Of a stretch of DNA of 64,000 nucleotides, positions 1-64,000 are shown in pieces. Below the pieces are notes generated by a model. It saw only the letters and a program-made list of their open reading frames with translations, searched no databases and was not told the DNA's origin. Source of the stretch: an uncultured cyanobacterium. Its GTDB lineage: Bacteria; Cyanobacteriota; Cyanobacteriia; PCC-9006; JAAUQQ01. The stretch's first letter is position 1, and the number at the start of each line of letters is the position of its first letter. Location of the stretch: NCBI GenBank assembly GCA_963718615.1, contig OY970368.1, positions 3,488,001-3,552,000 on the forward strand. The letters are read 5' to 3'. The position numbers and the translations under genes were made by a program.

Positions 1-28
1 CACACCCACGATACTTCCCATTCTTGCC

Positions 29-358
29 ATGTCCGACCTCACTTCCCCGCTGCATACGCACATTAACGCCCAAATTTTGGCCGAAATTCTGCTGCAAGCC
101 CGAGAAAGCTTTGCCCTCGCGAAACATAACTATCGATTGGCGCTCGCGGCAACGAGTGCCAGTGTTTTGATTAGTTTGACCGGGATTGGTATTATCGCGA
201 GCGGTCGTGCTTCAGAGGGGGCGATCGCTGCCGCCACGGGGGCATTGCCCATCATCGGCTGTGTCCAGTTGCTCAAAACCGCTGGGGAACAGCTAGAATC
301 TGCGAGCAAACAGCTCAATCAAACCTTAGATAATTTGAGCTTACATCCTCCAGGCTAG
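29..358 (+). CDS. Small two-TM membrane protein, resembling the cyanobacterial TRADD-N-associated 2TM domain
   Basis: 109-aa ORF; LLQARESF..LALAATSASVLISLTGIGIIASGRASEGAIAAATG pattern recalled from that family; no search run. Confidence 0.5.
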   Translation: MSDLTSPLHTHINAQILAEILLQARESFALAKHNYRLALAATSASVLISLTGIGIIASGRASEGAIAAATGALPIIGCVQLLKTAGEQLESASKQLNQTLDNLSLHPPG

Positions 359-540
359 GAATCTACGTGGATCTACGTGGTCCTAAAGGACTAGGATGCT
401 TGGTACTAAAGCCCTTGCGATCAGTCTTCAAAGACAGTCATCTAGATCCATGTGGTCCTTAAAAAAATTCCCTAAGATGTAAATATCAAAACATTCGGGT
501 TGCGGTTCTTACCGCCTCCCCCATTCAAGGAGATCCATTC

Positions 541-1104
541 ATGAAACGCCTCTCTATCGCTTTACTCGCCGCTGTCACTCTCATGCCCCTGGGCAGTCTT
601 GTTCTCAACGTCGATGCGGCTCAAGCCCGAGGCGTTCGCCGCAATAATACGATTGCCGCTGCGAATACAACGGGTGCTCGTCCCCAAAAGTTGGCTCAAC
701 GGGGTGATAGCAATTTGACTCCCGAGCAGCGCGCTGCTAAACAGGCAGAGCGGGAAGCGAAAATGACTGCCAAAATGAAAGAAACTCTGGGCCTGAGCGA
801 TGCTCAAGTTTCTCAAATCGAAGGGATTCGGGCTTCTTTCAAGCCTCAGTTTGAGAGCCTGCGCACAGAAGCAAAAGCACTCAAAGATAGCGGTGCAACT
901 AAAGAGCAAATGCAGCCTATTCGCGACAAAATGAAGGCCCTGCATGAGCAAATGCAAGCTTCGATCAAAGGGGTTCTGAGTGCTGATCAAGTGCAAAAGC
1001 TGGACGCGATGAAAGCCCAGTGGGGAGATCGTAAGCATGGCAATCGCCAAGGCGGACGTCAAAATCGCCAAAACGGTCAACAAAGCGGCAATACCCAAGG
1101 CTAA
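541..1104 (+). CDS. Spy/CpxP-like periplasmic helical protein
   Basis: Signal peptide, AAGGAG RBS, LTxxQ-type motifs (LTPEQ, LSDAQ, LSADQ). Confidence 0.75.
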   Translation: MKRLSIALLAAVTLMPLGSLVLNVDAAQARGVRRNNTIAAANTTGARPQKLAQRGDSNLTPEQRAAKQAEREAKMTAKMKETLGLSDAQVSQIEGIRASFKPQFESLRTEAKALKDSGATKEQMQPIRDKMKALHEQMQASIKGVLSADQVQKLDAMKAQWGDRKHGNRQGGRQNRQNGQQSGNTQG

Positions 1105-1115
1105 TTCAGCTTCGG

Positions 1116-1178
1116 CCCAGAAACTTGACCCAGAAACTTGACCCAGAAACTTGACCTAGAAATTCAGTTTCTGGGTCA
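1116..1178. repeat. 13-bp tandem repeat (CCCAGAAACTTGA x3) plus inverted copy; probable bidirectional terminator
   Basis: Seen directly between two convergent genes; GTTTCTGGGTCA is the reverse complement of the unit. Confidence 0.6.
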
Positions 1179-1625
1179 GTACTGCTGATTTTCAATGATG
1201 GGACAAATGATATTGGGTTGAGAGAACTGAGGGCTATTTGGGTCCACAGCCATGAGCTCAACCAGTTCTTCCCTTAGGATAGAAAGCTGTCGAATTTGCT
1301 CATCAATAGCTGAGATTTTATCGTTTAACTTATGACGAACGTTGTCACAGGGAAGTTGGCCGCGATCATGAATTTGTAAAATTTCGCCAATTTCCTGGAG
1401 ACTGAGACCGAGTTTTTGCGATCGCCGAATAAAAGCCAAGCGTTTCAACACAGCTGGTTTAAACAGCCTAAAACCTCCCTCCGTCCGCTGGGCCACCGGA
1501 ATCAGCCCCAACTCCTCATAATAGCGAATGGTTTTGATGGGAACTTGGCTCTGTTGCTGAAGTTGACCAATACGCAAGAGCTGAGCAGGATCTGTCAGAG
1601 GAGCCGTTGGGAGCGTTTGAGTCAT
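1176..1625 (-). CDS. MerR-family heavy-metal-responsive regulator
   Basis: IKTIRYYEELGLI..RTEGGFRLF HTH; LPC and ICPII cysteines. Confidence 0.93.
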   Translation of the reverse strand: MTQTLPTAPLTDPAQLLRIGQLQQQSQVPIKTIRYYEELGLIPVAQRTEGGFRLFKPAVLKRLAFIRRSQKLGLSLQEIGEILQIHDRGQLPCDNVRHKLNDKISAIDEQIRQLSILREELVELMAVDPNSPQFSQPNIICPIIENQQY

Positions 1626-1667
1626 GGCATTTAAGTCATGGCGTTTGAGTCATGGTGCATTGCTTTC

Positions 1668-2690
1668 CTAGGACGGTTTACATTTTAGCGCAAGGGCACA
1701 AGCCGCATCGGAGTCATCCAGTTCGATTTGCAAGGTGGTGTGTTGAATCTGGAAATTTTCCTGTAATCCTTGATTGACTTGGGCAATGAATTCATCCCCT
1801 GGATGTCCGGCTGGCATCACGAGATGGGCTGTGAGCGCAATTTCTACGGTGCTGAGACTCCAGATATGTAAATCATGCACCTCGGTCACGCCTGGACACT
1901 CCGCCAGATAGGTGCGAACGGCTCGCTCATCTAAGTTCTCAGGAACGCCATCGATCGCGAGATGAAAAGAGTCTTTTAAGAGTTGCCAAGTGCTGAAAAT
2001 AATGAATAAGCTAATGACTAAACTGAAGGCTGGATCGAGCCAGAGCCACTGGGTCAGGAGAATGCCGATCCCCGCCAAAACAACGCCGACCGAAACCAAC
2101 GCATCTGCCATCATATGTTGAAAGGCCGCTCGGATGTTTAGATCAGCTTCGCGACCGGAAAGAAACATTAAAGCGGTTCCTGTATTAACCAAAATACCAA
2201 CAAGGGCAACGCTAATAATGATCGTTCCTTGAACTTCATCCAGATGGGTGAGCCGCTGTAGGGATTCCCAAATAATACCGCCGGTAGCAACCAGCAGAAA
2301 ACCCGCATTGAGAAAAGCCGCCAAGATGGAAGATTTCCGCCATCCATAGGTGTATCGAGCAGAGGGCTGCCGTTGAACCAAGACAGTGGCAATCCAGGCT
2401 AGCAATAGGCCCAAAACATCGCTGAGATTGTGACCGGCATCTGCCACGAGCACCACCGAATTGGCGAATAACCCAGCAACAAACTCAATGATCACAAAAC
2501 TGCTGTTGAGCAGTAATCCAATGATAAAAGCACGATTGTAGTTAGCGGGAGCTGGGTGATGATGTCCATGATGATGTCCATGATGATGCCCGTGATCATG
2601 TCCAGAATCATGATTACGGTTATGACTATGGTTATGAGGCGTTGGGTCGTGATGGGATGGCGAATGATGTGAACTGTGTTCATGGGACAT
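1668..2690 (-). CDS. Cation diffusion facilitator (CzcD/ZitB-like) with His-rich N-terminus
   Basis: ADAGHNLSD, HMMAD, VHDLHIWS and HTTLQIE motifs; ATG at 2690 preferred over TTG 2714. Confidence 0.93.
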   Translation of the reverse strand: MSHEHSSHHSPSHHDPTPHNHSHNRNHDSGHDHGHHHGHHHGHHHPAPANYNRAFIIGLLLNSSFVIIEFVAGLFANSVVLVADAGHNLSDVLGLLLAWIATVLVQRQPSARYTYGWRKSSILAAFLNAGFLLVATGGIIWESLQRLTHLDEVQGTIIISVALVGILVNTGTALMFLSGREADLNIRAAFQHMMADALVSVGVVLAGIGILLTQWLWLDPAFSLVISLFIIFSTWQLLKDSFHLAIDGVPENLDERAVRTYLAECPGVTEVHDLHIWSLSTVEIALTAHLVMPAGHPGDEFIAQVNQGLQENFQIQHTTLQIELDDSDAACALALKCKPS

Positions 2691-2911
2691 ATTTTCAGAC
2701 TCCAGCAGACTCAAACGTAAACAGGCTTCTGCATCAAAGCAGACCCCCTTGATCTTAGTTCAGCAGTGTTGCCAATGCCCCACTCGCCTGCTGTCCCACG
2801 GCAAAACCCTTAATACGAAAACCTTAAAAGGGACATGGCGATGCCATGTCCCAACTAAAGCGCTCAATCCAACCTATAGCTCTGGGTTCTATAGCCCTGG
2901 ATTAGATCAGC

Positions 2912-3721
2912 CTAGGCTGCATTTCCCTTGCGGCGACGCTTCAAAATTGTGCCACCCACAACACTCGCGAGACCCAAAACCATACCTGGCTCAGGTACGG
3001 AGGTGGAGCTGACCTCCGGATCAAAGCCCGTGAACCGCCCATCACCCACATGGAACGAGTGGTTATCGGTTTCAAAGCCACCGCCCCCAACCTGGGAAAT
3101 GACAATGCGGTTAAAGAGTTCATTTTCACCTTCAGCATAGAAGTGGGCGTAGCCATTGCCTTGGCCGCCATTTTCCGAGCCTAGGCCACTGCCGGGATGG
3201 AGATTGGAGTAGAGATAAAAACCACCTGCATCTTCAATGTCTTGAGTGTTAAAGCTCTGAAGTAGAGTATCACCTTGATAGAAGGAATAGGTGTTACCGG
3301 CATGGGCTGCGCCCCAATTAATGCCGAAATAGTTGAGATTTTCTTGCAGGTCAATAATGACGTTATTGCCTTGGAAAACTGCGAGATAATTAGAAGTATT
3401 TTTCTCGCCTTCAGCTCCCGTCGGTGCCCACATATCGGCCCGAACACTGCTGTTGCTGCTGCCATTAGAAAACGAATACTGGGCAAATGCATCTGTGGCG
3501 GTGGGCAGTTTGCCATCGTTGAAGTCGATCGTGGTGGTTCCGTCTAAATCGTAGAACTCGGAAAACGCGCCTTGGTTGGTTTCTCCATTGGAACCGGCAA
3601 TCCCAGAGGTCATTTTGAAGGTGAAGGCTTGGGCGGGATTAGTTGCGCCGAGGATGGCGATCGCCCCAAAGGCCAATGCGGAAATAACGTTAAAGCCGAG
3701 CTGCTTGGAGATAGCGTTCAT
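2912..3721 (-). CDS. PEP-CTERM exosortase-sorted surface protein
   Basis: Signal peptide ending AQA; C-terminal VPEP + TM + KRRRK. Confidence 0.9.
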   Translation of the reverse strand: MNAISKQLGFNVISALAFGAIAILGATNPAQAFTFKMTSGIAGSNGETNQGAFSEFYDLDGTTTIDFNDGKLPTATDAFAQYSFSNGSSNSSVRADMWAPTGAEGEKNTSNYLAVFQGNNVIIDLQENLNYFGINWGAAHAGNTYSFYQGDTLLQSFNTQDIEDAGGFYLYSNLHPGSGLGSENGGQGNGYAHFYAEGENELFNRIVISQVGGGGFETDNHSFHVGDGRFTGFDPEVSSTSVPEPGMVLGLASVVGGTILKRRRKGNAA

Positions 3722-4366
3722 AGTTCTCTTAAATCAATGGATGAGTTGTACAGCGGTGGTGGGTGTCGGTGGGTGAACCGTTTTGCACCGCTCTTAACTA
3801 CCTCATTACCCTAACGGCTCAATTCCAAAATTGAGGCTCAACAGGTCTAAGCTTGATAAAACGATTTTTATATGGCTATCTCAGCTTTTTTTAAGACTAG
3901 AAAATTTTGCTGATGACTTCTTTTTTCCGTAAAATCAGGGTTTTTTACAGGCAGAGACTCAGCCAATTTCTGTAGATGCGGGTCAGATTTTTGCGCTTCC
4001 GATATTTTGTAGATGCCAAAAATATGCTGACTGAGTAAATTAACGCAAAACCTTTAATCAAAGTGAATCTGTTCTCAGATTTATCAGGGCATTTAGCATG
4101 TTTCAGTAAAGCAAATACGGAACCTTTTGTTGATAGAAAATTTGCTTAAACTTTAGGGATTTAACAAGTAAGCGTAAATACACGGATGTCATTCTAGAAA
4201 TACTTGATTACAGGTGATAAAGTCCAATCTAGTAATTACACGCAACTTGCTTGACGTGTGCATATAGAGATCAGGAGATCAGCTTTAGCTTGCATCTGCC
4301 GAGTCTGAGCTCATTGCTGAAATTGCCAGCGGTGAACGAATTTTAGAACTCGGGGATAATACTCCA

Positions 4367-7300
4367 ATGAATTCATTTCAGGTTAGCAGCTTTGGTGGCC
4401 AAGCTTCCCATGGACTTTCCACAGTAGAATTAGGACTGGAAAAACAGCTATTGGGAGAAATGCCATCGCTACAGTCATCCGGTGGAACGTTAGTCTTTGT
4501 TGATAGCCAGTTGCAAAATTATCAGGAGCTTGTTGAGGGGATAGAGGATGCAGAAGTTATTGTTTTAGCGGGCGATCGCAACGGCCTTGTACAAATCACA
4601 GAAACGCTCTCACAAAAGCAAAATCTCGGTAGTGTTCAGATTTTTTCCCATGGCGATGTTGGCGCATTGCAACTTGGTAATGCTCAACTCGATGCCAGTA
4701 ATTTAAATACCTATGGAACGTTGCTCCAGCAATGGGGACAAGCCTTAAATCCCACTGGCGATTTATTACTCTATGGTTGCAATGTTGCCGCTGGCAATTT
4801 AGGACAAGCGTTTGTTCAGCAGGTAAGCCAGCTTACCCAGGCGGATGTAATGGCTTCCAACGACCTCACGGGCAACGGCGGCGATTGGCAACTAGAAGTA
4901 GCCACAGGGCAGATCGAAGCGCAGACGGTTTTGAATTTAACCACGCAGGTCAACTATCGCGGCACCCTGGCAACCTATAACGGCCATGAATACCTATTGA
5001 CCAACGCCAGCAAAACCTGGGTTGAGGCCCAAGCAGAGGCCATTGCCCTGGGGGGAAATTTGGTAACCGTTAACGATGGGGCGGAGGAGGCTTGGCTGCA
5101 GCAGACCTTCGGCACGACGGAAAGCTTCTGGATTGGCTTAACTGACGAAGCGGTAGAAGGGCAGTTCCAATGGGTGAGCGGCGAAGCTTTAGGCTACACC
5201 AACTGGGCTCCGGGCCAACCCGATAACTATCTACTGGCGGGGGGCGAAGATTACGTTGCGCTCAATTTCAGAACCACGCAAAAGTGGAACGACGCCAGCA
5301 GCACCCAAAAATATCGCGGCATCATTGAACTCAACACCCCCAATAACAATGCGGGCGTCCTCGGATTCAGTCAGAGCGATTGGGTTTTTAACGAGGGAGA
5401 AAAGACGGCGACATTGACAGTCAACCGAACCCAGGGCATTACAGGTACGGTGACGGTGGATTACGCAACGGTGGCAGGAACGGCGATCGCCTCCCAGGAT
5501 TACACCGCCCAATCCGGCACCCTCACCTTTGCCCCCGGCGAAACCCAAAAATCGATTCAACTGACGCTGCTCAACGACACCCTTCAGGAAGGCGACGAAG
5601 CCTTCACGCTGGAACTCAGCAACCCCACGGGCGGTGCGACGCTCACCCCTAATTCCAACGGTCAGCCCACGACCCAGATTACGACCCAAATCACACTGCG
5701 AGATGACGAATCCAGTTTTTCCTACAACGGCAAGACCTATCGCTTGACCCAGGGGACCAAAACCTGGGCCGAAGCCCAGGCGGAGGCTCAGACCCTGGGG
5801 GGTAACTTAGTCACGGTCAACGATGGGGCGGAACAGGCTTGGTTGCAGCAAACCTTTGGCACCACCGAAGTCCTGTGGAATGGCATGACGGACCAAGCCG
5901 TCGAAGGGCAGTTTCAATGGATCAGCGGTGAGGCCGTCACCTACACCCACTGGGCACCGGGCCAGCCCGATGACTATCAGCCCGTGGGCGGCGAAGACTA
6001 CGGTACGCTCAATTTCCGCGCAACCCGGCAATGGAATGATGCCCATGGCTCGAATAAGTTTCGCGGGGTGATTGAAATTACCCCCGGCGCAGGCAATCCC
6101 GGCGTCATCGGTCTGGCTACCAGCAATTTTGTCGTCAATGAGGGTGAACAGTCCGTCACCGTTAAGGTTCTGCGCACCCAGGGCGCGAGCGGCACGGTTA
6201 CGATCGACTACAGCACCGTCGAGGAAGATGCGATCGCCGGAGAAGATTTTGTCAGCCAAACCGGTACCCTCACCTTTGAAACCGGGGAAGTGGAAAAATC
6301 TGTGGTGATTCCACTGCTGAATGACATGCTGCTGGAGGGGGATGAGGCGTTTGGATTTGTGATCGATCGCCCCACCGGTGGTGCAACCCTCCTGGCCCCA
6401 CGCACCGCCCAGATCACTCTACGGGACGACGAATCCAGCGTTTCCCACAACGGCAAAATCTATCGACTCACCCAGGGAGCTAAAACCTGGGACGATGCCC
6501 AGGCCGAAGCCCTCACCCTCGGGGGGAACCTGGTCACGATCAATGACGCCACGGAGCAGGCTTGGCTAGAGCAAACCTTTGGCACCACCGAAGTTCTCTG
6601 GACCGGACTGACCGACGAAGAGGTTGAGGGCCAGTTTAAGTGGATCAGCGGCGAAGCGGTCACCTATACCCACTGGGCACCGGGCCAGCCCGACGACTAT
6701 CAGCCCGTGGGCGGCGAAGACTACGGCACGCTCAATTTCCGCACGACGAAACAATGGAACGATGCCAATGGCCTCGCGAAATATCGGGGACTGATCGAAA
6801 TTACGGACCCCGGCCCGGTCATCGGCACGGGCAACGGCCTCCGCGCCGATTACTACGACAACCGCGACTTCACCAACCCCACCCTCAGCCAGACCGATGC
6901 CACCGTGGACTTTAACTGGGGATCCGCCGCGCCCTTGCTCTCCATGGGCGTCGATACATTCTCAGTGCGCTGGACGGGCCAAGTGCAGCCCCTCTACTCG
7001 GAAACCTACCAGTTCAAAACCACCAGCGACGATGGCGTACGACTGTGGGTCAATAATCAACTGATCATCGACAAACTGGTCAATCAGGCGACCACCAGCC
7101 ACACGGGCAGCATCACCCTAGAAGCGGGCCAAAAATACGATATTCGCCTGGACTATTTTGAAAACACCGGCAACGCCCTCGCCCAACTCGCCTGGTCCAG
7201 CCCCAGCCAAACCCTGGAAATTATTCCCCAAACCCAGCTCTATTCGGATCCCCTGGGACCCAACCCAACCCTTGTCAGCGAAACCGTCGTGAGCAACCTG

Positions 7301-8533
7301 GTTCTGCCCACCGCGATCGACTGGACCCCCGATGGTTCCAAGATGTTTGTGGCGGAGAAAAGCGGCGTGGTCAAGCTGTTTGAAAATGGGGTGCTGGCGG
7401 CAACGCCCTTTATCGATATTTCGACCCAGGTGAACGATACGCGCGATCGCGGCCTCCTCGATATCGCGGTCCATCCCGACTTTGCCAATCATCCCTACGT
7501 CTACCTGCTATTCACCTACGATCCCCCGGAGGTTTATCAGCATACGGGCGATCCCCTCGCCGGTCCTGATCAAAACGGCAACCGAGCCTCGCGGCTGATT
7601 CGGGTTACCGCCAACGCCAGCACAGGCTATAGCACCGCCATTCCCGGTAGTGAAGTCGTTCTGCTCGGCACCAACAGCACCTGGGACAACTTCAATGCCT
7701 TTGCCAACAGCACGTTTGACTTCAACGAACCGGCTGCAGGTATCCTACCCGACGGCACCAATCTGCAAGATTTCCTGGCCACAGACAGCGAATCCCACTC
7801 CATTGGCTCCGTTAAATTTGGCCCCGATGGCGCACTCTACGTCAGCAATGGTGATGGCGCTTCCTACAATCGCATGGATCCCCGAGGCATCCGGGTACAG
7901 GACATCGACAACCTCTCGGGCAAAATCCTGCGCATTGACCCGATCACGGGCGAGGGGCTAGCCAACAACCCCTTCTTTAATGGGGATGCCGCTGCCAACC
8001 GCTCTAAGGTCTACCAATATGGTCTACGCAATCCTTTCCGGATCAGCGTGGATGACGCCACCGGCAAGGTCTACATCGGCGATGTTGGCTGGACCAGGTG
8101 GGAAGAGATTAATGCGGGTGCGCCAGGAGCCAACTTTGGCTGGCCCTACTACGAAGGCGGCAGTGGCGCTAACCTCAAAACCACGGGGTACCGGGATCTG
8201 CCTGAAGCGATCGCCTTCTACGCCAGTGGTCAAGTCGCAACCCCTTCGCTGTTTGCCCTCAGCCACTCCGGCACCGGAATCAACGCGATCGTCATGGGTG
8301 ATGTCTATAACGGCAGCCTCTTCCCAGAATCCTACCAGGGCGATCTGTTCTTCAACGACCTGGGCCAAGGTATTGTCCGCAATGTCAGCTTTGACGTCGC
8401 AGGCAATGTCACCACGGTAGAAACCTTCACCACGGGGGCAAATGTAGTCGTGCAAATCGTTCAAGGTCCCGATGGGGCGCTTTATTACGTGGATCTGGAT
8501 GATGGGGTCGTAGGTCGTTGGCTGTTCGAGTAG
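4367..8533 (+). CDS. DUF4347 - (C-type lectin/Calx-beta)x2 - C-type lectin - PA14 - PQQ-type sugar dehydrogenase propeller protein
   Basis: SHG..LYGCNVA (DUF4347); WIGLTD..GQPD..WND lectins; TVDYAT..DY..GTLTF..GET Calx-beta; FSVRWTG..SDDGVRL PA14; YGLRNPFR..GDVG..EEIN..NFGWP GSDH. Confidence 0.88.
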   Translation: MNSFQVSSFGGQASHGLSTVELGLEKQLLGEMPSLQSSGGTLVFVDSQLQNYQELVEGIEDAEVIVLAGDRNGLVQITETLSQKQNLGSVQIFSHGDVGALQLGNAQLDASNLNTYGTLLQQWGQALNPTGDLLLYGCNVAAGNLGQAFVQQVSQLTQADVMASNDLTGNGGDWQLEVATGQIEAQTVLNLTTQVNYRGTLATYNGHEYLLTNASKTWVEAQAEAIALGGNLVTVNDGAEEAWLQQTFGTTESFWIGLTDEAVEGQFQWVSGEALGYTNWAPGQPDNYLLAGGEDYVALNFRTTQKWNDASSTQKYRGIIELNTPNNNAGVLGFSQSDWVFNEGEKTATLTVNRTQGITGTVTVDYATVAGTAIASQDYTAQSGTLTFAPGETQKSIQLTLLNDTLQEGDEAFTLELSNPTGGATLTPNSNGQPTTQITTQITLRDDESSFSYNGKTYRLTQGTKTWAEAQAEAQTLGGNLVTVNDGAEQAWLQQTFGTTEVLWNGMTDQAVEGQFQWISGEAVTYTHWAPGQPDDYQPVGGEDYGTLNFRATRQWNDAHGSNKFRGVIEITPGAGNPGVIGLATSNFVVNEGEQSVTVKVLRTQGASGTVTIDYSTVEEDAIAGEDFVSQTGTLTFETGEVEKSVVIPLLNDMLLEGDEAFGFVIDRPTGGATLLAPRTAQITLRDDESSVSHNGKIYRLTQGAKTWDDAQAEALTLGGNLVTINDATEQAWLEQTFGTTEVLWTGLTDEEVEGQFKWISGEAVTYTHWAPGQPDDYQPVGGEDYGTLNFRTTKQWNDANGLAKYRGLIEITDPGPVIGTGNGLRADYYDNRDFTNPTLSQTDATVDFNWGSAAPLLSMGVDTFSVRWTGQVQPLYSETYQFKTTSDDGVRLWVNNQLIIDKLVNQATTSHTGSITLEAGQKYDIRLDYFENTGNALAQLAWSSPSQTLEIIPQTQLYSDPLGPNPTLVSETVVSNLVLPTAIDWTPDGSKMFVAEKSGVVKLFENGVLAATPFIDISTQVNDTRDRGLLDIAVHPDFANHPYVYLLFTYDPPEVYQHTGDPLAGPDQNGNRASRLIRVTANASTGYSTAIPGSEVVLLGTNSTWDNFNAFANSTFDFNEPAAGILPDGTNLQDFLATDSESHSIGSVKFGPDGALYVSNGDGASYNRMDPRGIRVQDIDNLSGKILRIDPITGEGLANNPFFNGDAAANRSKVYQYGLRNPFRISVDDATGKVYIGDVGWTRWEEINAGAPGANFGWPYYEGGSGANLKTTGYRDLPEAIAFYASGQVATPSLFALSHSGTGINAIVMGDVYNGSLFPESYQGDLFFNDLGQGIVRNVSFDVAGNVTTVETFTTGANVVVQIVQGPDGALYYVDLDDGVVGRWLFE

Positions 8534-8994
8534 CCTTCACCTCAGCCATAAGTAAATCTAATCGCAAAGACCGCAAGCTCCTGATTTTTCAATTAATAGA
8601 GATTGTCGAACCCTGTGCATAGAAACTCGAAATTTCGTTGTTTTGGTGTTGCAGCTGACAAAATGCTGCAATCCCCAAACAAGGAGGCCGCAATGATGCC
8701 AAAACACTGACGGCTCTAGACTTTGCGGCTTAAATCCCCCTGTCGCTCAAAGTGTCCCGGATTAATAAGTTAAGCTTATTGATTGGGGCTACAACAAAGT
8801 CATTCTTAATGCTCAGGATTCAGCTCAAGTTTTTGCTTAGTATCAAAAATGGAATCTAGACAAAACCTCGGGCCAAACCTGAGAATTTCTGCTCTAGAAG
8901 ACGGGACAGCTCAGCGACTTGCGTTGAGTGGAGTTGAGCCATCAGCCCAGTCCTAGGCACATGCCGCTTTTTACCTTTTTGGAGAGGATCACAA

Positions 8995-9294
8995 ATGGCA
9001 AGCTACAAAGTAACGCTGGTTAGCGAAGCTGAAGGACTGAATACCACGATTGAAGTGCCCGAAGATCAGTACATTCTGGACGCAGCTGAAGAGCAAGGCA
9101 TTGACCTGCCCTACTCCTGCCGTGCCGGTGCTTGCTCCACCTGCGCAGGCAAGATCACCTCGGGTACCGTTGACCAGTCTGACCAGTCTTTCCTCGATGA
9201 TGACCAAATCGAAGCTGGTTTTGTGCTGACCTGCGTGGCTTACCCCACCTCTGACTGCACCATTACAACCCACATGGAAGAAGAGCTGTACTAA
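8995..9294 (+). CDS. petF: Plant-type [2Fe-2S] ferredoxin I
   Basis: [15 protein letters not shown]...VLTCVAYP; GGAGAGG RBS. Confidence 0.98.
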
Positions 9295-9311
9295 GCTCTA
9301 GGGTATGGGAG

Positions 9312-9345
9312 GGGCCTAGGCGAATAACCTAGGTCCTTTTTGTTT
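9312..9345 (+). terminator. Intrinsic terminator of petF
   Basis: GGGCCTAGG-loop-CCTAGGTCC followed by TTTTTGTTT. Confidence 0.8.
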
Positions 9346-9448
9346 GTTCCTGTCACCCTGTTTGGAGGGACTGCAAGTTGCCTAGAGGGAGTGGGTTTTG
9401 AGGAAATCGGCCAAACGCAGGGCTATAGCCACAATCGTCAGGATCGGA

Positions 9449-10697
9449 TTAACATAGCCGCCCGTGGGAAAAGTTGAACTGCCCGCGCCCGAACAACGTT
9501 AGCTGCATCGTCTGAACTCCAAGGCCAGCAGACTTTAAGTTTTGGAAATTTAGGGCATCGCGATCGCGACTCAGCACGACTCGGTTCTCGGGGTCCGGCG
9601 ATTGTTCTAGCTGATGCCAGACTTCAAAGCGCGAAAACCGCTGCCGATTCTCTGCCAGCGCAGACCATCCCCCCCGTCCCAGATTGGGCATGAGCGACTG
9701 CCGCTGGGTTTTGGCTCGGTAAATCGCCGGGAGAATGTAATCGAGTCCCCCTAAAATCTGTTGTCCCTGTTTCAGCAAGGCTTGGGTCGATGACCGGGGC
9801 TTTTGGTCTGCCAGGGCGGGGAGCGATCGCTGGGGCATTCCTGATCCTAAAATGGATTCACCAAGGGTTTTGAGGGCGGCGATCGCATTCGTTTGCCGTG
9901 GATTCGGTCTAGGAAACAAGAGGGCGCTCAAATTAAGCAATTTTTCCCGTTCTAGCACCGATCGAGCCAGGCGCAGAAATCCCATCACGGGTGTATTTTC
10001 AACTAGGTGCAGATCGTAGAGAGCAGATTGATTTAAGAGTTGGCGATCGCGGGGTATAAAATAACCCCCTGGGGCCTGGGGATGATCATGATAGTATCGG
10101 CCCACCACGTCATGCAGATTGCCTAGACCTGCGGGTTGCTGCTGATTGGACAGCAACAACAATCTTGCATTTTGAAAACCGCCACAGGCCAGAATGAAAA
10201 CCCGAGCTGAAACCCAAATTTCGGTTCCGTCTAGCATGGTAAACCGTACAGATTTAACTGACTTTCCGCTCGAATTGACTTGAATCTCTGTGGCCGTTGC
10301 ATGGGTATAGACCGTGATATTGGCAGCAGCTTCTAACTGCACTTTTGCCTGGTGATAAAAAGCATTGGCTGCACCAAATTGGAAGATTCCCGTTTCGAGG
10401 GTTTGTGAATCTAAAGGCCAAGGCTGGACGGATTCATGGCTCCATTGTTCAGCATTGTAGGCATAGAGACCTGCCTGACAAACCTTCTGGGCACGCTCAT
10501 AATAAGGCTGCAGATGGGCTCGGTCAAAGGGCCAGCCGCTGTAGGGAAGCCAATCACGCTTTTCAAAATCAATCTCGTCAAACGGAGCGTAACGTACCCC
10601 ACGCTGACCTTCACGAATTTTGATGGACCAAATATTGGAGTTGCCACCAATCTGTTGTTAACTGTTTCACACGCAACGAGCGCATGTCCACTAGCAT
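9449..10697 (-). pseudogene. GMC-family oxidoreductase pseudogene
   Basis: MLVDMRSL start at 10697 joins out of frame to IGGNSNIW..GWP..YYERA..ACGGFQNARLLL..VGRYYHDHP..EQSPDPENRV; GxGxxG and C-terminal region absent. Confidence 0.8.
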
Positions 10698-11017
10698 GGT
10701 GAATAATCCTAAAATTTATTATAAATTTGTTGTTTAAATTGAGAGTCCAAACAAGTCTGCTGAGTGTCAAACCTTACGGAATATATCTGACCATAAATAA
10801 TTTGAGCGCAATAAATTACCCCGCCCTGAATGTATCAAACAATAGACCAGGATTTGGGGTTTCGCGATTATAAATTTTGTTTTTTTAACTGTCAATCGTT
10901 CAGTCAAGAGACTGGAAGCCTTAATGGGTCTCCCGAGTCTCTCCTGGAGCCTGGGTAAAACCAGGCTCTTCTTTTATTTAGAATCTATTAGGTAGGCTTA
11001 ATTGCTCTAAGAAGTGT

Positions 11018-11851
11018 CTACTCATCATGGCTGAAGCGACGGAAGAGAAAATCTAGGGCCTCATTGCGCAGCTCAATATAGCGAGGATTTTCAGCCAGTT
11101 GTTCGCGATCGCGAGGTCGCTCAAAGGGAATTTCTAGAATTTCACCAATAGTTGCAGCCGGCCCATTGGTCATCATGACGACGCGATCGGCCAATAGCAG
11201 GGCTTCATCAATATCATGGGTAATCATCAACACCGTACAGCGATGATCTTGCCAAATCGTTAATAATTCTTCTTGCAGCTCTTCCCGCGTAATGGCATCC
11301 AATGCACCAAAGGGCTCGTCCAGTACCAGAACTTCAGGACGAATCGCCAAAGCTCGTGCAATGGCAACCCGTTGCTTCATGCCACCGGAGAGTTGATGAG
11401 GATACTTCTTCGCCGCCGCAGAAAGGCCGACCATCTCTAGATGTTCATACACAATTTGTCGCTGTTGAACCTTGGATATTTCAGGGTAAACCGAGGCAAC
11501 CGCTAGTTGAATATTGTCAGCAGCGGTTTTCCAAGGTAGGAGAGAATAGTTTTGGAACACCACCATTCGGTCTGGTCCCGGCTTGCTAATCCGCCGTTCA
11601 TGGAGATAGACATCGCCACTGCTCGGTGGCGTAAACCCCGAGATCATATTGAGCAAGGTACTCTTGCCACAACCGGAATGACCAATGACACAAATAAATT
11701 CACCTTCGTCGACCGTGAGATTGATATTTTCAATAACGGAATAGGGGCCTTTCGGTGTTTCATAGACCTTAGAAACGTTGTGTAAAAACAAAAAAGGAGT
11801 TGTGGTAGTTGTAAGGGGGGATTGGGGCGTAACAGTATTGAGGTTTTGCAT
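11018..11851 (-). CDS. nrtD: Nitrate ABC transporter ATPase
   Basis: GHSGCGKST, LSGGMKQR; last gene of operon. Confidence 0.92.
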   Translation of the reverse strand: MQNLNTVTPQSPLTTTTTPFLFLHNVSKVYETPKGPYSVIENINLTVDEGEFICVIGHSGCGKSTLLNMISGFTPPSSGDVYLHERRISKPGPDRMVVFQNYSLLPWKTAADNIQLAVASVYPEISKVQQRQIVYEHLEMVGLSAAAKKYPHQLSGGMKQRVAIARALAIRPEVLVLDEPFGALDAITREELQEELLTIWQDHRCTVLMITHDIDEALLLADRVVMMTNGPAATIGEILEIPFERPRDREQLAENPRYIELRNEALDFLFRRFSHDE

Positions 11852-11913
11852 GGGCTTCGCGTGGCGCTATTTAGATTGAGCCCTGTCTCTAGAACAGGGC
11901 TTGGACAGGGCTG

Positions 11914-13926
11914 CTATGCAGCCTTGAAGGGGGTCGTAAGCGAAATTTCGCTAATTTTGAGCTCGCGATGGATCTCTAAATTTTCGAGATATTCTAGGGG
12001 GCGATCGGGATCAAAGATGAGTCCATCAAACAGAGCAAAGGGCAAACGACTACTAGGGTCAATATCTGGTAACCCCAATTGACGAGCAGCTTCTCCATAG
12101 AGATCAACACGGCGTACCCGTTCTACAATCTCTAGCCAATTTTTAGGAAAGGGCATCATTCCCCAACGGGCAAATTGGGTGAGTATCCACAGGGCTTCAA
12201 TCCGAGCCGGGGAATTAGCTTGCCCAACTTGAAATTGATGAAATCTCAAGAGCGAAACAGGGGATTGGCCATTACCATAGTCAAAGGGACCAACTAAACT
12301 GGGCCTCAGTCCCTCTAAGTTTAGCCCGCCGTACTCAGGACGGCTGAGCCACGCGATATAGTCCTTACGCTGGCGGAGATCATCACAGAGGGAACAGGCT
12401 TCTAGTAAGGCTTTAACGATCGCAATATGAGCGTGAGGATTACGATTAACCCAAGCTTCCGATATGCCAAGCACTTTTTCAGGATGACCCTGCCAAATAT
12501 CAAGATCCGTGGCCAACACATAGCCTGTTCCCTGGTGAATGGCTTCACTATTCCAGGGTTCGCCCACACACATCCCTGCCAAGGTGCCATTAGCCAGTTC
12601 CTCTAACAATTGAGCTGGCGGTAGGACTTGAATCTGAACGGATTCATCCGGATCAATGCCTTCTGCGGCTAACCAATATCGTAGGATTAGGTTCTGCATG
12701 GATGCCCCATGGGGAACCCCAAACGTAAGCTTTTGCCCCGGCCTTTGTCGAATCTCTTCTGCCAGATCCTGGAGTGAGTTTACGCCTATTTCCTGAAAAC
12801 GGCGGTGTAGGGTAATCGCATTTCCATTCCGACTCAGAACTAGGGCGGTGACGACAGGAAGAGGTGGGTTACCTCCCAATCCAGTTGTCATCGCCAATGG
12901 CATACAAGCTAGCATCTGGGCCGCATCCAAATGTCCTTGAGCCATTCTCTCGGAGAGCCTAGACCAGTTACTTTCCAAGCTCAGCTTTACAGAGATACCA
13001 TGTTTCTCAAAGAGGCCCTTCTCTTGGGCCACGATCAGCGGCAGACTATTGGCCGAAGGGACAAAACCAATATTAACGGTTTTGCTTTCTGGAGCTTTGC
13101 TGTAGCCAGCTAGGGTTGAGAGAGTTGTTTTTTGACGCTGTCTGGCTGCCCGCTTTTGTTGATTAAGAAAATAGAGTATTTGGCTTCGCAAATGATAGTA
13201 ATCTGGATGGTTAACCACCTCTAGACGATGCCGAGGTCGCTCGATCGGGACCTCCAAAATCTGACCAATATGGGCTTCGGGTCCATTAGTCAGCATGACC
13301 ACTCGATCCGAGAGTAAGAGTGCTTCATCAACATCATGGGTAACCATGATGGCTGTGACTTGGCTCTCTTGGCAAATCTGCATAAGGCGCTCTTGCAAAT
13401 TCCCTCTGGTTAAAGCATCTAGAGCTCCAAAGGGTTCATCTAAGAGTAGGAGCTTAGGCCGTGTTGCCAGGGCACGGGCGATCGCCACCCGTTGTTTCAT
13501 GCCTCCGGACAATTCATGGGGAAACTTATCGCGGGCATGGCGTAAGCCAACCAGATCAATGTGGTGTTCAATAATGTTACGACACTCAGTCAGGCCCGCT
13601 GTTTTATGAACCGTGTCAACGGCGAGGGCTATGTTTTGGTAAACCGTTTTCCACGGCAAAAGTGAATAATTTTGAAAAACAACCATCCGGTCTGGCCCCG
13701 GAGACTTGATTTCCCGTCCTTCCAATACAGCCCCGCCAACGGTGGCTCGGTCTAATCCCGCTACAATGTTGAGGAGTGTTGATTTCCCACAACCTGAGTG
13801 ACCAATCAGCGAAACAAATTCGCCTTTTTTAATCGTCAGATCAATCCCTTTGAGTGCGATATAGCGATCGCCATTCGGTAGTGGAAAAACTTTATCGACT
13901 CCATCAATTTCGATAAAAGCACTCAT
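11914..13926 (-). CDS. nrtC: Nitrate ABC transporter ATPase with C-terminal NrtA-like regulatory domain
   Basis: ABC domain plus C-terminal CVGEPW/GHPEK binding-protein-like domain. Confidence 0.93.
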   Translation of the reverse strand: MSAFIEIDGVDKVFPLPNGDRYIALKGIDLTIKKGEFVSLIGHSGCGKSTLLNIVAGLDRATVGGAVLEGREIKSPGPDRMVVFQNYSLLPWKTVYQNIALAVDTVHKTAGLTECRNIIEHHIDLVGLRHARDKFPHELSGGMKQRVAIARALATRPKLLLLDEPFGALDALTRGNLQERLMQICQESQVTAIMVTHDVDEALLLSDRVVMLTNGPEAHIGQILEVPIERPRHRLEVVNHPDYYHLRSQILYFLNQQKRAARQRQKTTLSTLAGYSKAPESKTVNIGFVPSANSLPLIVAQEKGLFEKHGISVKLSLESNWSRLSERMAQGHLDAAQMLACMPLAMTTGLGGNPPLPVVTALVLSRNGNAITLHRRFQEIGVNSLQDLAEEIRQRPGQKLTFGVPHGASMQNLILRYWLAAEGIDPDESVQIQVLPPAQLLEELANGTLAGMCVGEPWNSEAIHQGTGYVLATDLDIWQGHPEKVLGISEAWVNRNPHAHIAIVKALLEACSLCDDLRQRKDYIAWLSRPEYGGLNLEGLRPSLVGPFDYGNGQSPVSLLRFHQFQVGQANSPARIEALWILTQFARWGMMPFPKNWLEIVERVRRVDLYGEAARQLGLPDIDPSSRLPFALFDGLIFDPDRPLEYLENLEIHRELKISEISLTTPFKAA

Positions 13927-14771
13927 GATTTACTTTGTCCTCCACCGGGAATGACGAGACTACCGAGAAACCCTACGATCTTGTCGAGTAGAAGTCCAAC
14001 TAAGCCCACATAGATCAGGGCTAAGATAATCTCGCTAATCAATGAGCTGTTCCAGGCATCCCAAATAAAGAAGCCAATGCCAACGCCCCCGATTAACATT
14101 TCTGCTGCAACGATCGCGAGCCAAGACAAACCAATTCCGATTCTCAAGCCGGTGAATACATAGGGAACCGTAGCTGGAAAGAGAATTTCCTTAAAATAGT
14201 TGAATTGGGAAAGCTGGAGCACCTTCGCAACGTTTTTATAGTCCTGAGGAACCTGGTGAACTCCAACGGCTGTGTTAATGATGATGGGCCAGATCGCTGT
14301 AATAAAGATAACGAAAATGGCAGAGGGCTCACTAGCTTGAAAAGCTGCGAGAGAAAGGGGTAACCAAGCTAGAGGAGGAACGGTTCTTAAGACCTGGAAA
14401 ATGGGATCTAGGGCATCATAGACAATGCTAAAGTTGCCAATCAACATGCCAAGAAAGATTCCAACGATAGCTGAAATGCTAAATCCAATTAAAACTCGCT
14501 TCAGGCTAGCTAGAATTTGCCAGAATAGCCCAACATCAGTCCCTCCATTGTCAAAGAAGGGATCAATGATTAGGTCCCAAGTCTCTGTCAATACCTTGGT
14601 CGGTGAGGGTAAATTTGCCGTTGGACTGCTGCACAGAACTTGCCAGATCGCAAGCAAAATGAAAATGGCGATCGCAGAGGTTAACCAACGTCGCCCCTGA
14701 TTCTGAAACCACTCAGAAAATATGGAGGTCTGGGGCGATTGCACTCGATTGTTTGGAGAAATAACGGTCAT
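13923..14771 (-). CDS. nrtB: Nitrate ABC transporter permease
   Basis: QVLRTVPPLAWLP, GLRIGIGLSWLAIVAAEM. Confidence 0.93.
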   Translation of the reverse strand: MTVISPNNRVQSPQTSIFSEWFQNQGRRWLTSAIAIFILLAIWQVLCSSPTANLPSPTKVLTETWDLIIDPFFDNGGTDVGLFWQILASLKRVLIGFSISAIVGIFLGMLIGNFSIVYDALDPIFQVLRTVPPLAWLPLSLAAFQASEPSAIFVIFITAIWPIIINTAVGVHQVPQDYKNVAKVLQLSQFNYFKEILFPATVPYVFTGLRIGIGLSWLAIVAAEMLIGGVGIGFFIWDAWNSSLISEIILALIYVGLVGLLLDKIVGFLGSLVIPGGGQSKS

Positions 14772-14798
14772 GCTTAGAATTACGCGGCAATAAACGAC

Positions 14799-16133
14799 TT
14801 AGATCTTTTTGATTTTCAAACTCTCAAGATAAGCCTTGGGATTTTCAGGATCAAACTTCACCCCATCAAAGAAGGTTTCTATTCCCCGAGAGGTACTTTT
14901 CGGAATAGCAGCCTCCTGGCCAATGGCTTTAGCAGCGGCTTGCCAGATGTCTTCACGATTGACTTGGTCAATTAAAGCTTGGGTATCTAGATCCGGTTCG
15001 AAGTATCCCCAGCGAATGTCTTCAGTTAAGAACCATAAATCGTGACTCTTAAAGGGATAAGAGGCATTTCGCTCCCAGTAAGTTTGCATCAAAGTTGTAT
15101 CATTCAGAGTACGGCTATTGCCGAAATCAAATAAGCCTTTTGACCGATCGAGAATATCGGTTACAGGTACTTTAAACCACTCCCGTTTAGCCAAGATGTT
15201 ACACATCTCTTCTTTATTTTCAGGCTTGTCACACCAGATTTGGGCTTCTTGAACCGCCATCGTTAATGCTTGGGCCGCTTGAGGGTTTGCATCTACCCAG
15301 TCTGCACGCATGGCAAAAGACTTTTCGGGATGGTCTTTCCAGATTTCGCCTGTGGTGAGTGCACCAAATCCGACCTGTTGATTGACGGTTTGCAGGGGCC
15401 AAGGCTCACCCACACAAAATGCCTCCATGGTATTAGTTTTCATGTTTGCCACCATCTGCGGCGGTGGAACGACAATAGTAGAGACATCTTTATCTGGATC
15501 GATGCCTGCCGCTGCTAGCCAATAGCGCATCCACAAATCATGGGTACCACCCGGAAAAGTGACTGCAACCTTCACGTCTTTTCCTTCACTCTTTGCCTTA
15601 GAAAAGGCTTCTTTTAAGGGACTTGCATCCGTAGAGACATTCAGATCTTTGTAAGTGTTTGCCAGTTGAATTCCTTGGCCATTCACATTTAATCGGGCCA
15701 AAATATACATCGGGACAGGTTTCCCATCTGTAACTTTACCTGTTGTCAATAGGTAAGGCATAGGGGTTAAGATATGAGCCCCATCGATGCCCCCTCCGCC
15801 GGAACCCAGTACCAAATTATCGCGAGTTGCCCCCCAAGAAGCCTGTTTGCTCACCTCTACATCAGGCATTCCATATTTTGCAAAAATTCCTTTTTCCTTG
15901 GCAACAATCAGTGGAGCAGAGTCGGTTAAAGCGATAAAACCAAGCTTAGCTGTCGTGACCTCTGGAGTAATACTCCCACTGGGAGCGGAGGCCGTTGAAT
16001 TCGTGGCATCTGCTGTGCCTGTTACCGGCGCAGCAGCGTTCTCACCACCTGAACTACAACTGTTGAGCAAAACGGCGGCTGTTGCAGTTGCCCCAGTAGT
16101 CCACAAAAAACGACGTCTAGAAACTTTAGCCAT
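14799..16133 (-). CDS. nrtA: Nitrate/nitrite-binding lipoprotein
   Basis: SRRRFL and lipobox; GFIALTD, GAHILTPMPY, PGGTHDLW match NrtA rather than CmpA; NtcA promoter upstream. Confidence 0.92.
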   Translation of the reverse strand: MAKVSRRRFLWTTGATATAAVLLNSCSSGGENAAAPVTGTADATNSTASAPSGSITPEVTTAKLGFIALTDSAPLIVAKEKGIFAKYGMPDVEVSKQASWGATRDNLVLGSGGGGIDGAHILTPMPYLLTTGKVTDGKPVPMYILARLNVNGQGIQLANTYKDLNVSTDASPLKEAFSKAKSEGKDVKVAVTFPGGTHDLWMRYWLAAAGIDPDKDVSTIVVPPPQMVANMKTNTMEAFCVGEPWPLQTVNQQVGFGALTTGEIWKDHPEKSFAMRADWVDANPQAAQALTMAVQEAQIWCDKPENKEEMCNILAKREWFKVPVTDILDRSKGLFDFGNSRTLNDTTLMQTYWERNASYPFKSHDLWFLTEDIRWGYFEPDLDTQALIDQVNREDIWQAAAKAIGQEAAIPKSTSRGIETFFDGVKFDPENPKAYLESLKIKKI

Positions 16134-16232
16134 AAATCAACGATCCTCAACTTTCTCAATCTTGTTAAAGCAGACCCGGCATCTGGACAGATAAGCACTT
16201 GCCGCATGCACATCGCAGTCATGACTGTGATG

Positions 16233-16274
16233 ACTGTATGGATATCGAACCTCTGAAAGCGTATTCAAGGCTAC
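16233..16274 (-). promoter_or_regulatory. NtcA-activated promoter of nrtABCD
   Basis: Minus strand GTAGCCTTGAATAC (GTA-N8-TAC), 22 nt, then TACAGT (TAN3T): canonical spacing. Confidence 0.9.
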
Positions 16275-16517
16275 TAAAGTCCTTGGGCAATGCGATTTCA
16301 GGATTTAAGTAATGCAGTTTTGGAGATCTTGAAAATTTCTATACGACTCTGCTGTCAGTACACTTGGGGGCAACCGGGAGCCTTAAACGCATTGAGTTGC
16401 AATATCATCATGGCAATTCTCTGGGGGATGAGGCAGGAGAGGGATGAGAGATGTCCTCGGTCGGCAGGTTGCCAAAATTATCGCTAGAATCTAAGGACTG
16501 CCTTTTGCGGTGGACCT

Positions 16518-16835
16518 ATGGCAACCAAACAACAGTTTGCAAGTTTTGACGAGATGCTGGCGAGTTCAGACAAGCCGGTGTTGGTGGATTTTTACGCCCC
16601 TTGGTGCGGTCCTTGCCAGATGATGGCGGGAATTTTGGAGCAGGTGAAACAGCAATTGGGCGATCGCCTCCAGGTTGTCAAAATTAATACAGACAACTAT
16701 CCCGCCATCGCCACTCAGCATCGCATCGAAGCCCTACCCACCCTGGTGTTATTTAAACAGGGTCAGCCCTGCGATCGCATTGAAGGGGTGTTGCGCACTG
16801 AGCAGCTCGTCCAGCGGTTGAAAACCAAGCTTTAA
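16518..16835 (+). CDS. Thioredoxin
   Basis: VDFYAPWCGPC. Confidence 0.96.
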   Translation: MATKQQFASFDEMLASSDKPVLVDFYAPWCGPCQMMAGILEQVKQQLGDRLQVVKINTDNYPAIATQHRIEALPTLVLFKQGQPCDRIEGVLRTEQLVQRLKTKL

Positions 16836-16857
16836 TGGATCATGACATCAGCCTAGA

Positions 16858-17760
16858 TTGACCATGATCGATTCGCCGGAACTGCTCATTTTCGCCCAGC
16901 ATGGCTGGTCTGATACAGCCCAGGATCTGGAAGGGTTGGTGCGATCGCTCGCTCCGTCCAACGGTAAAGTCATTGCCCCTAGCCTCGATTTTTGGACCAC
17001 TTGGCTGCGCATTGAGCCCCTAATTCGCCAGAAAGAAGCGATTGTGGCAGAGGCGATCGCCGCCTATCCCAAAATTCCCATTCGCGTTGTAGGGCATTCC
17101 ATGGGGGGCCTGATCTGGACTGAGCTGTTGCATCGCCATCCTGAATGGTGGCCCCGGATTGAATCCTTTATTCTCGTCGGGTCTCCCATTGGGGGCTCTG
17201 ATCTTGCGCGCTTGATTGATCCCCTGGGTCTCGGTATTGGCATTGCGCGGGATCTGGGCCTCGGTCGCCGCGCCTTGGCGGCGGAGTTGGCCCAGCACAT
17301 ACCGATGCTTGTTATTGCCGCAGATATTGGGGAGGGGACTGACGGCATGGTGACCGTAGAATGCACTAAAATTCCTGGTGCTCAGTTTGTGCTGTTGCCG
17401 AATATTCCCCACGCGACGATGAAAGTCCATCCCAAGGTGGGCGAGGCAATTCAGCAGTTTTGGGCCCATCCTTCGTTTGTCGTGCGGGGTCAGCAGGATT
17501 TGGGCGATCGCCTCCTCGAACAGCTCTATGCCATCCCCGGCATGACAGATGCTTCCTATCGCAACTTTCCCCGTGCCAAAATCTGGCACACTTGGGACCA
17601 GGGCTTAACGCTGCGTACCTGGAAGAACTCGGCCCAGATTGAGCATGTCTTTCTGGCAGATGCCGCCGGGGATTGTCTGTTCGCAGGCTATGTGGGTTGG
17701 TTGCACAACGCTGATCTAAAGCGTCAGCTTGTGGAATTGAAAAATATCCAATCGACCTAA
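16858..17760 (+). CDS. Alpha/beta-fold hydrolase
   Basis: QHGW, GHSMGG nucleophile elbow, DGMV, His. Confidence 0.85.
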   Translation: MTMIDSPELLIFAQHGWSDTAQDLEGLVRSLAPSNGKVIAPSLDFWTTWLRIEPLIRQKEAIVAEAIAAYPKIPIRVVGHSMGGLIWTELLHRHPEWWPRIESFILVGSPIGGSDLARLIDPLGLGIGIARDLGLGRRALAAELAQHIPMLVIAADIGEGTDGMVTVECTKIPGAQFVLLPNIPHATMKVHPKVGEAIQQFWAHPSFVVRGQQDLGDRLLEQLYAIPGMTDASYRNFPRAKIWHTWDQGLTLRTWKNSAQIEHVFLADAAGDCLFAGYVGWLHNADLKRQLVELKNIQST

Positions 17761-17825
17761 AATCTAAAAATTACCAAAATCACTAAAATCATAAGGGTGG
17801 AGATTCGTCCTAGGGAACCAACAGA

Positions 17826-18710
17826 ATGAACGTCGCAATGATTGGCATGGGAACGATGGGGGCTGCAATGGCGCTTAATGTGCTCAAGGCGGGGCATGGG
17901 GTGACGGTGCATAATCGCAGGCGCGATCGCGAACTTCCCTTGGTTGCAGCGGGAGCAAACCGAGCGGATTCTCCCCAAGCGGCGGCGATGGGGGCAGCGG
18001 TCATTATTACCTGTGTGAGTGATACAACTGATGTGGAAGCGGTTATTCTGGGTGAAACGGGTGTGATTCAGAGTGCAGCCCCTGGCTCCGTGGTGGTTGA
18101 CATGTCAACCATTAGCCCCAGTGCCACCCGCCGCATTGCGGCAGCCCTGGCTGAGAAGCAAATTGCGATGCTAGATGCACCGGTTTCCGGGGGCTCGGAG
18201 GGGGCTAAAAATGGGACGCTTTCGATTATGGTGGGGGGTGATGCGGTTGCTTTAACAACAGCAATGCCAGTTTTGGAGGCGATGGGGAAAACCATTACCC
18301 ACGTGGGGCCGATTGGGGCAGGGCAGCTCACCAAGGCCATCAACCAAATTATTATTGCCGGGACTTACTGGGGGGTAGCGGAGGGGCTGGCCCTGGGAAT
18401 GAAGGCGGGGTTGGACATGGAAAAAGTGGTTCAGGCGGTGGGGGGCGGAGCGGCGGGCTCCTGGGGGCTGACCCATCGCTCGGGCAATATGCTCAACAAT
18501 GACTATCCCCTGGGGTTCCGAATGCGGTTCCACCGTAAGGATTTAGGGATTGCCCTGGAGGCGGCGCGGGAGTTGGGGGTGACAGTGCCGATGGCGGCGT
18601 TTGTGGAGCAGATCGAAAATGGTTTGATTAACCGGGGATTTGGGGATGAGGATGTGTCGGCGATCGCCCGAACGGTCCGGGAGCAATCGGGGATTGATGG
18701 GGAAGGATAG
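17826..18710 (+). CDS. 3-hydroxyisobutyrate dehydrogenase / tartronate semialdehyde reductase family
   Basis: GMGTMG, DAPVSGG, catalytic KAINQ, KDL. Confidence 0.93.
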   Translation: MNVAMIGMGTMGAAMALNVLKAGHGVTVHNRRRDRELPLVAAGANRADSPQAAAMGAAVIITCVSDTTDVEAVILGETGVIQSAAPGSVVVDMSTISPSATRRIAAALAEKQIAMLDAPVSGGSEGAKNGTLSIMVGGDAVALTTAMPVLEAMGKTITHVGPIGAGQLTKAINQIIIAGTYWGVAEGLALGMKAGLDMEKVVQAVGGGAAGSWGLTHRSGNMLNNDYPLGFRMRFHRKDLGIALEAARELGVTVPMAAFVEQIENGLINRGFGDEDVSAIARTVREQSGIDGEG

Positions 18711-18725
18711 AGGCGAAAACGCCAT

Positions 18726-18947
18726 TTCCAGTCGCTCGGCTTCGGCGAGTTTGGCGGCGGCTTCTGCGGTTTTGCCTTGGTGCCCTAGGGCTTGGGCTTG
18801 GGCGTGAAGGAATTGGGCGGTTTCGGGGCGGCTCCAGGCTTGGGTTTTGCAGACTTCGTAGGCTTGGTGGGCGTAGTCGGTTTTGGGTACAACTAGATCG
18901 CTGTGGAACATGAGTTTGTTGCAGCAGTCCCGCAGCCAGTTTTGCCA
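18726..18947 (-). repeat. Displaced copy 3 of the 222-bp 3' tail of the caspase-STAND-WD40 gene
   Basis: Collinear with 21360-21581, no indels, about 26 mismatches by hand count. Confidence 0.95.
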
Positions 18948-18955
18948 AAAACCAA

Positions 18956-19306
18956 TCAATTGATGTCTAGAACGATCGCGAGAGCCTGGGTTACCTGAGT
19001 CATTGTCTTAGGACTGATCACTCCCAGTTGTCGGATTAATCGCTGCTGTGAGACAGAGCGTACCTGAAAAGCATCGGCTGCTGAAACTTTAGTCAGTTGA
19101 TTTTCTGGAGATGGGTCTAGCCGAACCATCCAGGGCACCTGGGAGAATGCCCCATTCCAGCCTGTGATGGGAACGATGACTTTGAGGCGGAGTTTACCGA
19201 TTTCGTCATTGTTGACAATGATTGCGGGTCGGGTTTTGCCGATTTCGTCACCCAAGGTGGGGTTGGCATTGTAGAGCCAGATTTCACCTCTACGCATAGT
19301 CTGCAT
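18956..19306 (-). CDS. PemK/MazF-family toxin
   Basis: RRGEIW..GDEIGKTRPAIIV..VPIT..FQVRSVS. Confidence 0.93.
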   Translation of the reverse strand: MQTMRRGEIWLYNANPTLGDEIGKTRPAIIVNNDEIGKLRLKVIVPITGWNGAFSQVPWMVRLDPSPENQLTKVSAADAFQVRSVSQQRLIRQLGVISPKTMTQVTQALAIVLDIN

Positions 19307-19568
19307 AGTCCTGAATAGCTTCAGGATCCTCGTCGGTCCATTGGGTTAGTTCGCTGTTTGCTTCATAGAAAGGTTGCATCTGAGCAACGGCTTCGGCCAG
19401 GGTTGCGGATGGGGCTTTGGGGGCCAGGGCTCGGCGTAACAATTGGGAGGCGACTTCGATGACTTCTAGAATATCTTCCAGGGAGAAGTGGCGGAGGGCG
19501 GCGAGGACTTCAGCTTTGTTCATGGATTGTGCTGATCCAGAAGTGTCTGGGGTGGGGGTGAGGGTCAT
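19290..19568 (-). CDS. Putative antitoxin of the PemK toxin
   Basis: Overlaps toxin start; acidic C-terminus; N-terminus homologous to the antitoxin at 20260-20493 (start may be 19523). Confidence 0.75.
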   Translation of the reverse strand: MTLTPTPDTSGSAQSMNKAEVLAALRHFSLEDILEVIEVASQLLRRALAPKAPSATLAEAVAQMQPFYEANSELTQWTDEDPEAIQDYADYA

Positions 19569-19633
19569 GGGGGAGGGTGGCGGTGGGTTTGGTGGTCTGT
19601 GATGTTCTATTTTAACGGGTCATTTTTTTGGGG

Positions 19634-19855
19634 TTCCAGCCGTTCGGCTTCGGCGAGTTTGGCGGCGGCTTCTGCGGTTTTGCCTTGGCACGCTAGGGCA
19701 TGGGCTTGAGCGAGAAAGAATTGGGCGGTTTCGGGGCGGGTCCAGGCGTGGGTTTTGCAGACCTCGCAGGCTCGGCGGGCAAAGTCGGTTTTAGGGTTGA
19801 CGAGATCGCTGTGGAACATGAGTTTGGTGCAGCAGTCGTGGAGCGAGTCGCGCTA
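19634..19855 (-). repeat. Displaced copy 2 of the 222-bp 3' tail
   Basis: Collinear with 21360-21581; starts right after the vapC stop codon. Confidence 0.95.
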
Positions 19856-20242
19856 CTACCAAATCACAGTGACTGGATACTGGATGACGAACTGATCAAT
19901 GCTAATGATGGGGATTGCTTCAACTTGGCTCTGTGCCACCAAGAGACGATCGAAGGGGTCTCGATGTAAATCAGGCAGGAAGGCGATCTGAAGTACATGG
20001 GACAAGTTGACTGGCAGAATGGAAAACTGATTGGCTTCAAGACGAGAGGGAATGTAGGTTTGGGCGGGTTCTGGCAGTGTTAATTTTCCGGTTCCTTGTT
20101 TGATCGTGATTTCCCAAGCGCTCACGACACTGAAGATAATGGTGTTTTCAGGGTTGGTAATTGCCGCTCTGGCAACTGCTGATAGTTGTGCATTATCTGT
20201 GACCCACCAGAGGAAGGCATGGGTATCCAGAAGGATGTTCAT
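19856..20242 (-). CDS. VapC PIN-domain toxin
   Basis: LLDTHAFLWW..SAWEI..HRDPFDRLLVAQ. Confidence 0.94.
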   Translation of the reverse strand: MNILLDTHAFLWWVTDNAQLSAVARAAITNPENTIIFSVVSAWEITIKQGTGKLTLPEPAQTYIPSRLEANQFSILPVNLSHVLQIAFLPDLHRDPFDRLLVAQSQVEAIPIISIDQFVIQYPVTVIW

Positions 20243-20259
20243 CAGGATGAAGCATTGGA

Positions 20260-20493
20260 TTACAAGGGATTGAGGAAGTCATTCAGGATGCTGTCTGGGA
20301 GGGGATCGTTGAAGTCTGCTGCGACGAAGACTTTACCCTTGTCTTGGCCGGGGATGCGGGGGCGTAGGGCGGCGGCTGGTTTTGGGGTGGGCAGGATGAG
20401 TTTGCGCAGATGCTGGGAGGCGACTTCGATGACTTCTAGGATTTCTTCGAGGGAGAAGTGGCGCAGGGCGTCGAGAACTTCGGTTTTACTCAT
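20260..20493 (-). CDS. Antitoxin (DUF2281/VapB-like)
   Basis: C-terminal RIPGQDKGKVFVAADFNDPLP typical of PIN partners; upstream of vapC. Confidence 0.82.
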   Translation of the reverse strand: MSKTEVLDALRHFSLEEILEVIEVASQHLRKLILPTPKPAAALRPRIPGQDKGKVFVAADFNDPLPDSILNDFLNPL

Positions 20494-20555
20494 GGCGGGT
20501 TCTGGGTCGGATCGGGCTTGTCGTCTATTTTAGCGGGTCATGGGCTGGGCTCGGG

Positions 20556-20618
20556 GGCGAGCCGTTGGGCTTCGGTGAGTCTGGCGGCGGCGGCTTCGGG
20601 GTGGCCTTGAGTAGCCAG
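20556..20618 (-). repeat. Partial, more diverged copy 1 of the tail
   Basis: Reads LATQGHPEAAAARLTEAQRLA versus LQRQGNTAEATTKLAEAERLE; followed by ATGACCCGYTAAAATAGA shared with copy 2. Confidence 0.8.
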
Positions 20619-20620
20619 AA

Positions 20621-21007
20621 CTAGGCGGCAATGGGGACTCTGGCGTCGAAGTGTTCAATGAGGAGGAGGCGCAGGTGGTCGAGTTGTTCGATGTATTGCT
20701 TGGTTTGAGGGTAGGTTGGCCAGTTTTCAAAGTACCAGGCCGTGAAGTAGTCGATTTGAAAAGCGTTGAGTTTGCGTAGGTGGTTGAGGGTTTCATCGTT
20801 GGGATGTAATGGTGGATTGAGGGAGATCGTCTCTACATACCCCTGAATGTCACCCGAAAATAGTTCAAGGGTGCCGAGAATTGAAAATTCTAGGTCCTCT
20901 TCCCATTGAGATAAGGCTTTGCGTTCGTCTTTCATTTGGCGATATAGATCGTCCATTTGAGCAGACAGCAATTGCATGTGAGTAATGGCTGGATTTATAG
21001 CTTTCAT
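20621..21007 (-). CDS. Hypothetical protein, possible immunity/antitoxin
   Basis: 128 aa, acidic and helical; starts 3 nt after the preceding stop. Confidence 0.6.
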   Translation of the reverse strand: MKAINPAITHMQLLSAQMDDLYRQMKDERKALSQWEEDLEFSILGTLELFSGDIQGYVETISLNPPLHPNDETLNHLRKLNAFQIDYFTAWYFENWPTYPQTKQYIEQLDHLRLLLIEHFDARVPIAA

Positions 21008-21010
21008 GGT

Positions 21011-21334
21011 TTAGTCATTCACTCCATAGGTTACGATTTTGCCGTTACGTTCAATTAGGAATTCATCCCCTTTATTCCAACGGGTGGCACCATCCGGGAG
21101 ATATTTCTTACGGGCTCCCTTTTTGTTGAAATTGGCGGCTTTGCGGAGGTAGCGTAGGTAGTCGTCTTCAAAACCATGTTTTTGGGCGTGTTTGACGATG
21201 CTGGCGGGAAGGGTGGGATAGGTAGCTTTGTCCCAGGCTTGGATGAGCTGCTGAATCTCGTCGGCTTCTTGGGGGGAGTAGCGATCGTAGAGGATGGCTT
21301 CATAGGGATCGGTGAAGTCGGGCGTTTCAGACAT
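21011..21334 (-). CDS. Hypothetical protein, possible polymorphic-toxin-like RNase
   Basis: ATG at 21334; WDKATY..SIVKHAQKHG..KIVTYGVN recalls Rhs C-terminal toxin domains. Confidence 0.55.
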   Translation of the reverse strand: MSETPDFTDPYEAILYDRYSPQEADEIQQLIQAWDKATYPTLPASIVKHAQKHGFEDDYLRYLRKAANFNKKGARKKYLPDGATRWNKGDEFLIERNGKIVTYGVND

Positions 21335-21341
21335 GGTTCTA

Positions 21342-24300
21342 TTATCCCTGATCCTTTCTTTCCAGCCGCTCGGCTTCGGCGAGTTTAGTAGTGGCTTCGG
21401 CGGTGTTGCCTTGGCGCTGGAGGTGGTGGGCCTGGGCGCGGAGGAAGCGGGCGGTTTCGGGGCGGGTCCAGGCGTGAGTTTTGCAGACTTCGCAGGCTTG
21501 GTGGGCGTAGTCGGTTTTGGGTACAACTAGGTCGCTGTGGAACATGAGTTGGTTGCAGCAGTCCCGCAGCCAGTCTTGCCAGGTGCCGCCGCGCCAGAGC
21601 CGCAGGGTATTATCCCTGCTGCCAGAAATAATCCGATCCCCCGTGGGGCTAAAGGCCACGGCCCACACCCAATCGGAATGGCCCTGGAACGGCTCCCCGA
21701 TCGTTCTGCCCTCTAAATCCCACAGCCGCAGGGTATTATCCTCGCTGCCAGAAATAATCCGATCCCCCGTGGGGCTAAAGGCCACGGCCCACACCGAACC
21801 CGAATGGCCCTGGAACGGCTCCCCGATCGTTCTGCCCTCTAAATCCCACAGCCGCAAGGTTCCGTCATTGCTGCCGGAGACAATCCGATCCCCCGTAGGG
21901 CTAAAAGCGACGGCCCTAACTGAATCCGAATGACCCTGAAACGCCTCCCCGTTGGCAGAGCCACTTCCCCAGGTAATCGTTCTGCCCTCTAAATCCCACA
22001 GCCGCAGGGTGCTATCCCGGCTGCCGGAAATAATCCGATCCCCCGTTGGGCTAAAGGCCACGGCCCACACCCAATCGGAATGGCCCTGGAACGGCTCCCC
22101 GATCGTTCTGCCCTCTAAATCCCACAGCCGCAGGGTGCTATCCCGGCTGCCAGAAATAATCCGATCCCCCGTTGGGCTAAAGGCCACGGCCCACACCCCA
22201 TCGGAATGGCCCTGAAACGGCTCCCCGTTGGCGGAGCCACTTCCGAGGGTAATCGTTCTGCCCTCTAAATCCCACAGCCGCAGAGTATTATCCTCGCTGC
22301 CAGAAATAATCCGATCCCCCGTAGGGCTAAAGGCCACGGCCCACACCCCATCGGAATGGCCCTGAAACGGCTCCCCGATCGTTCTGCCCTCTAAATCCCA
22401 CAGCCGCAGGGTATGATCGTCGCTGCCAGAAATAATCCGATCCCCCGTCGGGCTAAAGGCCACCGCCGTCACCGAATCCGAATGGCCCTGGAATGGCTCC
22501 CCGATCGTTCTGCCCTCTAAATCCCACAACCGCAGGGTATGATCGTCGCTGCCAGAAATAATCCGATCCCCTGTCGGGCTAAAGGCCACGGCCAACACCG
22601 AACCCGAATGGCCCTGAAACGGCTCCCCGATCGTTCTGCCCTCTAAATCCCACAACCGCAGAGTATTATCCCCGCTGCTGGAAATAATCCGATTCCCCGT
22701 GGGGCTAAAGGCCACGGCCAACACCGAACCCGAATGGCCCTGAAACGGCTCCCCGATCGTTCTGCCCTCTAAATCCCACAACCGCAGAGTATTATCCCCG
22801 CTGCCGGAAATAATCCGATTCCCCGTGGGGCTAAAGGCCACGGCCCACACCCCATCGGAATGGCCCTGAAACGGCTCCCCAATCGTTCTTCCCTCCAAAT
22901 CCCACAGCCGCAGGGTATTATCCCGGCTGCCGGAAATAATTCGATCCCCCTGGGGACTAAAGGCCACGGCATACACCGAATTCGTATGGCCCTGAAACGG
23001 CTCCCCGTTGGCGGAGCCACTTCCGAGGGTAATCGTTCTGCCCTCTAAATCCCATAGCCGCAGAGTATTATCCCCGCTGCCGGAAATAATCCGATCCCCC
23101 TGGGGGCTAAAGGCCACGGCCAACACCAAATTCGTATGGCCCTGAAACGGCTCCCCGATTGTTCTGCCCTCCAAATCCCACAGCCGCAGGGTATTATCCC
23201 GGCTGCCGGAAATAATCCGATCCCCCTGGGGGCTAAAGGCCACGGCCAACACCAAATTCGTATGGCCCTGAAACGGCTCCCCGATCGTTCTGCCCTCCAA
23301 ATCCCACAGCCGCAGGGTATTATCCGGGCTGCCGGAAATAATCCGATCCCCCTGGGGGCTAAAGGCGACGCAGGTCACTGCGCTTTTGTGTCCCTCCAGC
23401 TTCAGCCGCTCCTGAATTTTTGACCAAGCTTGGTTGAGCGCATCTTGTACCGGCGTAATTGCCTCCTGGAGCTGCTCAAGGCTCTCGCCCACCGTCGCAA
23501 TCGCCATTAAAGTTTGGTCAACGACTTTGGCCGGAGGAAGGCTCAAAATCCTTGTGCGGGCTTCACGCAAATTGGCAATGGCTAAAGCTTGCTTGAGGGC
23601 GGCGGCACTTTTTTGTTCCGCTTCGTCGCTGAGCTTAAAAAAGTCGCGCAGGTCAGCCGTCACCAACACCTGGGCGCGTTCGTCTCCCTCCAAAGCCTGC
23701 AACTCAGCCAACAGTCCCCCCTGGATCAAATACTTCTCATTCCGCCCCCGCTCCTCCCACTCCTCCAGCGCATCCTCCACCTTCTGCCGCAGCCGCAGCC
23801 GGTCCCGATCCTGCTGCCGCCACTCCACAAACCGCCCCCAGCCCCCCATCAACGCCTCATGGGCCAAATCAATCGTCGCTCCCCCATCCTCTCCATCACT
23901 ACTCACCGCCCCATCACTGACAAGCAACCGCCCCCGCACCAACTCCCCCATCACATCCACAATCTGCCGCTCCTGCACCCCATTCCCACTCGCCAACTTG
24001 AGCAAATTCCCCTTCAGTTGCCGCTGCCGCGTATCCGTTTCCCCCTTCCCAATCCGCACCAGTTGCAAACACACCCGCCGCGCCCAATCCCGCTCCACCT
24101 CATTCAGCGAGCCATACACCGCCTCCACCCGCGCATCCAACGCCCCCTGCAACCGCCCCATTTGCTGATAGGCAGCGGCAGTCAGCAACCGCTTCTGCCG
24201 GTCCCGCTGCGCCCACAACTCGGAGAGCGCAAACTCCAACAGCGGCAAACAATTCCGCTCCGACTCCACATCCGCCAAAATCAGCTCCAGCAATCCCGCC

Positions 24301-25724
24301 CCAAAGCCATAGCCCAACCGCTCCGCCGGTTTGACAATGGCATCCCGCAACCCCTGCCCCTGCAACGGCCCCACATACACCGTTTGCTCCTGGATCACCT
24401 GGGTCGGTTGCCCCGTCGCCAACCAATCATTGACAAAATCAGAACGCATCGTCGTGACGATCGACAATACGGACGCTGCTGGGGAATCTGCACCCGGAGG
24501 ACGAACGCGGTTCGTCCCTACGGTCACCAATTGGGCGATAAATCGTTGGCGTTGTTCTGGGTTGATGCAAACCGTAAACACCTCCTCAAACTGATCAATC
24601 ACCAACAAAAACCGCTGCCCCGCCGCCCCATCGGCCAGGGCCTGCAACCGTTCCACAACCGGCCACAACCCCTCCTCCTCAATTTGCCGATACACCTCAG
24701 CAATCTCCCGCTCCCCAAACACCGCCCGAAAGGCCCGCTTCAACTCCCCCATCGGCTCCGGCCCCGGCTTAATCGGCCCCAAAATCCGCCAACCCTGCTC
24801 CAGCAAACGCGGCACCACCCCCGCCCGCACAATCGACGACTTACCAATCCCACTCGGCCCAATCACCAGCACAAAATTGCAATCCTGCAACTTGCGCAAC
24901 AGCTCCAACACCACCCCATCCCGCCCAAAGAAAAACTGCTTCGTCTCCGGCATAAAGGCATTCAACCCCTGATACGGACAAACCGACTCATCCAGAACGG
25001 GCTGCACCCCCCGCCGATATTGCACAATCGGCAACTCCCGCCCCACACCCAGACTAACCGGCTCCTGCGGTCCCTGTCGCAGTTGCTCCTTCACAAACGC
25101 AATCAACCGCTCCGCCGTCACCATCCCCTGAGCATCCGCCTGGGCCTCCGCCAACCCCTCCAACACCGCCTCGGTAAACACACTGTTGGTCGCATTGTTC
25201 ATCGCCCAAGCTTGCTCATGGCTCCGACAAGCCGTCAGCAACACATAGTCCCGATCTTGAAACGCCGCAAACATCTGCCGCAGCGGTTCCTTCTCCAGCA
25301 AGTAACCGCTGTGACAACAATCCAACAACATCACCAAATTGCTAAACCGCGCCTCCGCCAAATTCCGATTGAGGCTATTCAGCTTCAAGCCATTCTCATG
25401 ACCAACAATCTGTCTCCCTTGGGTTTTGATCCCACAATCCGACGCCGCCAGCACTACCTCCGGTGGGTCAAACTCATCAAAAATCTGCAACCCATGACCG
25501 CTATAAAAAATCAGCGCCTCCGCATTCGTCGCCTGCTGCCAAAATTGCTTAAACGCTTGGGCTAACTCCGCCTTACTCACCCGCCCCCGCAACAGCGTCA
25601 CCCGAAAATTGCCATGGGCCTCCAGCAGCTTCGCCATGGCCTCCGCATCCGCATCCGCCTGGGAAATCGAACTCAAGGGCGATCGATTCTCCCCAATCCC
25701 AATCACCAGCGCATAGCGAGCCAT
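21342..25724 (-). CDS. Caspase (C14) - nSTAND1-type NTPase - 14x WD40 protein (NLR-like)
   Basis: YALVIGI, YSGHG and LDCCHSG dyad; CPYQGL, GPSGIGKSS, IDQFEE, LPLLEFAL, HEAL; WD40 array. Confidence 0.93.
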   Translation of the reverse strand: MARYALVIGIGENRSPLSSISQADADAEAMAKLLEAHGNFRVTLLRGRVSKAELAQAFKQFWQQATNAEALIFYSGHGLQIFDEFDPPEVVLAASDCGIKTQGRQIVGHENGLKLNSLNRNLAEARFSNLVMLLDCCHSGYLLEKEPLRQMFAAFQDRDYVLLTACRSHEQAWAMNNATNSVFTEAVLEGLAEAQADAQGMVTAERLIAFVKEQLRQGPQEPVSLGVGRELPIVQYRRGVQPVLDESVCPYQGLNAFMPETKQFFFGRDGVVLELLRKLQDCNFVLVIGPSGIGKSSIVRAGVVPRLLEQGWRILGPIKPGPEPMGELKRAFRAVFGEREIAEVYRQIEEEGLWPVVERLQALADGAAGQRFLLVIDQFEEVFTVCINPEQRQRFIAQLVTVGTNRVRPPGADSPAASVLSIVTTMRSDFVNDWLATGQPTQVIQEQTVYVGPLQGQGLRDAIVKPAERLGYGFGAGLLELILADVESERNCLPLLEFALSELWAQRDRQKRLLTAAAYQQMGRLQGALDARVEAVYGSLNEVERDWARRVCLQLVRIGKGETDTRQRQLKGNLLKLASGNGVQERQIVDVMGELVRGRLLVSDGAVSSDGEDGGATIDLAHEALMGGWGRFVEWRQQDRDRLRLRQKVEDALEEWEERGRNEKYLIQGGLLAELQALEGDERAQVLVTADLRDFFKLSDEAEQKSAAALKQALAIANLREARTRILSLPPAKVVDQTLMAIATVGESLEQLQEAITPVQDALNQAWSKIQERLKLEGHKSAVTCVAFSPQGDRIISGSPDNTLRLWDLEGRTIGEPFQGHTNLVLAVAFSPQGDRIISGSRDNTLRLWDLEGRTIGEPFQGHTNLVLAVAFSPQGDRIISGSGDNTLRLWDLEGRTITLGSGSANGEPFQGHTNSVYAVAFSPQGDRIISGSRDNTLRLWDLEGRTIGEPFQGHSDGVWAVAFSPTGNRIISGSGDNTLRLWDLEGRTIGEPFQGHSGSVLAVAFSPTGNRIISSSGDNTLRLWDLEGRTIGEPFQGHSGSVLAVAFSPTGDRIISGSDDHTLRLWDLEGRTIGEPFQGHSDSVTAVAFSPTGDRIISGSDDHTLRLWDLEGRTIGEPFQGHSDGVWAVAFSPTGDRIISGSEDNTLRLWDLEGRTITLGSGSANGEPFQGHSDGVWAVAFSPTGDRIISGSRDSTLRLWDLEGRTIGEPFQGHSDWVWAVAFSPTGDRIISGSRDSTLRLWDLEGRTITWGSGSANGEAFQGHSDSVRAVAFSPTGDRIVSGSNDGTLRLWDLEGRTIGEPFQGHSGSVWAVAFSPTGDRIISGSEDNTLRLWDLEGRTIGEPFQGHSDWVWAVAFSPTGDRIISGSRDNTLRLWRGGTWQDWLRDCCNQLMFHSDLVVPKTDYAHQACEVCKTHAWTRPETARFLRAQAHHLQRQGNTAEATTKLAEAERLERKDQG
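21952..21975 (+). repeat. 24-bp small dispersed repeat-like insert (diverged copy)
   Basis: TTGGCAGAGCCACTTCCCCAGGTA inserted in CCG^ATCG. Confidence 0.75.
22228..22251 (+). repeat. 24-bp small dispersed repeat-like insert
   Basis: TTGGCGGAGCCACTTCCGAGGGTA inserted in CCG^ATCG; most other units show the empty site. Confidence 0.8.
23008..23031 (+). repeat. 24-bp small dispersed repeat-like insert
   Basis: Identical to 22228-22251. Confidence 0.8.
24499..24521 (-). repeat. GTAG-type REP-like palindrome inside the STAND domain
   Basis: GTAG-GGACGAA-CCGCG-TTCGTCC. Confidence 0.6.
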
Positions 25725-25875
25725 CAGTCGTTCCTTTCCCTCTCTGACATAGCAAAATCCGCTGGCAATGAGACCAGCCCTCATCATAACTTGGCCAGTC
25801 CCAAAGACCCACCCGCTAAAGACCCGCCCGCTATAGTAGAGCTATCTTTTCTGAACCCTATCAGAGACAAATCCC

Positions 25876-26562
25876 ATGGTTTCCCAAACGTCCCCCCCTG
25901 AGTTCAAAACCATCGCCAAGCCGATCACCGATGAATGGGTGACAACGACTTGGGATCAATTCATCCAATTGACCGAACAACCCCAATACCAAAATGCTAA
26001 AGCCTACTACCACAACCATAAAATGAGGATTGAAACCATGCCCACAGGTTCAGACCATGCCAAAGAACATCTGACCCTGATCATGATCATTATGCTATTT
26101 GGCATCATTCACAACATTGCGCTGGATGGCCGAGACAACTGCACATTTCGCAAAGTAGGTCAGATAGAATTTCAGCCCGATATCGCCTACTACATCGGCG
26201 GTAATGCCAATCAAATCCCCCAGGGCACCCGCATCATTGATATTGATCAATATCCCCTGCCCGACCTCATCATTGAAGTCGCTGACACCACCCTTCAAGA
26301 CGACCTGGGCGAAAAACGATTACAGTACGAAGAACTGGGTATCCCTGAATATTGGGTCTGGAACGTACAAACCCGACAGGTCATCGCCTTCGCCATTGGC
26401 CCCGATTGCAGCAGCCGTCGCCTCCGCAGTTCTGAAGTTTTGCCAGGATTGGAATTAGACTTGCTCGAAACCGCCATGCAGCGCAGTTGGGAATCGGGGC
26501 AATCGGAAGTCGGGCAGTGGCTCATGCAACAATGGCAATCCGAACAACAAACAGTAAGATGA
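25876..26562 (+). CDS. Uma2-family endonuclease-like protein
   Basis: QPDIAYY..PDLIIEVA..KRLQYEELGIPEYWV. Confidence 0.93.
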   Translation: MVSQTSPPEFKTIAKPITDEWVTTTWDQFIQLTEQPQYQNAKAYYHNHKMRIETMPTGSDHAKEHLTLIMIIMLFGIIHNIALDGRDNCTFRKVGQIEFQPDIAYYIGGNANQIPQGTRIIDIDQYPLPDLIIEVADTTLQDDLGEKRLQYEELGIPEYWVWNVQTRQVIAFAIGPDCSSRRLRSSEVLPGLELDLLETAMQRSWESGQSEVGQWLMQQWQSEQQTVR

Positions 26563-26668
26563 TCTAGATTCGTCACAGACTCTATCCCATGGCCGCCATT
26601 CAACGCCTCATCCTCGAAGACGACGTACAATTCGCAGCGAGGGCGGTGTACCCGTCCTCGCCAATGCA

Positions 26669-27637
26669 TTAACGGCGACGCCCTCGACTGAAGGACCGCG
26701 TTGCAGGCCGACGCACAGACCGACTACTGCCAAAGGAATTATTCGAAGGACGACGCATCGTTGCACCGCCTGCCTTGGGTTGAGCCTTGTCGCGGCGCAG
26801 GGTGCTGGTACCAAACCCTGACCCCGAAGCCTTGCTGCGAGCGTTGGATTGATTAGTGGCCTTCACTGGCTTGCGATTAGTTGCCGTTGCACCCTCTCGG
26901 CGAATGCGGCCTGTGGTGCGAAAGGTTTGACGGTTGCGTTCGGCGATCGGTGCTTCGTTGTACCGCTGACGATATTGGCTCACCGCACCATCATAGGTTC
27001 GACCATAGCCGCCATAACCCACCAGCGGACCGCCGCCATAGACAGGGGGGACATAGTAATGGGGCGTAAATAGTGCATTGGCAACCATTTGACCGGCGAT
27101 CGCCCCCGCAAACGGCGTCCAAAAACTCGACTCCCGCCGCACAATCACCGTCTCCTTCACCCCCGTCTGGGAATTTTCCTGGACCTCCGCCACATTATGG
27201 GTATATTCAATCCGAAACTCGGGCGTCAGATGGAACGAGGGCTGTCCGTTTTCCACCTGGAGATAGCTGTCTTGCTTCGCCTGAACTTCCGCCTCAGTGA
27301 GACGAGCCATCGCCAAATTCTCAACGGTATAGAGTGCAGACATCCCCGGCGGTGTATTCAGCAACATCAGCGAATAGCGGCCATCGCCATCGTCATAGCT
27401 GGCCTGCTGGACGGGATATTGGCCATCCGGGAGCGGAGCCTGGGACTGCACCGTGGCCGTGGGGGCGGCGATCGCCGACTCGTTTGGATTGCTTGCCAGA
27501 TTGGGACTGCCACAGGCGATCGTCGTAAGACACAGGCCCAGGCAAAGGGAGAAGATCGCCGTGCGACGCAGCCGAGCACCCAGGTTATAAAGCAGAGGCC
27601 GACACAATAGGGACTTGAATTGCATGGAAAAAGACAC
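26669..27637 (-). CDS. Hypothetical lipoprotein with Gly/Tyr-rich and Arg-rich C-terminus
   Basis: LTTIAC lipobox; 322-aa ORF. Confidence 0.75.
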   Translation of the reverse strand: MSFSMQFKSLLCRPLLYNLGARLRRTAIFSLCLGLCLTTIACGSPNLASNPNESAIAAPTATVQSQAPLPDGQYPVQQASYDDGDGRYSLMLLNTPPGMSALYTVENLAMARLTEAEVQAKQDSYLQVENGQPSFHLTPEFRIEYTHNVAEVQENSQTGVKETVIVRRESSFWTPFAGAIAGQMVANALFTPHYYVPPVYGGGPLVGYGGYGRTYDGAVSQYRQRYNEAPIAERNRQTFRTTGRIRREGATATNRKPVKATNQSNARSKASGSGFGTSTLRRDKAQPKAGGATMRRPSNNSFGSSRSVRRPATRSFSRGRRR

Positions 27638-27749
27638 ACTTCCAAAAAAGCCAGCGCTTCTATTGTAAGGGAAAGCCCAAACCCGTTTTTATCGGTCAGA
27701 TAGGGCGATCGCCGTCCCCTCCCTGCGGTGACTCTACGGTTTCCAGCCC

Positions 27750-28703
27750 CTAGCGTACAATCTCCAAACGGACTGGGGCAACGCCAGACTGAATCGTGCC
27801 GAGGGACTGAGCCGCTCCCGCAGACAAATCAATTTCTCGACCTCGGATAAAAGGACCGCGATCGTTAATCCGTACCAAAGCCGACCGACCATTGTCTAAA
27901 TTGGTCACTCGAACCCAAGTGCCAAAGGGTAAAGATTTATGGGCAGCGGTCATAGCATTGGGGTCAAAGATTTCGCCATTCGCAGTTCGTCGGCCCTGAA
28001 ATCCTGGCCCATACCAAGAGGCGAGTCCCTCGGTGAAAAATTGACGAATGGCACCCATGCCGATGCTGGCACTGGGCTCAGGCATAGCTCCAGGGCGGAG
28101 TCGGGCGATCGCCTCCGGCTTCAGCGGCTCAGCATCTCCCAAAATCTGCCGCAGTCGGTTGATCCCTTGGAGAATTTCTTCCTCAGCGGTCTGGACCTGA
28201 CCCGCAAACTGGGTATTGCGATCGAGGGTGAGGAGGGGGCGATCGCCCACCTTGATTCCATAAACCCCCTGCTGTGCGTCCCAGGTTGGGGTAATCGATT
28301 CACCGGTCGCACCCCGTTGATAGAGCTGATTGATTTCGGCGGCGGCGGTCGTCGCTCGGCTGAGGGCGCTGAGGGGGGAGGTTGCGACCTTATTAGTGTC
28401 AGGGGATTTAGTGGCGTAGGTTTTAGCTGAACCTGAGACTGGGATCACCGCAGCCGCACGACTATCGAGGAAGGTAAAAACAGGAACCTCTCGCACAGAG
28501 AGGGTCGCAGCGGGGCGATCGCCCCAGGTCTGGAGCTGAACTTTGGCAATGCTTTTGGGCGGCTGAAACCGTTCTTGGGAATAGGGTTTACCCACTTTGC
28601 GAACTACGGGGGCGGGAAATGCCTCACTGGGAAACCCTAAGCTGGTGAGACTGAGGAGCACAATTAGGGCAGTCGTGCCCCAGCCGGTGAATTGGAGTTG
28701 CAT
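27750..28703 (-). CDS. rlpA: Septal ring lytic transglycosylase RlpA family
   Basis: [30 protein letters not shown]. Confidence 0.92.
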
Positions 28704-29281
28704 AACAAAAAAGTTGAAAAGGCCAAGCAGGCAACACAAAATGGCTTTTGTGTCACAACAACACGGGCTGGCATCACATTGACCTCACAGACCTGACAGG
28801 GACTCCATCGGTAGGGACTTCGTCGGTAGAGATTTCACAGGGGGGAGCTGTGATCTGGCATTTATCCTAGGCAATTTAATCTTGAGCGATTTAATCTTGG
28901 GCGATCGAATAATCCCAAAGCATCAGAACATTTCGGGATCTTAGAATGCTGAGCGGTTAAGGCAATTCGGGCACAATTACCGGACTAAGGTGATTTGCAG
29001 CCCCAGGGCATCCGCAGTCTAACGGATTTTTAGCGGAGCAGGGGATAACCAGGAAGGAGCCTTGGCACGGCATAATTCTCGATTGAGTCGTTCCCTGGAA
29101 AGGCTTTAGGGCGTTTTGACCAGGACGTCAGGAAGAAATGACAAAAAATCAAGCTATTTGCGTAGATTTACGGGGAGAGGCCGATAGCTGACCCACGACA
29201 AACGTCCTCAAAAACCGCTACAGTGACCTTCAGGAACGCCCGTACCAAGTTAACGTTGTTTTGCATTGGGTCGTGAGTTCG

Positions 29282-30397
29282 ATGGCGATTATTTCTTCCA
29301 AATCCCCAGAACCTCGCCCTTCCGGTTCTGAAGCCTCCTCGAAGGCTCAGGTCTCTTCGAAGGCTCAGGCGTCCTCGAACCAGTCGGAACTCACGCCAGA
29401 GGCTCGCCCTGATGAGGCCGGAAAACCCGAGGAATCCCTGCGCCCGCAAACCCTCCAGGATTATGTGGGTCAGCGAGCCCTGAAAGAGGTCCTGGGCATC
29501 GCCATCGCCGCAGCCAAGGTGCGGCGGGAAAGTCTCGACCATTTGCTGCTCTACGGGCCGCCGGGGCTGGGCAAAACGACCATGTCGCTGGTGTTGGCGG
29601 CGGAGATGAATGTCAACTGCAAAATCACTACAGCTCCAGCCCTAGAGCGGCCTCGGGATATTGTCGGGCTGTTGATTAATCTACAGCCGGGGGATTTACT
29701 GTTTATTGACGAAATTCACCGGCTCTCCAAGGTCACCGAAGAAATTCTCTACCCCGCCATGGAAGACTTCCGGATTGATGTGACCATTGGCAAAGGTCAG
29801 AGTGCCCGCACACGCAGTATTCCGCTCAAGCCCTTTACCCTAGTGGGCGCAACAACCCAGGTGGGAGCCTTGACTTCGCCCCTCCGGGATCGCTTCGGTC
29901 TGATCCAGCGACTGCGATTCTACGAACTGGATGAGCTCACGGCCATTGTGTTGCGGACGGCTCAAATCTTGTCGGTGGCGGTGGAACCCGATGGAGCCGA
30001 AGAAATTGCTCGGCGATCGCGCGGCACCCCCCGCATTGCCAACCGTCTGCTCAAGCGGGTGCGGGACTATGTGGCGGTAAAGCAAAAAGGAACGGTGAAT
30101 CAGGCGATCGCCGCTGAAGCCCTAGAACTGTATAACGTGGATCCCTGTGGGTTAGATTGGACCGATCGCCGCCTCTTGAGTCTGATGATTGAAAACTTTA
30201 ACGGCGGCCCAGTGGGTCTTGATACCCTGGCGGCGGCCACCGGGGAAGATGCTCAGACCATTGAAGATGTTTACGAGCCCTACCTCTTACAAATTGGCTA
30301 TCTTCAACGCACCCCGCGAGGCCGGGTTGCGACTCCAGCGGCTTGGAAACATTTGGGCTATGAGCCTCCACCGGGAGCCCAGCTTTCTATGCTGTGA
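29282..30397 (+). CDS. ruvB: Holliday junction helicase RuvB
   Basis: [39 protein letters not shown]. Confidence 0.98.
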
Positions 30398-30454
30398 AAA
30401 TTATGCCGTGAGAACCAGGAGATCACAGAAAATCCTGAGCAAATCCTGATGCCC

Positions 30455-30973
30455 CTAGGCCGCCTCGGAAGCCGCCACAAGTTCCGGTTCAAGAACTGTA
30501 GGCTTCCCCGTTGCGCCACTGACCGCTAATTCTGTGCTTTCGTCCTCTTCTGAGTCAACCGAGTCTGGGCTTGACGCGTCTGGGTCTACTCCACGGGCCA
30601 CCATGGAATCGATCATTTCTGGCAGATCAACGGGGCTAAGCTCATGGTTCCGCTGGGCTGTGCGGGTTTCGGCCAGAACGCGCTGATAGAGTTCGCGCGT
30701 CAAGGCAATGCTACCTTGACGAGGGGCCTTATTCACCGCACTGAAGGACCAGCGCACTGCATTTTCAATGTGGCTGGAATAATCCTGCTTTCCCCGGTTG
30801 ATCTGACTTTTGAGCCCCTCCAGCGAGCAAGCGTAAAGTGGTGGAACGCGATTTAGGGCATAGGTCATGAGTGCCACGATTTCGCCACGCAGATGTTTGT
30901 ATTCTTTCTTCTTGAGAGAACGAACGATCTCCTGCTCAATCAGCAGTTCCATTACGTTGACATAGATTTTCAT
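30455..30973 (-). CDS. ComFB-domain protein
   Basis: NVMELLI..YALNRVPPLYA motif. Confidence 0.82.
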   Translation of the reverse strand: MKIYVNVMELLIEQEIVRSLKKKEYKHLRGEIVALMTYALNRVPPLYACSLEGLKSQINRGKQDYSSHIENAVRWSFSAVNKAPRQGSIALTRELYQRVLAETRTAQRNHELSPVDLPEMIDSMVARGVDPDASSPDSVDSEEDESTELAVSGATGKPTVLEPELVAASEAA

Positions 30974-31528
30974 GGCGCGTTGAACCCTTGACTCTGATGC
31001 AAACAAGATACAAGAACAAAAAAGGAGAATTTAGAAATTTCTCCGACCGTGAAAGATTGAAGAAAGGAAGGAAAAAAACAGGTCGTAATTCTTCGGTGCT
31101 ATGTGGGTATTTTCCCTGTTGATTGACTAGAACGGCATCCGCAATTTCAACTTCTTTGTTAATCCTTTATTGAGACTTCAAAAGTGGGAAAAATGCGGAG
31201 ACCGAAACATAAAAATATCGAAAAAGCTAAGCGATTTCGAGGAGAAAATAGGCCATCTTTTTATCTATGTCCTGAACTAAATATGGTCTTTAAAACACCA
31301 TCAGAAACTTGTGAGAATTTCAGGAGACCGATAGACATTGAATGTCTTCATGATTCAGCAATTGTGCGGTTGTGATTGGAGAATAGCTCAAAATTGGCTG
31401 GGGCTAGCCAGTCCCTGCCCTAGAGTGCCCGAGAGTTACCCCAAGGCTGCCAGGAAATCTCGGGAACCGTTTGCGGAAGTTTCTCCCCCTTTGGCAGAAA
31501 CTTCGTTATTTTTGAGGAGTCGTGTGGG

Positions 31529-32197
31529 GTGAGGAATAGCTTTGGAATGTTTGTGCCTATGTTGAGTCCTGCGGATGGGATGCGAGGGTTAATGCGAAGG
31601 CTGATGATGGGCTTGCCGGGGAGCGGGCTGGTTTGTTTGCTGACAGGGCTCGGGCCAATCCAGCCGGTGCTTGCTCAAACGACAGTTTCGACTGTTGGCT
31701 CCGGTGTAACCTCCCCAGCGGCTTTTGTTACACCGCCAGATGCCAAGGAGCTCAAGGCTTTGGGGGAGGGGGTGCAGACAGCGATCGCCACGCCCGCGCA
31801 GCGAAAGGCCCAGCGGAGCTTGGTGATTCGCCTGAGCCAGCGTCGGGTCTATGTCTATGAACAGGACCATTTGATGGTCAGCTATCCAATCGCCGTGGGC
31901 AAGCAGGGTTGGGAAACGCCGACGGGGGACTGGGAGGTTTTCCAGATGATTCAAGATCCCAGTTGGCAGCATCCCTGGACCGGCGAGATTGTGCCACCGG
32001 GTCCTGATAATCCCCTAGGCCGTCGCTGGATCGGCTTTTGGACGGACGGAACCAATGTGATCGGATTTCACGGAACGCCCAATGAAAATTTGGTGGGTCA
32101 GGCGGTTTCCCATGGCTGTATTCGGATGAAAAATTCCCACATCCAGAGCATGTTTGAGCTAATTGCCCAGGGGGCTACGGTGCGCGTTGATCCCTAG
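31529..32197 (+). CDS. L,D-transpeptidase (YkuD)
   Basis: TPTG..NPLG..IGFHGT..SHGCIRM; start uncertain. Confidence 0.92.
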   Translation: MRNSFGMFVPMLSPADGMRGLMRRLMMGLPGSGLVCLLTGLGPIQPVLAQTTVSTVGSGVTSPAAFVTPPDAKELKALGEGVQTAIATPAQRKAQRSLVIRLSQRRVYVYEQDHLMVSYPIAVGKQGWETPTGDWEVFQMIQDPSWQHPWTGEIVPPGPDNPLGRRWIGFWTDGTNVIGFHGTPNENLVGQAVSHGCIRMKNSHIQSMFELIAQGATVRVDP

Positions 32198-32214
32198 ACC
32201 TGGAGACAGTTGGG

Positions 32215-33156
32215 TCACGCAAAGCAGGCCGTTTGGATGGTTTGCCAGACTTGGTCGAGCAAATCCGAGGCATCGGCTTCAAACCACTGAATCTCGGGGA
32301 TGGCGCGAAACCAGGTGCGCTGGCGTTTGGCAAACTGCCGGGTGTGCAAAATAGTGAGGTCTTGGGCGGTTTCTAGGTCAACCTCGCCCCGCAGATACTG
32401 GCTGATTTCTTGGTAGCCCAGGGTGTTGAGCAGGGGGAGCCCGTCGCCATAGCGATCGCGTAATCCCTGCACTTCTTCCACAAATCCTGCTGCGACCATG
32501 GCCTGGGTCCGTTGGCGGATGCGGAGGTCTAGGCCCTTGTCGGGCGATCGCCCCTGGCAATCTAAACCAATCTGCAAAATTGGATAATCCGGCGGATCTT
32601 CCCCCTGCTGACTAGAAATCGGCTGGCCGGTGACGTAAAAAACCTCTAGGGCTCGGAGAGTTCGAACCGCATCATTGGGATGGATCCGTTGGCTGGCCTG
32701 GGGATCGAGGGATTGGAGGAGGGCGTAGCAATGGGGTTGGCCGAGGGTGGTGAGCTGCGATCGCAAATCCTCCTGAGGGGGCACCCGAGGAATTTTTAGC
32801 CCACGCACCACGGATTTTATATAAAGACCCGTTCCTCCCACGAGCAGCGGAGTGCCATGGGGTCCCGAGGTTGCTTGCTGCTGAAACTGGGCCACAAGCT
32901 CCTGGGCTTGCTGCTGATAGTCACCTAGGGTTAAGGTTGCCGTCGGCTCACAGAGATCCAGCAAATAATGGGGCACCCGCTGCTGCTCGGCCTCGCTGGG
33001 CTTGGCGGTGCCAATGTTAAATCCGCGATACACTTGGCGCGAATCCGCCGTCAGGATGACGCTACCCAATCGCTCAGCCAGCGTTAGCGCCAACCCCGAC
33101 TTGCCAGAAGCGGTCGGTCCACAAATGACGATGAGTCCTGCTTGCCGCTGCATCAC
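32215..33156 (-). CDS. miaA: tRNA dimethylallyltransferase
   Basis: GPTASGKS, DSRQVY..IGTAKP, VGGTGLY, AKRQRTW. Confidence 0.97.
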   Translation of the reverse strand: MMQRQAGLIVICGPTASGKSGLALTLAERLGSVILTADSRQVYRGFNIGTAKPSEAEQQRVPHYLLDLCEPTATLTLGDYQQQAQELVAQFQQQATSGPHGTPLLVGGTGLYIKSVVRGLKIPRVPPQEDLRSQLTTLGQPHCYALLQSLDPQASQRIHPNDAVRTLRALEVFYVTGQPISSQQGEDPPDYPILQIGLDCQGRSPDKGLDLRIRQRTQAMVAAGFVEEVQGLRDRYGDGLPLLNTLGYQEISQYLRGEVDLETAQDLTILHTRQFAKRQRTWFRAIPEIQWFEADASDLLDQVWQTIQTACFA

Positions 33157-33268
33157 TCTGAATCACCCTGAATCACTCTGAATCACCCCAGCTCCTGACA
33201 CCCAACGTTAGAATAGAAAAGATGTACTGAGGCGATCGCCCTACATCCCGTCCTCAAAGTTTGCCTAG

Positions 33269-35311
<2,043 letters not shown>

Positions 35312-35345
35312 CCCAGACCCATTACCCGCCCACCCTATCACCCGC

Positions 35346-35984
35346 TCATCCCGTCACCCGGAACGACTGCATGAACCCTTCCGCCATACCCACAAAGCCA
35401 GGTTCCAGCCGTTCCGGGACCGCCACGGTCATTTGATACAGTCGTGACCCAATCAGATAGGAGCGATGGGTAATGATCACCGCCTGTCCATCTAGCTGAC
35501 TGGTTATTTTATACTGACGACCGGGATAGTCCTGAAAGGAGAGACGGTTCTCTTGCAGTATCTGCCCCTGGAAGCCCTGGAGCAGCGCCTCCCGCTCCCG
35601 CGCAAACATTTGTGACTGGGTGTCTGTGTCTCCATTGGCGATGTTGGTCGCATCCGTCCAACCCACCATGTAGAGCGCTTCAAAGCTCGGTTCAGTCGCC
35701 GTCATAAAATGCTGCTCTGGTGCGGAGCGATCGCTCGTGCCCTGGGCTAGATAGCGAGGCGTATTCGGCATCAGAATGCTAAACCCCCCATCTGGGGCCT
35801 GTACGGTCCGCCACACCGTACGCTGCTGCCAATATTGAAACCCATTGAGGCCGGGGTTAAGGCCGGGATTTGAGGCTTGAGTTTGGGCGATCGCAGGCAG
35901 CCCCAAGCCGCTCCCCCCTAGGGTCGAGAGTGCCACCATCATGGCTAAAGATTTTGTTAGATGCACGGCTGAGAACCTCACCAC
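35346..35984 (-). CDS. Secreted hypothetical protein, paralogue 1 (possible PsbP/DcrB-like fold)
   Basis: Signal peptide; W..DGGFSILMP..YPGRQY..YLIGSRLYQ..FMQSF. Confidence 0.75.
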   Translation of the reverse strand: MVRFSAVHLTKSLAMMVALSTLGGSGLGLPAIAQTQASNPGLNPGLNGFQYWQQRTVWRTVQAPDGGFSILMPNTPRYLAQGTSDRSAPEQHFMTATEPSFEALYMVGWTDATNIANGDTDTQSQMFAREREALLQGFQGQILQENRLSFQDYPGRQYKITSQLDGQAVIITHRSYLIGSRLYQMTVAVPERLEPGFVGMAEGFMQSFRVTG

Positions 35985-36106
35985 AAGACCGGATTCCTCT
36001 TTAGTTTGCCCGGAGAAAAGTCTTGTGAAACAGCCAAAAGCCTTTCTGGCAAAAGGAATTAACTCAGTTGGCTCAGCAATTGATATCTAGGCCATTTGTA
36101 ATTCGA

Positions 36107-36724
36107 TTACCGCAGTTGAAACGACTGTAAAAACCCCTTTGTACTGTGCTGAAGATCAGGCTCGACCCCAGCCGGAACCACTGCCCAAAGCTGAAACACC
36201 CGTGATCCCATCAGAAACGTGCGGCCCGTCAGGATGTAGGTTTGGCGATCGCGATCGCCCCGCAGCCGATATTGCTTACCGGGATACCCCGCCAGCGTCA
36301 GGTTCGTTTCCTGGAGCAATTGCCCCTGCCAACGGTCCGCCCAGTTGCTGAGCAAGGTTTCAAACGCCAGCGTTCGCTGTTGTTGGTGCCGAAGAGAAAG
36401 CTCCGGCGGCAGCTCAATCCAGCTCACGTAATATTCAGCGCCGTGCTGGGATTGCTCAGCGACGAGCCCGAGGCGCTGGACAGACTGACCGAGTAATTCG
36501 ACCGACTCCGTTTGGCGATCGCCCGCTCCCGGCAGCAGTAAGCGGAAATGCCCATCCTGGACATAGACCGACTGCCAAACAGAAGGCTGCGGTTCTTCCC
36601 AAAATTGGGCCAAGACTGAGGGGGGCGTGGCGATCGCCCCCACCAAGACAGTCCCGACGCCCAGAAACAAGATCATGGGAAAGGTATATCCCTTCCCCCA
36701 AGCCAATGGTTTAAAGCAGTGCAC
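36107..36724 (-). CDS. Secreted hypothetical protein, paralogue 2
   Basis: W..DGHFRLLLP..YPGKQY..FLMGSRVFQ..FLQSF. Confidence 0.75.
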   Translation of the reverse strand: MHCFKPLAWGKGYTFPMILFLGVGTVLVGAIATPPSVLAQFWEEPQPSVWQSVYVQDGHFRLLLPGAGDRQTESVELLGQSVQRLGLVAEQSQHGAEYYVSWIELPPELSLRHQQQRTLAFETLLSNWADRWQGQLLQETNLTLAGYPGKQYRLRGDRDRQTYILTGRTFLMGSRVFQLWAVVPAGVEPDLQHSTKGFLQSFQLR

Positions 36725-36785
36725 AGCTAACTCACTCTGCGGTTTGACGCGATATCTTTAGGGTGCCCGTTCGTCCGCTAGAGAT

Positions 36786-37526
36786 TCAGGAGTCTACTTT
36801 ATTCGTCGGGTCATTGGCTGGGTTATTAGTCAGGTTATGGGTCGGGTTATTGGGGGCATCGCCAGGGGCAATGGGGCGGAGCTGAAAGGATTTCAAGAAT
36901 CCCTGGGTGCTCCCAGTCAAATAGGGTTCTATCCGTTGGGGCACCGCCGCCAGAATGTGATAGAGCCGTGAACCAATCAAATAGCTCCGACTGGTGACCG
37001 TAAAAGCATTGCCTCGGACTTGGCTGGTCATCGTAAACTGTTTACCAGTAGAGCCCGCCAGTTGAATACTGGATTCCGCCGTCAGCTTGCCCTTAAAGCT
37101 CTGCAAAAAACTCTGCTTGGTATGCTCCAAAATTTGAGCCCGACTCGCCTCCGTCAGGTTCCGATCGACGGAAATATCAGACCAAGCCACCATATAAAAC
37201 GCATCATGCTGGGTTTGGGTTGCCAGCAGGAGCGTTTGCTCAACGGGTTTGCCTTCTACCTGAAGGATATTGACCTGGCGATCGACCGTTCCCGGCATCA
37301 GAATGCTAAACCCGCCATCATTGACTTCAAAGGCATTCCAAACCGAGGCATTGGGGGAAGCGGGTTTAACAGCGATCGCCGCTGGGCTTGTTCCGCTAGG
37401 ATTTGCACTGCTGGAATTCGCACTGCTGGAATTCGCGCCAAGCAACAAAGCACAGGAAAGCAAGGTGGGAACAAAACACCGATTAATAGAGGAATTCACA
37501 GGGGGCCTCCAAACAAAATGCACCAA
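36786..37526 (-). CDS. Secreted hypothetical protein, paralogue 3
   Basis: W..DGGFSILMP..GKQF..YLIGSRLYH..FLKSF. Confidence 0.75.
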   Translation of the reverse strand: MVHFVWRPPVNSSINRCFVPTLLSCALLLGANSSSANSSSANPSGTSPAAIAVKPASPNASVWNAFEVNDGGFSILMPGTVDRQVNILQVEGKPVEQTLLLATQTQHDAFYMVAWSDISVDRNLTEASRAQILEHTKQSFLQSFKGKLTAESSIQLAGSTGKQFTMTSQVRGNAFTVTSRSYLIGSRLYHILAAVPQRIEPYLTGSTQGFLKSFQLRPIAPGDAPNNPTHNLTNNPANDPTNKVDS

Positions 37527-37644
37527 AGATTGGCCCTATAGTTCCTTGGCGATCGCCTCTCGGCGATGGGGGATTAGACCTTGCGATCGCTCGACCTTCA
37601 CCCCCCATTGGTTTTCATGAATTTCTCAGACCATCTAGAGCGGG

Positions 37645-39771
37645 TCATCCACGACTAAGGGCTGCCCAAGTCGAGGGTCCTACCACACCATCTGGATCAA
37701 GCCCAAAGCGTCGCTGAGCGGCTATGACCGCCGATCGGGTCAAGGGGCCAAAATCGCCATCGGCGGGAGCCGTGAGGAACCCAAAGGCCCGCAGCCGCTG
37801 CTGGAGCTGGACGACAGCATCTCCGCGATCGCCTTGACGCAGAGTCGGTTGGGTTGGCTGGGTCGGTTGAGCAGGCGTCGCCTTATCCAGGGCAGCCCAG
37901 GTCGTCGGTCCTACAACTCCATCTGCCGTCAATCCCAACTTTTGCTGGGCCGCAATCACAGCCCGCTGCGTCCCCAAGCCAAAGTCTCCGTCCGCCGCAC
38001 CGGAAAGGAATCCTAAATCCTTGAGACGGCGCTGGAGCTGGACGACAGCATCTCCGCGATCGCCCTGCCGAAGCGTAGGACGTTGATCCACGGGATCAGC
38101 CTTAAGCAGAGCCCCATTCCCACTGGGAAAGAGCAACTTCCCGCCGGTTTCATCCAGATGTTTGAAATTCGCATTGGCCAGGACTGCTTGCCGTTGGTCC
38201 AACAACCGCCGGTATAGCCGACGCAGTTCGTTGGTGCGCACTGCACCGCTTGCACCCAGGGCCTTTTGCTCTCGACTAACATATTGGTTAATGCGATTTT
38301 GTAGCGTCGCCACGGGATCAGGACTGCGTAAGACCGCTAAAAACAGAGCCTCGGCAGTATTCGCAGCAGGATTGAGGCGTTCCAAATTCTTGATCACTTG
38401 GGGAATCAAATCACTATTTTCGCCAACCTTAAACTGGGAGGGTATAACTTTGCTACTCCAGAGCTTCGCCCGCACTGGCGACAACACAGGTGTTTCCAGG
38501 TCCAAGGCCAAGACCGCTGCCACAAACTTCGCCGGAACCAAGTCCCGTTGCACCAACTGGGACACGAAATCTGTATCTATAAAGCTCGGTTCTGGCGCAA
38601 ACCAAGCAAAGTGGGTATCTGCTGGTTTTTGGCCATTGAACTGGGTATCTGAGCGACGAACCAAATCATCGTATTCTCGCCCCGTCAGCGATGCAAATCC
38701 CGAGAAGTTTTGGGCATCAAATAATCCCAAGGTACTAGAAATTAAATTGGCATTGAGAAACGTACTACTGGGGATTGAAACGGTTTGGGCCGTCGCACCA
38801 GAGGATTGGCCAAAGGGATGTAATCCTGATAGCGTGTCGCTACTGATGATATTAAATTCAGTCGTCACAAAGAGAGGTTTGAGAAGTCGTAAAGCATCCG
38901 TTATCGTTTTACCATCGGCACTGAGTAGGGCCTGGATTCGGCGATCGTTAAACCGAGAAATGGTCGGGAAAATGTCTGATCCTTCCAAGGTTTCTGCACC
39001 CTGCAAATTGCGGAAGGGTGAGTTTTGTCCTTGGGCGATCGGCCAACTATTCTTCCCACCGGATAGGTAGGTCACTTCGGCACTAAAGGAATGCCAGTTA
39101 TTCCAGGGTAACAGCAGTTCCTTCATCACAGGGCCACCATTAATATGGCATTCCATACAGGTCCCTTGACGAGCAGAGCTAGAGAGCAGATCGGCCCCGG
39201 CAGAGCTCCCTCGAAACTTCCAAGTGGGTGCCGTTTCACCCCTGCCTTGATCGAGTTTATAGTAGTTAAATTGCCCTTGCGATTCGTCCCAGCCCATCGC
39301 TTCTAGAAACCCAGGCAGTGGCAAGGTCTCTGGATTGAAAAGCAGCGAGAAAAACACGTTTTGATCCAGATCGGTTTCGGGGGAATCATCGCGATCGTCC
39401 CGAAGGGTTAAAACAGCTCGACGAACTGCTGCTCGATTATTGACCTTCGTGGCAGCATCAACAATATGTTCATCTACCGCAAATAAACTTTGATCACTAG
39501 ACTTAAGCAATTGTTGAATTTTTGTCAGACTAGTTGTCTCTGCATGGTCCTTCAGAACTAAGTTAAACATCGGATCGTTAAGTTGCGATCGCTCCTGCTC
39601 ACTCAAAGGCCGGATTTCCCCCTGATCAGTCTCCTGTTTAAGCAACAAAGCCTGAGTTTGGGCCCAAGCCGACGAAATCGGCATAAGAATTAGACACAAA
39701 ACCAAAACACTGACCCAAACACTCATCCAAACAAACCGAATCAGGCCGATCGACTGGCGATAAAACCCCAT
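37645..39771 (-). CDS. Exported CxxCH protein with two C-terminal peptidoglycan-binding domains
   Basis: Signal peptide (AWA), CMECH, 2x TLRQGDRGDAVVQLQ..ADGDFG..DGVVGP.TW. Confidence 0.82.
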   Translation of the reverse strand: MGFYRQSIGLIRFVWMSVWVSVLVLCLILMPISSAWAQTQALLLKQETDQGEIRPLSEQERSQLNDPMFNLVLKDHAETTSLTKIQQLLKSSDQSLFAVDEHIVDAATKVNNRAAVRRAVLTLRDDRDDSPETDLDQNVFFSLLFNPETLPLPGFLEAMGWDESQGQFNYYKLDQGRGETAPTWKFRGSSAGADLLSSSARQGTCMECHINGGPVMKELLLPWNNWHSFSAEVTYLSGGKNSWPIAQGQNSPFRNLQGAETLEGSDIFPTISRFNDRRIQALLSADGKTITDALRLLKPLFVTTEFNIISSDTLSGLHPFGQSSGATAQTVSIPSSTFLNANLISSTLGLFDAQNFSGFASLTGREYDDLVRRSDTQFNGQKPADTHFAWFAPEPSFIDTDFVSQLVQRDLVPAKFVAAVLALDLETPVLSPVRAKLWSSKVIPSQFKVGENSDLIPQVIKNLERLNPAANTAEALFLAVLRSPDPVATLQNRINQYVSREQKALGASGAVRTNELRRLYRRLLDQRQAVLANANFKHLDETGGKLLFPSGNGALLKADPVDQRPTLRQGDRGDAVVQLQRRLKDLGFLSGAADGDFGLGTQRAVIAAQQKLGLTADGVVGPTTWAALDKATPAQPTQPTQPTLRQGDRGDAVVQLQQRLRAFGFLTAPADGDFGPLTRSAVIAAQRRFGLDPDGVVGPSTWAALSRG

Positions 39772-39833
39772 AAAATCAAGCTCCCAAATGATGAATCAAA
39801 AACAATTAGATTTTGGCCCCAATCAACCCCTAA

Positions 39834-41051
39834 TCAACGATTGGTTTCGCGGGCAATGATGACATTGGCTCCTAACTGAAGCTTTTGGGCAACCTGCGCC
39901 CCTGAGGTAATGGCCATACCCTCTAGGGTTAATCCTGGTTGATTGCGCAAGATCCCCCGCTGACCGCCACGACTCACGGTCCATACGCCAGAATTGCGAT
40001 CGGGATTGTTAATATCAATACGGTTGCCATTGAGTGCCCAAATGCCTTGCATCTCCAACAACCGCAGTCTAGTCGGATCCTCCAAACTGAGAAAATTGCC
40101 TTGAATAGCTTGGTTTTGAGCAGCGGCGCAAACATTCGGGTCAGAGCTACGTTCAGGGACACAGTCAACGCGTCCCGAGTTCACTCTTCCCAGCCGACAA
40201 ACTTCCTGGGGTCGCAGTTGCCGCTGGGGAACACTGCACTGGGAGACAAGGTTAAACAAAAACAGCAATGTATTAAACTGCTGAGTCAGACACAAAATCC
40301 CTTTTCGCCCATTGTTCCAGGGATTATTCGCCAAATTCTGACGGAAAAGTTGACCCGCACCTCGATAGGTTTTCTGAAAATTAATAACCGCCGTTTGCGT
40401 GATCGGCCCAAAGTCACCATCCGCCGTCTTCAGCAAATCCAGCCATTGTAGCCGCTGCTGCAAGCGACGCACCGAGTCTCCCCTGGCTCCCAGACGCAGC
40501 ACGGGCTGAAGAAATTCGGGTTCGGCCCCGTGGTCAACGACGCGATCGAGAACGGTCCAGGTTGCAGGACCCACAACACCATCGACACCCAGGGCAGGCG
40601 GAGATTGAGCGGTTCCCAGCAATTCCTGCACGGTTGGATTGGCACCGGGAATCACGCTTTTGATCCCGGCGATGAGAGCTTCCACACTGACATCTGCCAA
40701 CGCTTGCCAGCATTCCGGAAACTCGGTGGTAAAGGTCACCTGGGTCAGTCGTTTCTGACTATCAAACTCCGTGCGCCACTCGATGTATTCCTCTTGGAGC
40801 GTGAGGCGATCGCCATCAATCTGTTTCGGAGAGACCGCCGTGCGCTTACGGGGAAAGGCATTCCAAGGGATCGTTGCGACCTGGATTTGCACATTGGGCT
40901 TGAGCTGATTCAAGCGTTGCAGCGTGATAAATTGGGTTCCCGGCTCTTGGGCCGCTTTTTGATAGCGAATATCGAGTTTACTACGATAAGCGGCTAGGGC
41001 ACCGGGTTTAATCAAAAAGTTAGTTTCGGTTGGATCCTGATAAGGAAACAT
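39834..41051 (-). CDS. Hypothetical protein with internal peptidoglycan-binding domain
   Basis: QEEYIEW..FTTEFPE; PG-binding motifs; Cys-containing C-terminal half. Confidence 0.78.
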   Translation of the reverse strand: MFPYQDPTETNFLIKPGALAAYRSKLDIRYQKAAQEPGTQFITLQRLNQLKPNVQIQVATIPWNAFPRKRTAVSPKQIDGDRLTLQEEYIEWRTEFDSQKRLTQVTFTTEFPECWQALADVSVEALIAGIKSVIPGANPTVQELLGTAQSPPALGVDGVVGPATWTVLDRVVDHGAEPEFLQPVLRLGARGDSVRRLQQRLQWLDLLKTADGDFGPITQTAVINFQKTYRGAGQLFRQNLANNPWNNGRKGILCLTQQFNTLLFLFNLVSQCSVPQRQLRPQEVCRLGRVNSGRVDCVPERSSDPNVCAAAQNQAIQGNFLSLEDPTRLRLLEMQGIWALNGNRIDINNPDRNSGVWTVSRGGQRGILRNQPGLTLEGMAITSGAQVAQKLQLGANVIIARETNR

Positions 41052-41060
41052 AGGCTTGGT

Positions 41061-41288
41061 TTACTCCCCAAATCGCTGAACGGTTTTGCCACCCACGAAG
41101 ATTCCGATCACGGTAAGGACTGAATCGGGAATGGCTTGGAGGGCTTCGCCTTTGAGGCTGGCGATCGCCCAAACCACAAAAATTCCCCCTCCCCAAAGCA
41201 TCATTAGCAATCGCGAGGAGGAGAGTTTGCCATTTTCTTCCCGGATAAAGCTACCTAAACCCGCTTGAGGCTGTTGTTCTTCCATCAA
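41061..41288 (-). CDS. Small two-TM membrane protein
   Basis: About 75 aa; SSSRL..TM..IPDS..TM..GK; 9 nt upstream of next gene. Confidence 0.7.
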   Translation of the reverse strand: MMEEQQPQAGLGSFIREENGKLSSSRLLMMLWGGGIFVVWAIASLKGEALQAIPDSVLTVIGIFVGGKTVQRFGE

Positions 41289-41532
41289 TTCACCCAGCTC
41301 ATGGTTTGGATCATGTGTTCAATTCAGGTCTCAATCTAGAATGGATAGGGAACACAAGGGAGACCAAACACTGATACAGCACTGATATAGCGTTGTGCAT
41401 TGAACGTGATTTTGGTCACGAAGTCACAGGCTGCCATTGGACAATATCAGGACTTTTTCGAGAAATCGGTAAAGTTTCGGAAATGCAAAATAACTTAACT
41501 AGCTGTAGAGCTTTTCCTAATTACCGATGGAT

Positions 41533-41961
41533 TCAGATTGACAAATCTACGATCGCCAACCCCGGCACCTGCTCAAAATCTTTTCGATTCCGAGTCACTA
41601 TCGTTGCTCCTAAAGAAAGGGCGATCGCGGCAATTCTCATGTCCTTTTGCAATCGAGTCTTCCGTAACGGTGGATTTTCCCTCAATAGCTGTTGATATAT
41701 CTGATGGGCTGCATCATCAAAATTAACAATCGGGATACCTTTAAAATATTCAACTGTATGCCAGAATTTTGTATAGAGCGGCACTGGATTTTGGATATTG
41801 GCTCGCGCATTAATCAGAGAAACCCAGCCATTAAACACTTCTTGCACAGTGACAATATTCGTTACAACTTGTGGCTCGAACAACTGAATGTTGCGCTGGA
41901 TGAGTGTATTACCTTCTAGCAGTAAGGAAACATGATCGGAGTCCAGAATAAACCGTGTCAT
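41533..41961 (-). CDS. VapC PIN-domain toxin
   Basis: ILDSDHVS..QEVFNG..DMRIAAIAL..VTRNRKDF. Confidence 0.93.
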   Translation of the reverse strand: MTRFILDSDHVSLLLEGNTLIQRNIQLFEPQVVTNIVTVQEVFNGWVSLINARANIQNPVPLYTKFWHTVEYFKGIPIVNFDDAAHQIYQQLLRENPPLRKTRLQKDMRIAAIALSLGATIVTRNRKDFEQVPGLAIVDLSI

Positions 41962-41970
41962 CTTAAACTA

Positions 41971-42333
41971 TTACTGCTGGTAGACTGACGGATCAACCTC
42001 AGAATCATCATCAACGTTGCGTTCGGCCCGAATAGCTGTCGCGATTGCGGCAAAGTCAGCATCATCCTTGTATAGCCCAAATAGCTTACTCCAAGGGCTT
42101 GCTGCAGTGGGGGTCATGGTTAGAGGCAAACTCAGCGGCATAAACTCAACCCGAGCAATTTGGGCTTGCCATTGTTGATGCACTAGGGCGATCGCTGCTT
42201 CCTTGGTTTCAGCTTCCACCCGACAGGCCGGAAACTCCATCACCGAGGCCACAAACCGCCCCGAATCCTGAGATTCAAGCATCAACGTCACAGTAACTTT
42301 GTTGGGGATAGTTGTTGGTGTAACAAGCGTCAT
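41971..42333 (-). CDS. HicB-like antitoxin
   Basis: GRFVASVMEFPAC.VEAETKEAA fold motif; PW..FG.YKDD tail; upstream of PIN gene. Confidence 0.78.
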   Translation of the reverse strand: MTLVTPTTIPNKVTVTLMLESQDSGRFVASVMEFPACRVEAETKEAAIALVHQQWQAQIARVEFMPLSLPLTMTPTAASPWSKLFGLYKDDADFAAIATAIRAERNVDDDSEVDPSVYQQ

Positions 42334-42498
42334 GGGGTCTTATTTCGGGGATGGTCTCGGGAATGATAGATTTATTTTAGCGCAGGGTGATTCTTGGAAG
42401 TTTGGTCGAGGGGTGACCGTCCCTCCAGCATTTGAGGAGCGCAACGGGGCATCCTACATCCCTTTGCACAAATGCATCGGTTTGCACGAATGTATCGG

Positions 42499-43725
42499 TT
42501 AGCCCGTCACCAACTGCCGATATCGATCGCCCAACTCCGGCCAAGTAAACGATTCCTCAATATAGGTCCGCGCATTCCGCGCCAAAGTTTGCCGCAACTC
42601 CCCATCGCCCAACAGCCGAAACACCGCTGCAATCGTCTCCTCCGCCGTATTTGCCCGCAAGGCTCGCAGAGGAACCCCTTCCCCATCCATGGCTAGACCC
42701 TCTAGGGCGCGATCGCTCCCCACCACCGGTACCCCCGCCGCCATGGCTTCCAGCGTCTTGTTTTTAATCCCAAACCCTGCCCGCATGGGTGCAACAAATA
42801 ACGTCGATTCATGCAACGCATCCGCCAAAGAAGGCACCCGTCCCGTGACAATAACCCCCGGATGGTTGGCTAAGGATTTCACCGATTCATGAGGCCGATT
42901 GCCGACAATCGCTAACGTCAATTCAGGATAACGGGTCTGAATCTGGGGAAAAATATCCTGGGCCAAATGTAGAGCCGTATCGATATTAATCGAATAGTCA
43001 AACGTACCCGTAAAAATGAGCTGAGGCCGCTCAGGTTCCTGAGTACGATAGGTAAATTCGTTGAGGTCTACACCGTTGGGAATCACTTCCGAATCGAGCT
43101 CTGAAACCATCTGCAAAATTTGGGATTGATCTTCTGGGGTTGTAACAGCAGCAGCGGAAAACTTTTGGTAGGACTGCTGCTCATAGCGACGCAAAAGGGG
43201 GAGCGTGAGGCGATCGCGCCAAACATTATCCGTAATTCCCAAATCCAAATTGCTCAGCTTGGTGCAATAGTCCGAGCTATGGACATTGATAATTGTGCGA
43301 ACTTTACCCTTCCATTCGGGTCGAATATAGAGCGCATTGACGCTGTGCTCACAGGTGATGGCCTCGAAACGGTTTTGGGCGATCGCCTCATCCAACCAAG
43401 CCTGAACTTCAGGAGCGTAATAGTGCTGCACATTGGGCGGCGTCCCGGTCAGGAGATAGTCGCCGAGGCGTTGTAGTTTAGCGGATAACCCCGCCGAGGC
43501 CGTCTGAGGCGGTTCAAACAAAACCAGCTCATCCACATGTTGTCGCAACGCCGCAATCTCTTCGTCCGTGACATAGGGCTCCTGAAACGCCAGCAGCGTG
43601 ATCCGATGCTGCGCCCGCAACGCTTCAAGACAATAGAACGTGCGAATCTCAGTACCTCCACGGGTGGCGGGGTAGGGAAATTTGGCGGAGAGCATCAAAA
43701 CGTTCATAGGACGGTGGCTGGGCAA
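42499..43725 (-). CDS. Glycosyltransferase family 4
   Basis: VIPNGVD, GIKNKTLEAMAAGVPVV. Confidence 0.92.
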   Translation of the reverse strand: MPSHRPMNVLMLSAKFPYPATRGGTEIRTFYCLEALRAQHRITLLAFQEPYVTDEEIAALRQHVDELVLFEPPQTASAGLSAKLQRLGDYLLTGTPPNVQHYYAPEVQAWLDEAIAQNRFEAITCEHSVNALYIRPEWKGKVRTIINVHSSDYCTKLSNLDLGITDNVWRDRLTLPLLRRYEQQSYQKFSAAAVTTPEDQSQILQMVSELDSEVIPNGVDLNEFTYRTQEPERPQLIFTGTFDYSINIDTALHLAQDIFPQIQTRYPELTLAIVGNRPHESVKSLANHPGVIVTGRVPSLADALHESTLFVAPMRAGFGIKNKTLEAMAAGVPVVGSDRALEGLAMDGEGVPLRALRANTAEETIAAVFRLLGDGELRQTLARNARTYIEESFTWPELGDRYRQLVTG

Positions 43726-43941
43726 AGGACAGGGAAGGAAGAAAGAACAGGTGCCAGTGAATAGGTGCTAGTGAATAGGTGCAAGTAACGTAACCCCGAC
43801 CCTTTGATTGTTCCCAAAATCAGCAGGGGGTGATGGGGCGATCGCGAAAAAACACAGGCCCCACAAAACCCGATAGAATAGCCATCCGTCAACTTTGCTG
43901 AAAAATTTGCCGATCCCCTTGGGCGATCGCCTTTCCCCACC

Positions 43942-44760
43942 ATGGACGTCACCCTCCCCGCTCCTCCTGCTCTGCCCTCCAAAAACGCCAAAAAACTAGA
44001 GGCCCAGCTCCGGGGTCTTGTGGGTCGGGCAATCGAAGATTATCGCATGATCGAGGCGGGCGATCGCGTCATGGTCTGTCTTTCCGGCGGCAAGGATTCC
44101 TATACCTTGCTCTCGCTGTTGATGTCGCTACAACGTCGTGCCCCAGTTGACTTTGAACTCTTAGCGGTCAACCTCAATCAAAAGCAGCCCGGTTTTCCCA
44201 CGGACGTCCTGCCCAATTATTTCAAAGCCGTCGGCGTGCCCTACCGCATCGTCGAACAAGATACCTACAGCACCGTTACCCGCATTATTCCGGCGGGGCA
44301 AACCCTGTGTGGGCTCTGTTCCAGACTGCGTCGGGGCGTGCTCTACCGCGTGGCGGCTGAGGAGGGTGCCACCAAAATCGCCTTGGGTCACCATCGCGAT
44401 GACATCGTCGAAACCCTTTTTCTAAATATGTTCCACGGGGGGCGGATGAAAGCCATGCCCCCTAAGCTCCGCACCGACGACGGCCAACACATCGTGATTC
44501 GGCCCCTCGCCTATTGCGCCGAAAAGGACATTGCCCGCTACGCCCGCTACCGTGAATTTCCGATCATTCCCTGCAACCTCTGTGGCTCCCAGGAGAATCT
44601 CCAGCGGGTGCAAATCAAGCAAATGCTTCAGGCTTGGGAGGCGGAGACCCCAGGCCGGATTGATAGCCTATTTCGCAGTTTGCAAAACGTTACGCCGTCC
44701 CATTTGGCGGATATTAACTTGTTTAATTTTGCCGAGTTGTTGCCTCAACGCTTGCCCTAA
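43942..44760 (+). CDS. ttcA: tRNA 2-thiocytidine(32) synthetase
   Basis: [29 protein letters not shown]. Confidence 0.96.
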
Positions 44761-45214
44761 AGGTCAACGGTCCGACCACGCCATTCACATTGGAAACCGG
44801 CTTGCCCGTCCGCTGGAGCAAAATTACCGCTTCGCGGGTGCGGGGACCAAAGAGACCGTCGATCGCCCCATGATACAACCGCTGACGCTGGAGGCCCTGC
44901 TGGAGTTGACGGACGCTTTTGCCGCGATCGCCCTGGCGCAAAAACCGACCTGGCTGGCGATCGGGCCATTCCCACTCGGCAGCCAAAGCCCGCCACGTAT
45001 CTGGGTTGACGATGCCATCGGCTTCAACGGGTTGATGGGCCTGGAAATTCAGCACTGCGATCTCAGTCAGCGGTCCAAAAATACCATCGACAGCTCCCAG
45101 TTCGTCCAGATCCGCCCCGGCTCTGGCCAGGAGCAAATGCTGTAAATCAAACACTTCAGGGCCACGGGAGCCTTGCTTGAGGACGGTGATTGTGATGACT
45201 GCCATGGGTTTCAC
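44723..45214 (-). CDS. Tandem peptidoglycan-binding domain protein
   Basis: LKQGSRG..DGIFGP and LRQGDRG..DGLFGP. Confidence 0.85.
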
Positions 45215-45368
45215 TCCTGAGAGAGGACTTTATCCTTTTCCATTCCATTGTCGTCAATTCCACGGAGTTTGGCCTCACCCGTAAGGGTACTTTTCAGCCT
45301 TTGCCATTTCCCCAAAACACGGCTAGAGTCATGGCCGTTCAAAATCGCGGAATCCCCATTCAGGTTTT

Positions 45369-45875
45369 ATGGCTCAGCTTGCTCCCCTCCAACTTGAAGA
45401 CGGCACGATGATTTATATCGAAGCCGAAGCAATGATTGCTGAACCCCTGGCGATCGCCTCCCCTTCTGAGCCCCTCACTCCCGAACCCACCCGAGGTGAC
45501 GGTGGCGGCGCAGCCAAAGGCTGGAACAGTAGCCATCAAACCAGTAACCAGCACACCAGTAACCAGCCAACAGCCAGCCGTACCGCCGCAACGAATCGCC
45601 TAGCCTCCTTGGAAACCACTATCCAGTCCTACACCCGCTCCGCCGTCCAGGCAGTCCAGCAAGTCGCCACGGGGAACATCAACAAAGTCACACTGGAATT
45701 CGGGGTCAAAATCAGCGGTGAAGCGGGCATTCCGTACATCACCAAGGGCACGGCAGAAAGCAATCTGAAGGTGACGGTGGAATGTGCCTTTGCCAAGCTC
45801 AATGCCGAGAACTTGCATGCCGAGAACTTGCATGCCGAGAACTTGAATGCCGAGAACCTGAATACCGAGGCATAG
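45369..45875 (+). CDS. CU044_2847/Trypco1-like protein
   Basis: LEDG..IYIE...KVTLEFGVKISGEAG..ITKGTAESNLKVTV. Confidence 0.78.
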   Translation: MAQLAPLQLEDGTMIYIEAEAMIAEPLAIASPSEPLTPEPTRGDGGGAAKGWNSSHQTSNQHTSNQPTASRTAATNRLASLETTIQSYTRSAVQAVQQVATGNINKVTLEFGVKISGEAGIPYITKGTAESNLKVTVECAFAKLNAENLHAENLHAENLNAENLNTEA

Positions 45876-47175
45876 CCCAAGCCAGCGTTGCGGCCCGGCC
45901 CACCATGAGCATCACCATCGCCAGCCACAGGAGCGTCGGACTTTGGCGCTGCCCTGCCGCGATCGCCACTGGCCCATAGAATCCCAAGACTGACACCAGC
46001 GAGGCATTGCGCAGGACTCGCCCCGCCGTTAAACCCAGAAAATAGCCGTCTAGGGTGAAGGCGATCGCCCCAATCCCTAACACAGGCAGTAACCATCCCG
46101 AAAACTGGGCAACGGTTGCCAAAACATCGGTGTGGGAGGTTAGCAATTGGAAGAGACTGGGAAATTGGATAAAGGCGATCGCAAACAAGACCCCCGTTAC
46201 CACGCTGACCCCACCGGACAGTCCTAGGAGCTGGCGGAGCTGGGCTTGCGCGCCACCCTCGCCCCAAAACCGACCGGCGAACGTTTCTGTGGCAAAGGCA
46301 AACCCGTCGATCCAGTAGGAGGCAAGCCCCACCCCCTGAATAAGTAAACTGTTCGCCGCCAGAATTTCGGTCCCCATGCCTGCACCGAGACGGGTGAAAC
46401 TGCTAAAGGCCGAAACCAGCACAAAGGTGCGAATCAAAATATCGCGGTTGAGCTGGAACAGGGCTTTGAGGGCGGGCCAGTCGAGGAGCTGTTTGCGTAG
46501 AACTGGCCAGTTTTGATCGCGCAACTCACCCCAGAGAAAGCCTAAACCCGCTCCCAGCATCAGGTACTGGCTGAGGGCTGTTGCTGCCCCGGCCCCAGCG
46601 CTGGCCCAACCCAGCCGAACGACAAAACCATAGTCCAGAATGATATTAGCTCCATTGGCGATCGCCGATAGGATTAAGACCCGCCGTCCCTGTCCCTGTC
46701 CTAAAAACCAGCCCAGCAAAACAAAATTCAGCAGCGTTGCCGGAGCATCCCAGACGCGGCTATGGAAGAAGGCAATGCCCGCCTGCTGCACGGCATCGCT
46801 GCCGCCAAGCAACGCAAAGCCCAGTTGGCGTAGGGGGATTTGAAATAGGAGAATCCCAAACCCGGCGATCAGAGCGATCGCCCCATTCCGCACCAAAATC
46901 AACAAAAGCTGACCCTGCCGATCTTCGCCACTACCCAACACCTGGGCCGTCATGCCAGTGGTTCCCATGCGCAGAAAGCCAAAGGTCCAGTAGAGGTAGT
47001 TAAACAAGACAGTTGCTAGAGCAACCCCAGCCAGATACCTGATATCACTGAGATGTCCCAGAAAGGCGGTATCAATTAGACCGGCGAGGGGCACAAGCAA
47101 GTTGGAGAGAATATTGGCAGCGGAGAGCTTGAAAAAAGCCCCAGTAAAAGACGGAAATTTCGGGAGCGCGACCAT
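45799..47175 (-). CDS. MATE (DinF-like) efflux transporter
   Basis: PLAGLIDTAFLGH, FGFLRMGTTG, DGFAFA. Confidence 0.93.
   Translation of the reverse strand: MVALPKFPSFTGAFFKLSAANILSNLLVPLAGLIDTAFLGHLSDIRYLAGVALATVLFNYLYWTFGFLRMGTTGMTAQVLGSGEDRQGQLLLILVRNGAIALIAGFGILLFQIPLRQLGFALLGGSDAVQQAGIAFFHSRVWDAPATLLNFVLLGWFLGQGQGRRVLILSAIANGANIILDYGFVVRLGWASAGAGAATALSQYLMLGAGLGFLWGELRDQNWPVLRKQLLDWPALKALFQLNRDILIRTFVLVSAFSSFTRLGAGMGTEILAANSLLIQGVGLASYWIDGFAFATETFAGRFWGEGGAQAQLRQLLGLSGGVSVVTGVLFAIAFIQFPSLFQLLTSHTDVLATVAQFSGWLLPVLGIGAIAFTLDGYFLGLTAGRVLRNASLVSVLGFYGPVAIAAGQRQSPTLLWLAMVMLMVGRAATLAWAMPRYSGSRHSSSRHASSRHASSRH
45801..45870. repeat. 15-bp tandem repeat in the overlap of two convergent genes
   Basis: ATGCCGAGAACTTG(C/A), about 4.5 copies. 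Confidence 0.9.
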
Positions 47176-47355
47176 AGGGGAGGAACCGGAAAAGGGCCGG
47201 AAAAATGTGGTTTGAGGCAAGATAGACGGCTCAAGCTGCCGGGAGATTCCACCATTTCACCGGAATTCCATCGCGTCCACCTCGATACCCTCCATTTCTA
47301 TGCTACGATTAGCGATCGTGACTTACTGAACGATCTCAAACCCGCGTTTATATCC

Positions 47356-47625
47356 ATGGCTCTCACCCAACAGCAGAAGCAAGAACTCATGAGCGACTAC
47401 CAGGTCCACGAGACGGACACTGGTTCGGCAGACTTGCAGGTTGCGATGCTCTCGCACCGCATTAAGCAGCTCAGTGAGCACCTCCAGAAGAACAAAAAAG
47501 ACTACGCTTCTCGCCAAGGGCTGCTGAAGATGATTGGTCGCCGTAAGCGTCTGCTGGGCTATATCCAAAAGCATGACGTCGAGCGTTACCGGTCGTTGAT
47601 TCAGAAGCTCGGCATTCGCGGTTAA
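47356..47625 (+). CDS. rpsO: 30S ribosomal protein S15
   Basis: HETDTGSADLQVA..DYASRQGLL..LGIRG; 89 aa from ATG 47356. Confidence 0.98.
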   Translation: MALTQQQKQELMSDYQVHETDTGSADLQVAMLSHRIKQLSEHLQKNKKDYASRQGLLKMIGRRKRLLGYIQKHDVERYRSLIQKLGIRG

Positions 47626-47629
47626 ACCC

Positions 47630-48148
47630 ATGGCGGACCCCAAATCTCTCAGTGATGAGCAGGAGCGCCTCCCCTTTGAGCCCAGCAAGGGCCGTAAAAA
47701 GAAGGAGGCGACTCAGGCTCATAAACCCAAGGCGGAGCCCCGGCGAGGCAGTCCTGAAGACAAGGCCAGTCGGCGCAGTGCTTCGCGGGCATCCAATCGC
47801 CCCAAATCTCTGGAGGAGACTCGCATTCCAGATGCCGTGGGCAAGCGGATGATCACGCGCATGGCCTTATTTTCTGGGATCCCGACTTTTCTCGGTGTTG
47901 CGACCTTTTTCGCGGCTTATTTTGTCATCACCCAAGGAATTTTTGAAATTCCCAACGTGTTTGTGGTCTCCACCAGCATGCTTTTCTTCGGCCTGGGCGT
48001 GGTTGGTTTGAGTTATGGGGTCCTCTCCGCTTCCTGGGAAGAAGAGGTCTCCGGAACAGCCCTGGGAGCCCAGGAATTTGCCTTAAACTTTAGTCGCTTG
48101 AGGGGCGCTTGGCGCGAGGCCCGCGAGGCTAAAGCTAAAAAGGATTGA
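47630..48148 (+). CDS. pam68: PAM68-family (DUF3464) PSII assembly factor
   Basis: IPDAVGKRM..GIPT..GLSYGVLSASWE; typical position after rpsO. Confidence 0.9.
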   Translation: MADPKSLSDEQERLPFEPSKGRKKKEATQAHKPKAEPRRGSPEDKASRRSASRASNRPKSLEETRIPDAVGKRMITRMALFSGIPTFLGVATFFAAYFVITQGIFEIPNVFVVSTSMLFFGLGVVGLSYGVLSASWEEEVSGTALGAQEFALNFSRLRGAWREAREAKAKKD

Positions 48149-48288
48149 AGTGCTAACTGAATGCTGATTGAAGCACTGCTGCCTGTTGCCCGCCATGGGT
48201 GACCCGCTACGTTTCGGCTTCTGCATTTTGATAGATGCTCGGCTCTGGGAGCTACCGCTAGGATCAGGCGGTTCATCGCTGAGGGTGC

Positions 48289-50259
48289 TTGAATCCGCCT
48301 GTGACTTCTTTTGTGCCGTCCGGTAGCCTGCTCTTCCTGGCCATCGTTGCGAGCCTGCTGCTGTCGATCGCCTTTCAGCTTCTTCTTGCAAATTTGGGGC
48401 TAGCCGTAGGGTTAACCCTGGCGAAGCCAGCCCTTGATTTGGCCTCTGCCCAGCCGGAATCCCCGTCTAGCACATCTCAGTCCCGTGGCTCTCGTGCTCC
48501 AGAGTCTCAGTCTCCAGATAACGGTTTAGCCGGTCTAGGGGCATGGGCGGGACTCGGCCTTTGTTTGGGTCTGGATATGGTTTTGTTTGCCTCTTGTTTC
48601 CTGACCGTGCGGTTGAGCTTTTTGCAGGCACCCGTGTTGGGTGCAACGCTGGGTCTGATTACCTGGGCAGCCCATCTGCTGCTGTTATTTTGGGTGAGTA
48701 CTACAGCGGTCGGGTCTACACTGGAGGTGTTGCTAGGGGGGACGACAGCAGGGATTCGTAAGCTACTCCGTTGGGTTCGGCAAACCCCGAAGGATCTGGA
48801 TGACAAGAGCGATACTGAAAAGAGCGATACTGAAAAGAGCGATGGCGATCGCCTCAATCAAATCCAAAACCAGCTCAACAGGGCACTCCATCAGTTGGAG
48901 GAGATGCAAGCTCAAATGCGGGATTCGCTCCACCCCATTGCATCGCCACAAATTTCATCGCCACAAATTTCATCACCGCAAATTTCACCAGACCTGTCGA
49001 CCAGCGCATCGCAACCAGATCCTGCATCCGATGCACTCTTGCCCCAACTACGAGAAAAGTTGACGACTGTTTTAGACAACCTGGATTTTGATCTCAAGGC
49101 GAAGCTGCAAGAAGCCCTCGCTGAAATCGATCCCTCCGACTGGGATTTAGCAACGCTGTGGCAGCAGATGCGCTCCCCAGGCAAACTAGAGGATTCAGAA
49201 CCAGAGAGCCCAGAACCAGAGAGCCCAAAACCAGATTCGCCTCGCCTGTCTGACGCGGCCATTGCCGATGTTAATACCCAGCTCCAAAGTTACTTTCGAT
49301 ATACCAACCGTAAAAAGTTAACCCCCGAGGGCGTGACCCAAAAGCTAGAAGTGGTCTTGACGCCTTGGATTGCCACGGATAACTTCCCGGATAACTTCAC
49401 GGATAACTTAGCGATCGCCCGCAGCGCCATAAGCGCCATCGATCAAGCAGCACTCAAAACAATTTTGACCCATCGTAATAGCCTGTCGCCCCGCCGAGTC
49501 CAGAAACTCCTCGCTCCATTGCAACAGGAACAACCTCTCAAGGCGAATCAAACGGCCCCTGTCCCGGAGCCAGGGACGGCAATCGAGTCCAAAGCGCTCA
49601 AAGAACCCAAAGCGCTCACAGCGTTCAAAGCCAACACGCTGCATCCAGTTGTAGAAACTCTGCAATCGCTGTTTCAAGACTTAGATTTGGGCGTAGAGGT
49701 CAGTCAACTGTCCTGGGCTGAGGTGCAAAGTGTGCTGTGGGAATTTTCTTCTGAAAGTTTCGAGGCTGAAAATCTAGATCTAGAAATTTTGCAAGAACGC
49801 TGGGGGCGATCGCTCCACCATTGGACCCAAACAGCACAGGGTGCGGTTCAAACCTTAGAAGATCAGCTTAAAGCCACAGCTCAAGAATCGACTGCACTTT
49901 TAAGTCATTTGCCAGAACATCCGCTTCATCAACTGCAAAACCAGGTCCAAAGCTTACTCGGAGGCACCCTGGCAGAGCTACAAAATCTTCCCCATTTGCC
50001 CCAAGCGGCTGCCGAACAATTGCAAACGATGCTGACTCAAACCCAGTCCCAAATCGTCAGGCAGATTGAGCAAGCCCAGGCCGGTCTGGAAACTCAAGCG
50101 CAGCAGTTACAAACCCAGGCGATCGCCCAAGCTGAAGCTGTTCGACATTTGGCGGCGATCGCGGCCTGGTGGCTGTTTGCCCTGGTCTTTTCTTCGGGCT
50201 GCACGGCAGCTCTAGCCGGTTACTGGGCAGCTTTACAAAATGCCTCTTGCCTCGTCTGA
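48289..50259 (+). CDS. Hypothetical membrane protein with long helical soluble region
   Basis: N-terminal TMs (AFQLLLANLGLAVG), C-terminal AAWWLF TM; 656-aa ORF. Confidence 0.72.
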   Translation: MNPPVTSFVPSGSLLFLAIVASLLLSIAFQLLLANLGLAVGLTLAKPALDLASAQPESPSSTSQSRGSRAPESQSPDNGLAGLGAWAGLGLCLGLDMVLFASCFLTVRLSFLQAPVLGATLGLITWAAHLLLLFWVSTTAVGSTLEVLLGGTTAGIRKLLRWVRQTPKDLDDKSDTEKSDTEKSDGDRLNQIQNQLNRALHQLEEMQAQMRDSLHPIASPQISSPQISSPQISPDLSTSASQPDPASDALLPQLREKLTTVLDNLDFDLKAKLQEALAEIDPSDWDLATLWQQMRSPGKLEDSEPESPEPESPKPDSPRLSDAAIADVNTQLQSYFRYTNRKKLTPEGVTQKLEVVLTPWIATDNFPDNFTDNLAIARSAISAIDQAALKTILTHRNSLSPRRVQKLLAPLQQEQPLKANQTAPVPEPGTAIESKALKEPKALTAFKANTLHPVVETLQSLFQDLDLGVEVSQLSWAEVQSVLWEFSSESFEAENLDLEILQERWGRSLHHWTQTAQGAVQTLEDQLKATAQESTALLSHLPEHPLHQLQNQVQSLLGGTLAELQNLPHLPQAAAEQLQTMLTQTQSQIVRQIEQAQAGLETQAQQLQTQAIAQAEAVRHLAAIAAWWLFALVFSSGCTAALAGYWAALQNASCLV

Positions 50260-50526
50260 TCCAAGTTTATAAGTTGGTAGTGCTTTTGTGTCAAAATAGA
50301 TTGATCTTCCCCTCAAGAAGTAGACAGAGAAGTTAAGCTGCGACGGATTGATTGAGAGAGAGCCAGTATTGCGCCTCAAATTGAACAGGGGGAGAGAAAA
50401 CCAATGGGTGAGGCTTGACGCTGACCTAAGGCTGCCTCTAATGCCGTCAACAGGGTTAAACGGAAATCCGTGCAAAGATTTCTGAAGAAAAAGCATTCTA
50501 GGTCTTCCTATCCAGGGAATTACGGA

Positions 50527-50637
50527 TATTATGCAGAATAGTGTTCCGTCTCATCTCCCTCATTCGGGATTATGCGGAATTGGGTTTCTGCATAATCTTC
50601 TGTGTTGGGTATTATGCAGAATCCGATTCCATCTAAT
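50527..50637. promoter_or_regulatory. Three evenly spaced imperfect palindromes (ATTATGCRGAA arms); possible recombinase res/att site or operator
   Basis: Arms start at 50528, 50569 and 50611; central site ATTATGCGGAA-N6-TTCTGCATAAT. Confidence 0.55.
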
Positions 50638-50879
50638 GGCTGTTTTGGATAAATAGGCCGGACAGATCCTATATAATGCCCCATCTCAAGGAATTAGACA
50701 GAATTAATTCAGTTTAATTAACCATTGTATGCGCGATTCGAAGTCGTTCGGGGGAGCTGGAAAGAACTCCAAAATTCTTTCCCAGCTAGTGTTCAATCGG
50801 ATGTCCACCTCGGAATGTTCAACTAGTAATGAGAGGGAAGAATCAGCAGATTATCCGCTTGCGACAAGGACAATGTCAG

Positions 50880-51110
50880 CTATGTGGGAGTCTCTTTTCA
50901 ACAGAGAACTGCTGCATGTTCATCACAATCTGCCGCGTCGTCTAGGAGGGACTAAGCATGCTTCCAATTTTATGGCACTCCATCGAGTTTGCCATCAACA
51001 ATTGCATCGTTGAGCCATAAATTTTGCTTGATTTGTGTACAGTACAAGTTGTACGCGCGGTTCTAAGGAGAGAGGGGAGGCTATATATGAAACCTATCCC
51101 TTTATCCAAC
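50880..51110 (+). mobile_element. Degenerate group II intron 3' remnant
   Basis: HNH fragment HVHH..GG..LHRVCHQQLH, then domain V-like 34-mer (51030-51063) and domain VI ending ATCCAAC. Confidence 0.82.
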
Positions 51111-51221
51111 GACTATTGGTATTTACTTCTAACAACCTGCGAAGAATTTTTTTCTTGAAGGATTAGGTTGAATACCATTGCTCTTAGATACAAAATCTAA
51201 ACGAATCTGAAGGAGTCTAAA

Positions 51222-52580
51222 ATGCCAGTTGTAAAAGTGCCTGAAGCTTCACTCTCCTATTATCTGATCGCTTTCGACAAAGACGGAAAAGAGCGATCTG
51301 AGTCGGATGGCTTCCTGTGCCAACAGATATTGGATGTTTTGGTGAGTGAGCCCATCACGGATGTGTTTTTGATTAGTCATGGTTGGCTAGGAGATGTGCC
51401 TGCAGCGAAGAGACAATATAACGAATGGATCAGAGCAATGGTAGACAGTGAAGATGCTCAAAAAGTAAAAGCATCACATCCTGACTTTAAGCCCTTGATG
51501 ATCGGTCTTCACTGGCCTAGTAAACCCTATGGAAATGAAGACTTAAATGCATCTTTTTCGTTTGATTTGGCAGAACCACAAGCCAATGACATGATCGAAA
51601 ACTATGCAACTGAAGTCTCAGACACACAGGCTACTCGGGATGCATTTAAAGAGATTATTGCCGCAGAAAACAAGCTGCGACATGCTTACCAAACAATCCT
51701 TCGTGAAGCTTACGCGAGTGATGGTGCTAACCATTCAGAAGAGTGGGAACAGGCCGAGCCTTTGCTAAAAAACGCACAACTATCAAAAACTCGAGACAAC
51801 GCCAGCAAAAGCAACGTAAGTTTGGGGGATGATGTAGCTTTTGGTCTGGAAGACAACTTCATGGATGCCATCTCAGACTTCGATTTCAAAGATGCTCTTC
51901 TAAAACTACCGCGAATGGCTTCTTACTGGAAGATGAAAAACTTGGCCCGTACCATAGGCCAAAGCGGTGGGTTTGACTTGTTGCAAAAGCTTCAGCAAAA
52001 AGCGAACGAGAAGGTACGTTTTCATCTTATAGGACACAGTTTTGGCACCATTGTTGTGTCCTCGATGCTTAGAGGCCCCGAAAAAGACAGTCAGCTTGTA
52101 CGCCCGGTCAACTCGCTTAGTCTGATACAGGGAGCCGTATCCCTGTGGTCGTATTGTCCTCAAATTCCTAAAAGGGATAATCTTGAGGGCTATTTTTACT
52201 CTATCATTCGCGATAAGAAAGTTGCAGGCCCTATTATCACAACACTCTCAAAATATGATAAAGCGGTAAGACTCATGTATCCTCTCGCTAGTCATGCTGG
52301 CTTACTAGGCGGAGCAGACATTGACTTTGACGTGAACTTTGGTGATTCAGCCTATCCTATCGTAGGTGGAATCGGAACTTATGGTATTCAAGGCAACGGT
52401 CTACTAGACGTTGAAGATATCCTAATGAAGTCCCAAGACAAAGCCTATCGATTCAAGCCCGGTTTTATTTACAACTTGAATAGTGACAACTTTATTCAGG
52501 ATGGAACAAAAGATGCTCACTGTGCTATCGCTAAGCCCGAAGTCGCACATGCTGTCTGGTCCGCTGCATTTAGCGTTTAG
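51222..52580 (+). CDS. Alpha/beta hydrolase
   Basis: SHGW, GLHWPS, HLIGHSFG, Asp (YDKA), C-terminal AH; AAGGAG RBS. Confidence 0.85.
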   Translation: MPVVKVPEASLSYYLIAFDKDGKERSESDGFLCQQILDVLVSEPITDVFLISHGWLGDVPAAKRQYNEWIRAMVDSEDAQKVKASHPDFKPLMIGLHWPSKPYGNEDLNASFSFDLAEPQANDMIENYATEVSDTQATRDAFKEIIAAENKLRHAYQTILREAYASDGANHSEEWEQAEPLLKNAQLSKTRDNASKSNVSLGDDVAFGLEDNFMDAISDFDFKDALLKLPRMASYWKMKNLARTIGQSGGFDLLQKLQQKANEKVRFHLIGHSFGTIVVSSMLRGPEKDSQLVRPVNSLSLIQGAVSLWSYCPQIPKRDNLEGYFYSIIRDKKVAGPIITTLSKYDKAVRLMYPLASHAGLLGGADIDFDVNFGDSAYPIVGGIGTYGIQGNGLLDVEDILMKSQDKAYRFKPGFIYNLNSDNFIQDGTKDAHCAIAKPEVAHAVWSAAFSV

Positions 52581-52664
52581 CTTCATCTTGCCAGCAAGTA
52601 TCTAGGCAAAAAGTATCGAGTCGAAAAATATCCATTTGATGTCCATCTTTCTCCAGAACTAGCT

Positions 52665-54368
52665 ATGGTTGAAGAGAAAATTTATTTCAACGGAATCAAT
52701 GGCAGCACAGGCGAATACCTATTTCCCCCGCTGACTGCCGAGCAGCTTGCGCAAGTTGCGAGAGGTGAAGAATTTGAATCTTCAGAAATCACAGAGTTAA
52801 AACAAAAGAACCGGCGGGTCAAAGGTCTTGAGGTTGATTTCGCCCCTAAAGAAGGAATAGATCCTAAAGACCTTGCCCAAACAGGGTGGGGCGTCATTTT
52901 CTCTTATGATTCAGATCCGGCCATTAAACAAGCGCTTCAAGTGCTTTTGGATCATCGTAAGAGACAGGCTACTCAGAGACATGATCACTACTATCAAGAA
53001 TATGTCGGGGTTAAAGGATATCGACCTGGCGAATCAAAAAATCAGTTTTTAGCTCGGCACAAGGTTGGCCCTGGGCCGGCTGACCCAGATAAAATGCCCT
53101 ATTATTTGCTGATTGTAGGTGATCCAGACACGATTCCCTTTCGCTTTCAGCATCAGCTAGATGTGCAATATGCAGTAGGGCGTATCCATTTTGATACCCC
53201 AGCTGAATATGCTCAGTATGCCCGCAGTGTTGTCAAAGTAGAAACGGAAAATGTTGTTTTGGCTCGTCGAGCGCATTTCTTTGGGGTGCAAACAGAAGAT
53301 GATCCAGCAACTCAGCTCAGCGCTCAAAAACTAGTACAGCCACTTGCACAGTGGATGATTGAGGATCAAGGTGGAAGCAATTGGAGCGTAGAAACTACAC
53401 TAGGTAAAGCGGCGACAAAGGAGACCTTAGAAACGCTATTGGGCGGATCACAGACGCCAGCACTGCTGTTTACAGCGAGTCATGGCATGGGGTTTAGTAA
53501 CGGAGATCGCCGACAGATCTCCAAGCAGGGGGCTATTCTTTGTCAGGATTGGCCAGGGCCTAAGGCGTGGGAGACTAGACCTATCCCCGAAGATTATTAC
53601 TTTTCTTGCAATGATATTAGTGATAATGCCCGTCTTTTGGGGCTCATCTCTTTTCACTTTGCTTGCTATAGTGCCGGAACGCCTCAGTTCGATGAATTTT
53701 CCCATAGAGAAGCGTCAGAACAACGGCCAGAAATCGCACCACACGCCTTTATTTCAGCTTTGTCAAAGCGGTTGTTGAGTCATCCTCAAGGTGGTGCCCT
53801 CGCGGTGATTGGTCACATTGAACGAGCTTGGGGATGTTCGTTTGTGTGGGAAGATACTGGCGCTCAGTTAGCTGTTTTTGAGAGTACCTTAAAGCGGTTA
53901 CTCGAAGGTCACACCGTAGGCTCAGCGGTTGAGTATTTCAACGAGCGCTATGCAGAATTATCTTCTGATTTGAGTAGTGAGTTAGAAGAAATTAGATATG
54001 GTAAGACGTTTGAAGCCTCAGCCTTATCGAGTATGTGGACCGCTAACAATGATGCTCGGGGCTATGCGATTATCGGCGATCCGGCTGTAAAGCTTCCTAT
54101 GGGTGGCTCTACAGAGGATAGTTCTGTAGGCGAACGCTCTGTACGTCCAATAATAGGACCTTCACCGCAAGATTTCTCGGGTGCGATCATAACACCGACT
54201 CAACCCAGTGAATCGCTTTCCTCCGTCGAACAAGCACGAAACGATCTGAACCAAACCCTCGATCCCGTGATTAGCGCAATTCAACAAGGTCCTGTAGAGC
54301 GCAGCGTGCTACAGCAAGCACTATCAGCGACTATCAAACTTCTAGAAGCTCTAAATGAACAGCTCTAA
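52665..54368 (+). CDS. Gingipain-like C25 cysteine peptidase (caspase fold)
   Basis: YLLIVGD, AVGRI, TASHG, FACYS dyad, IIGDPA. Confidence 0.85.
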   Translation: MVEEKIYFNGINGSTGEYLFPPLTAEQLAQVARGEEFESSEITELKQKNRRVKGLEVDFAPKEGIDPKDLAQTGWGVIFSYDSDPAIKQALQVLLDHRKRQATQRHDHYYQEYVGVKGYRPGESKNQFLARHKVGPGPADPDKMPYYLLIVGDPDTIPFRFQHQLDVQYAVGRIHFDTPAEYAQYARSVVKVETENVVLARRAHFFGVQTEDDPATQLSAQKLVQPLAQWMIEDQGGSNWSVETTLGKAATKETLETLLGGSQTPALLFTASHGMGFSNGDRRQISKQGAILCQDWPGPKAWETRPIPEDYYFSCNDISDNARLLGLISFHFACYSAGTPQFDEFSHREASEQRPEIAPHAFISALSKRLLSHPQGGALAVIGHIERAWGCSFVWEDTGAQLAVFESTLKRLLEGHTVGSAVEYFNERYAELSSDLSSELEEIRYGKTFEASALSSMWTANNDARGYAIIGDPAVKLPMGGSTEDSSVGERSVRPIIGPSPQDFSGAIITPTQPSESLSSVEQARNDLNQTLDPVISAIQQGPVERSVLQQALSATIKLLEALNEQL

Positions 54369-54486
54369 AAATATGATTTGATATACCGTTAACAGAGAAA
54401 GTTCAGGGCACTTTGTGGTTCTGAGCTTTCTTGTATAAAAATCTGTATGAAATCTCAAAATCAATTCGTAAGGGAGCCGCGTTTAG

Positions 54487-57400
54487 ATGTCCGTATTTGA
54501 GATTACCATTCAGCGTAAAGTAGCAGACTACTATCCTATTGTCGCAAAATACAGTAGTCGTCCAGATGAGCCTGTCGAATTTTTACCTGTCTGGTCAGAA
54601 GGGAAGCTGCGACTTTCTCAAACAGACCATGACCATCTCTTCAGCCTGATAGGCCAACCCAGAGAGTATGGAACTTATTTAGGGCAATTACTCTTTAAAG
54701 ATAGTATTGGCAATGCTTTCGCAAGCGCCAGAGCAAGAAGTCCAGAGTGTTTGCGCCTGTTGCTGTTTCTTGAAACTAAAGAATCTGAGCTACAGACGCT
54801 GCGATGGGAGCGTCTATGTGCTCGTGGAGATGGCAATGAATGGAATTTCCTAAGGTGCGATCAGCGAGTTCCCTATTCGATTTATGTACCTTCTCTGGCA
54901 GCTCGTCGGTTTCCGCCTATTGGCCGATATGGTTTAAGGGCGCTAGTGTTAGTGGCCTCGCCCGAAAATTCAGAAGCATATGGACTCGCTGCTTTCGACG
55001 TTGAGGAGACGGTTGCAAGTGTTTGCGCCTCTTTGGGAAGTGTTCACTGTGATGTATTAGCTGATGTTGATGGTGCACTCGGACTGCCCACCATAGGCAA
55101 CCTCATGACCCATCTTACGAAAGAAACCTATACGTTTCTCCATATTGTTTGTCACGGGCGACAACGAGAGGATGTCAGTCTTTTTTTATCAGATGAACAT
55201 AACCAGGTTACGTATGTCAAGGGCAAAGAGTTAATTGAAAAGCTGAAAGATATAGAAGGTCTGCCTCACTTGACGTTCCTTTGCACCTGTGAAAGCGCCA
55301 AAGTTGATGATGATGGTGCCTTTGGTGGGTTCGCAGGGCAGTTAGTCAGAGATTTGGGAATGCCTGCAGTGGTGGCGATGACGGAGAAAATAACTGTCCG
55401 TACAGCCAAGAGGTTAGTCCAGGCGTTCTATCAACGGTTGATAGAAAATGGCGAAGTTGATTTAGCCTTAGATCAAGCAACCGCTTCAGTCAGTAGCCGA
55501 GATGATGTGTTGGTACCTGCTTTGTTCAGCCGTCTGGGCGGACGGCCCTTGTTTAGCGATACCCTTAATCGCTTACTGACACCGCGAGAAATTGATAACG
55601 GGTTAAAACGCTTGAAACGTCTACTAGAAGAGCGAGCACCTGTGCTAATTGAAGAGTTTGATATGCAGCAAAAGGCGCTAAGAGCAGAAGATAATGGGGT
55701 AATAGAGATATCCTCGCTGAATGAGTCTGCTCGCAATAAAGCACAGGCCGCTCTAGACGAACTGAATAAAATCTGTGGTGAAGTAGTGGGTATCAGCTTT
55801 AATGCTGTTGCCCTAAACAAAAAAGTATCGCAATACGATCCGCGCTGTCCGTTTCCTGGTTTAAGCCCTTTCACACTGCAAGATAAAGAATTCTTCTGCG
55901 GGCGTGAAGCGCTGGTCGATAGCTTAAAAACAAAACTGGAGAAGTCTCCCTTTTTAGTATTAGTAGGCCCCTCTGGAAGCGGTAAGTCATCGCTGGTATT
56001 GGCAGGCCTGGTTCCAGCCTTACAGAAAGCTCAACCTAACTTAAAATTGATTTATATAGTCTTGCGTAGCAATCCACTCCAGCAGCTAGAAGATTGTCTT
56101 TCAGAGGTGAAAGACCTCCCTTTTATATTAGTCCTAGAGGCGTTCGAGTTGCTATCTACGCTTTCTCTAGCTCCCGAAAAACAGAAAGAGTTTATCGAAA
56201 GACTGCTAGAGGTTGTTGATTCGCATCAGTCACAGCCTAAAGTTGTATTTACGGTGAGAAGAGAATTTTTGACTGACAGTATTCACCACAACACTCTATC
56301 AAACAGACAGATATCCGTTGAGAAAATTGAGCCAATGACTGCGGCAGAGCTGCGACTGGCTATGGAACAACAGGCTGCAAAGGTTGGCCTTAAATTTGAG
56401 GTTGGCCTGAGCAATACTATTTTAGATGATATAGAGGAAGAGCCTGGCTCAATGCCGCTTTTGCAACATGCGTTGAATCTGTTGTGGCAGAAGCGTCATG
56501 GGCAGTGGCTCATCAACAGCGAATATCAAAAATTTGGAGGTGTTAAAAAAGCGATCGCGAGCACTGCTGATAATTTCTATGAAAAGCTCTCTGAAGGAGA
56601 GCAAGCGCGAATGAAAAATATTTTTATTCGCCTGACGCGCCTAGATCCCGATGCTACAACGGGAAAAGATAGTCAAGATACCCGGCATCGGCGAGTTGCT
56701 TTGTCGGAATTAGTGCTGGCCGAAGGTGACCCGGAAAAGAGCCTGGTTCAAACCCAAGCACTTGTGAATAACTTAGCCGGAGACGCGGTGCGGTTAGTTC
56801 GTATAGAGATGTCGCAAGAGGGTAGTAATCATAAAATCGGCAGTGATGTGCAAGAAGTCGTAATGGCTCACAAAGCTTTGATCCACGACTGGTCCAAGCT
56901 AAGCCAATGGCTAGAAGAAAACCGAAGTTACTATCAACGTAGAGAAAAACTTAGCGAAGACGTCAGGCATTGGAGAAAGAATAAATGTCGAGCAGAAGAT
57001 CTGATTTCTCAACAAAAAACACTGGATGCAGCCAAGGAGCTAGGACGCCTTGGCTTTTTAAACGATGCAGAAGCAGAATGTGTAGAGAAATCACAACAAG
57101 CGCAGTTAAGAAAGTCTAGAGCGTATACGATCGGGGTGACAGGCGTTGCTGTGCTGCTGGCGGGTGTTTCTGTTTTTGCTTGCCGACAGCAAAAAGTCGC
57201 TGTTGAACAGAAAGGAATTGCTGAGATAGGCAAACAGATCGCTCAGCTAAAGGAACAGTCGGCGAGAGCTTCTAGCTGGATTTCTGAGGGTAAGTCTGCA
57301 CCGGGTCTAATGTTGTCTTTGGGGACACTCAGTCAAAGTGTTGAGAATGATCAGTATCCACCTGAGGTTGAGCTAAATGCCCAAGAGTCAGTGATAGATG

Positions 57401-59460
57401 CTGTACAACGTGCCCGTGAGAAGAATGTTTTGGAAGGGCACGAAAACAGCGTAAAGGCGATTGCCTACGATTCTAAAAATGACTACATTGTTACTGGAGG
57501 TGAGGACAATAGCTTAAAAGTTTGGGATGCTAAAACAGGAAAACTGTTAACAGCCAGAGTAAAGGCACACGATGATGCAATCTACACCGTTGTGTTTAGT
57601 CAGGATGGAAAACATCTCGTGAGCGCTGGAAAAGACAAAACATTGAACGTTTGGACGATTGAGCCGAGCGATGGCGATAGCCTAGCTAATAGGCAGACTC
57701 TTGACTCGATTAAGCTCTCGTTGAGAAACCGTATTCAGGGAGGCCATACTCAGCCAATACGTGCGGTTGCATTTAGTCCTGAGGGCGATCGTTTTGTCAG
57801 TGCCAGTGATGATCAAACATTACAACTCTGGAACGTTAAGTCAGGTAAGCCGATTGGTGAACGAATGAGAGGGCATACAAGTATTGTTTGGGCCGTAGCC
57901 ATTAGCCCTGATGGTACGCAGATTGCCAGTGGAAGTGTTGATAGAGCGATTAAAGTCTGGGATGGAAAGACCGGAGAGCTAACGTTTACAATCCCATTTG
58001 CGCATGAAGATAGCATATTTTCTATTGCTTTTAGCCCGGACAGCAAACGCATTGTCAGCGGCAGTGGGGACAGAAGTATTCGGGTGTGGGATGCCCGAAC
58101 CGGAGCTCCCATTGGATTTCCGCTACTCGGCCACGATGGTAAAATATATTCTGTGGCATTTATGCCCAATAATCAGACTATTGTAAGTACGGGCAGCGAT
58201 CGCACCATTCGTTTTTGGCATCCTGAAACTGCAACAGAAACGGGCAAAATTGTAGAAGCCCATAGTAGCTTAATCTGGGGACTTGCTTTAATGAATAACG
58301 GCAAGGAAATGGCGAGCGTCGGATCTGATAAAAAAATTCGGCTGTGGGATATCAACAACGATTTACCACTAGGTCAACCCCAGCGAACGCCTCACACGAA
58401 AGATATTTTGTCGATTGCGATCAGTCGTGATGGTGATCGAATCGTTAGCGTGGGTGAAGATACCAAGCTAATGATGTGGGATGTCTACACTCAAAAGCTT
58501 CTCTGGAAAATGCAAAACGTTCATGATGCGCCCATTCAATCAGTTGCTTTTAGCCCAACAGAAGCAAAGTTTGTCACTGCTAGCAGCGACGGCACCCTAA
58601 AGTTGTGGGATGCAACCGCTCAAAAAAACAGCATTTGGAGAACAAAGTCTAATCCAAGTCTTACCCGTAACCAGCGAGATATTTATACTGTAGCGTTTGC
58701 GCCAGATGGTAAAACCGTTGTCAGCGGCGGCAGAGATGGAAAACTAAGAATATGGGACGTAAGTACTGGCGATCAGAAAGTTGAATGGATTGCAGCCAAT
58801 GCAAAAAGCCCTATTCTTTCTGTTGCAGTGAGTCCCGATGGAAAATATATTGCGAGTGCTGGTGCTGATCACATTATTACGCTGCTGGATATGCATACAG
58901 GAGAGGTGATACAGCGTTTTCGCGGACATACTCAAGATATTTGGGCGATCGCATTCAGCCCGGATGGAAAATTGTTGGTTAGCGGCGGCAAGGACGACAC
59001 GCTGCGACTTTGGCAGATAGAAAAAGGCCAACAGATAGGGAAAGAACTCAAGGGTCACACGAATGATATTTCGACTGTCGCATTTAGCCCAACGGGTAAA
59101 CAAATTGCTAGCGGAAGCTTTGATAAAACCATACGCCTATGGGATATCCAAAACATTGAACAGGTAAAACCTTATGGACCACCCCTTATAGGCCATTTAG
59201 AAAGTATATGGTCTGTTCAGTTTATGCCAGATGGAAAGTCTATTGTCAGCGCCAGCGCAGATCTCACCTTGCGTAGATGGCCGAGTCACTGGTCTCAGTG
59301 GTCCAAAATGGCTTGCGAACGTTTAGAGAATCATCAGCTAATGAGTGACTCTCAGGAAAGTGCAAATATCGACAAAGATTTAGCAGAAATCTCTGGGGCG
59401 GCCAAAGAAGCCTGCGATCGCAAGTTTTGGCAGATAAAAGAGCGTGTCTCTATGCCGTAA
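54487..59460 (+). CDS. CHAT - nSTAND1-type NTPase - TM - WD40 protein
   Basis: LRWE, HIVCHG, LCTCES; CPFPGL, GPSGSGKSS, MPLLQHAL; hydrophobic segment; about 14 diverged WD40. Confidence 0.92.
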   Translation: MSVFEITIQRKVADYYPIVAKYSSRPDEPVEFLPVWSEGKLRLSQTDHDHLFSLIGQPREYGTYLGQLLFKDSIGNAFASARARSPECLRLLLFLETKESELQTLRWERLCARGDGNEWNFLRCDQRVPYSIYVPSLAARRFPPIGRYGLRALVLVASPENSEAYGLAAFDVEETVASVCASLGSVHCDVLADVDGALGLPTIGNLMTHLTKETYTFLHIVCHGRQREDVSLFLSDEHNQVTYVKGKELIEKLKDIEGLPHLTFLCTCESAKVDDDGAFGGFAGQLVRDLGMPAVVAMTEKITVRTAKRLVQAFYQRLIENGEVDLALDQATASVSSRDDVLVPALFSRLGGRPLFSDTLNRLLTPREIDNGLKRLKRLLEERAPVLIEEFDMQQKALRAEDNGVIEISSLNESARNKAQAALDELNKICGEVVGISFNAVALNKKVSQYDPRCPFPGLSPFTLQDKEFFCGREALVDSLKTKLEKSPFLVLVGPSGSGKSSLVLAGLVPALQKAQPNLKLIYIVLRSNPLQQLEDCLSEVKDLPFILVLEAFELLSTLSLAPEKQKEFIERLLEVVDSHQSQPKVVFTVRREFLTDSIHHNTLSNRQISVEKIEPMTAAELRLAMEQQAAKVGLKFEVGLSNTILDDIEEEPGSMPLLQHALNLLWQKRHGQWLINSEYQKFGGVKKAIASTADNFYEKLSEGEQARMKNIFIRLTRLDPDATTGKDSQDTRHRRVALSELVLAEGDPEKSLVQTQALVNNLAGDAVRLVRIEMSQEGSNHKIGSDVQEVVMAHKALIHDWSKLSQWLEENRSYYQRREKLSEDVRHWRKNKCRAEDLISQQKTLDAAKELGRLGFLNDAEAECVEKSQQAQLRKSRAYTIGVTGVAVLLAGVSVFACRQQKVAVEQKGIAEIGKQIAQLKEQSARASSWISEGKSAPGLMLSLGTLSQSVENDQYPPEVELNAQESVIDAVQRAREKNVLEGHENSVKAIAYDSKNDYIVTGGEDNSLKVWDAKTGKLLTARVKAHDDAIYTVVFSQDGKHLVSAGKDKTLNVWTIEPSDGDSLANRQTLDSIKLSLRNRIQGGHTQPIRAVAFSPEGDRFVSASDDQTLQLWNVKSGKPIGERMRGHTSIVWAVAISPDGTQIASGSVDRAIKVWDGKTGELTFTIPFAHEDSIFSIAFSPDSKRIVSGSGDRSIRVWDARTGAPIGFPLLGHDGKIYSVAFMPNNQTIVSTGSDRTIRFWHPETATETGKIVEAHSSLIWGLALMNNGKEMASVGSDKKIRLWDINNDLPLGQPQRTPHTKDILSIAISRDGDRIVSVGEDTKLMMWDVYTQKLLWKMQNVHDAPIQSVAFSPTEAKFVTASSDGTLKLWDATAQKNSIWRTKSNPSLTRNQRDIYTVAFAPDGKTVVSGGRDGKLRIWDVSTGDQKVEWIAANAKSPILSVAVSPDGKYIASAGADHIITLLDMHTGEVIQRFRGHTQDIWAIAFSPDGKLLVSGGKDDTLRLWQIEKGQQIGKELKGHTNDISTVAFSPTGKQIASGSFDKTIRLWDIQNIEQVKPYGPPLIGHLESIWSVQFMPDGKSIVSASADLTLRRWPSHWSQWSKMACERLENHQLMSDSQESANIDKDLAEISGAAKEACDRKFWQIKERVSMP

Positions 59461-59475
59461 CAGACAGCCTCAACC

Positions 59476-62400
59476 CTATTCCCAGGCATCTAGAGCATTG
59501 ACCCAATAATTGAGTAAGGCAATAACCTGGGATCGCCTAGCTTCAAAAGTCGCAGCGATCCAAATTAATAGCAATCCTAAAACAATGCCAATGGCCCACA
59601 AAAATAGCGAATAATCCTGAACAAATCGCCAAACCTGAATCAAAACCCTAAGCATAAACGTGAAAGTACCGATGTACAAAAAGGCGCGAATGCGAAGGGC
59701 AAGCCCCGCAAAGATGAACAGGAGGCTAAAGGCGATCGCCCCTAACCCCGCCCCAAAGGGACTCAAGTTTCCTAGGCCAATTTCTGCCTGATACATAGCC
59801 GTAAAGCAAACAATACTGGTTCCCAAAACCCGGAGCCAGTGACGCTGCTGGCGATCGGATTGCGCCTGGAGTTGAGGTTCAACCTGAGCAAAGTAGAGCA
59901 AACTACCGCCGCCTAGGAGTGCGTAAACCAAGGGTTCTGTGATGCTAAATTGATGCAAAATTCGCAGCATGGCCCAGTCGAGCAACACAATGCTGAGGTA
60001 GCTCAGCCGGACCTGACGGCGGTGCGTTGCCAAGCCTGCGTAGAAAGCGGCGACAATGAGTAATGCCTGAATTCTAATATCCCAGCTTGTCAGTAAGACG
60101 GTGATCATCGGCAACAACATCGCCCAGCGTCGCCAGGGGCGCAGATTCCAACCGAGGCGTTGCCACGGCAACCCGTAAAGCAACGCCGCGATCGGGCAGG
60201 CGATCGCCCCGGCCCATGCCAATAGGACCGGCCAAGGACACCCTAAATGGATCCCGTAGCCTAAGGCGGATAGCAGTTGTATAATCCCCAGATCCGTCCA
60301 GCCGGAGCCCGCCTGCCTGGCCTGCCCTAGGGCATGGAGTCCAAGCAGCACCAATCCTCCCATCCAAAGCAGGCCCCCCGTTCCACTCAAGGGCAACAGC
60401 AGGGCCAGCAGGGCCAAGCCGCTGCCGATCCCCCAGTGAATCTGGGCAAAGACCCGCAGTTCTCCTGTTTCCCAGCGCAGGTAGGGACGAAGCCAGCGGG
60501 AGCAGAGGCGATCGCCCCAGGCAATTCCCACCGCCAGTAGTGCTAACAACATGACCCCATCGCCCGCAGCACCTCCAGGAGATCGGGAGAGTTGGTAGAT
60601 CAAGAGTTCGTAGAACCCAATCGAGCTGAGAATGAGGCCAATGTAACTAAAGGGTTTGAGCGTCGGTCGCCGCCGACCGACGCCCACGCCAACAGCCGCA
60701 GCCGCTAGGGTCAACAAGCCTGTGGTAGCCGTGAAATGGTGATGACCGATGAGTCCTCCCAGAATGGCATAGAGGATCGGCACACTGTGCCCAGCGCCTA
60801 GAAACGCGGGCTGTGGACAATCGGGACGCGAATGGCGCTGGATTCGGGCCTGCCAAAAATCACCCAGCCAAAAATCACCTAAGCGTTGCAAGAGCACCGC
60901 AAAGCTGAGATAGGCGATCGCCAATCCAGTCGCCCCTTGTCCTGCAAGGTGTACAACGACGGCCATGAGTGAAGCTAAGGCGATCGCCCCTCCATGGGCA
61001 TTCCAATTATTCGGAGCTCGCCAACAACTTAAAGCTAAAGCCAGGGTAGGCAAAAACGCCACCCCAAAATAAAGCGTATCCTCCTCAAAAAAGCCAAAGA
61101 ATGAACTGTCAAAATAGGCAAACAGATTGAAGATGAGCAAACCCAATTGAAGCGGGATAAAGAGGGCGATCGCCCAACCATTAGCAGCCCGTCGATAGAG
61201 GCCAATCAGTTCAGATTGGCGAGTTTGCATTGCGGTCCAAAAGAACCACAGTCCAGCGGTTTCAATGGCCATCAACAAAAGCAGCGATTCCCCATTCCCA
61301 CCCAGCGCAAGGCTCCGCTCCACCCCATACCAACCGGTGGCTAATCCAAACCCGATGGCGATCGCCGCCACGGGAAGTTTGCGCAATTGTAAACTGTTGA
61401 TTCCGGTTAAAAGGGCTCCCAGCCCATAGCCCACAATGCGGTAGGGGGATAATCCTATGCTCATGACCTGGGCAAAAATCACGGCAAACACTGCAAGGGT
61501 TTGCGTCGTGCGAGGGCTCAAGCAACGAGGGGATCGAGCCATTAAAACCATAAAGGCGGGTGCAATCCACCAGGCCATTCCCAGGGCTGACCTCGGCGAA
61601 GCCAATGGTTCGACTAGCAACAAAACATAGCTCAAGCCTGCAAAGATAAAACCGAAGACCCAGGCACTGCGTCGCCAGAGAACAGGTCTTGCCGTTACCG
61701 TCTCGAACCGGTCCGCGAACAGCACCTCAAATATGGACTCCGGCAACACACTGAAGCTCCATTCTATCGCCATGGCACCGAGGGCAATGAATCCCCAAAT
61801 TAGGCGAGGGAGCCCTGACCAACCGATATGAATCCAGCTAAAAATAGCGCCCCAGACCAAGGCTTGAATGAGATAGACAACCCAATTCGGAACCGCTGGC
61901 CGCCGTCGAATTGAAACGCCTAACAGGATCGCAGAAAGCGTCAGATTGAGGGCGCGAATCAACGGATTAGCAACGCTAAAAAGGGTCAGCCCACAACCCA
62001 AGACAAAGGCAAGAAAATCAGCTTGGGTTGCCAGTTGAATCAAGTTTTGTCGCCGTAATCGTCGACTCCAAAGGGCAAACAGGATCAAATAGGGGAACAC
62101 CGTCACACCCACGATCGCAAACGGCATGCCTGCATCTCCCGCGATCGCCCCAATCTTCTCGACCCAGCCATCCCGCACCGTCAGTGGCACAAATCGTCGC
62201 GCCAACCAAATCCCTTGCAAGCCCACCAAAAAGATCAGCGTCAGATCCAGCGGTAGCCGCAACCGTTTTAGGCGATCGCCCAACAATCCCAACGCCAGCA
62301 CCGTCACGACCACCGGCTGCCCCGGCGGATCCACCCTCAGCGACACCGCCCAGCCCAAAACCATTAAGCCGTATCCTGCTGCCAACCACAAACCTTGGGT

Positions 62401-63399
62401 GGGTTGACGACGTGCGCGCCAAGCCAACACCGCACCACAGAGGCCCAGGGCTAATCCCAACTGCCAGAGGGGGATCTGAGCTGCCAGCAGCGCCCGTCCC
62501 ACCAGCAACAATGCGCCAAACAACAAATTTAAGGTGACAAACGAAGGGGTAGAACCTGAGTTAACGGCTGAATTGGCCCCCTGCGGATCTGCCGATTCCC
62601 CCTGGGCCTCCGCTTCCGAGTCAGCATAGACCGTGGCGATCGCCGTTCCCACCATGCCCGTATAGGTCGCCAACAGGGGCCAAATCGCCACCGCCCAGCC
62701 CCAATGGAGCAGACTGAGGGCGATCGCATTCGTCAAGACTAGCTTGGGATAAGGGGTTTGGTGAAGTCGCGGGCGCAATAGTTTCAGCAGGACAAGTGTG
62801 AGGGCGATCGCCCCTACGCCCGCAACGACCCAGCCCAGGGGCCAGCGCCAAAGTCCAAATCCATCCATGGCCCAAAAGTTAATCGGCACCAGCAACAACG
62901 TCACCCGCTGGAGCATTTTGGCCGTTAGCACCAGATTAGCCTGTCGTCCGGCCCAGAGTCCCGCCCCCCAAAAGGCCAGGGTATAGGTCAGCAGAACTAG
63001 ATATTGCCCCACAGCGGAGAAATTTTGCCACTGGCTGGCGGCCAAGACCGCTGAGGACACAACAACCAGAAAAACCCCTAGAAACAGCAACCACAGTACG
63101 CTGACTTCTTCCATCAAGGATTGCAGCCAGCGATTCAGCGGTGCGACGGGCCGGGGCAGAGAAGGCGCTAGAGCGATTGGCTCGGAAACGACTTTGGAGA
63201 CAACTACAGGAACGATCTCCTGAACTTCCTGTTCTGGCAACGGGCAACTGAGCTGTTCTTGAGCGATTTTTTGGACGAGAAAGTCAGAAATTAGGCCCAA
63301 CTTAACCCAAGCATCCAAGCCCTCCAGGAGATGAGGATCAGAGGCACGGGCATGAACGGTGATGGCAATTGTTCGGTCGAGGGGAGAGGCCATGGGCAA
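59476..63399 (-). CDS. Large polytopic membrane protein (DUF2157-like)
   Basis: LDAWVKLGLI N-terminus, WLLFLGVFLVV, many TMs; 1307 aa. Confidence 0.78.
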   Translation of the reverse strand: MPMASPLDRTIAITVHARASDPHLLEGLDAWVKLGLISDFLVQKIAQEQLSCPLPEQEVQEIVPVVVSKVVSEPIALAPSLPRPVAPLNRWLQSLMEEVSVLWLLFLGVFLVVVSSAVLAASQWQNFSAVGQYLVLLTYTLAFWGAGLWAGRQANLVLTAKMLQRVTLLLVPINFWAMDGFGLWRWPLGWVVAGVGAIALTLVLLKLLRPRLHQTPYPKLVLTNAIALSLLHWGWAVAIWPLLATYTGMVGTAIATVYADSEAEAQGESADPQGANSAVNSGSTPSFVTLNLLFGALLLVGRALLAAQIPLWQLGLALGLCGAVLAWRARRQPTQGLWLAAGYGLMVLGWAVSLRVDPPGQPVVVTVLALGLLGDRLKRLRLPLDLTLIFLVGLQGIWLARRFVPLTVRDGWVEKIGAIAGDAGMPFAIVGVTVFPYLILFALWSRRLRRQNLIQLATQADFLAFVLGCGLTLFSVANPLIRALNLTLSAILLGVSIRRRPAVPNWVVYLIQALVWGAIFSWIHIGWSGLPRLIWGFIALGAMAIEWSFSVLPESIFEVLFADRFETVTARPVLWRRSAWVFGFIFAGLSYVLLLVEPLASPRSALGMAWWIAPAFMVLMARSPRCLSPRTTQTLAVFAVIFAQVMSIGLSPYRIVGYGLGALLTGINSLQLRKLPVAAIAIGFGLATGWYGVERSLALGGNGESLLLLMAIETAGLWFFWTAMQTRQSELIGLYRRAANGWAIALFIPLQLGLLIFNLFAYFDSSFFGFFEEDTLYFGVAFLPTLALALSCWRAPNNWNAHGGAIALASLMAVVVHLAGQGATGLAIAYLSFAVLLQRLGDFWLGDFWQARIQRHSRPDCPQPAFLGAGHSVPILYAILGGLIGHHHFTATTGLLTLAAAAVGVGVGRRRPTLKPFSYIGLILSSIGFYELLIYQLSRSPGGAAGDGVMLLALLAVGIAWGDRLCSRWLRPYLRWETGELRVFAQIHWGIGSGLALLALLLPLSGTGGLLWMGGLVLLGLHALGQARQAGSGWTDLGIIQLLSALGYGIHLGCPWPVLLAWAGAIACPIAALLYGLPWQRLGWNLRPWRRWAMLLPMITVLLTSWDIRIQALLIVAAFYAGLATHRRQVRLSYLSIVLLDWAMLRILHQFSITEPLVYALLGGGSLLYFAQVEPQLQAQSDRQQRHWLRVLGTSIVCFTAMYQAEIGLGNLSPFGAGLGAIAFSLLFIFAGLALRIRAFLYIGTFTFMLRVLIQVWRFVQDYSLFLWAIGIVLGLLLIWIAATFEARRSQVIALLNYWVNALDAWE

Positions 63400-63504
63400 T
63401 TCTCCGCGAGCGAGGAAGTTGCCTTAGGATGCGTTATCGTTCGGGGAACTGACTATCGTCGGGGTGACAGTTTGGCAACTGATTAAGTTCCGGAAAGCGC
63501 AGGG

Positions 63505-63672
63505 TTAAGATTTTTTATCTTCACTAATTTTAATGGTGAGGTTTTTATCAACGACTAAGCTAATGCTACCTTCTGCTTTTTTCTCGGGAGCAGGCTTAGC
63601 AGATTTGGTTAAATCAAGCGAGAAGAGAGTCACAAAAACAGCAGCAAGAAGAACAGGCGCAAGACTTCCCAT
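63505..63672 (-). CDS. Small 55-aa protein with N-terminal hydrophobic helix
   Basis: MGSLAPVLLAAVFVTLFSLDLTKSAKPAPEKK..; GAGG upstream; below ORF-track cutoff. Confidence 0.55.
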   Translation of the reverse strand: MGSLAPVLLAAVFVTLFSLDLTKSAKPAPEKKAEGSISLVVDKNLTIKISEDKKS

Positions 63673-63908
63673 ATCAACCTCAACGCATAGAAAAGGGTAG
63701 GAGACTCAAGAACGGAGTGAGTCTTTCAATTCTTTCCTGAGCTTACGTGCTGCGTATAATGACTGACCTCTGTATTGAGGTGAATTTACATAATCTCAAT
63801 CTTAGATACGGCTTTAGGATAAACGCTTCGTGAAGCCGCTTAAATACTTGGGAGGGACATGGCGTACCCTGTCCCTCCTGTTGCGCTAGATTACGCTCGG
63901 TAAAACAA

Positions 63909-64000
63909 TTAGCTAGCCGTAGCCGCAGGCTGCTCGGTACTGCCCTGACCCCGACGACGGGTCAATGCATTGAACACAGCAACGCCAATGGCTTTGATCA
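63909..64000 (-). CDS. Possible 3' end of a gene entering from beyond the window
   Basis: Open frame ..IKAIGVAVFNALTRRRGQGSTEQPAATAS-stop; too short to identify. Confidence 0.35.
   Translation of the reverse strand, partial: IKAIGVAVFNALTRRRGQGSTEQPAATAS

Follow-up and report, generated by a model that had tools for sequence, protein, structure and literature searches.

Three adjacent genes in the window (the whole 64,000-nucleotide stretch that was analyzed) may well encode a protease-effector conflict system that is gated by a STAND protein and was acquired horizontally, most likely an abortive-infection type of immunity, in which a C25 peptidase cuts an alpha/beta-hydrolase; we put the chances of this reading at about even. 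In the proposed mechanism, the sensor, P0003, would consist of WD40 propellers, one membrane helix, and then a cytoplasmic nSTAND1 NTPase with an N-terminal CHAT domain, and the effector module would be the P0002-P0001 pair, with the C25 peptidase docked on the hydrolase. Once the system fires, C25 would cut the hydrolase at both V-S-F-(D/G) loops, after F114 and F207, a double cut that would remove a 93-residue insert and free an S273-D346-H433 serine hydrolase, a lipase- or phospholipase-like enzyme that would then damage the cell. CHAT may prime C25 or act in parallel with it. We infer the cleavage events and their positions, the trigger, a lipid as substrate, the topology in the membrane, and the defense role. 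The kind of system is already in print, as a prediction by Kaur et al. (2020; PMC7159879) and in experiments by Evans et al. (2025; 10.1101/2025.11.14.688446).

The three open reading frames (452, 567, and 1657 aa) are intact over 8.2 kb and all lie on the + strand, to which all feature coordinates below refer. They sit on a low-GC, HIP1-poor island (50500..59470, no strand assigned, borders approximate). GC content is 0.425-0.474 throughout the 1-kb windows from 50500 to 59499, against 0.506-0.603 per window in the flanks (44000-50499 and 59500-62999). The HIP1 site GCGATCGC occurs 88 times in the 64,000 bases, whereas shuffled sequences average 1.13; the stretch 50163-56550 has 0 sites and 56551-59421 just 4. 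The sequence-only reading had described three co-oriented genes on an AT-richer, HIP1-poor island, and the ORF coordinates, GC windows, and HIP1 counts all agree with it. Direct repeats flanking the island, or a tRNA, were looked for and not found. A C25 homolog is present in 1 of the 30 relatives searched, and copies of the module were found on three plasmids; one of these is conjugative, and there the neighbors are a WYL protein and a nuclease of the PD-(D/E)XK type. Low GC, few HIP1 sites, the scarcity of C25 among relatives, and the plasmid copies together argue that the module is mobile. The copy on a Planktothrix plasmid is split by an IS1634 element.

P0001 (51222..52580; 452 aa) has an alpha/beta-hydrolase fold, and we predict it to be a protease-licensed zymogen effector. 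No Pfam family scored above cut-off; homologs number 1759 and representative clusters 2701. The best fold match is Nir2 DDHD (9jyx_A; Z 12.8, 245 residues aligned at rmsd 5.0), but a group of lipases and phospholipases ties at about Z 12, and the neighbors pick out no single substrate; a lipase- or phospholipase-like activity on a lipid is suggested. The GHSFG nucleophile elbow (residues 271-275, 52032..52046) with Ser273, the HG pair at 53-54, D346 (52257-52259), and H433 (52518-52520) are the same in all 31 aligned sequences, and, judging from the fold, S273, D346, and H433 would form the catalytic triad. Model confidence falls below pLDDT 50 at residues 110-119 and, in the insert, at 166-228. 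The poorly conserved 93 residues between the two candidate motifs (115-207, 51564..51842) are the predicted inhibitory fragment, by comparison with the middle piece that is cut out of LcHydrolase, as described in the accessible text of Evans et al. (2025). The GHSFG elbow and the low-pLDDT insert bear out the earlier description of a GHSFG hydrolase with low-structure inserts; the cytoplasmic location given there is read only from inspection of the N-terminus, where P0001, like P0002, lacks a hydrophobic leader.

The motif V-S-F-(D/G) occurs twice in disordered loops of the hydrolase and is common to the alternative effector and to neighboring lipoxygenases, an observation that is new. Both loops, one with V-S-F-D and the other with V-S-F-G, are otherwise variable and predicted with low confidence. 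The first candidate cleavage motif, F112-S113-F114-D115 in P0001 (family consensus V-S-F-D; 51555..51566), lies in a loop with pLDDT <50; among 120 homologs the columns hold V in 69, S in 107, F in 95 (plus Y in 9), and D in 91. The second, V205-A206-F207-G208 (consensus V-S-F-G; 51834..51845), falls within the pLDDT <50 stretch 166-228, and the same 120 homologs have V in 89 (plus I in 18), S in 98, F in 111, and G in 75 (plus S in 32 and A in 9). The motif appears two to three times in c3, an alternative effector of ~270 aa, up to four times in the N-terminal extensions of the neighboring lipoxygenases, and in the inter-domain linkers of polyproteins (P0242 at 598, P0339, P0355); it is retained in a Sinorhizobium plasmid homolog of 40% identity. 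S-F-G is kept in 5 of 5 C25-fused hydrolases, and the V-S-F motif is missing from all six CHAT-fused hydrolases, whose corresponding loops carry (L/V)LG-type motifs. These patterns suggest that the motifs are the cleavage sites. The motif is not exclusive to partners of C25, since it is also present in P0249 and P0252, where the hydrolase is joined to a trypsin-like domain and the chain lacks C25, and another protease class may read it. Gingipains cleave after Arg or Lys, which would make a P1 Phe unusual in the C25 family.

P0002 (52665..54368; 567 aa) is a gingipain-like C25 cysteine peptidase by Pfam and fold (Peptidase_C25, E 9e-8, 32.2 bits where the cut-off is 23; model pLDDT 84.2), leaderless by inspection, and the predicted effector-licensing protease. 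Its best Foldseek matches are the Porphyromonas gingivalis gingipains (MEROPS C25) Kgp (6i9a_A, E 2.7e-8) and RgpB (1cvr, E 9.2e-8), the gingipain matches spanning E 2.7e-8 to 7e-6 with a TM score by target of 0.48-0.51 and sequence identity of 11-13%. Like gingipains, which are made as zymogens with a prodomain, it has a His-Cys dyad. Unlike them it has, by inspection, no leader, Ig-like domain, or secretion C-terminal domain, appears cytoplasmic, is operon-linked to a STAND sensor, and probably has a specificity other than Arg/Lys. The dyad (His273, 53481..53483; Cys334, 53664-53666) is shared by all 40 aligned sequences, which argues for catalysis, and that of the CHAT domain of P0003 (His223, 55153-55155; Cys268, 55288-55290) by all 54; two distinct caspase-fold proteases with intact His-Cys dyads, as first proposed, are thus present. 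An aromatic-then-small motif, D58-F59-A60 (52836..52844), in a low-confidence loop after the N-terminal segment 1-57 of P0002, is a possible processing site or structural feature. As it is also present in loci that lack CHAT, its conservation cannot be put down to CHAT, and the motif gives no evidence for cleavage by CHAT.

In the predicted complex of C25 (residues 1-480) with the hydrolase, the score was 0.70, and the best of three controls gave 0.00. Of 80 solved complexes, 58 attain the mark used, as do 2 of 110 mismatched pairs, counts that are only rough here because the alignments were built in this analysis. The runs share at least 55% of contacts, and partner pLDDT is at least 68. The confident interface, formed by residues 13-14, 277-283, and 303-310 of C25 and 342, 344, 386-401, 418, and 420 of the hydrolase, looks like an exosite in the model. 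The V-S-F loops are not placed in the C25 active site, which counts against the proposed cutting. Adjacency, natural fusions, and a predicted complex that passes its controls together support the link between C25 and hydrolase.

P0003 (54487..59460; 1657 aa) is a CHAT-nSTAND1-TM-WD40 sensor by Pfam and hydropathy. The CHAT caspase-fold domain (residues 61-338, 54667..55500; Pfam E 7.9e-19) is followed by the nSTAND1 NTPase (455-834, 55849..56988; E 5.5e-84), which has a conserved Walker A, GPSGSGKSS (55966-55992). The account of P0003 in the sequence-only reading is amended here by a predicted transmembrane helix and a deviant Walker B. The Walker B region (56125..56160) reads ILVLEAFELLST against the family I-L-V-I-D-Q-F-E-E-L-F-T; the changes are D551E, Q552A, E555L, and F557S, the family residue being present in 52-53 of 54 sequences at each, and among the 54 the shift from DQFEE to EAFEL is seen in P0003 only. 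Of 220 near-invariant columns, P0003 departs from the family at 17 (16 within residues 492-796), compared with 7 in the nearest relative, so the NTPase may be impaired in the window's copy. The predicted membrane helix between the NTPase and the WD40 repeats is a new feature (residues 881-899, 57127..57183; from hydropathy alone, Kyte-Doolittle 19-residue mean 2.13), and a helix at the same position is predicted by hydropathy in 43 of the 52 CHAT-STAND proteins that exceed 1000 aa. The WD40 beta-propeller region (~residues 980-1605, 57424..59301; 14 stretches, Pfam E 8.3e-133, repeats visible in the DNA) is presumed to be the ligand sensor and, by the topology that the helix suggests, is possibly outside the cytoplasm.

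Gene neighborhoods were compared in 80 loci found with P0002 as the C25 query, with hydrolase and CHAT scored by tblastn. The hydrolase is present in 49 of the 80 and adjoins or is fused to C25 in 45 of these (L071 from tblastn). CHAT matches 41 of the 49; among the eight misses, five have <400 bp of contig beyond C25, the STAND gene of L044 is cut by a contig end, and two (L011, L018) are real. The proposed grouping of the three genes therefore holds: they are kept together across cyanobacteria and rearranged in other phyla and on plasmids. In 19 of the 80 loci c3 replaces the hydrolase, never with both, and in L079 a PF04185 phosphoesterase (phospholipase-C-like) follows C25. The stand-alone C25 is thus the constant partner of interchangeable effectors (hydrolase, c3, phospholipase-C-like enzyme), which is also new; C25, not CHAT, adjoins or fuses to every effector type. 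A single open frame of 1077 aa (L075:5277-8510) joins C25, a P/S/T linker, and hydrolase. Among 26 long matches of the hydrolase profile scanned with Pfam, C25+hydrolase was found in P0255 and weakly in P0326, C25+NucA+hydrolase in P0269, C25+trypsin+NucA+hydrolase in P0244, and hydrolase+CHAT in six. PADLOC, which had been suggested as a check, had no model matching P0001 or P0002.

A linear cascade of the two proteases, in which sensor oligomerization would activate the fused CHAT, CHAT would remove an N-terminal pro-segment of C25 (at about D58-F59, before A60), and C25 would then cut the hydrolase, is a minority possibility that we still take seriously. Both dyads are intact and invariant, CHAT and C25 occur together in 59 of 80 loci (tblastn), the aromatic-then-small motif follows a 57-residue segment, gingipain zymogens carry a prodomain at the N-terminus (4ief, the pro/mature complex of RgpB, appears in the list of fold matches), and the part of Kaur et al. 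(2020) available to us notes multi-peptidase systems and likens them to caspase cascades. However, in L077 and L080 the nSTAND1-WD40 gene, which precedes C25 and c3, lacks a CHAT domain, and L051 and L058 have C25 and c3 with no sensor nearby, so that C25 is the sole protease in all four. The earlier idea of a CHAT initiator and a C25 executioner, and with it a CHAT-to-C25 relay, is not supported by such modules, nor by the C25 motif kept where CHAT is missing. In loci from outside the cyanobacteria, CHAT forms a fusion with a SIR2-like domain and not with a sensor, which fits a parallel effector arm, and in the Lysobacter two-protease gasdermin system the active site of the first protease is dispensable, according to the accessible portion of Wein et al. 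(2023; PMC10312443). That CHAT itself licenses the hydrolase, with C25 serving as adaptor or chaperone-like inhibitor or acting as an independent death protease of broad specificity, is very unlikely. The six hydrolase+CHAT fusions, an interface that resembles an exosite and not a substrate loop in an active site, and a caspase-like protease for which Evans et al., in the text available, report defense with no effector dedicated to it are in its favor, but the CHAT-fused hydrolases have a different motif, the C25 dyad is invariant, and it is C25 that accompanies every effector type.

It is also unlikely, though somewhat less so, that the module serves some purpose other than phage defense, such as programmed death, stress, or kin conflict in filamentous bacteria, or that it is non-functional here, a decaying passenger whose NTPase has stopped switching. 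The unique Walker B and the excess of departures, the absence of a PADLOC match, and the interrupted Planktothrix copy would fit, as would the link that Kaur et al. draw, in the part consulted, between such systems and a multicellular habit, phage defense being unproven there. Against this stand three intact frames, retained catalytic residues and Walker A, and a plasmid or island context beside nuclease and WYL genes; for the related hydrolase, MBL, and EACC1 modules, the accessible text of Evans et al. (2025) shows either a response to phage proteins or defense.

The preferred reading, cutting of the hydrolase by C25, has its closest precedent in LcCaspase/LcHydrolase of Lysobacter capsici, compared here with the available portions of the published descriptions. 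In Kaur et al. (2020) a caspase-superfamily domain is always paired with a neighboring alpha/beta-hydrolase gene, and Evans et al. (2025) showed experimentally that the hydrolase zymogen is cleaved twice. Both pairs place a caspase-fold cysteine protease beside a serine alpha/beta-hydrolase with no substrate assigned; LcHydrolase, like P0001, has two short identical motifs in loops around a removable middle piece, and STAND NTPases and beta-transducin (WD40) repeats are among the sensors in both cases. This related pairing favors the earlier proposal of a hydrolase zymogen, for which cleavage in P0001 itself is a prediction. The motif is V-S-F-(D/G) here and R-G, cut between the two residues, in LcHydrolase; P0001 has 452 aa against ~300, the two being compared by description and not by sequence; and here the adjacent protease is a stand-alone C25, with a second caspase-fold protease (CHAT) on the sensor. 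C25, gingipain, and lipoxygenase are absent from the main texts of both papers.

The type II bacterial gasdermin/CARD-NLR-like systems, in the accessible part of Wein et al. (2023), also combine a STAND ATPase, two proteases, and one effector, which in relatives is swapped for endonuclease or phospholipase genes much as effectors are swapped here. Their proteases, however, are trypsin-like and coupled by a CARD-like domain, and the effector is a gasdermin; a CARD-like or shared adaptor domain was searched for here and not found. The nSTAND1 conflict systems of Kaur et al. (2021; PMC8195603) resemble P0003 in having a peptidase effector at the N-terminus and a sensor made of repeats at the C-terminus, and Evans et al. 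(2025) name transmembrane STAND ATPases as sensors of protease-Pepco modules. The nSTAND1 systems of both papers center on FGS/lectin sensors or EACC1, unlike here, and the portions of the two texts examined do not mention the combination of a CHAT-nSTAND1-TM-WD40 protein and a C25-effector pair. The module would thus represent a known style of bacterial suicide immunity, here in a new arrangement.

The three genes of the module lie in one orientation at 51222-52580 (P0001, the alpha/beta-hydrolase, 452 aa), 52665-54368 (P0002, the C25 peptidase, 567 aa) and 54487-59460 (P0003, the sensor, 1657 aa). GC content is 0.425-0.474 across 50500-59499 against 0.506-0.603 on either side, and the HIP1 octamer, which occurs at 88 sites in the window, is absent from 50163-56550 and found four times in 56551-59421. 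The open reading frames and the GC and HIP1 counts therefore confirm the sequence-only reading of three co-oriented genes on a low-GC, HIP1-poor island, and the reading of this stretch as an acquired island is sound. Flanking direct repeats and a tRNA were looked for at the borders and none was found, and an Rfam search of 49800-59800 returned no family. The left edge of the island is a low-GC stretch holding a 94-aa ORF (50729-51013) with an HNH endonuclease motif at its end (PF01844, E 1e-6), which may be the remnant of a mobile element; the right edge is abutted by a minus-strand ORF of 1307 aa (59476-63399), which has host-like GC and no Pfam family. A second HIP1-free stretch of 8.4 kb, at 18668-27095, may be another acquired island. 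When 30 relatives were searched, one of the same family had a homolog of the C25 peptidase (48% identity); none of 23 same-class genomes had one. Relatives occur on three plasmids as well, and a search of a phage collection gave no relative of P0002.

P0002 matches the Peptidase_C25 profile (PF01364, E 9e-8, 32.2 bits with a cut-off of 23), and its model (pLDDT 84.2) has the gingipains Kgp (E 2.7e-8) and RgpB (E 9.2e-8) as best Foldseek matches, with separase and CHAT proteases ranking after them. The protein thus combines the caspase/haemoglobinase fold, the His-Cys dyad and the profile match that mark the C25 family. It differs from the gingipains in lacking their secreted layout of signal peptide, Ig-like domain and C-terminal sorting domain. 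No hydrophobic leader was seen on inspection of the translation, the Pfam scan gave no domain besides C25, and the C-terminus is predicted to be a short two-helix tail.

The CHAT domain of P0003 (PF12770, residues 61-338, E 7.9e-19, 68.6 bits with a cut-off of 24) is the other caspase-fold protease, with profile match and dyad both as expected for that family. The dyads of the two proteases, described as intact from sequence alone, are invariant in every relative aligned: H273 and C334 in 40 of 40 sequences for P0002, H223 and C268 in 54 of 54 for P0003. The nSTAND1 domain (PF20703; a family named by Kaur et al. 2021, PMC8195603) covers residues 455-834 with E 5.5e-84 and profile positions 1-376 of 379, its Walker A motif GPSGSGKSS is conserved, and 14 WD40 stretches were counted. 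The earlier description of the sensor as CHAT, STAND and WD40 accordingly stands, with two corrections. One is a TM-like hydrophobic helix, recognised by hydropathy only, at residues 881-899 between the NTPase and the propellers; of the 52 relatives above 1000 aa in length, 43 show one at this position by the same measure. The other is the Walker B region (56125-56160), which reads E-A-F-E-L where the family has D-Q-F-E-E, a departure from the family block that is unique among 54 sequences; of the 54, 53 have the family D551, 53 the family Q552 and 52 the family E555. Of 220 near-invariant columns, 17 differ in P0003 (16 in the NTPase) and 7 in its nearest relative. The Walker B change may reflect either decay or a switch that has been altered.

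No Pfam family reaches its cut-off in P0001. The model of this protein is an alpha/beta hydrolase fold (pLDDT 70.9), for which Foldseek gave no match at E <= 0.001 and a wide VIA structure search gave lipases and phospholipases as best neighbours, all tied near Z 12 and all generic alpha/beta hydrolases. The GHSFG motif noted at the outset was borne out, being invariant in 31 of 31 sequences together with the HG pair, D346 and H433; like the protease-associated zymogens, P0001 has the alpha/beta-hydrolase fold and a nucleophile elbow, and its gene adjoins one for a caspase-superfamily peptidase. The hydrolase profile search collected 2701 representative clusters; in the ESM Atlas the closest clusters (score 0.97) consist of Actinomycetota proteins 418-426 aa long, with DUF900 on 14% of one cluster.

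Conservation of the gene neighbourhood, proposed with the sequence-only reading as a check, was examined in 80 loci with a C25 homolog (52-72% identity, one genome per species) from Cyanobacteria, Chloroflexota, Acidobacteriota, Planctomycetota, Proteobacteria and others, and it held. By tblastn the hydrolase is present in 49 of the 80 and a CHAT domain in 59; in the gene maps the hydrolase adjoins or is fused to C25 in 45 of its 49 loci, and 41 of the 49 also have CHAT, the eight misses being six cuts at contig ends and two real absences (L011 and L018). Most Cyanobacteria have the hydrolase, C25 and CHAT-nSTAND1-WD40 genes in the same order as the window, and the sensor gene of Microcoleus and Oscillatoria runs convergently. 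The arrangement in other phyla is a CHAT-SIR2 gene, a separate nSTAND1-WD40 or nSTAND1-TPR gene, C25 and then the effector; CHAT is there fused to a SIR2-like domain (PF13289) and not to the STAND sensor (for example L059:3125-5179, L062:2919-5003 and L060:32-628). In Sinorhizobium the hydrolase (40% identity, E 4e-98) lies on a conjugative plasmid together with C25 and with a CHAT/ATPase pair in convergent orientation, and a PD-(D/E)XK nuclease and a WYL protein adjoin them. On plasmid p1 of Planktothrix agardhii (L083, 326-7167) the sensor gene is interrupted by an IS1634 transposase between its CHAT-nSTAND1 and WD40 parts, and a 224-aa protein with no Pfam match occupies the hydrolase position before C25.

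What stays constant across the loci is the C25 peptidase; the effector paired with it varies. A protein of about 270 aa, which we call c3, replaces the hydrolase in 19 of the 80 loci, and no locus has both; wherever the hydrolase is missing, c3 comes immediately after C25 (L035:12004-12879, L069:11974-12852 and 17 further loci), often with a 111-142-aa ORF (c11) beyond it. It has a conserved hydrophobic C-terminal half, no Pfam family and no informative Atlas match (all scores < 0.8). Identity with EACC1 was considered and rejected because EACC1 is about 115 aa long with one TM helix. At L079 a PF04185 phosphoesterase follows C25, and L075 encodes a single C25-linker-hydrolase protein of 1077 aa. 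Among 26 long hydrolase-profile matches scanned with Pfam, two to four are fused to C25, six to CHAT and others to NucA or PLD. In one metagenomic protein of 1707 aa (P0244) the hydrolase shares its chain with C25, a trypsin-like domain and a NucA endonuclease, which gives it the appearance of a polyprotein in which two proteases and two effectors are strung together.

A short motif, V-S-F-(D/G), recurs in the hydrolase and in c3 and is our candidate for the cleavage site. It occurs twice in the hydrolase, in loops that are otherwise variable and have pLDDT < 50 in the model. Across 120 homologs the columns of site 1 hold V in 69, S in 107, F in 95 and D in 91, and those of site 2 hold V in 89, S in 98, F in 111 and G in 75; the versions in P0001, F112-S113-F114-D115 and V205-A206-F207-G208, bracket 93 residues. 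By a rough hand estimate, one would expect a four-residue pattern of this type at a rate of about 0.03 per 300 residues. The protein c3 has the same motif two to three times in its N-terminal half; fusion proteins have it in the linkers between domains, and the Sinorhizobium homolog has it too. Hydrolases fused to C25 keep S-F-G in five of five; those fused to CHAT have the motif in none of six and carry (L/V)LG-type motifs at those loops. A caveat to this pairing of motif and protease is that hydrolases fused to trypsin-like domains also have V-S-F. The candidate sites would place Phe before the presumed scissile bond, whereas in gingipain substrates that place is taken by Arg or Lys. In the linker between CHAT and nSTAND1, P0003 itself has an I-S-F motif (GISFNAVA, residues 435-442, 55789-55812), the Phe of which is kept in about 90% of 54 relatives, and this is a lead for possible processing of the sensor.

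The predicted complex of C25 (residues 1-480) with the hydrolase scored 0.70, and the best of three controls scored 0.00. Solved complexes attain the mark for this score in 58 of 80 cases and mismatched pairs in 2 of 110, counts that hold only roughly here because our own alignments were used. At least 55% of contacts agree between runs, and the partner pLDDT is at least 68. The confident contacts join C25 residues 277-283 and 303-310 to hydrolase residues 386-401, which would form an exosite; the V-S-F loops are not among the confident contacts of the prediction and are not placed at the active site.

A lipoxygenase gene (PF00305) lies beside the module in 22 of the 80 loci, all of hydrolase type and at varied positions. 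Three of four aligned lipoxygenases, of Nostocales type (L002:16942-19119, L016:6274-8361 and L028:5935-8169 on the minus strand), have an acidic N-terminal extension of about 300 aa with up to four V-S-F-(D/S)-type motifs; the Microcoleus-type enzyme (L033:5064-7310) has a different N-terminus without them. Judged from these 4 sequences of the 22 lipoxygenase loci, the motif-bearing enzyme may be protease-licensed. The window's own genome gave no lipoxygenase match, but control genomes were equally silent.

Several of these features have precedents. Kaur et al. 2020 (PMC7159879) report that an alpha/beta-hydrolase gene is always found next to caspase-superfamily domains in such conflict systems, and liken multi-peptidase systems to caspase cascades. 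Evans et al. 2025 (10.1101/2025.11.14.688446) showed proteolytic licensing of four effector families, alpha/beta hydrolases included, with STAND and beta-transducin sensors; their LcHydrolase is cut at two R|G sites and loses the piece between them. P0001 has the same two-site layout, with V-S-F-D and V-S-F-G as candidate sites in place of R|G. The main text of that paper mentions no C25, gingipain, CHAT or lipoxygenase, and the supplements of all the papers named here may list this architecture. The STAND system of Wein 2023 (PMC10312443) has two proteases and a swappable effector, and the active site of the first protease is dispensable. The CARD-NLR-like gasdermin systems combine a CARD-like adaptor with trypsin-like proteases, and by Pfam the three window proteins have neither; a shared, EAD-like adaptor was sought by BLASTP of the C25 tail against P0003 and gave nothing (best E 0.6). 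The PADLOC check proposed earlier gave no support, P0001 and P0002 matching no family of PADLOC-DB 2.0 and P0003 matching no more than a generic repeat model and, weakly, P-loop models; NCBIfam Avs4 matched P0003 at E 0.017 (12.3 bits, cut-off 1500) and provided no system-level name. Literature searches for C25 or gingipain-like proteases with phage defence, and for lipoxygenases with caspase-like or STAND proteins in cyanobacteria, found nothing on point.

The sequence-only reading had placed the three proteins in an ordered relay, from CHAT initiator to C25 executioner to hydrolase zymogen. The zymogen part of this reading is supported, the two motif loops bracketing an insert in the layout known from LcHydrolase, and so is the conservation of the genes. 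The ordered step from CHAT to C25 is not supported, since there are modules of C25 and c3 that have an nSTAND1-WD40 gene without a CHAT domain (L077 and L080) or no sensor nearby (L051 and L058). Residues F59-A60 of C25, considered as a CHAT cut site, were dropped, the motif persisting in CHAT-less loci. A broader reading, which we hold tentatively and which as a whole is rather unlikely to be right, is that a two-tier caspase-fold system, made up of a membrane-spanning STAND sensor with CHAT, its WD40 part facing the periplasm, and a gingipain-like executioner, would read one V-S-F-(D/G) cleavage code in all its targets. Through this code it would license interchangeable effectors of cell death, most of them directed at lipids: in the window the lipase-like hydrolase, elsewhere the hydrophobic protein of about 270 aa or an enzyme resembling phospholipase C, and in Nostocales relatives a lipoxygenase whose pro-region holds four of the motifs. 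With this lipoxygenase, bacterial immunity would have a protease-gated arm that works by lipid peroxidation, in the manner of ferroptosis.

Licensing of death effectors by proteases is becoming recognised as a main logic in bacterial immunity, and it has parallels to caspases. The module contributes a gingipain-like C25 as the protease class, one that goes unmentioned in the main texts searched, a candidate cleavage code that would be common to unrelated effectors, and a natural operon with two caspase-fold proteases. Because both proteases lie in one operon, the question of a cascade or of parallel arms could be answered with two point mutants. For this cyanobacterium, 8-9 kb of the genome is marked as acquired DNA, and the sensor in it may be altered. 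The lipoxygenase link in the relatives, if real, would tie bacterial immunity to enzymatic lipid peroxidation.
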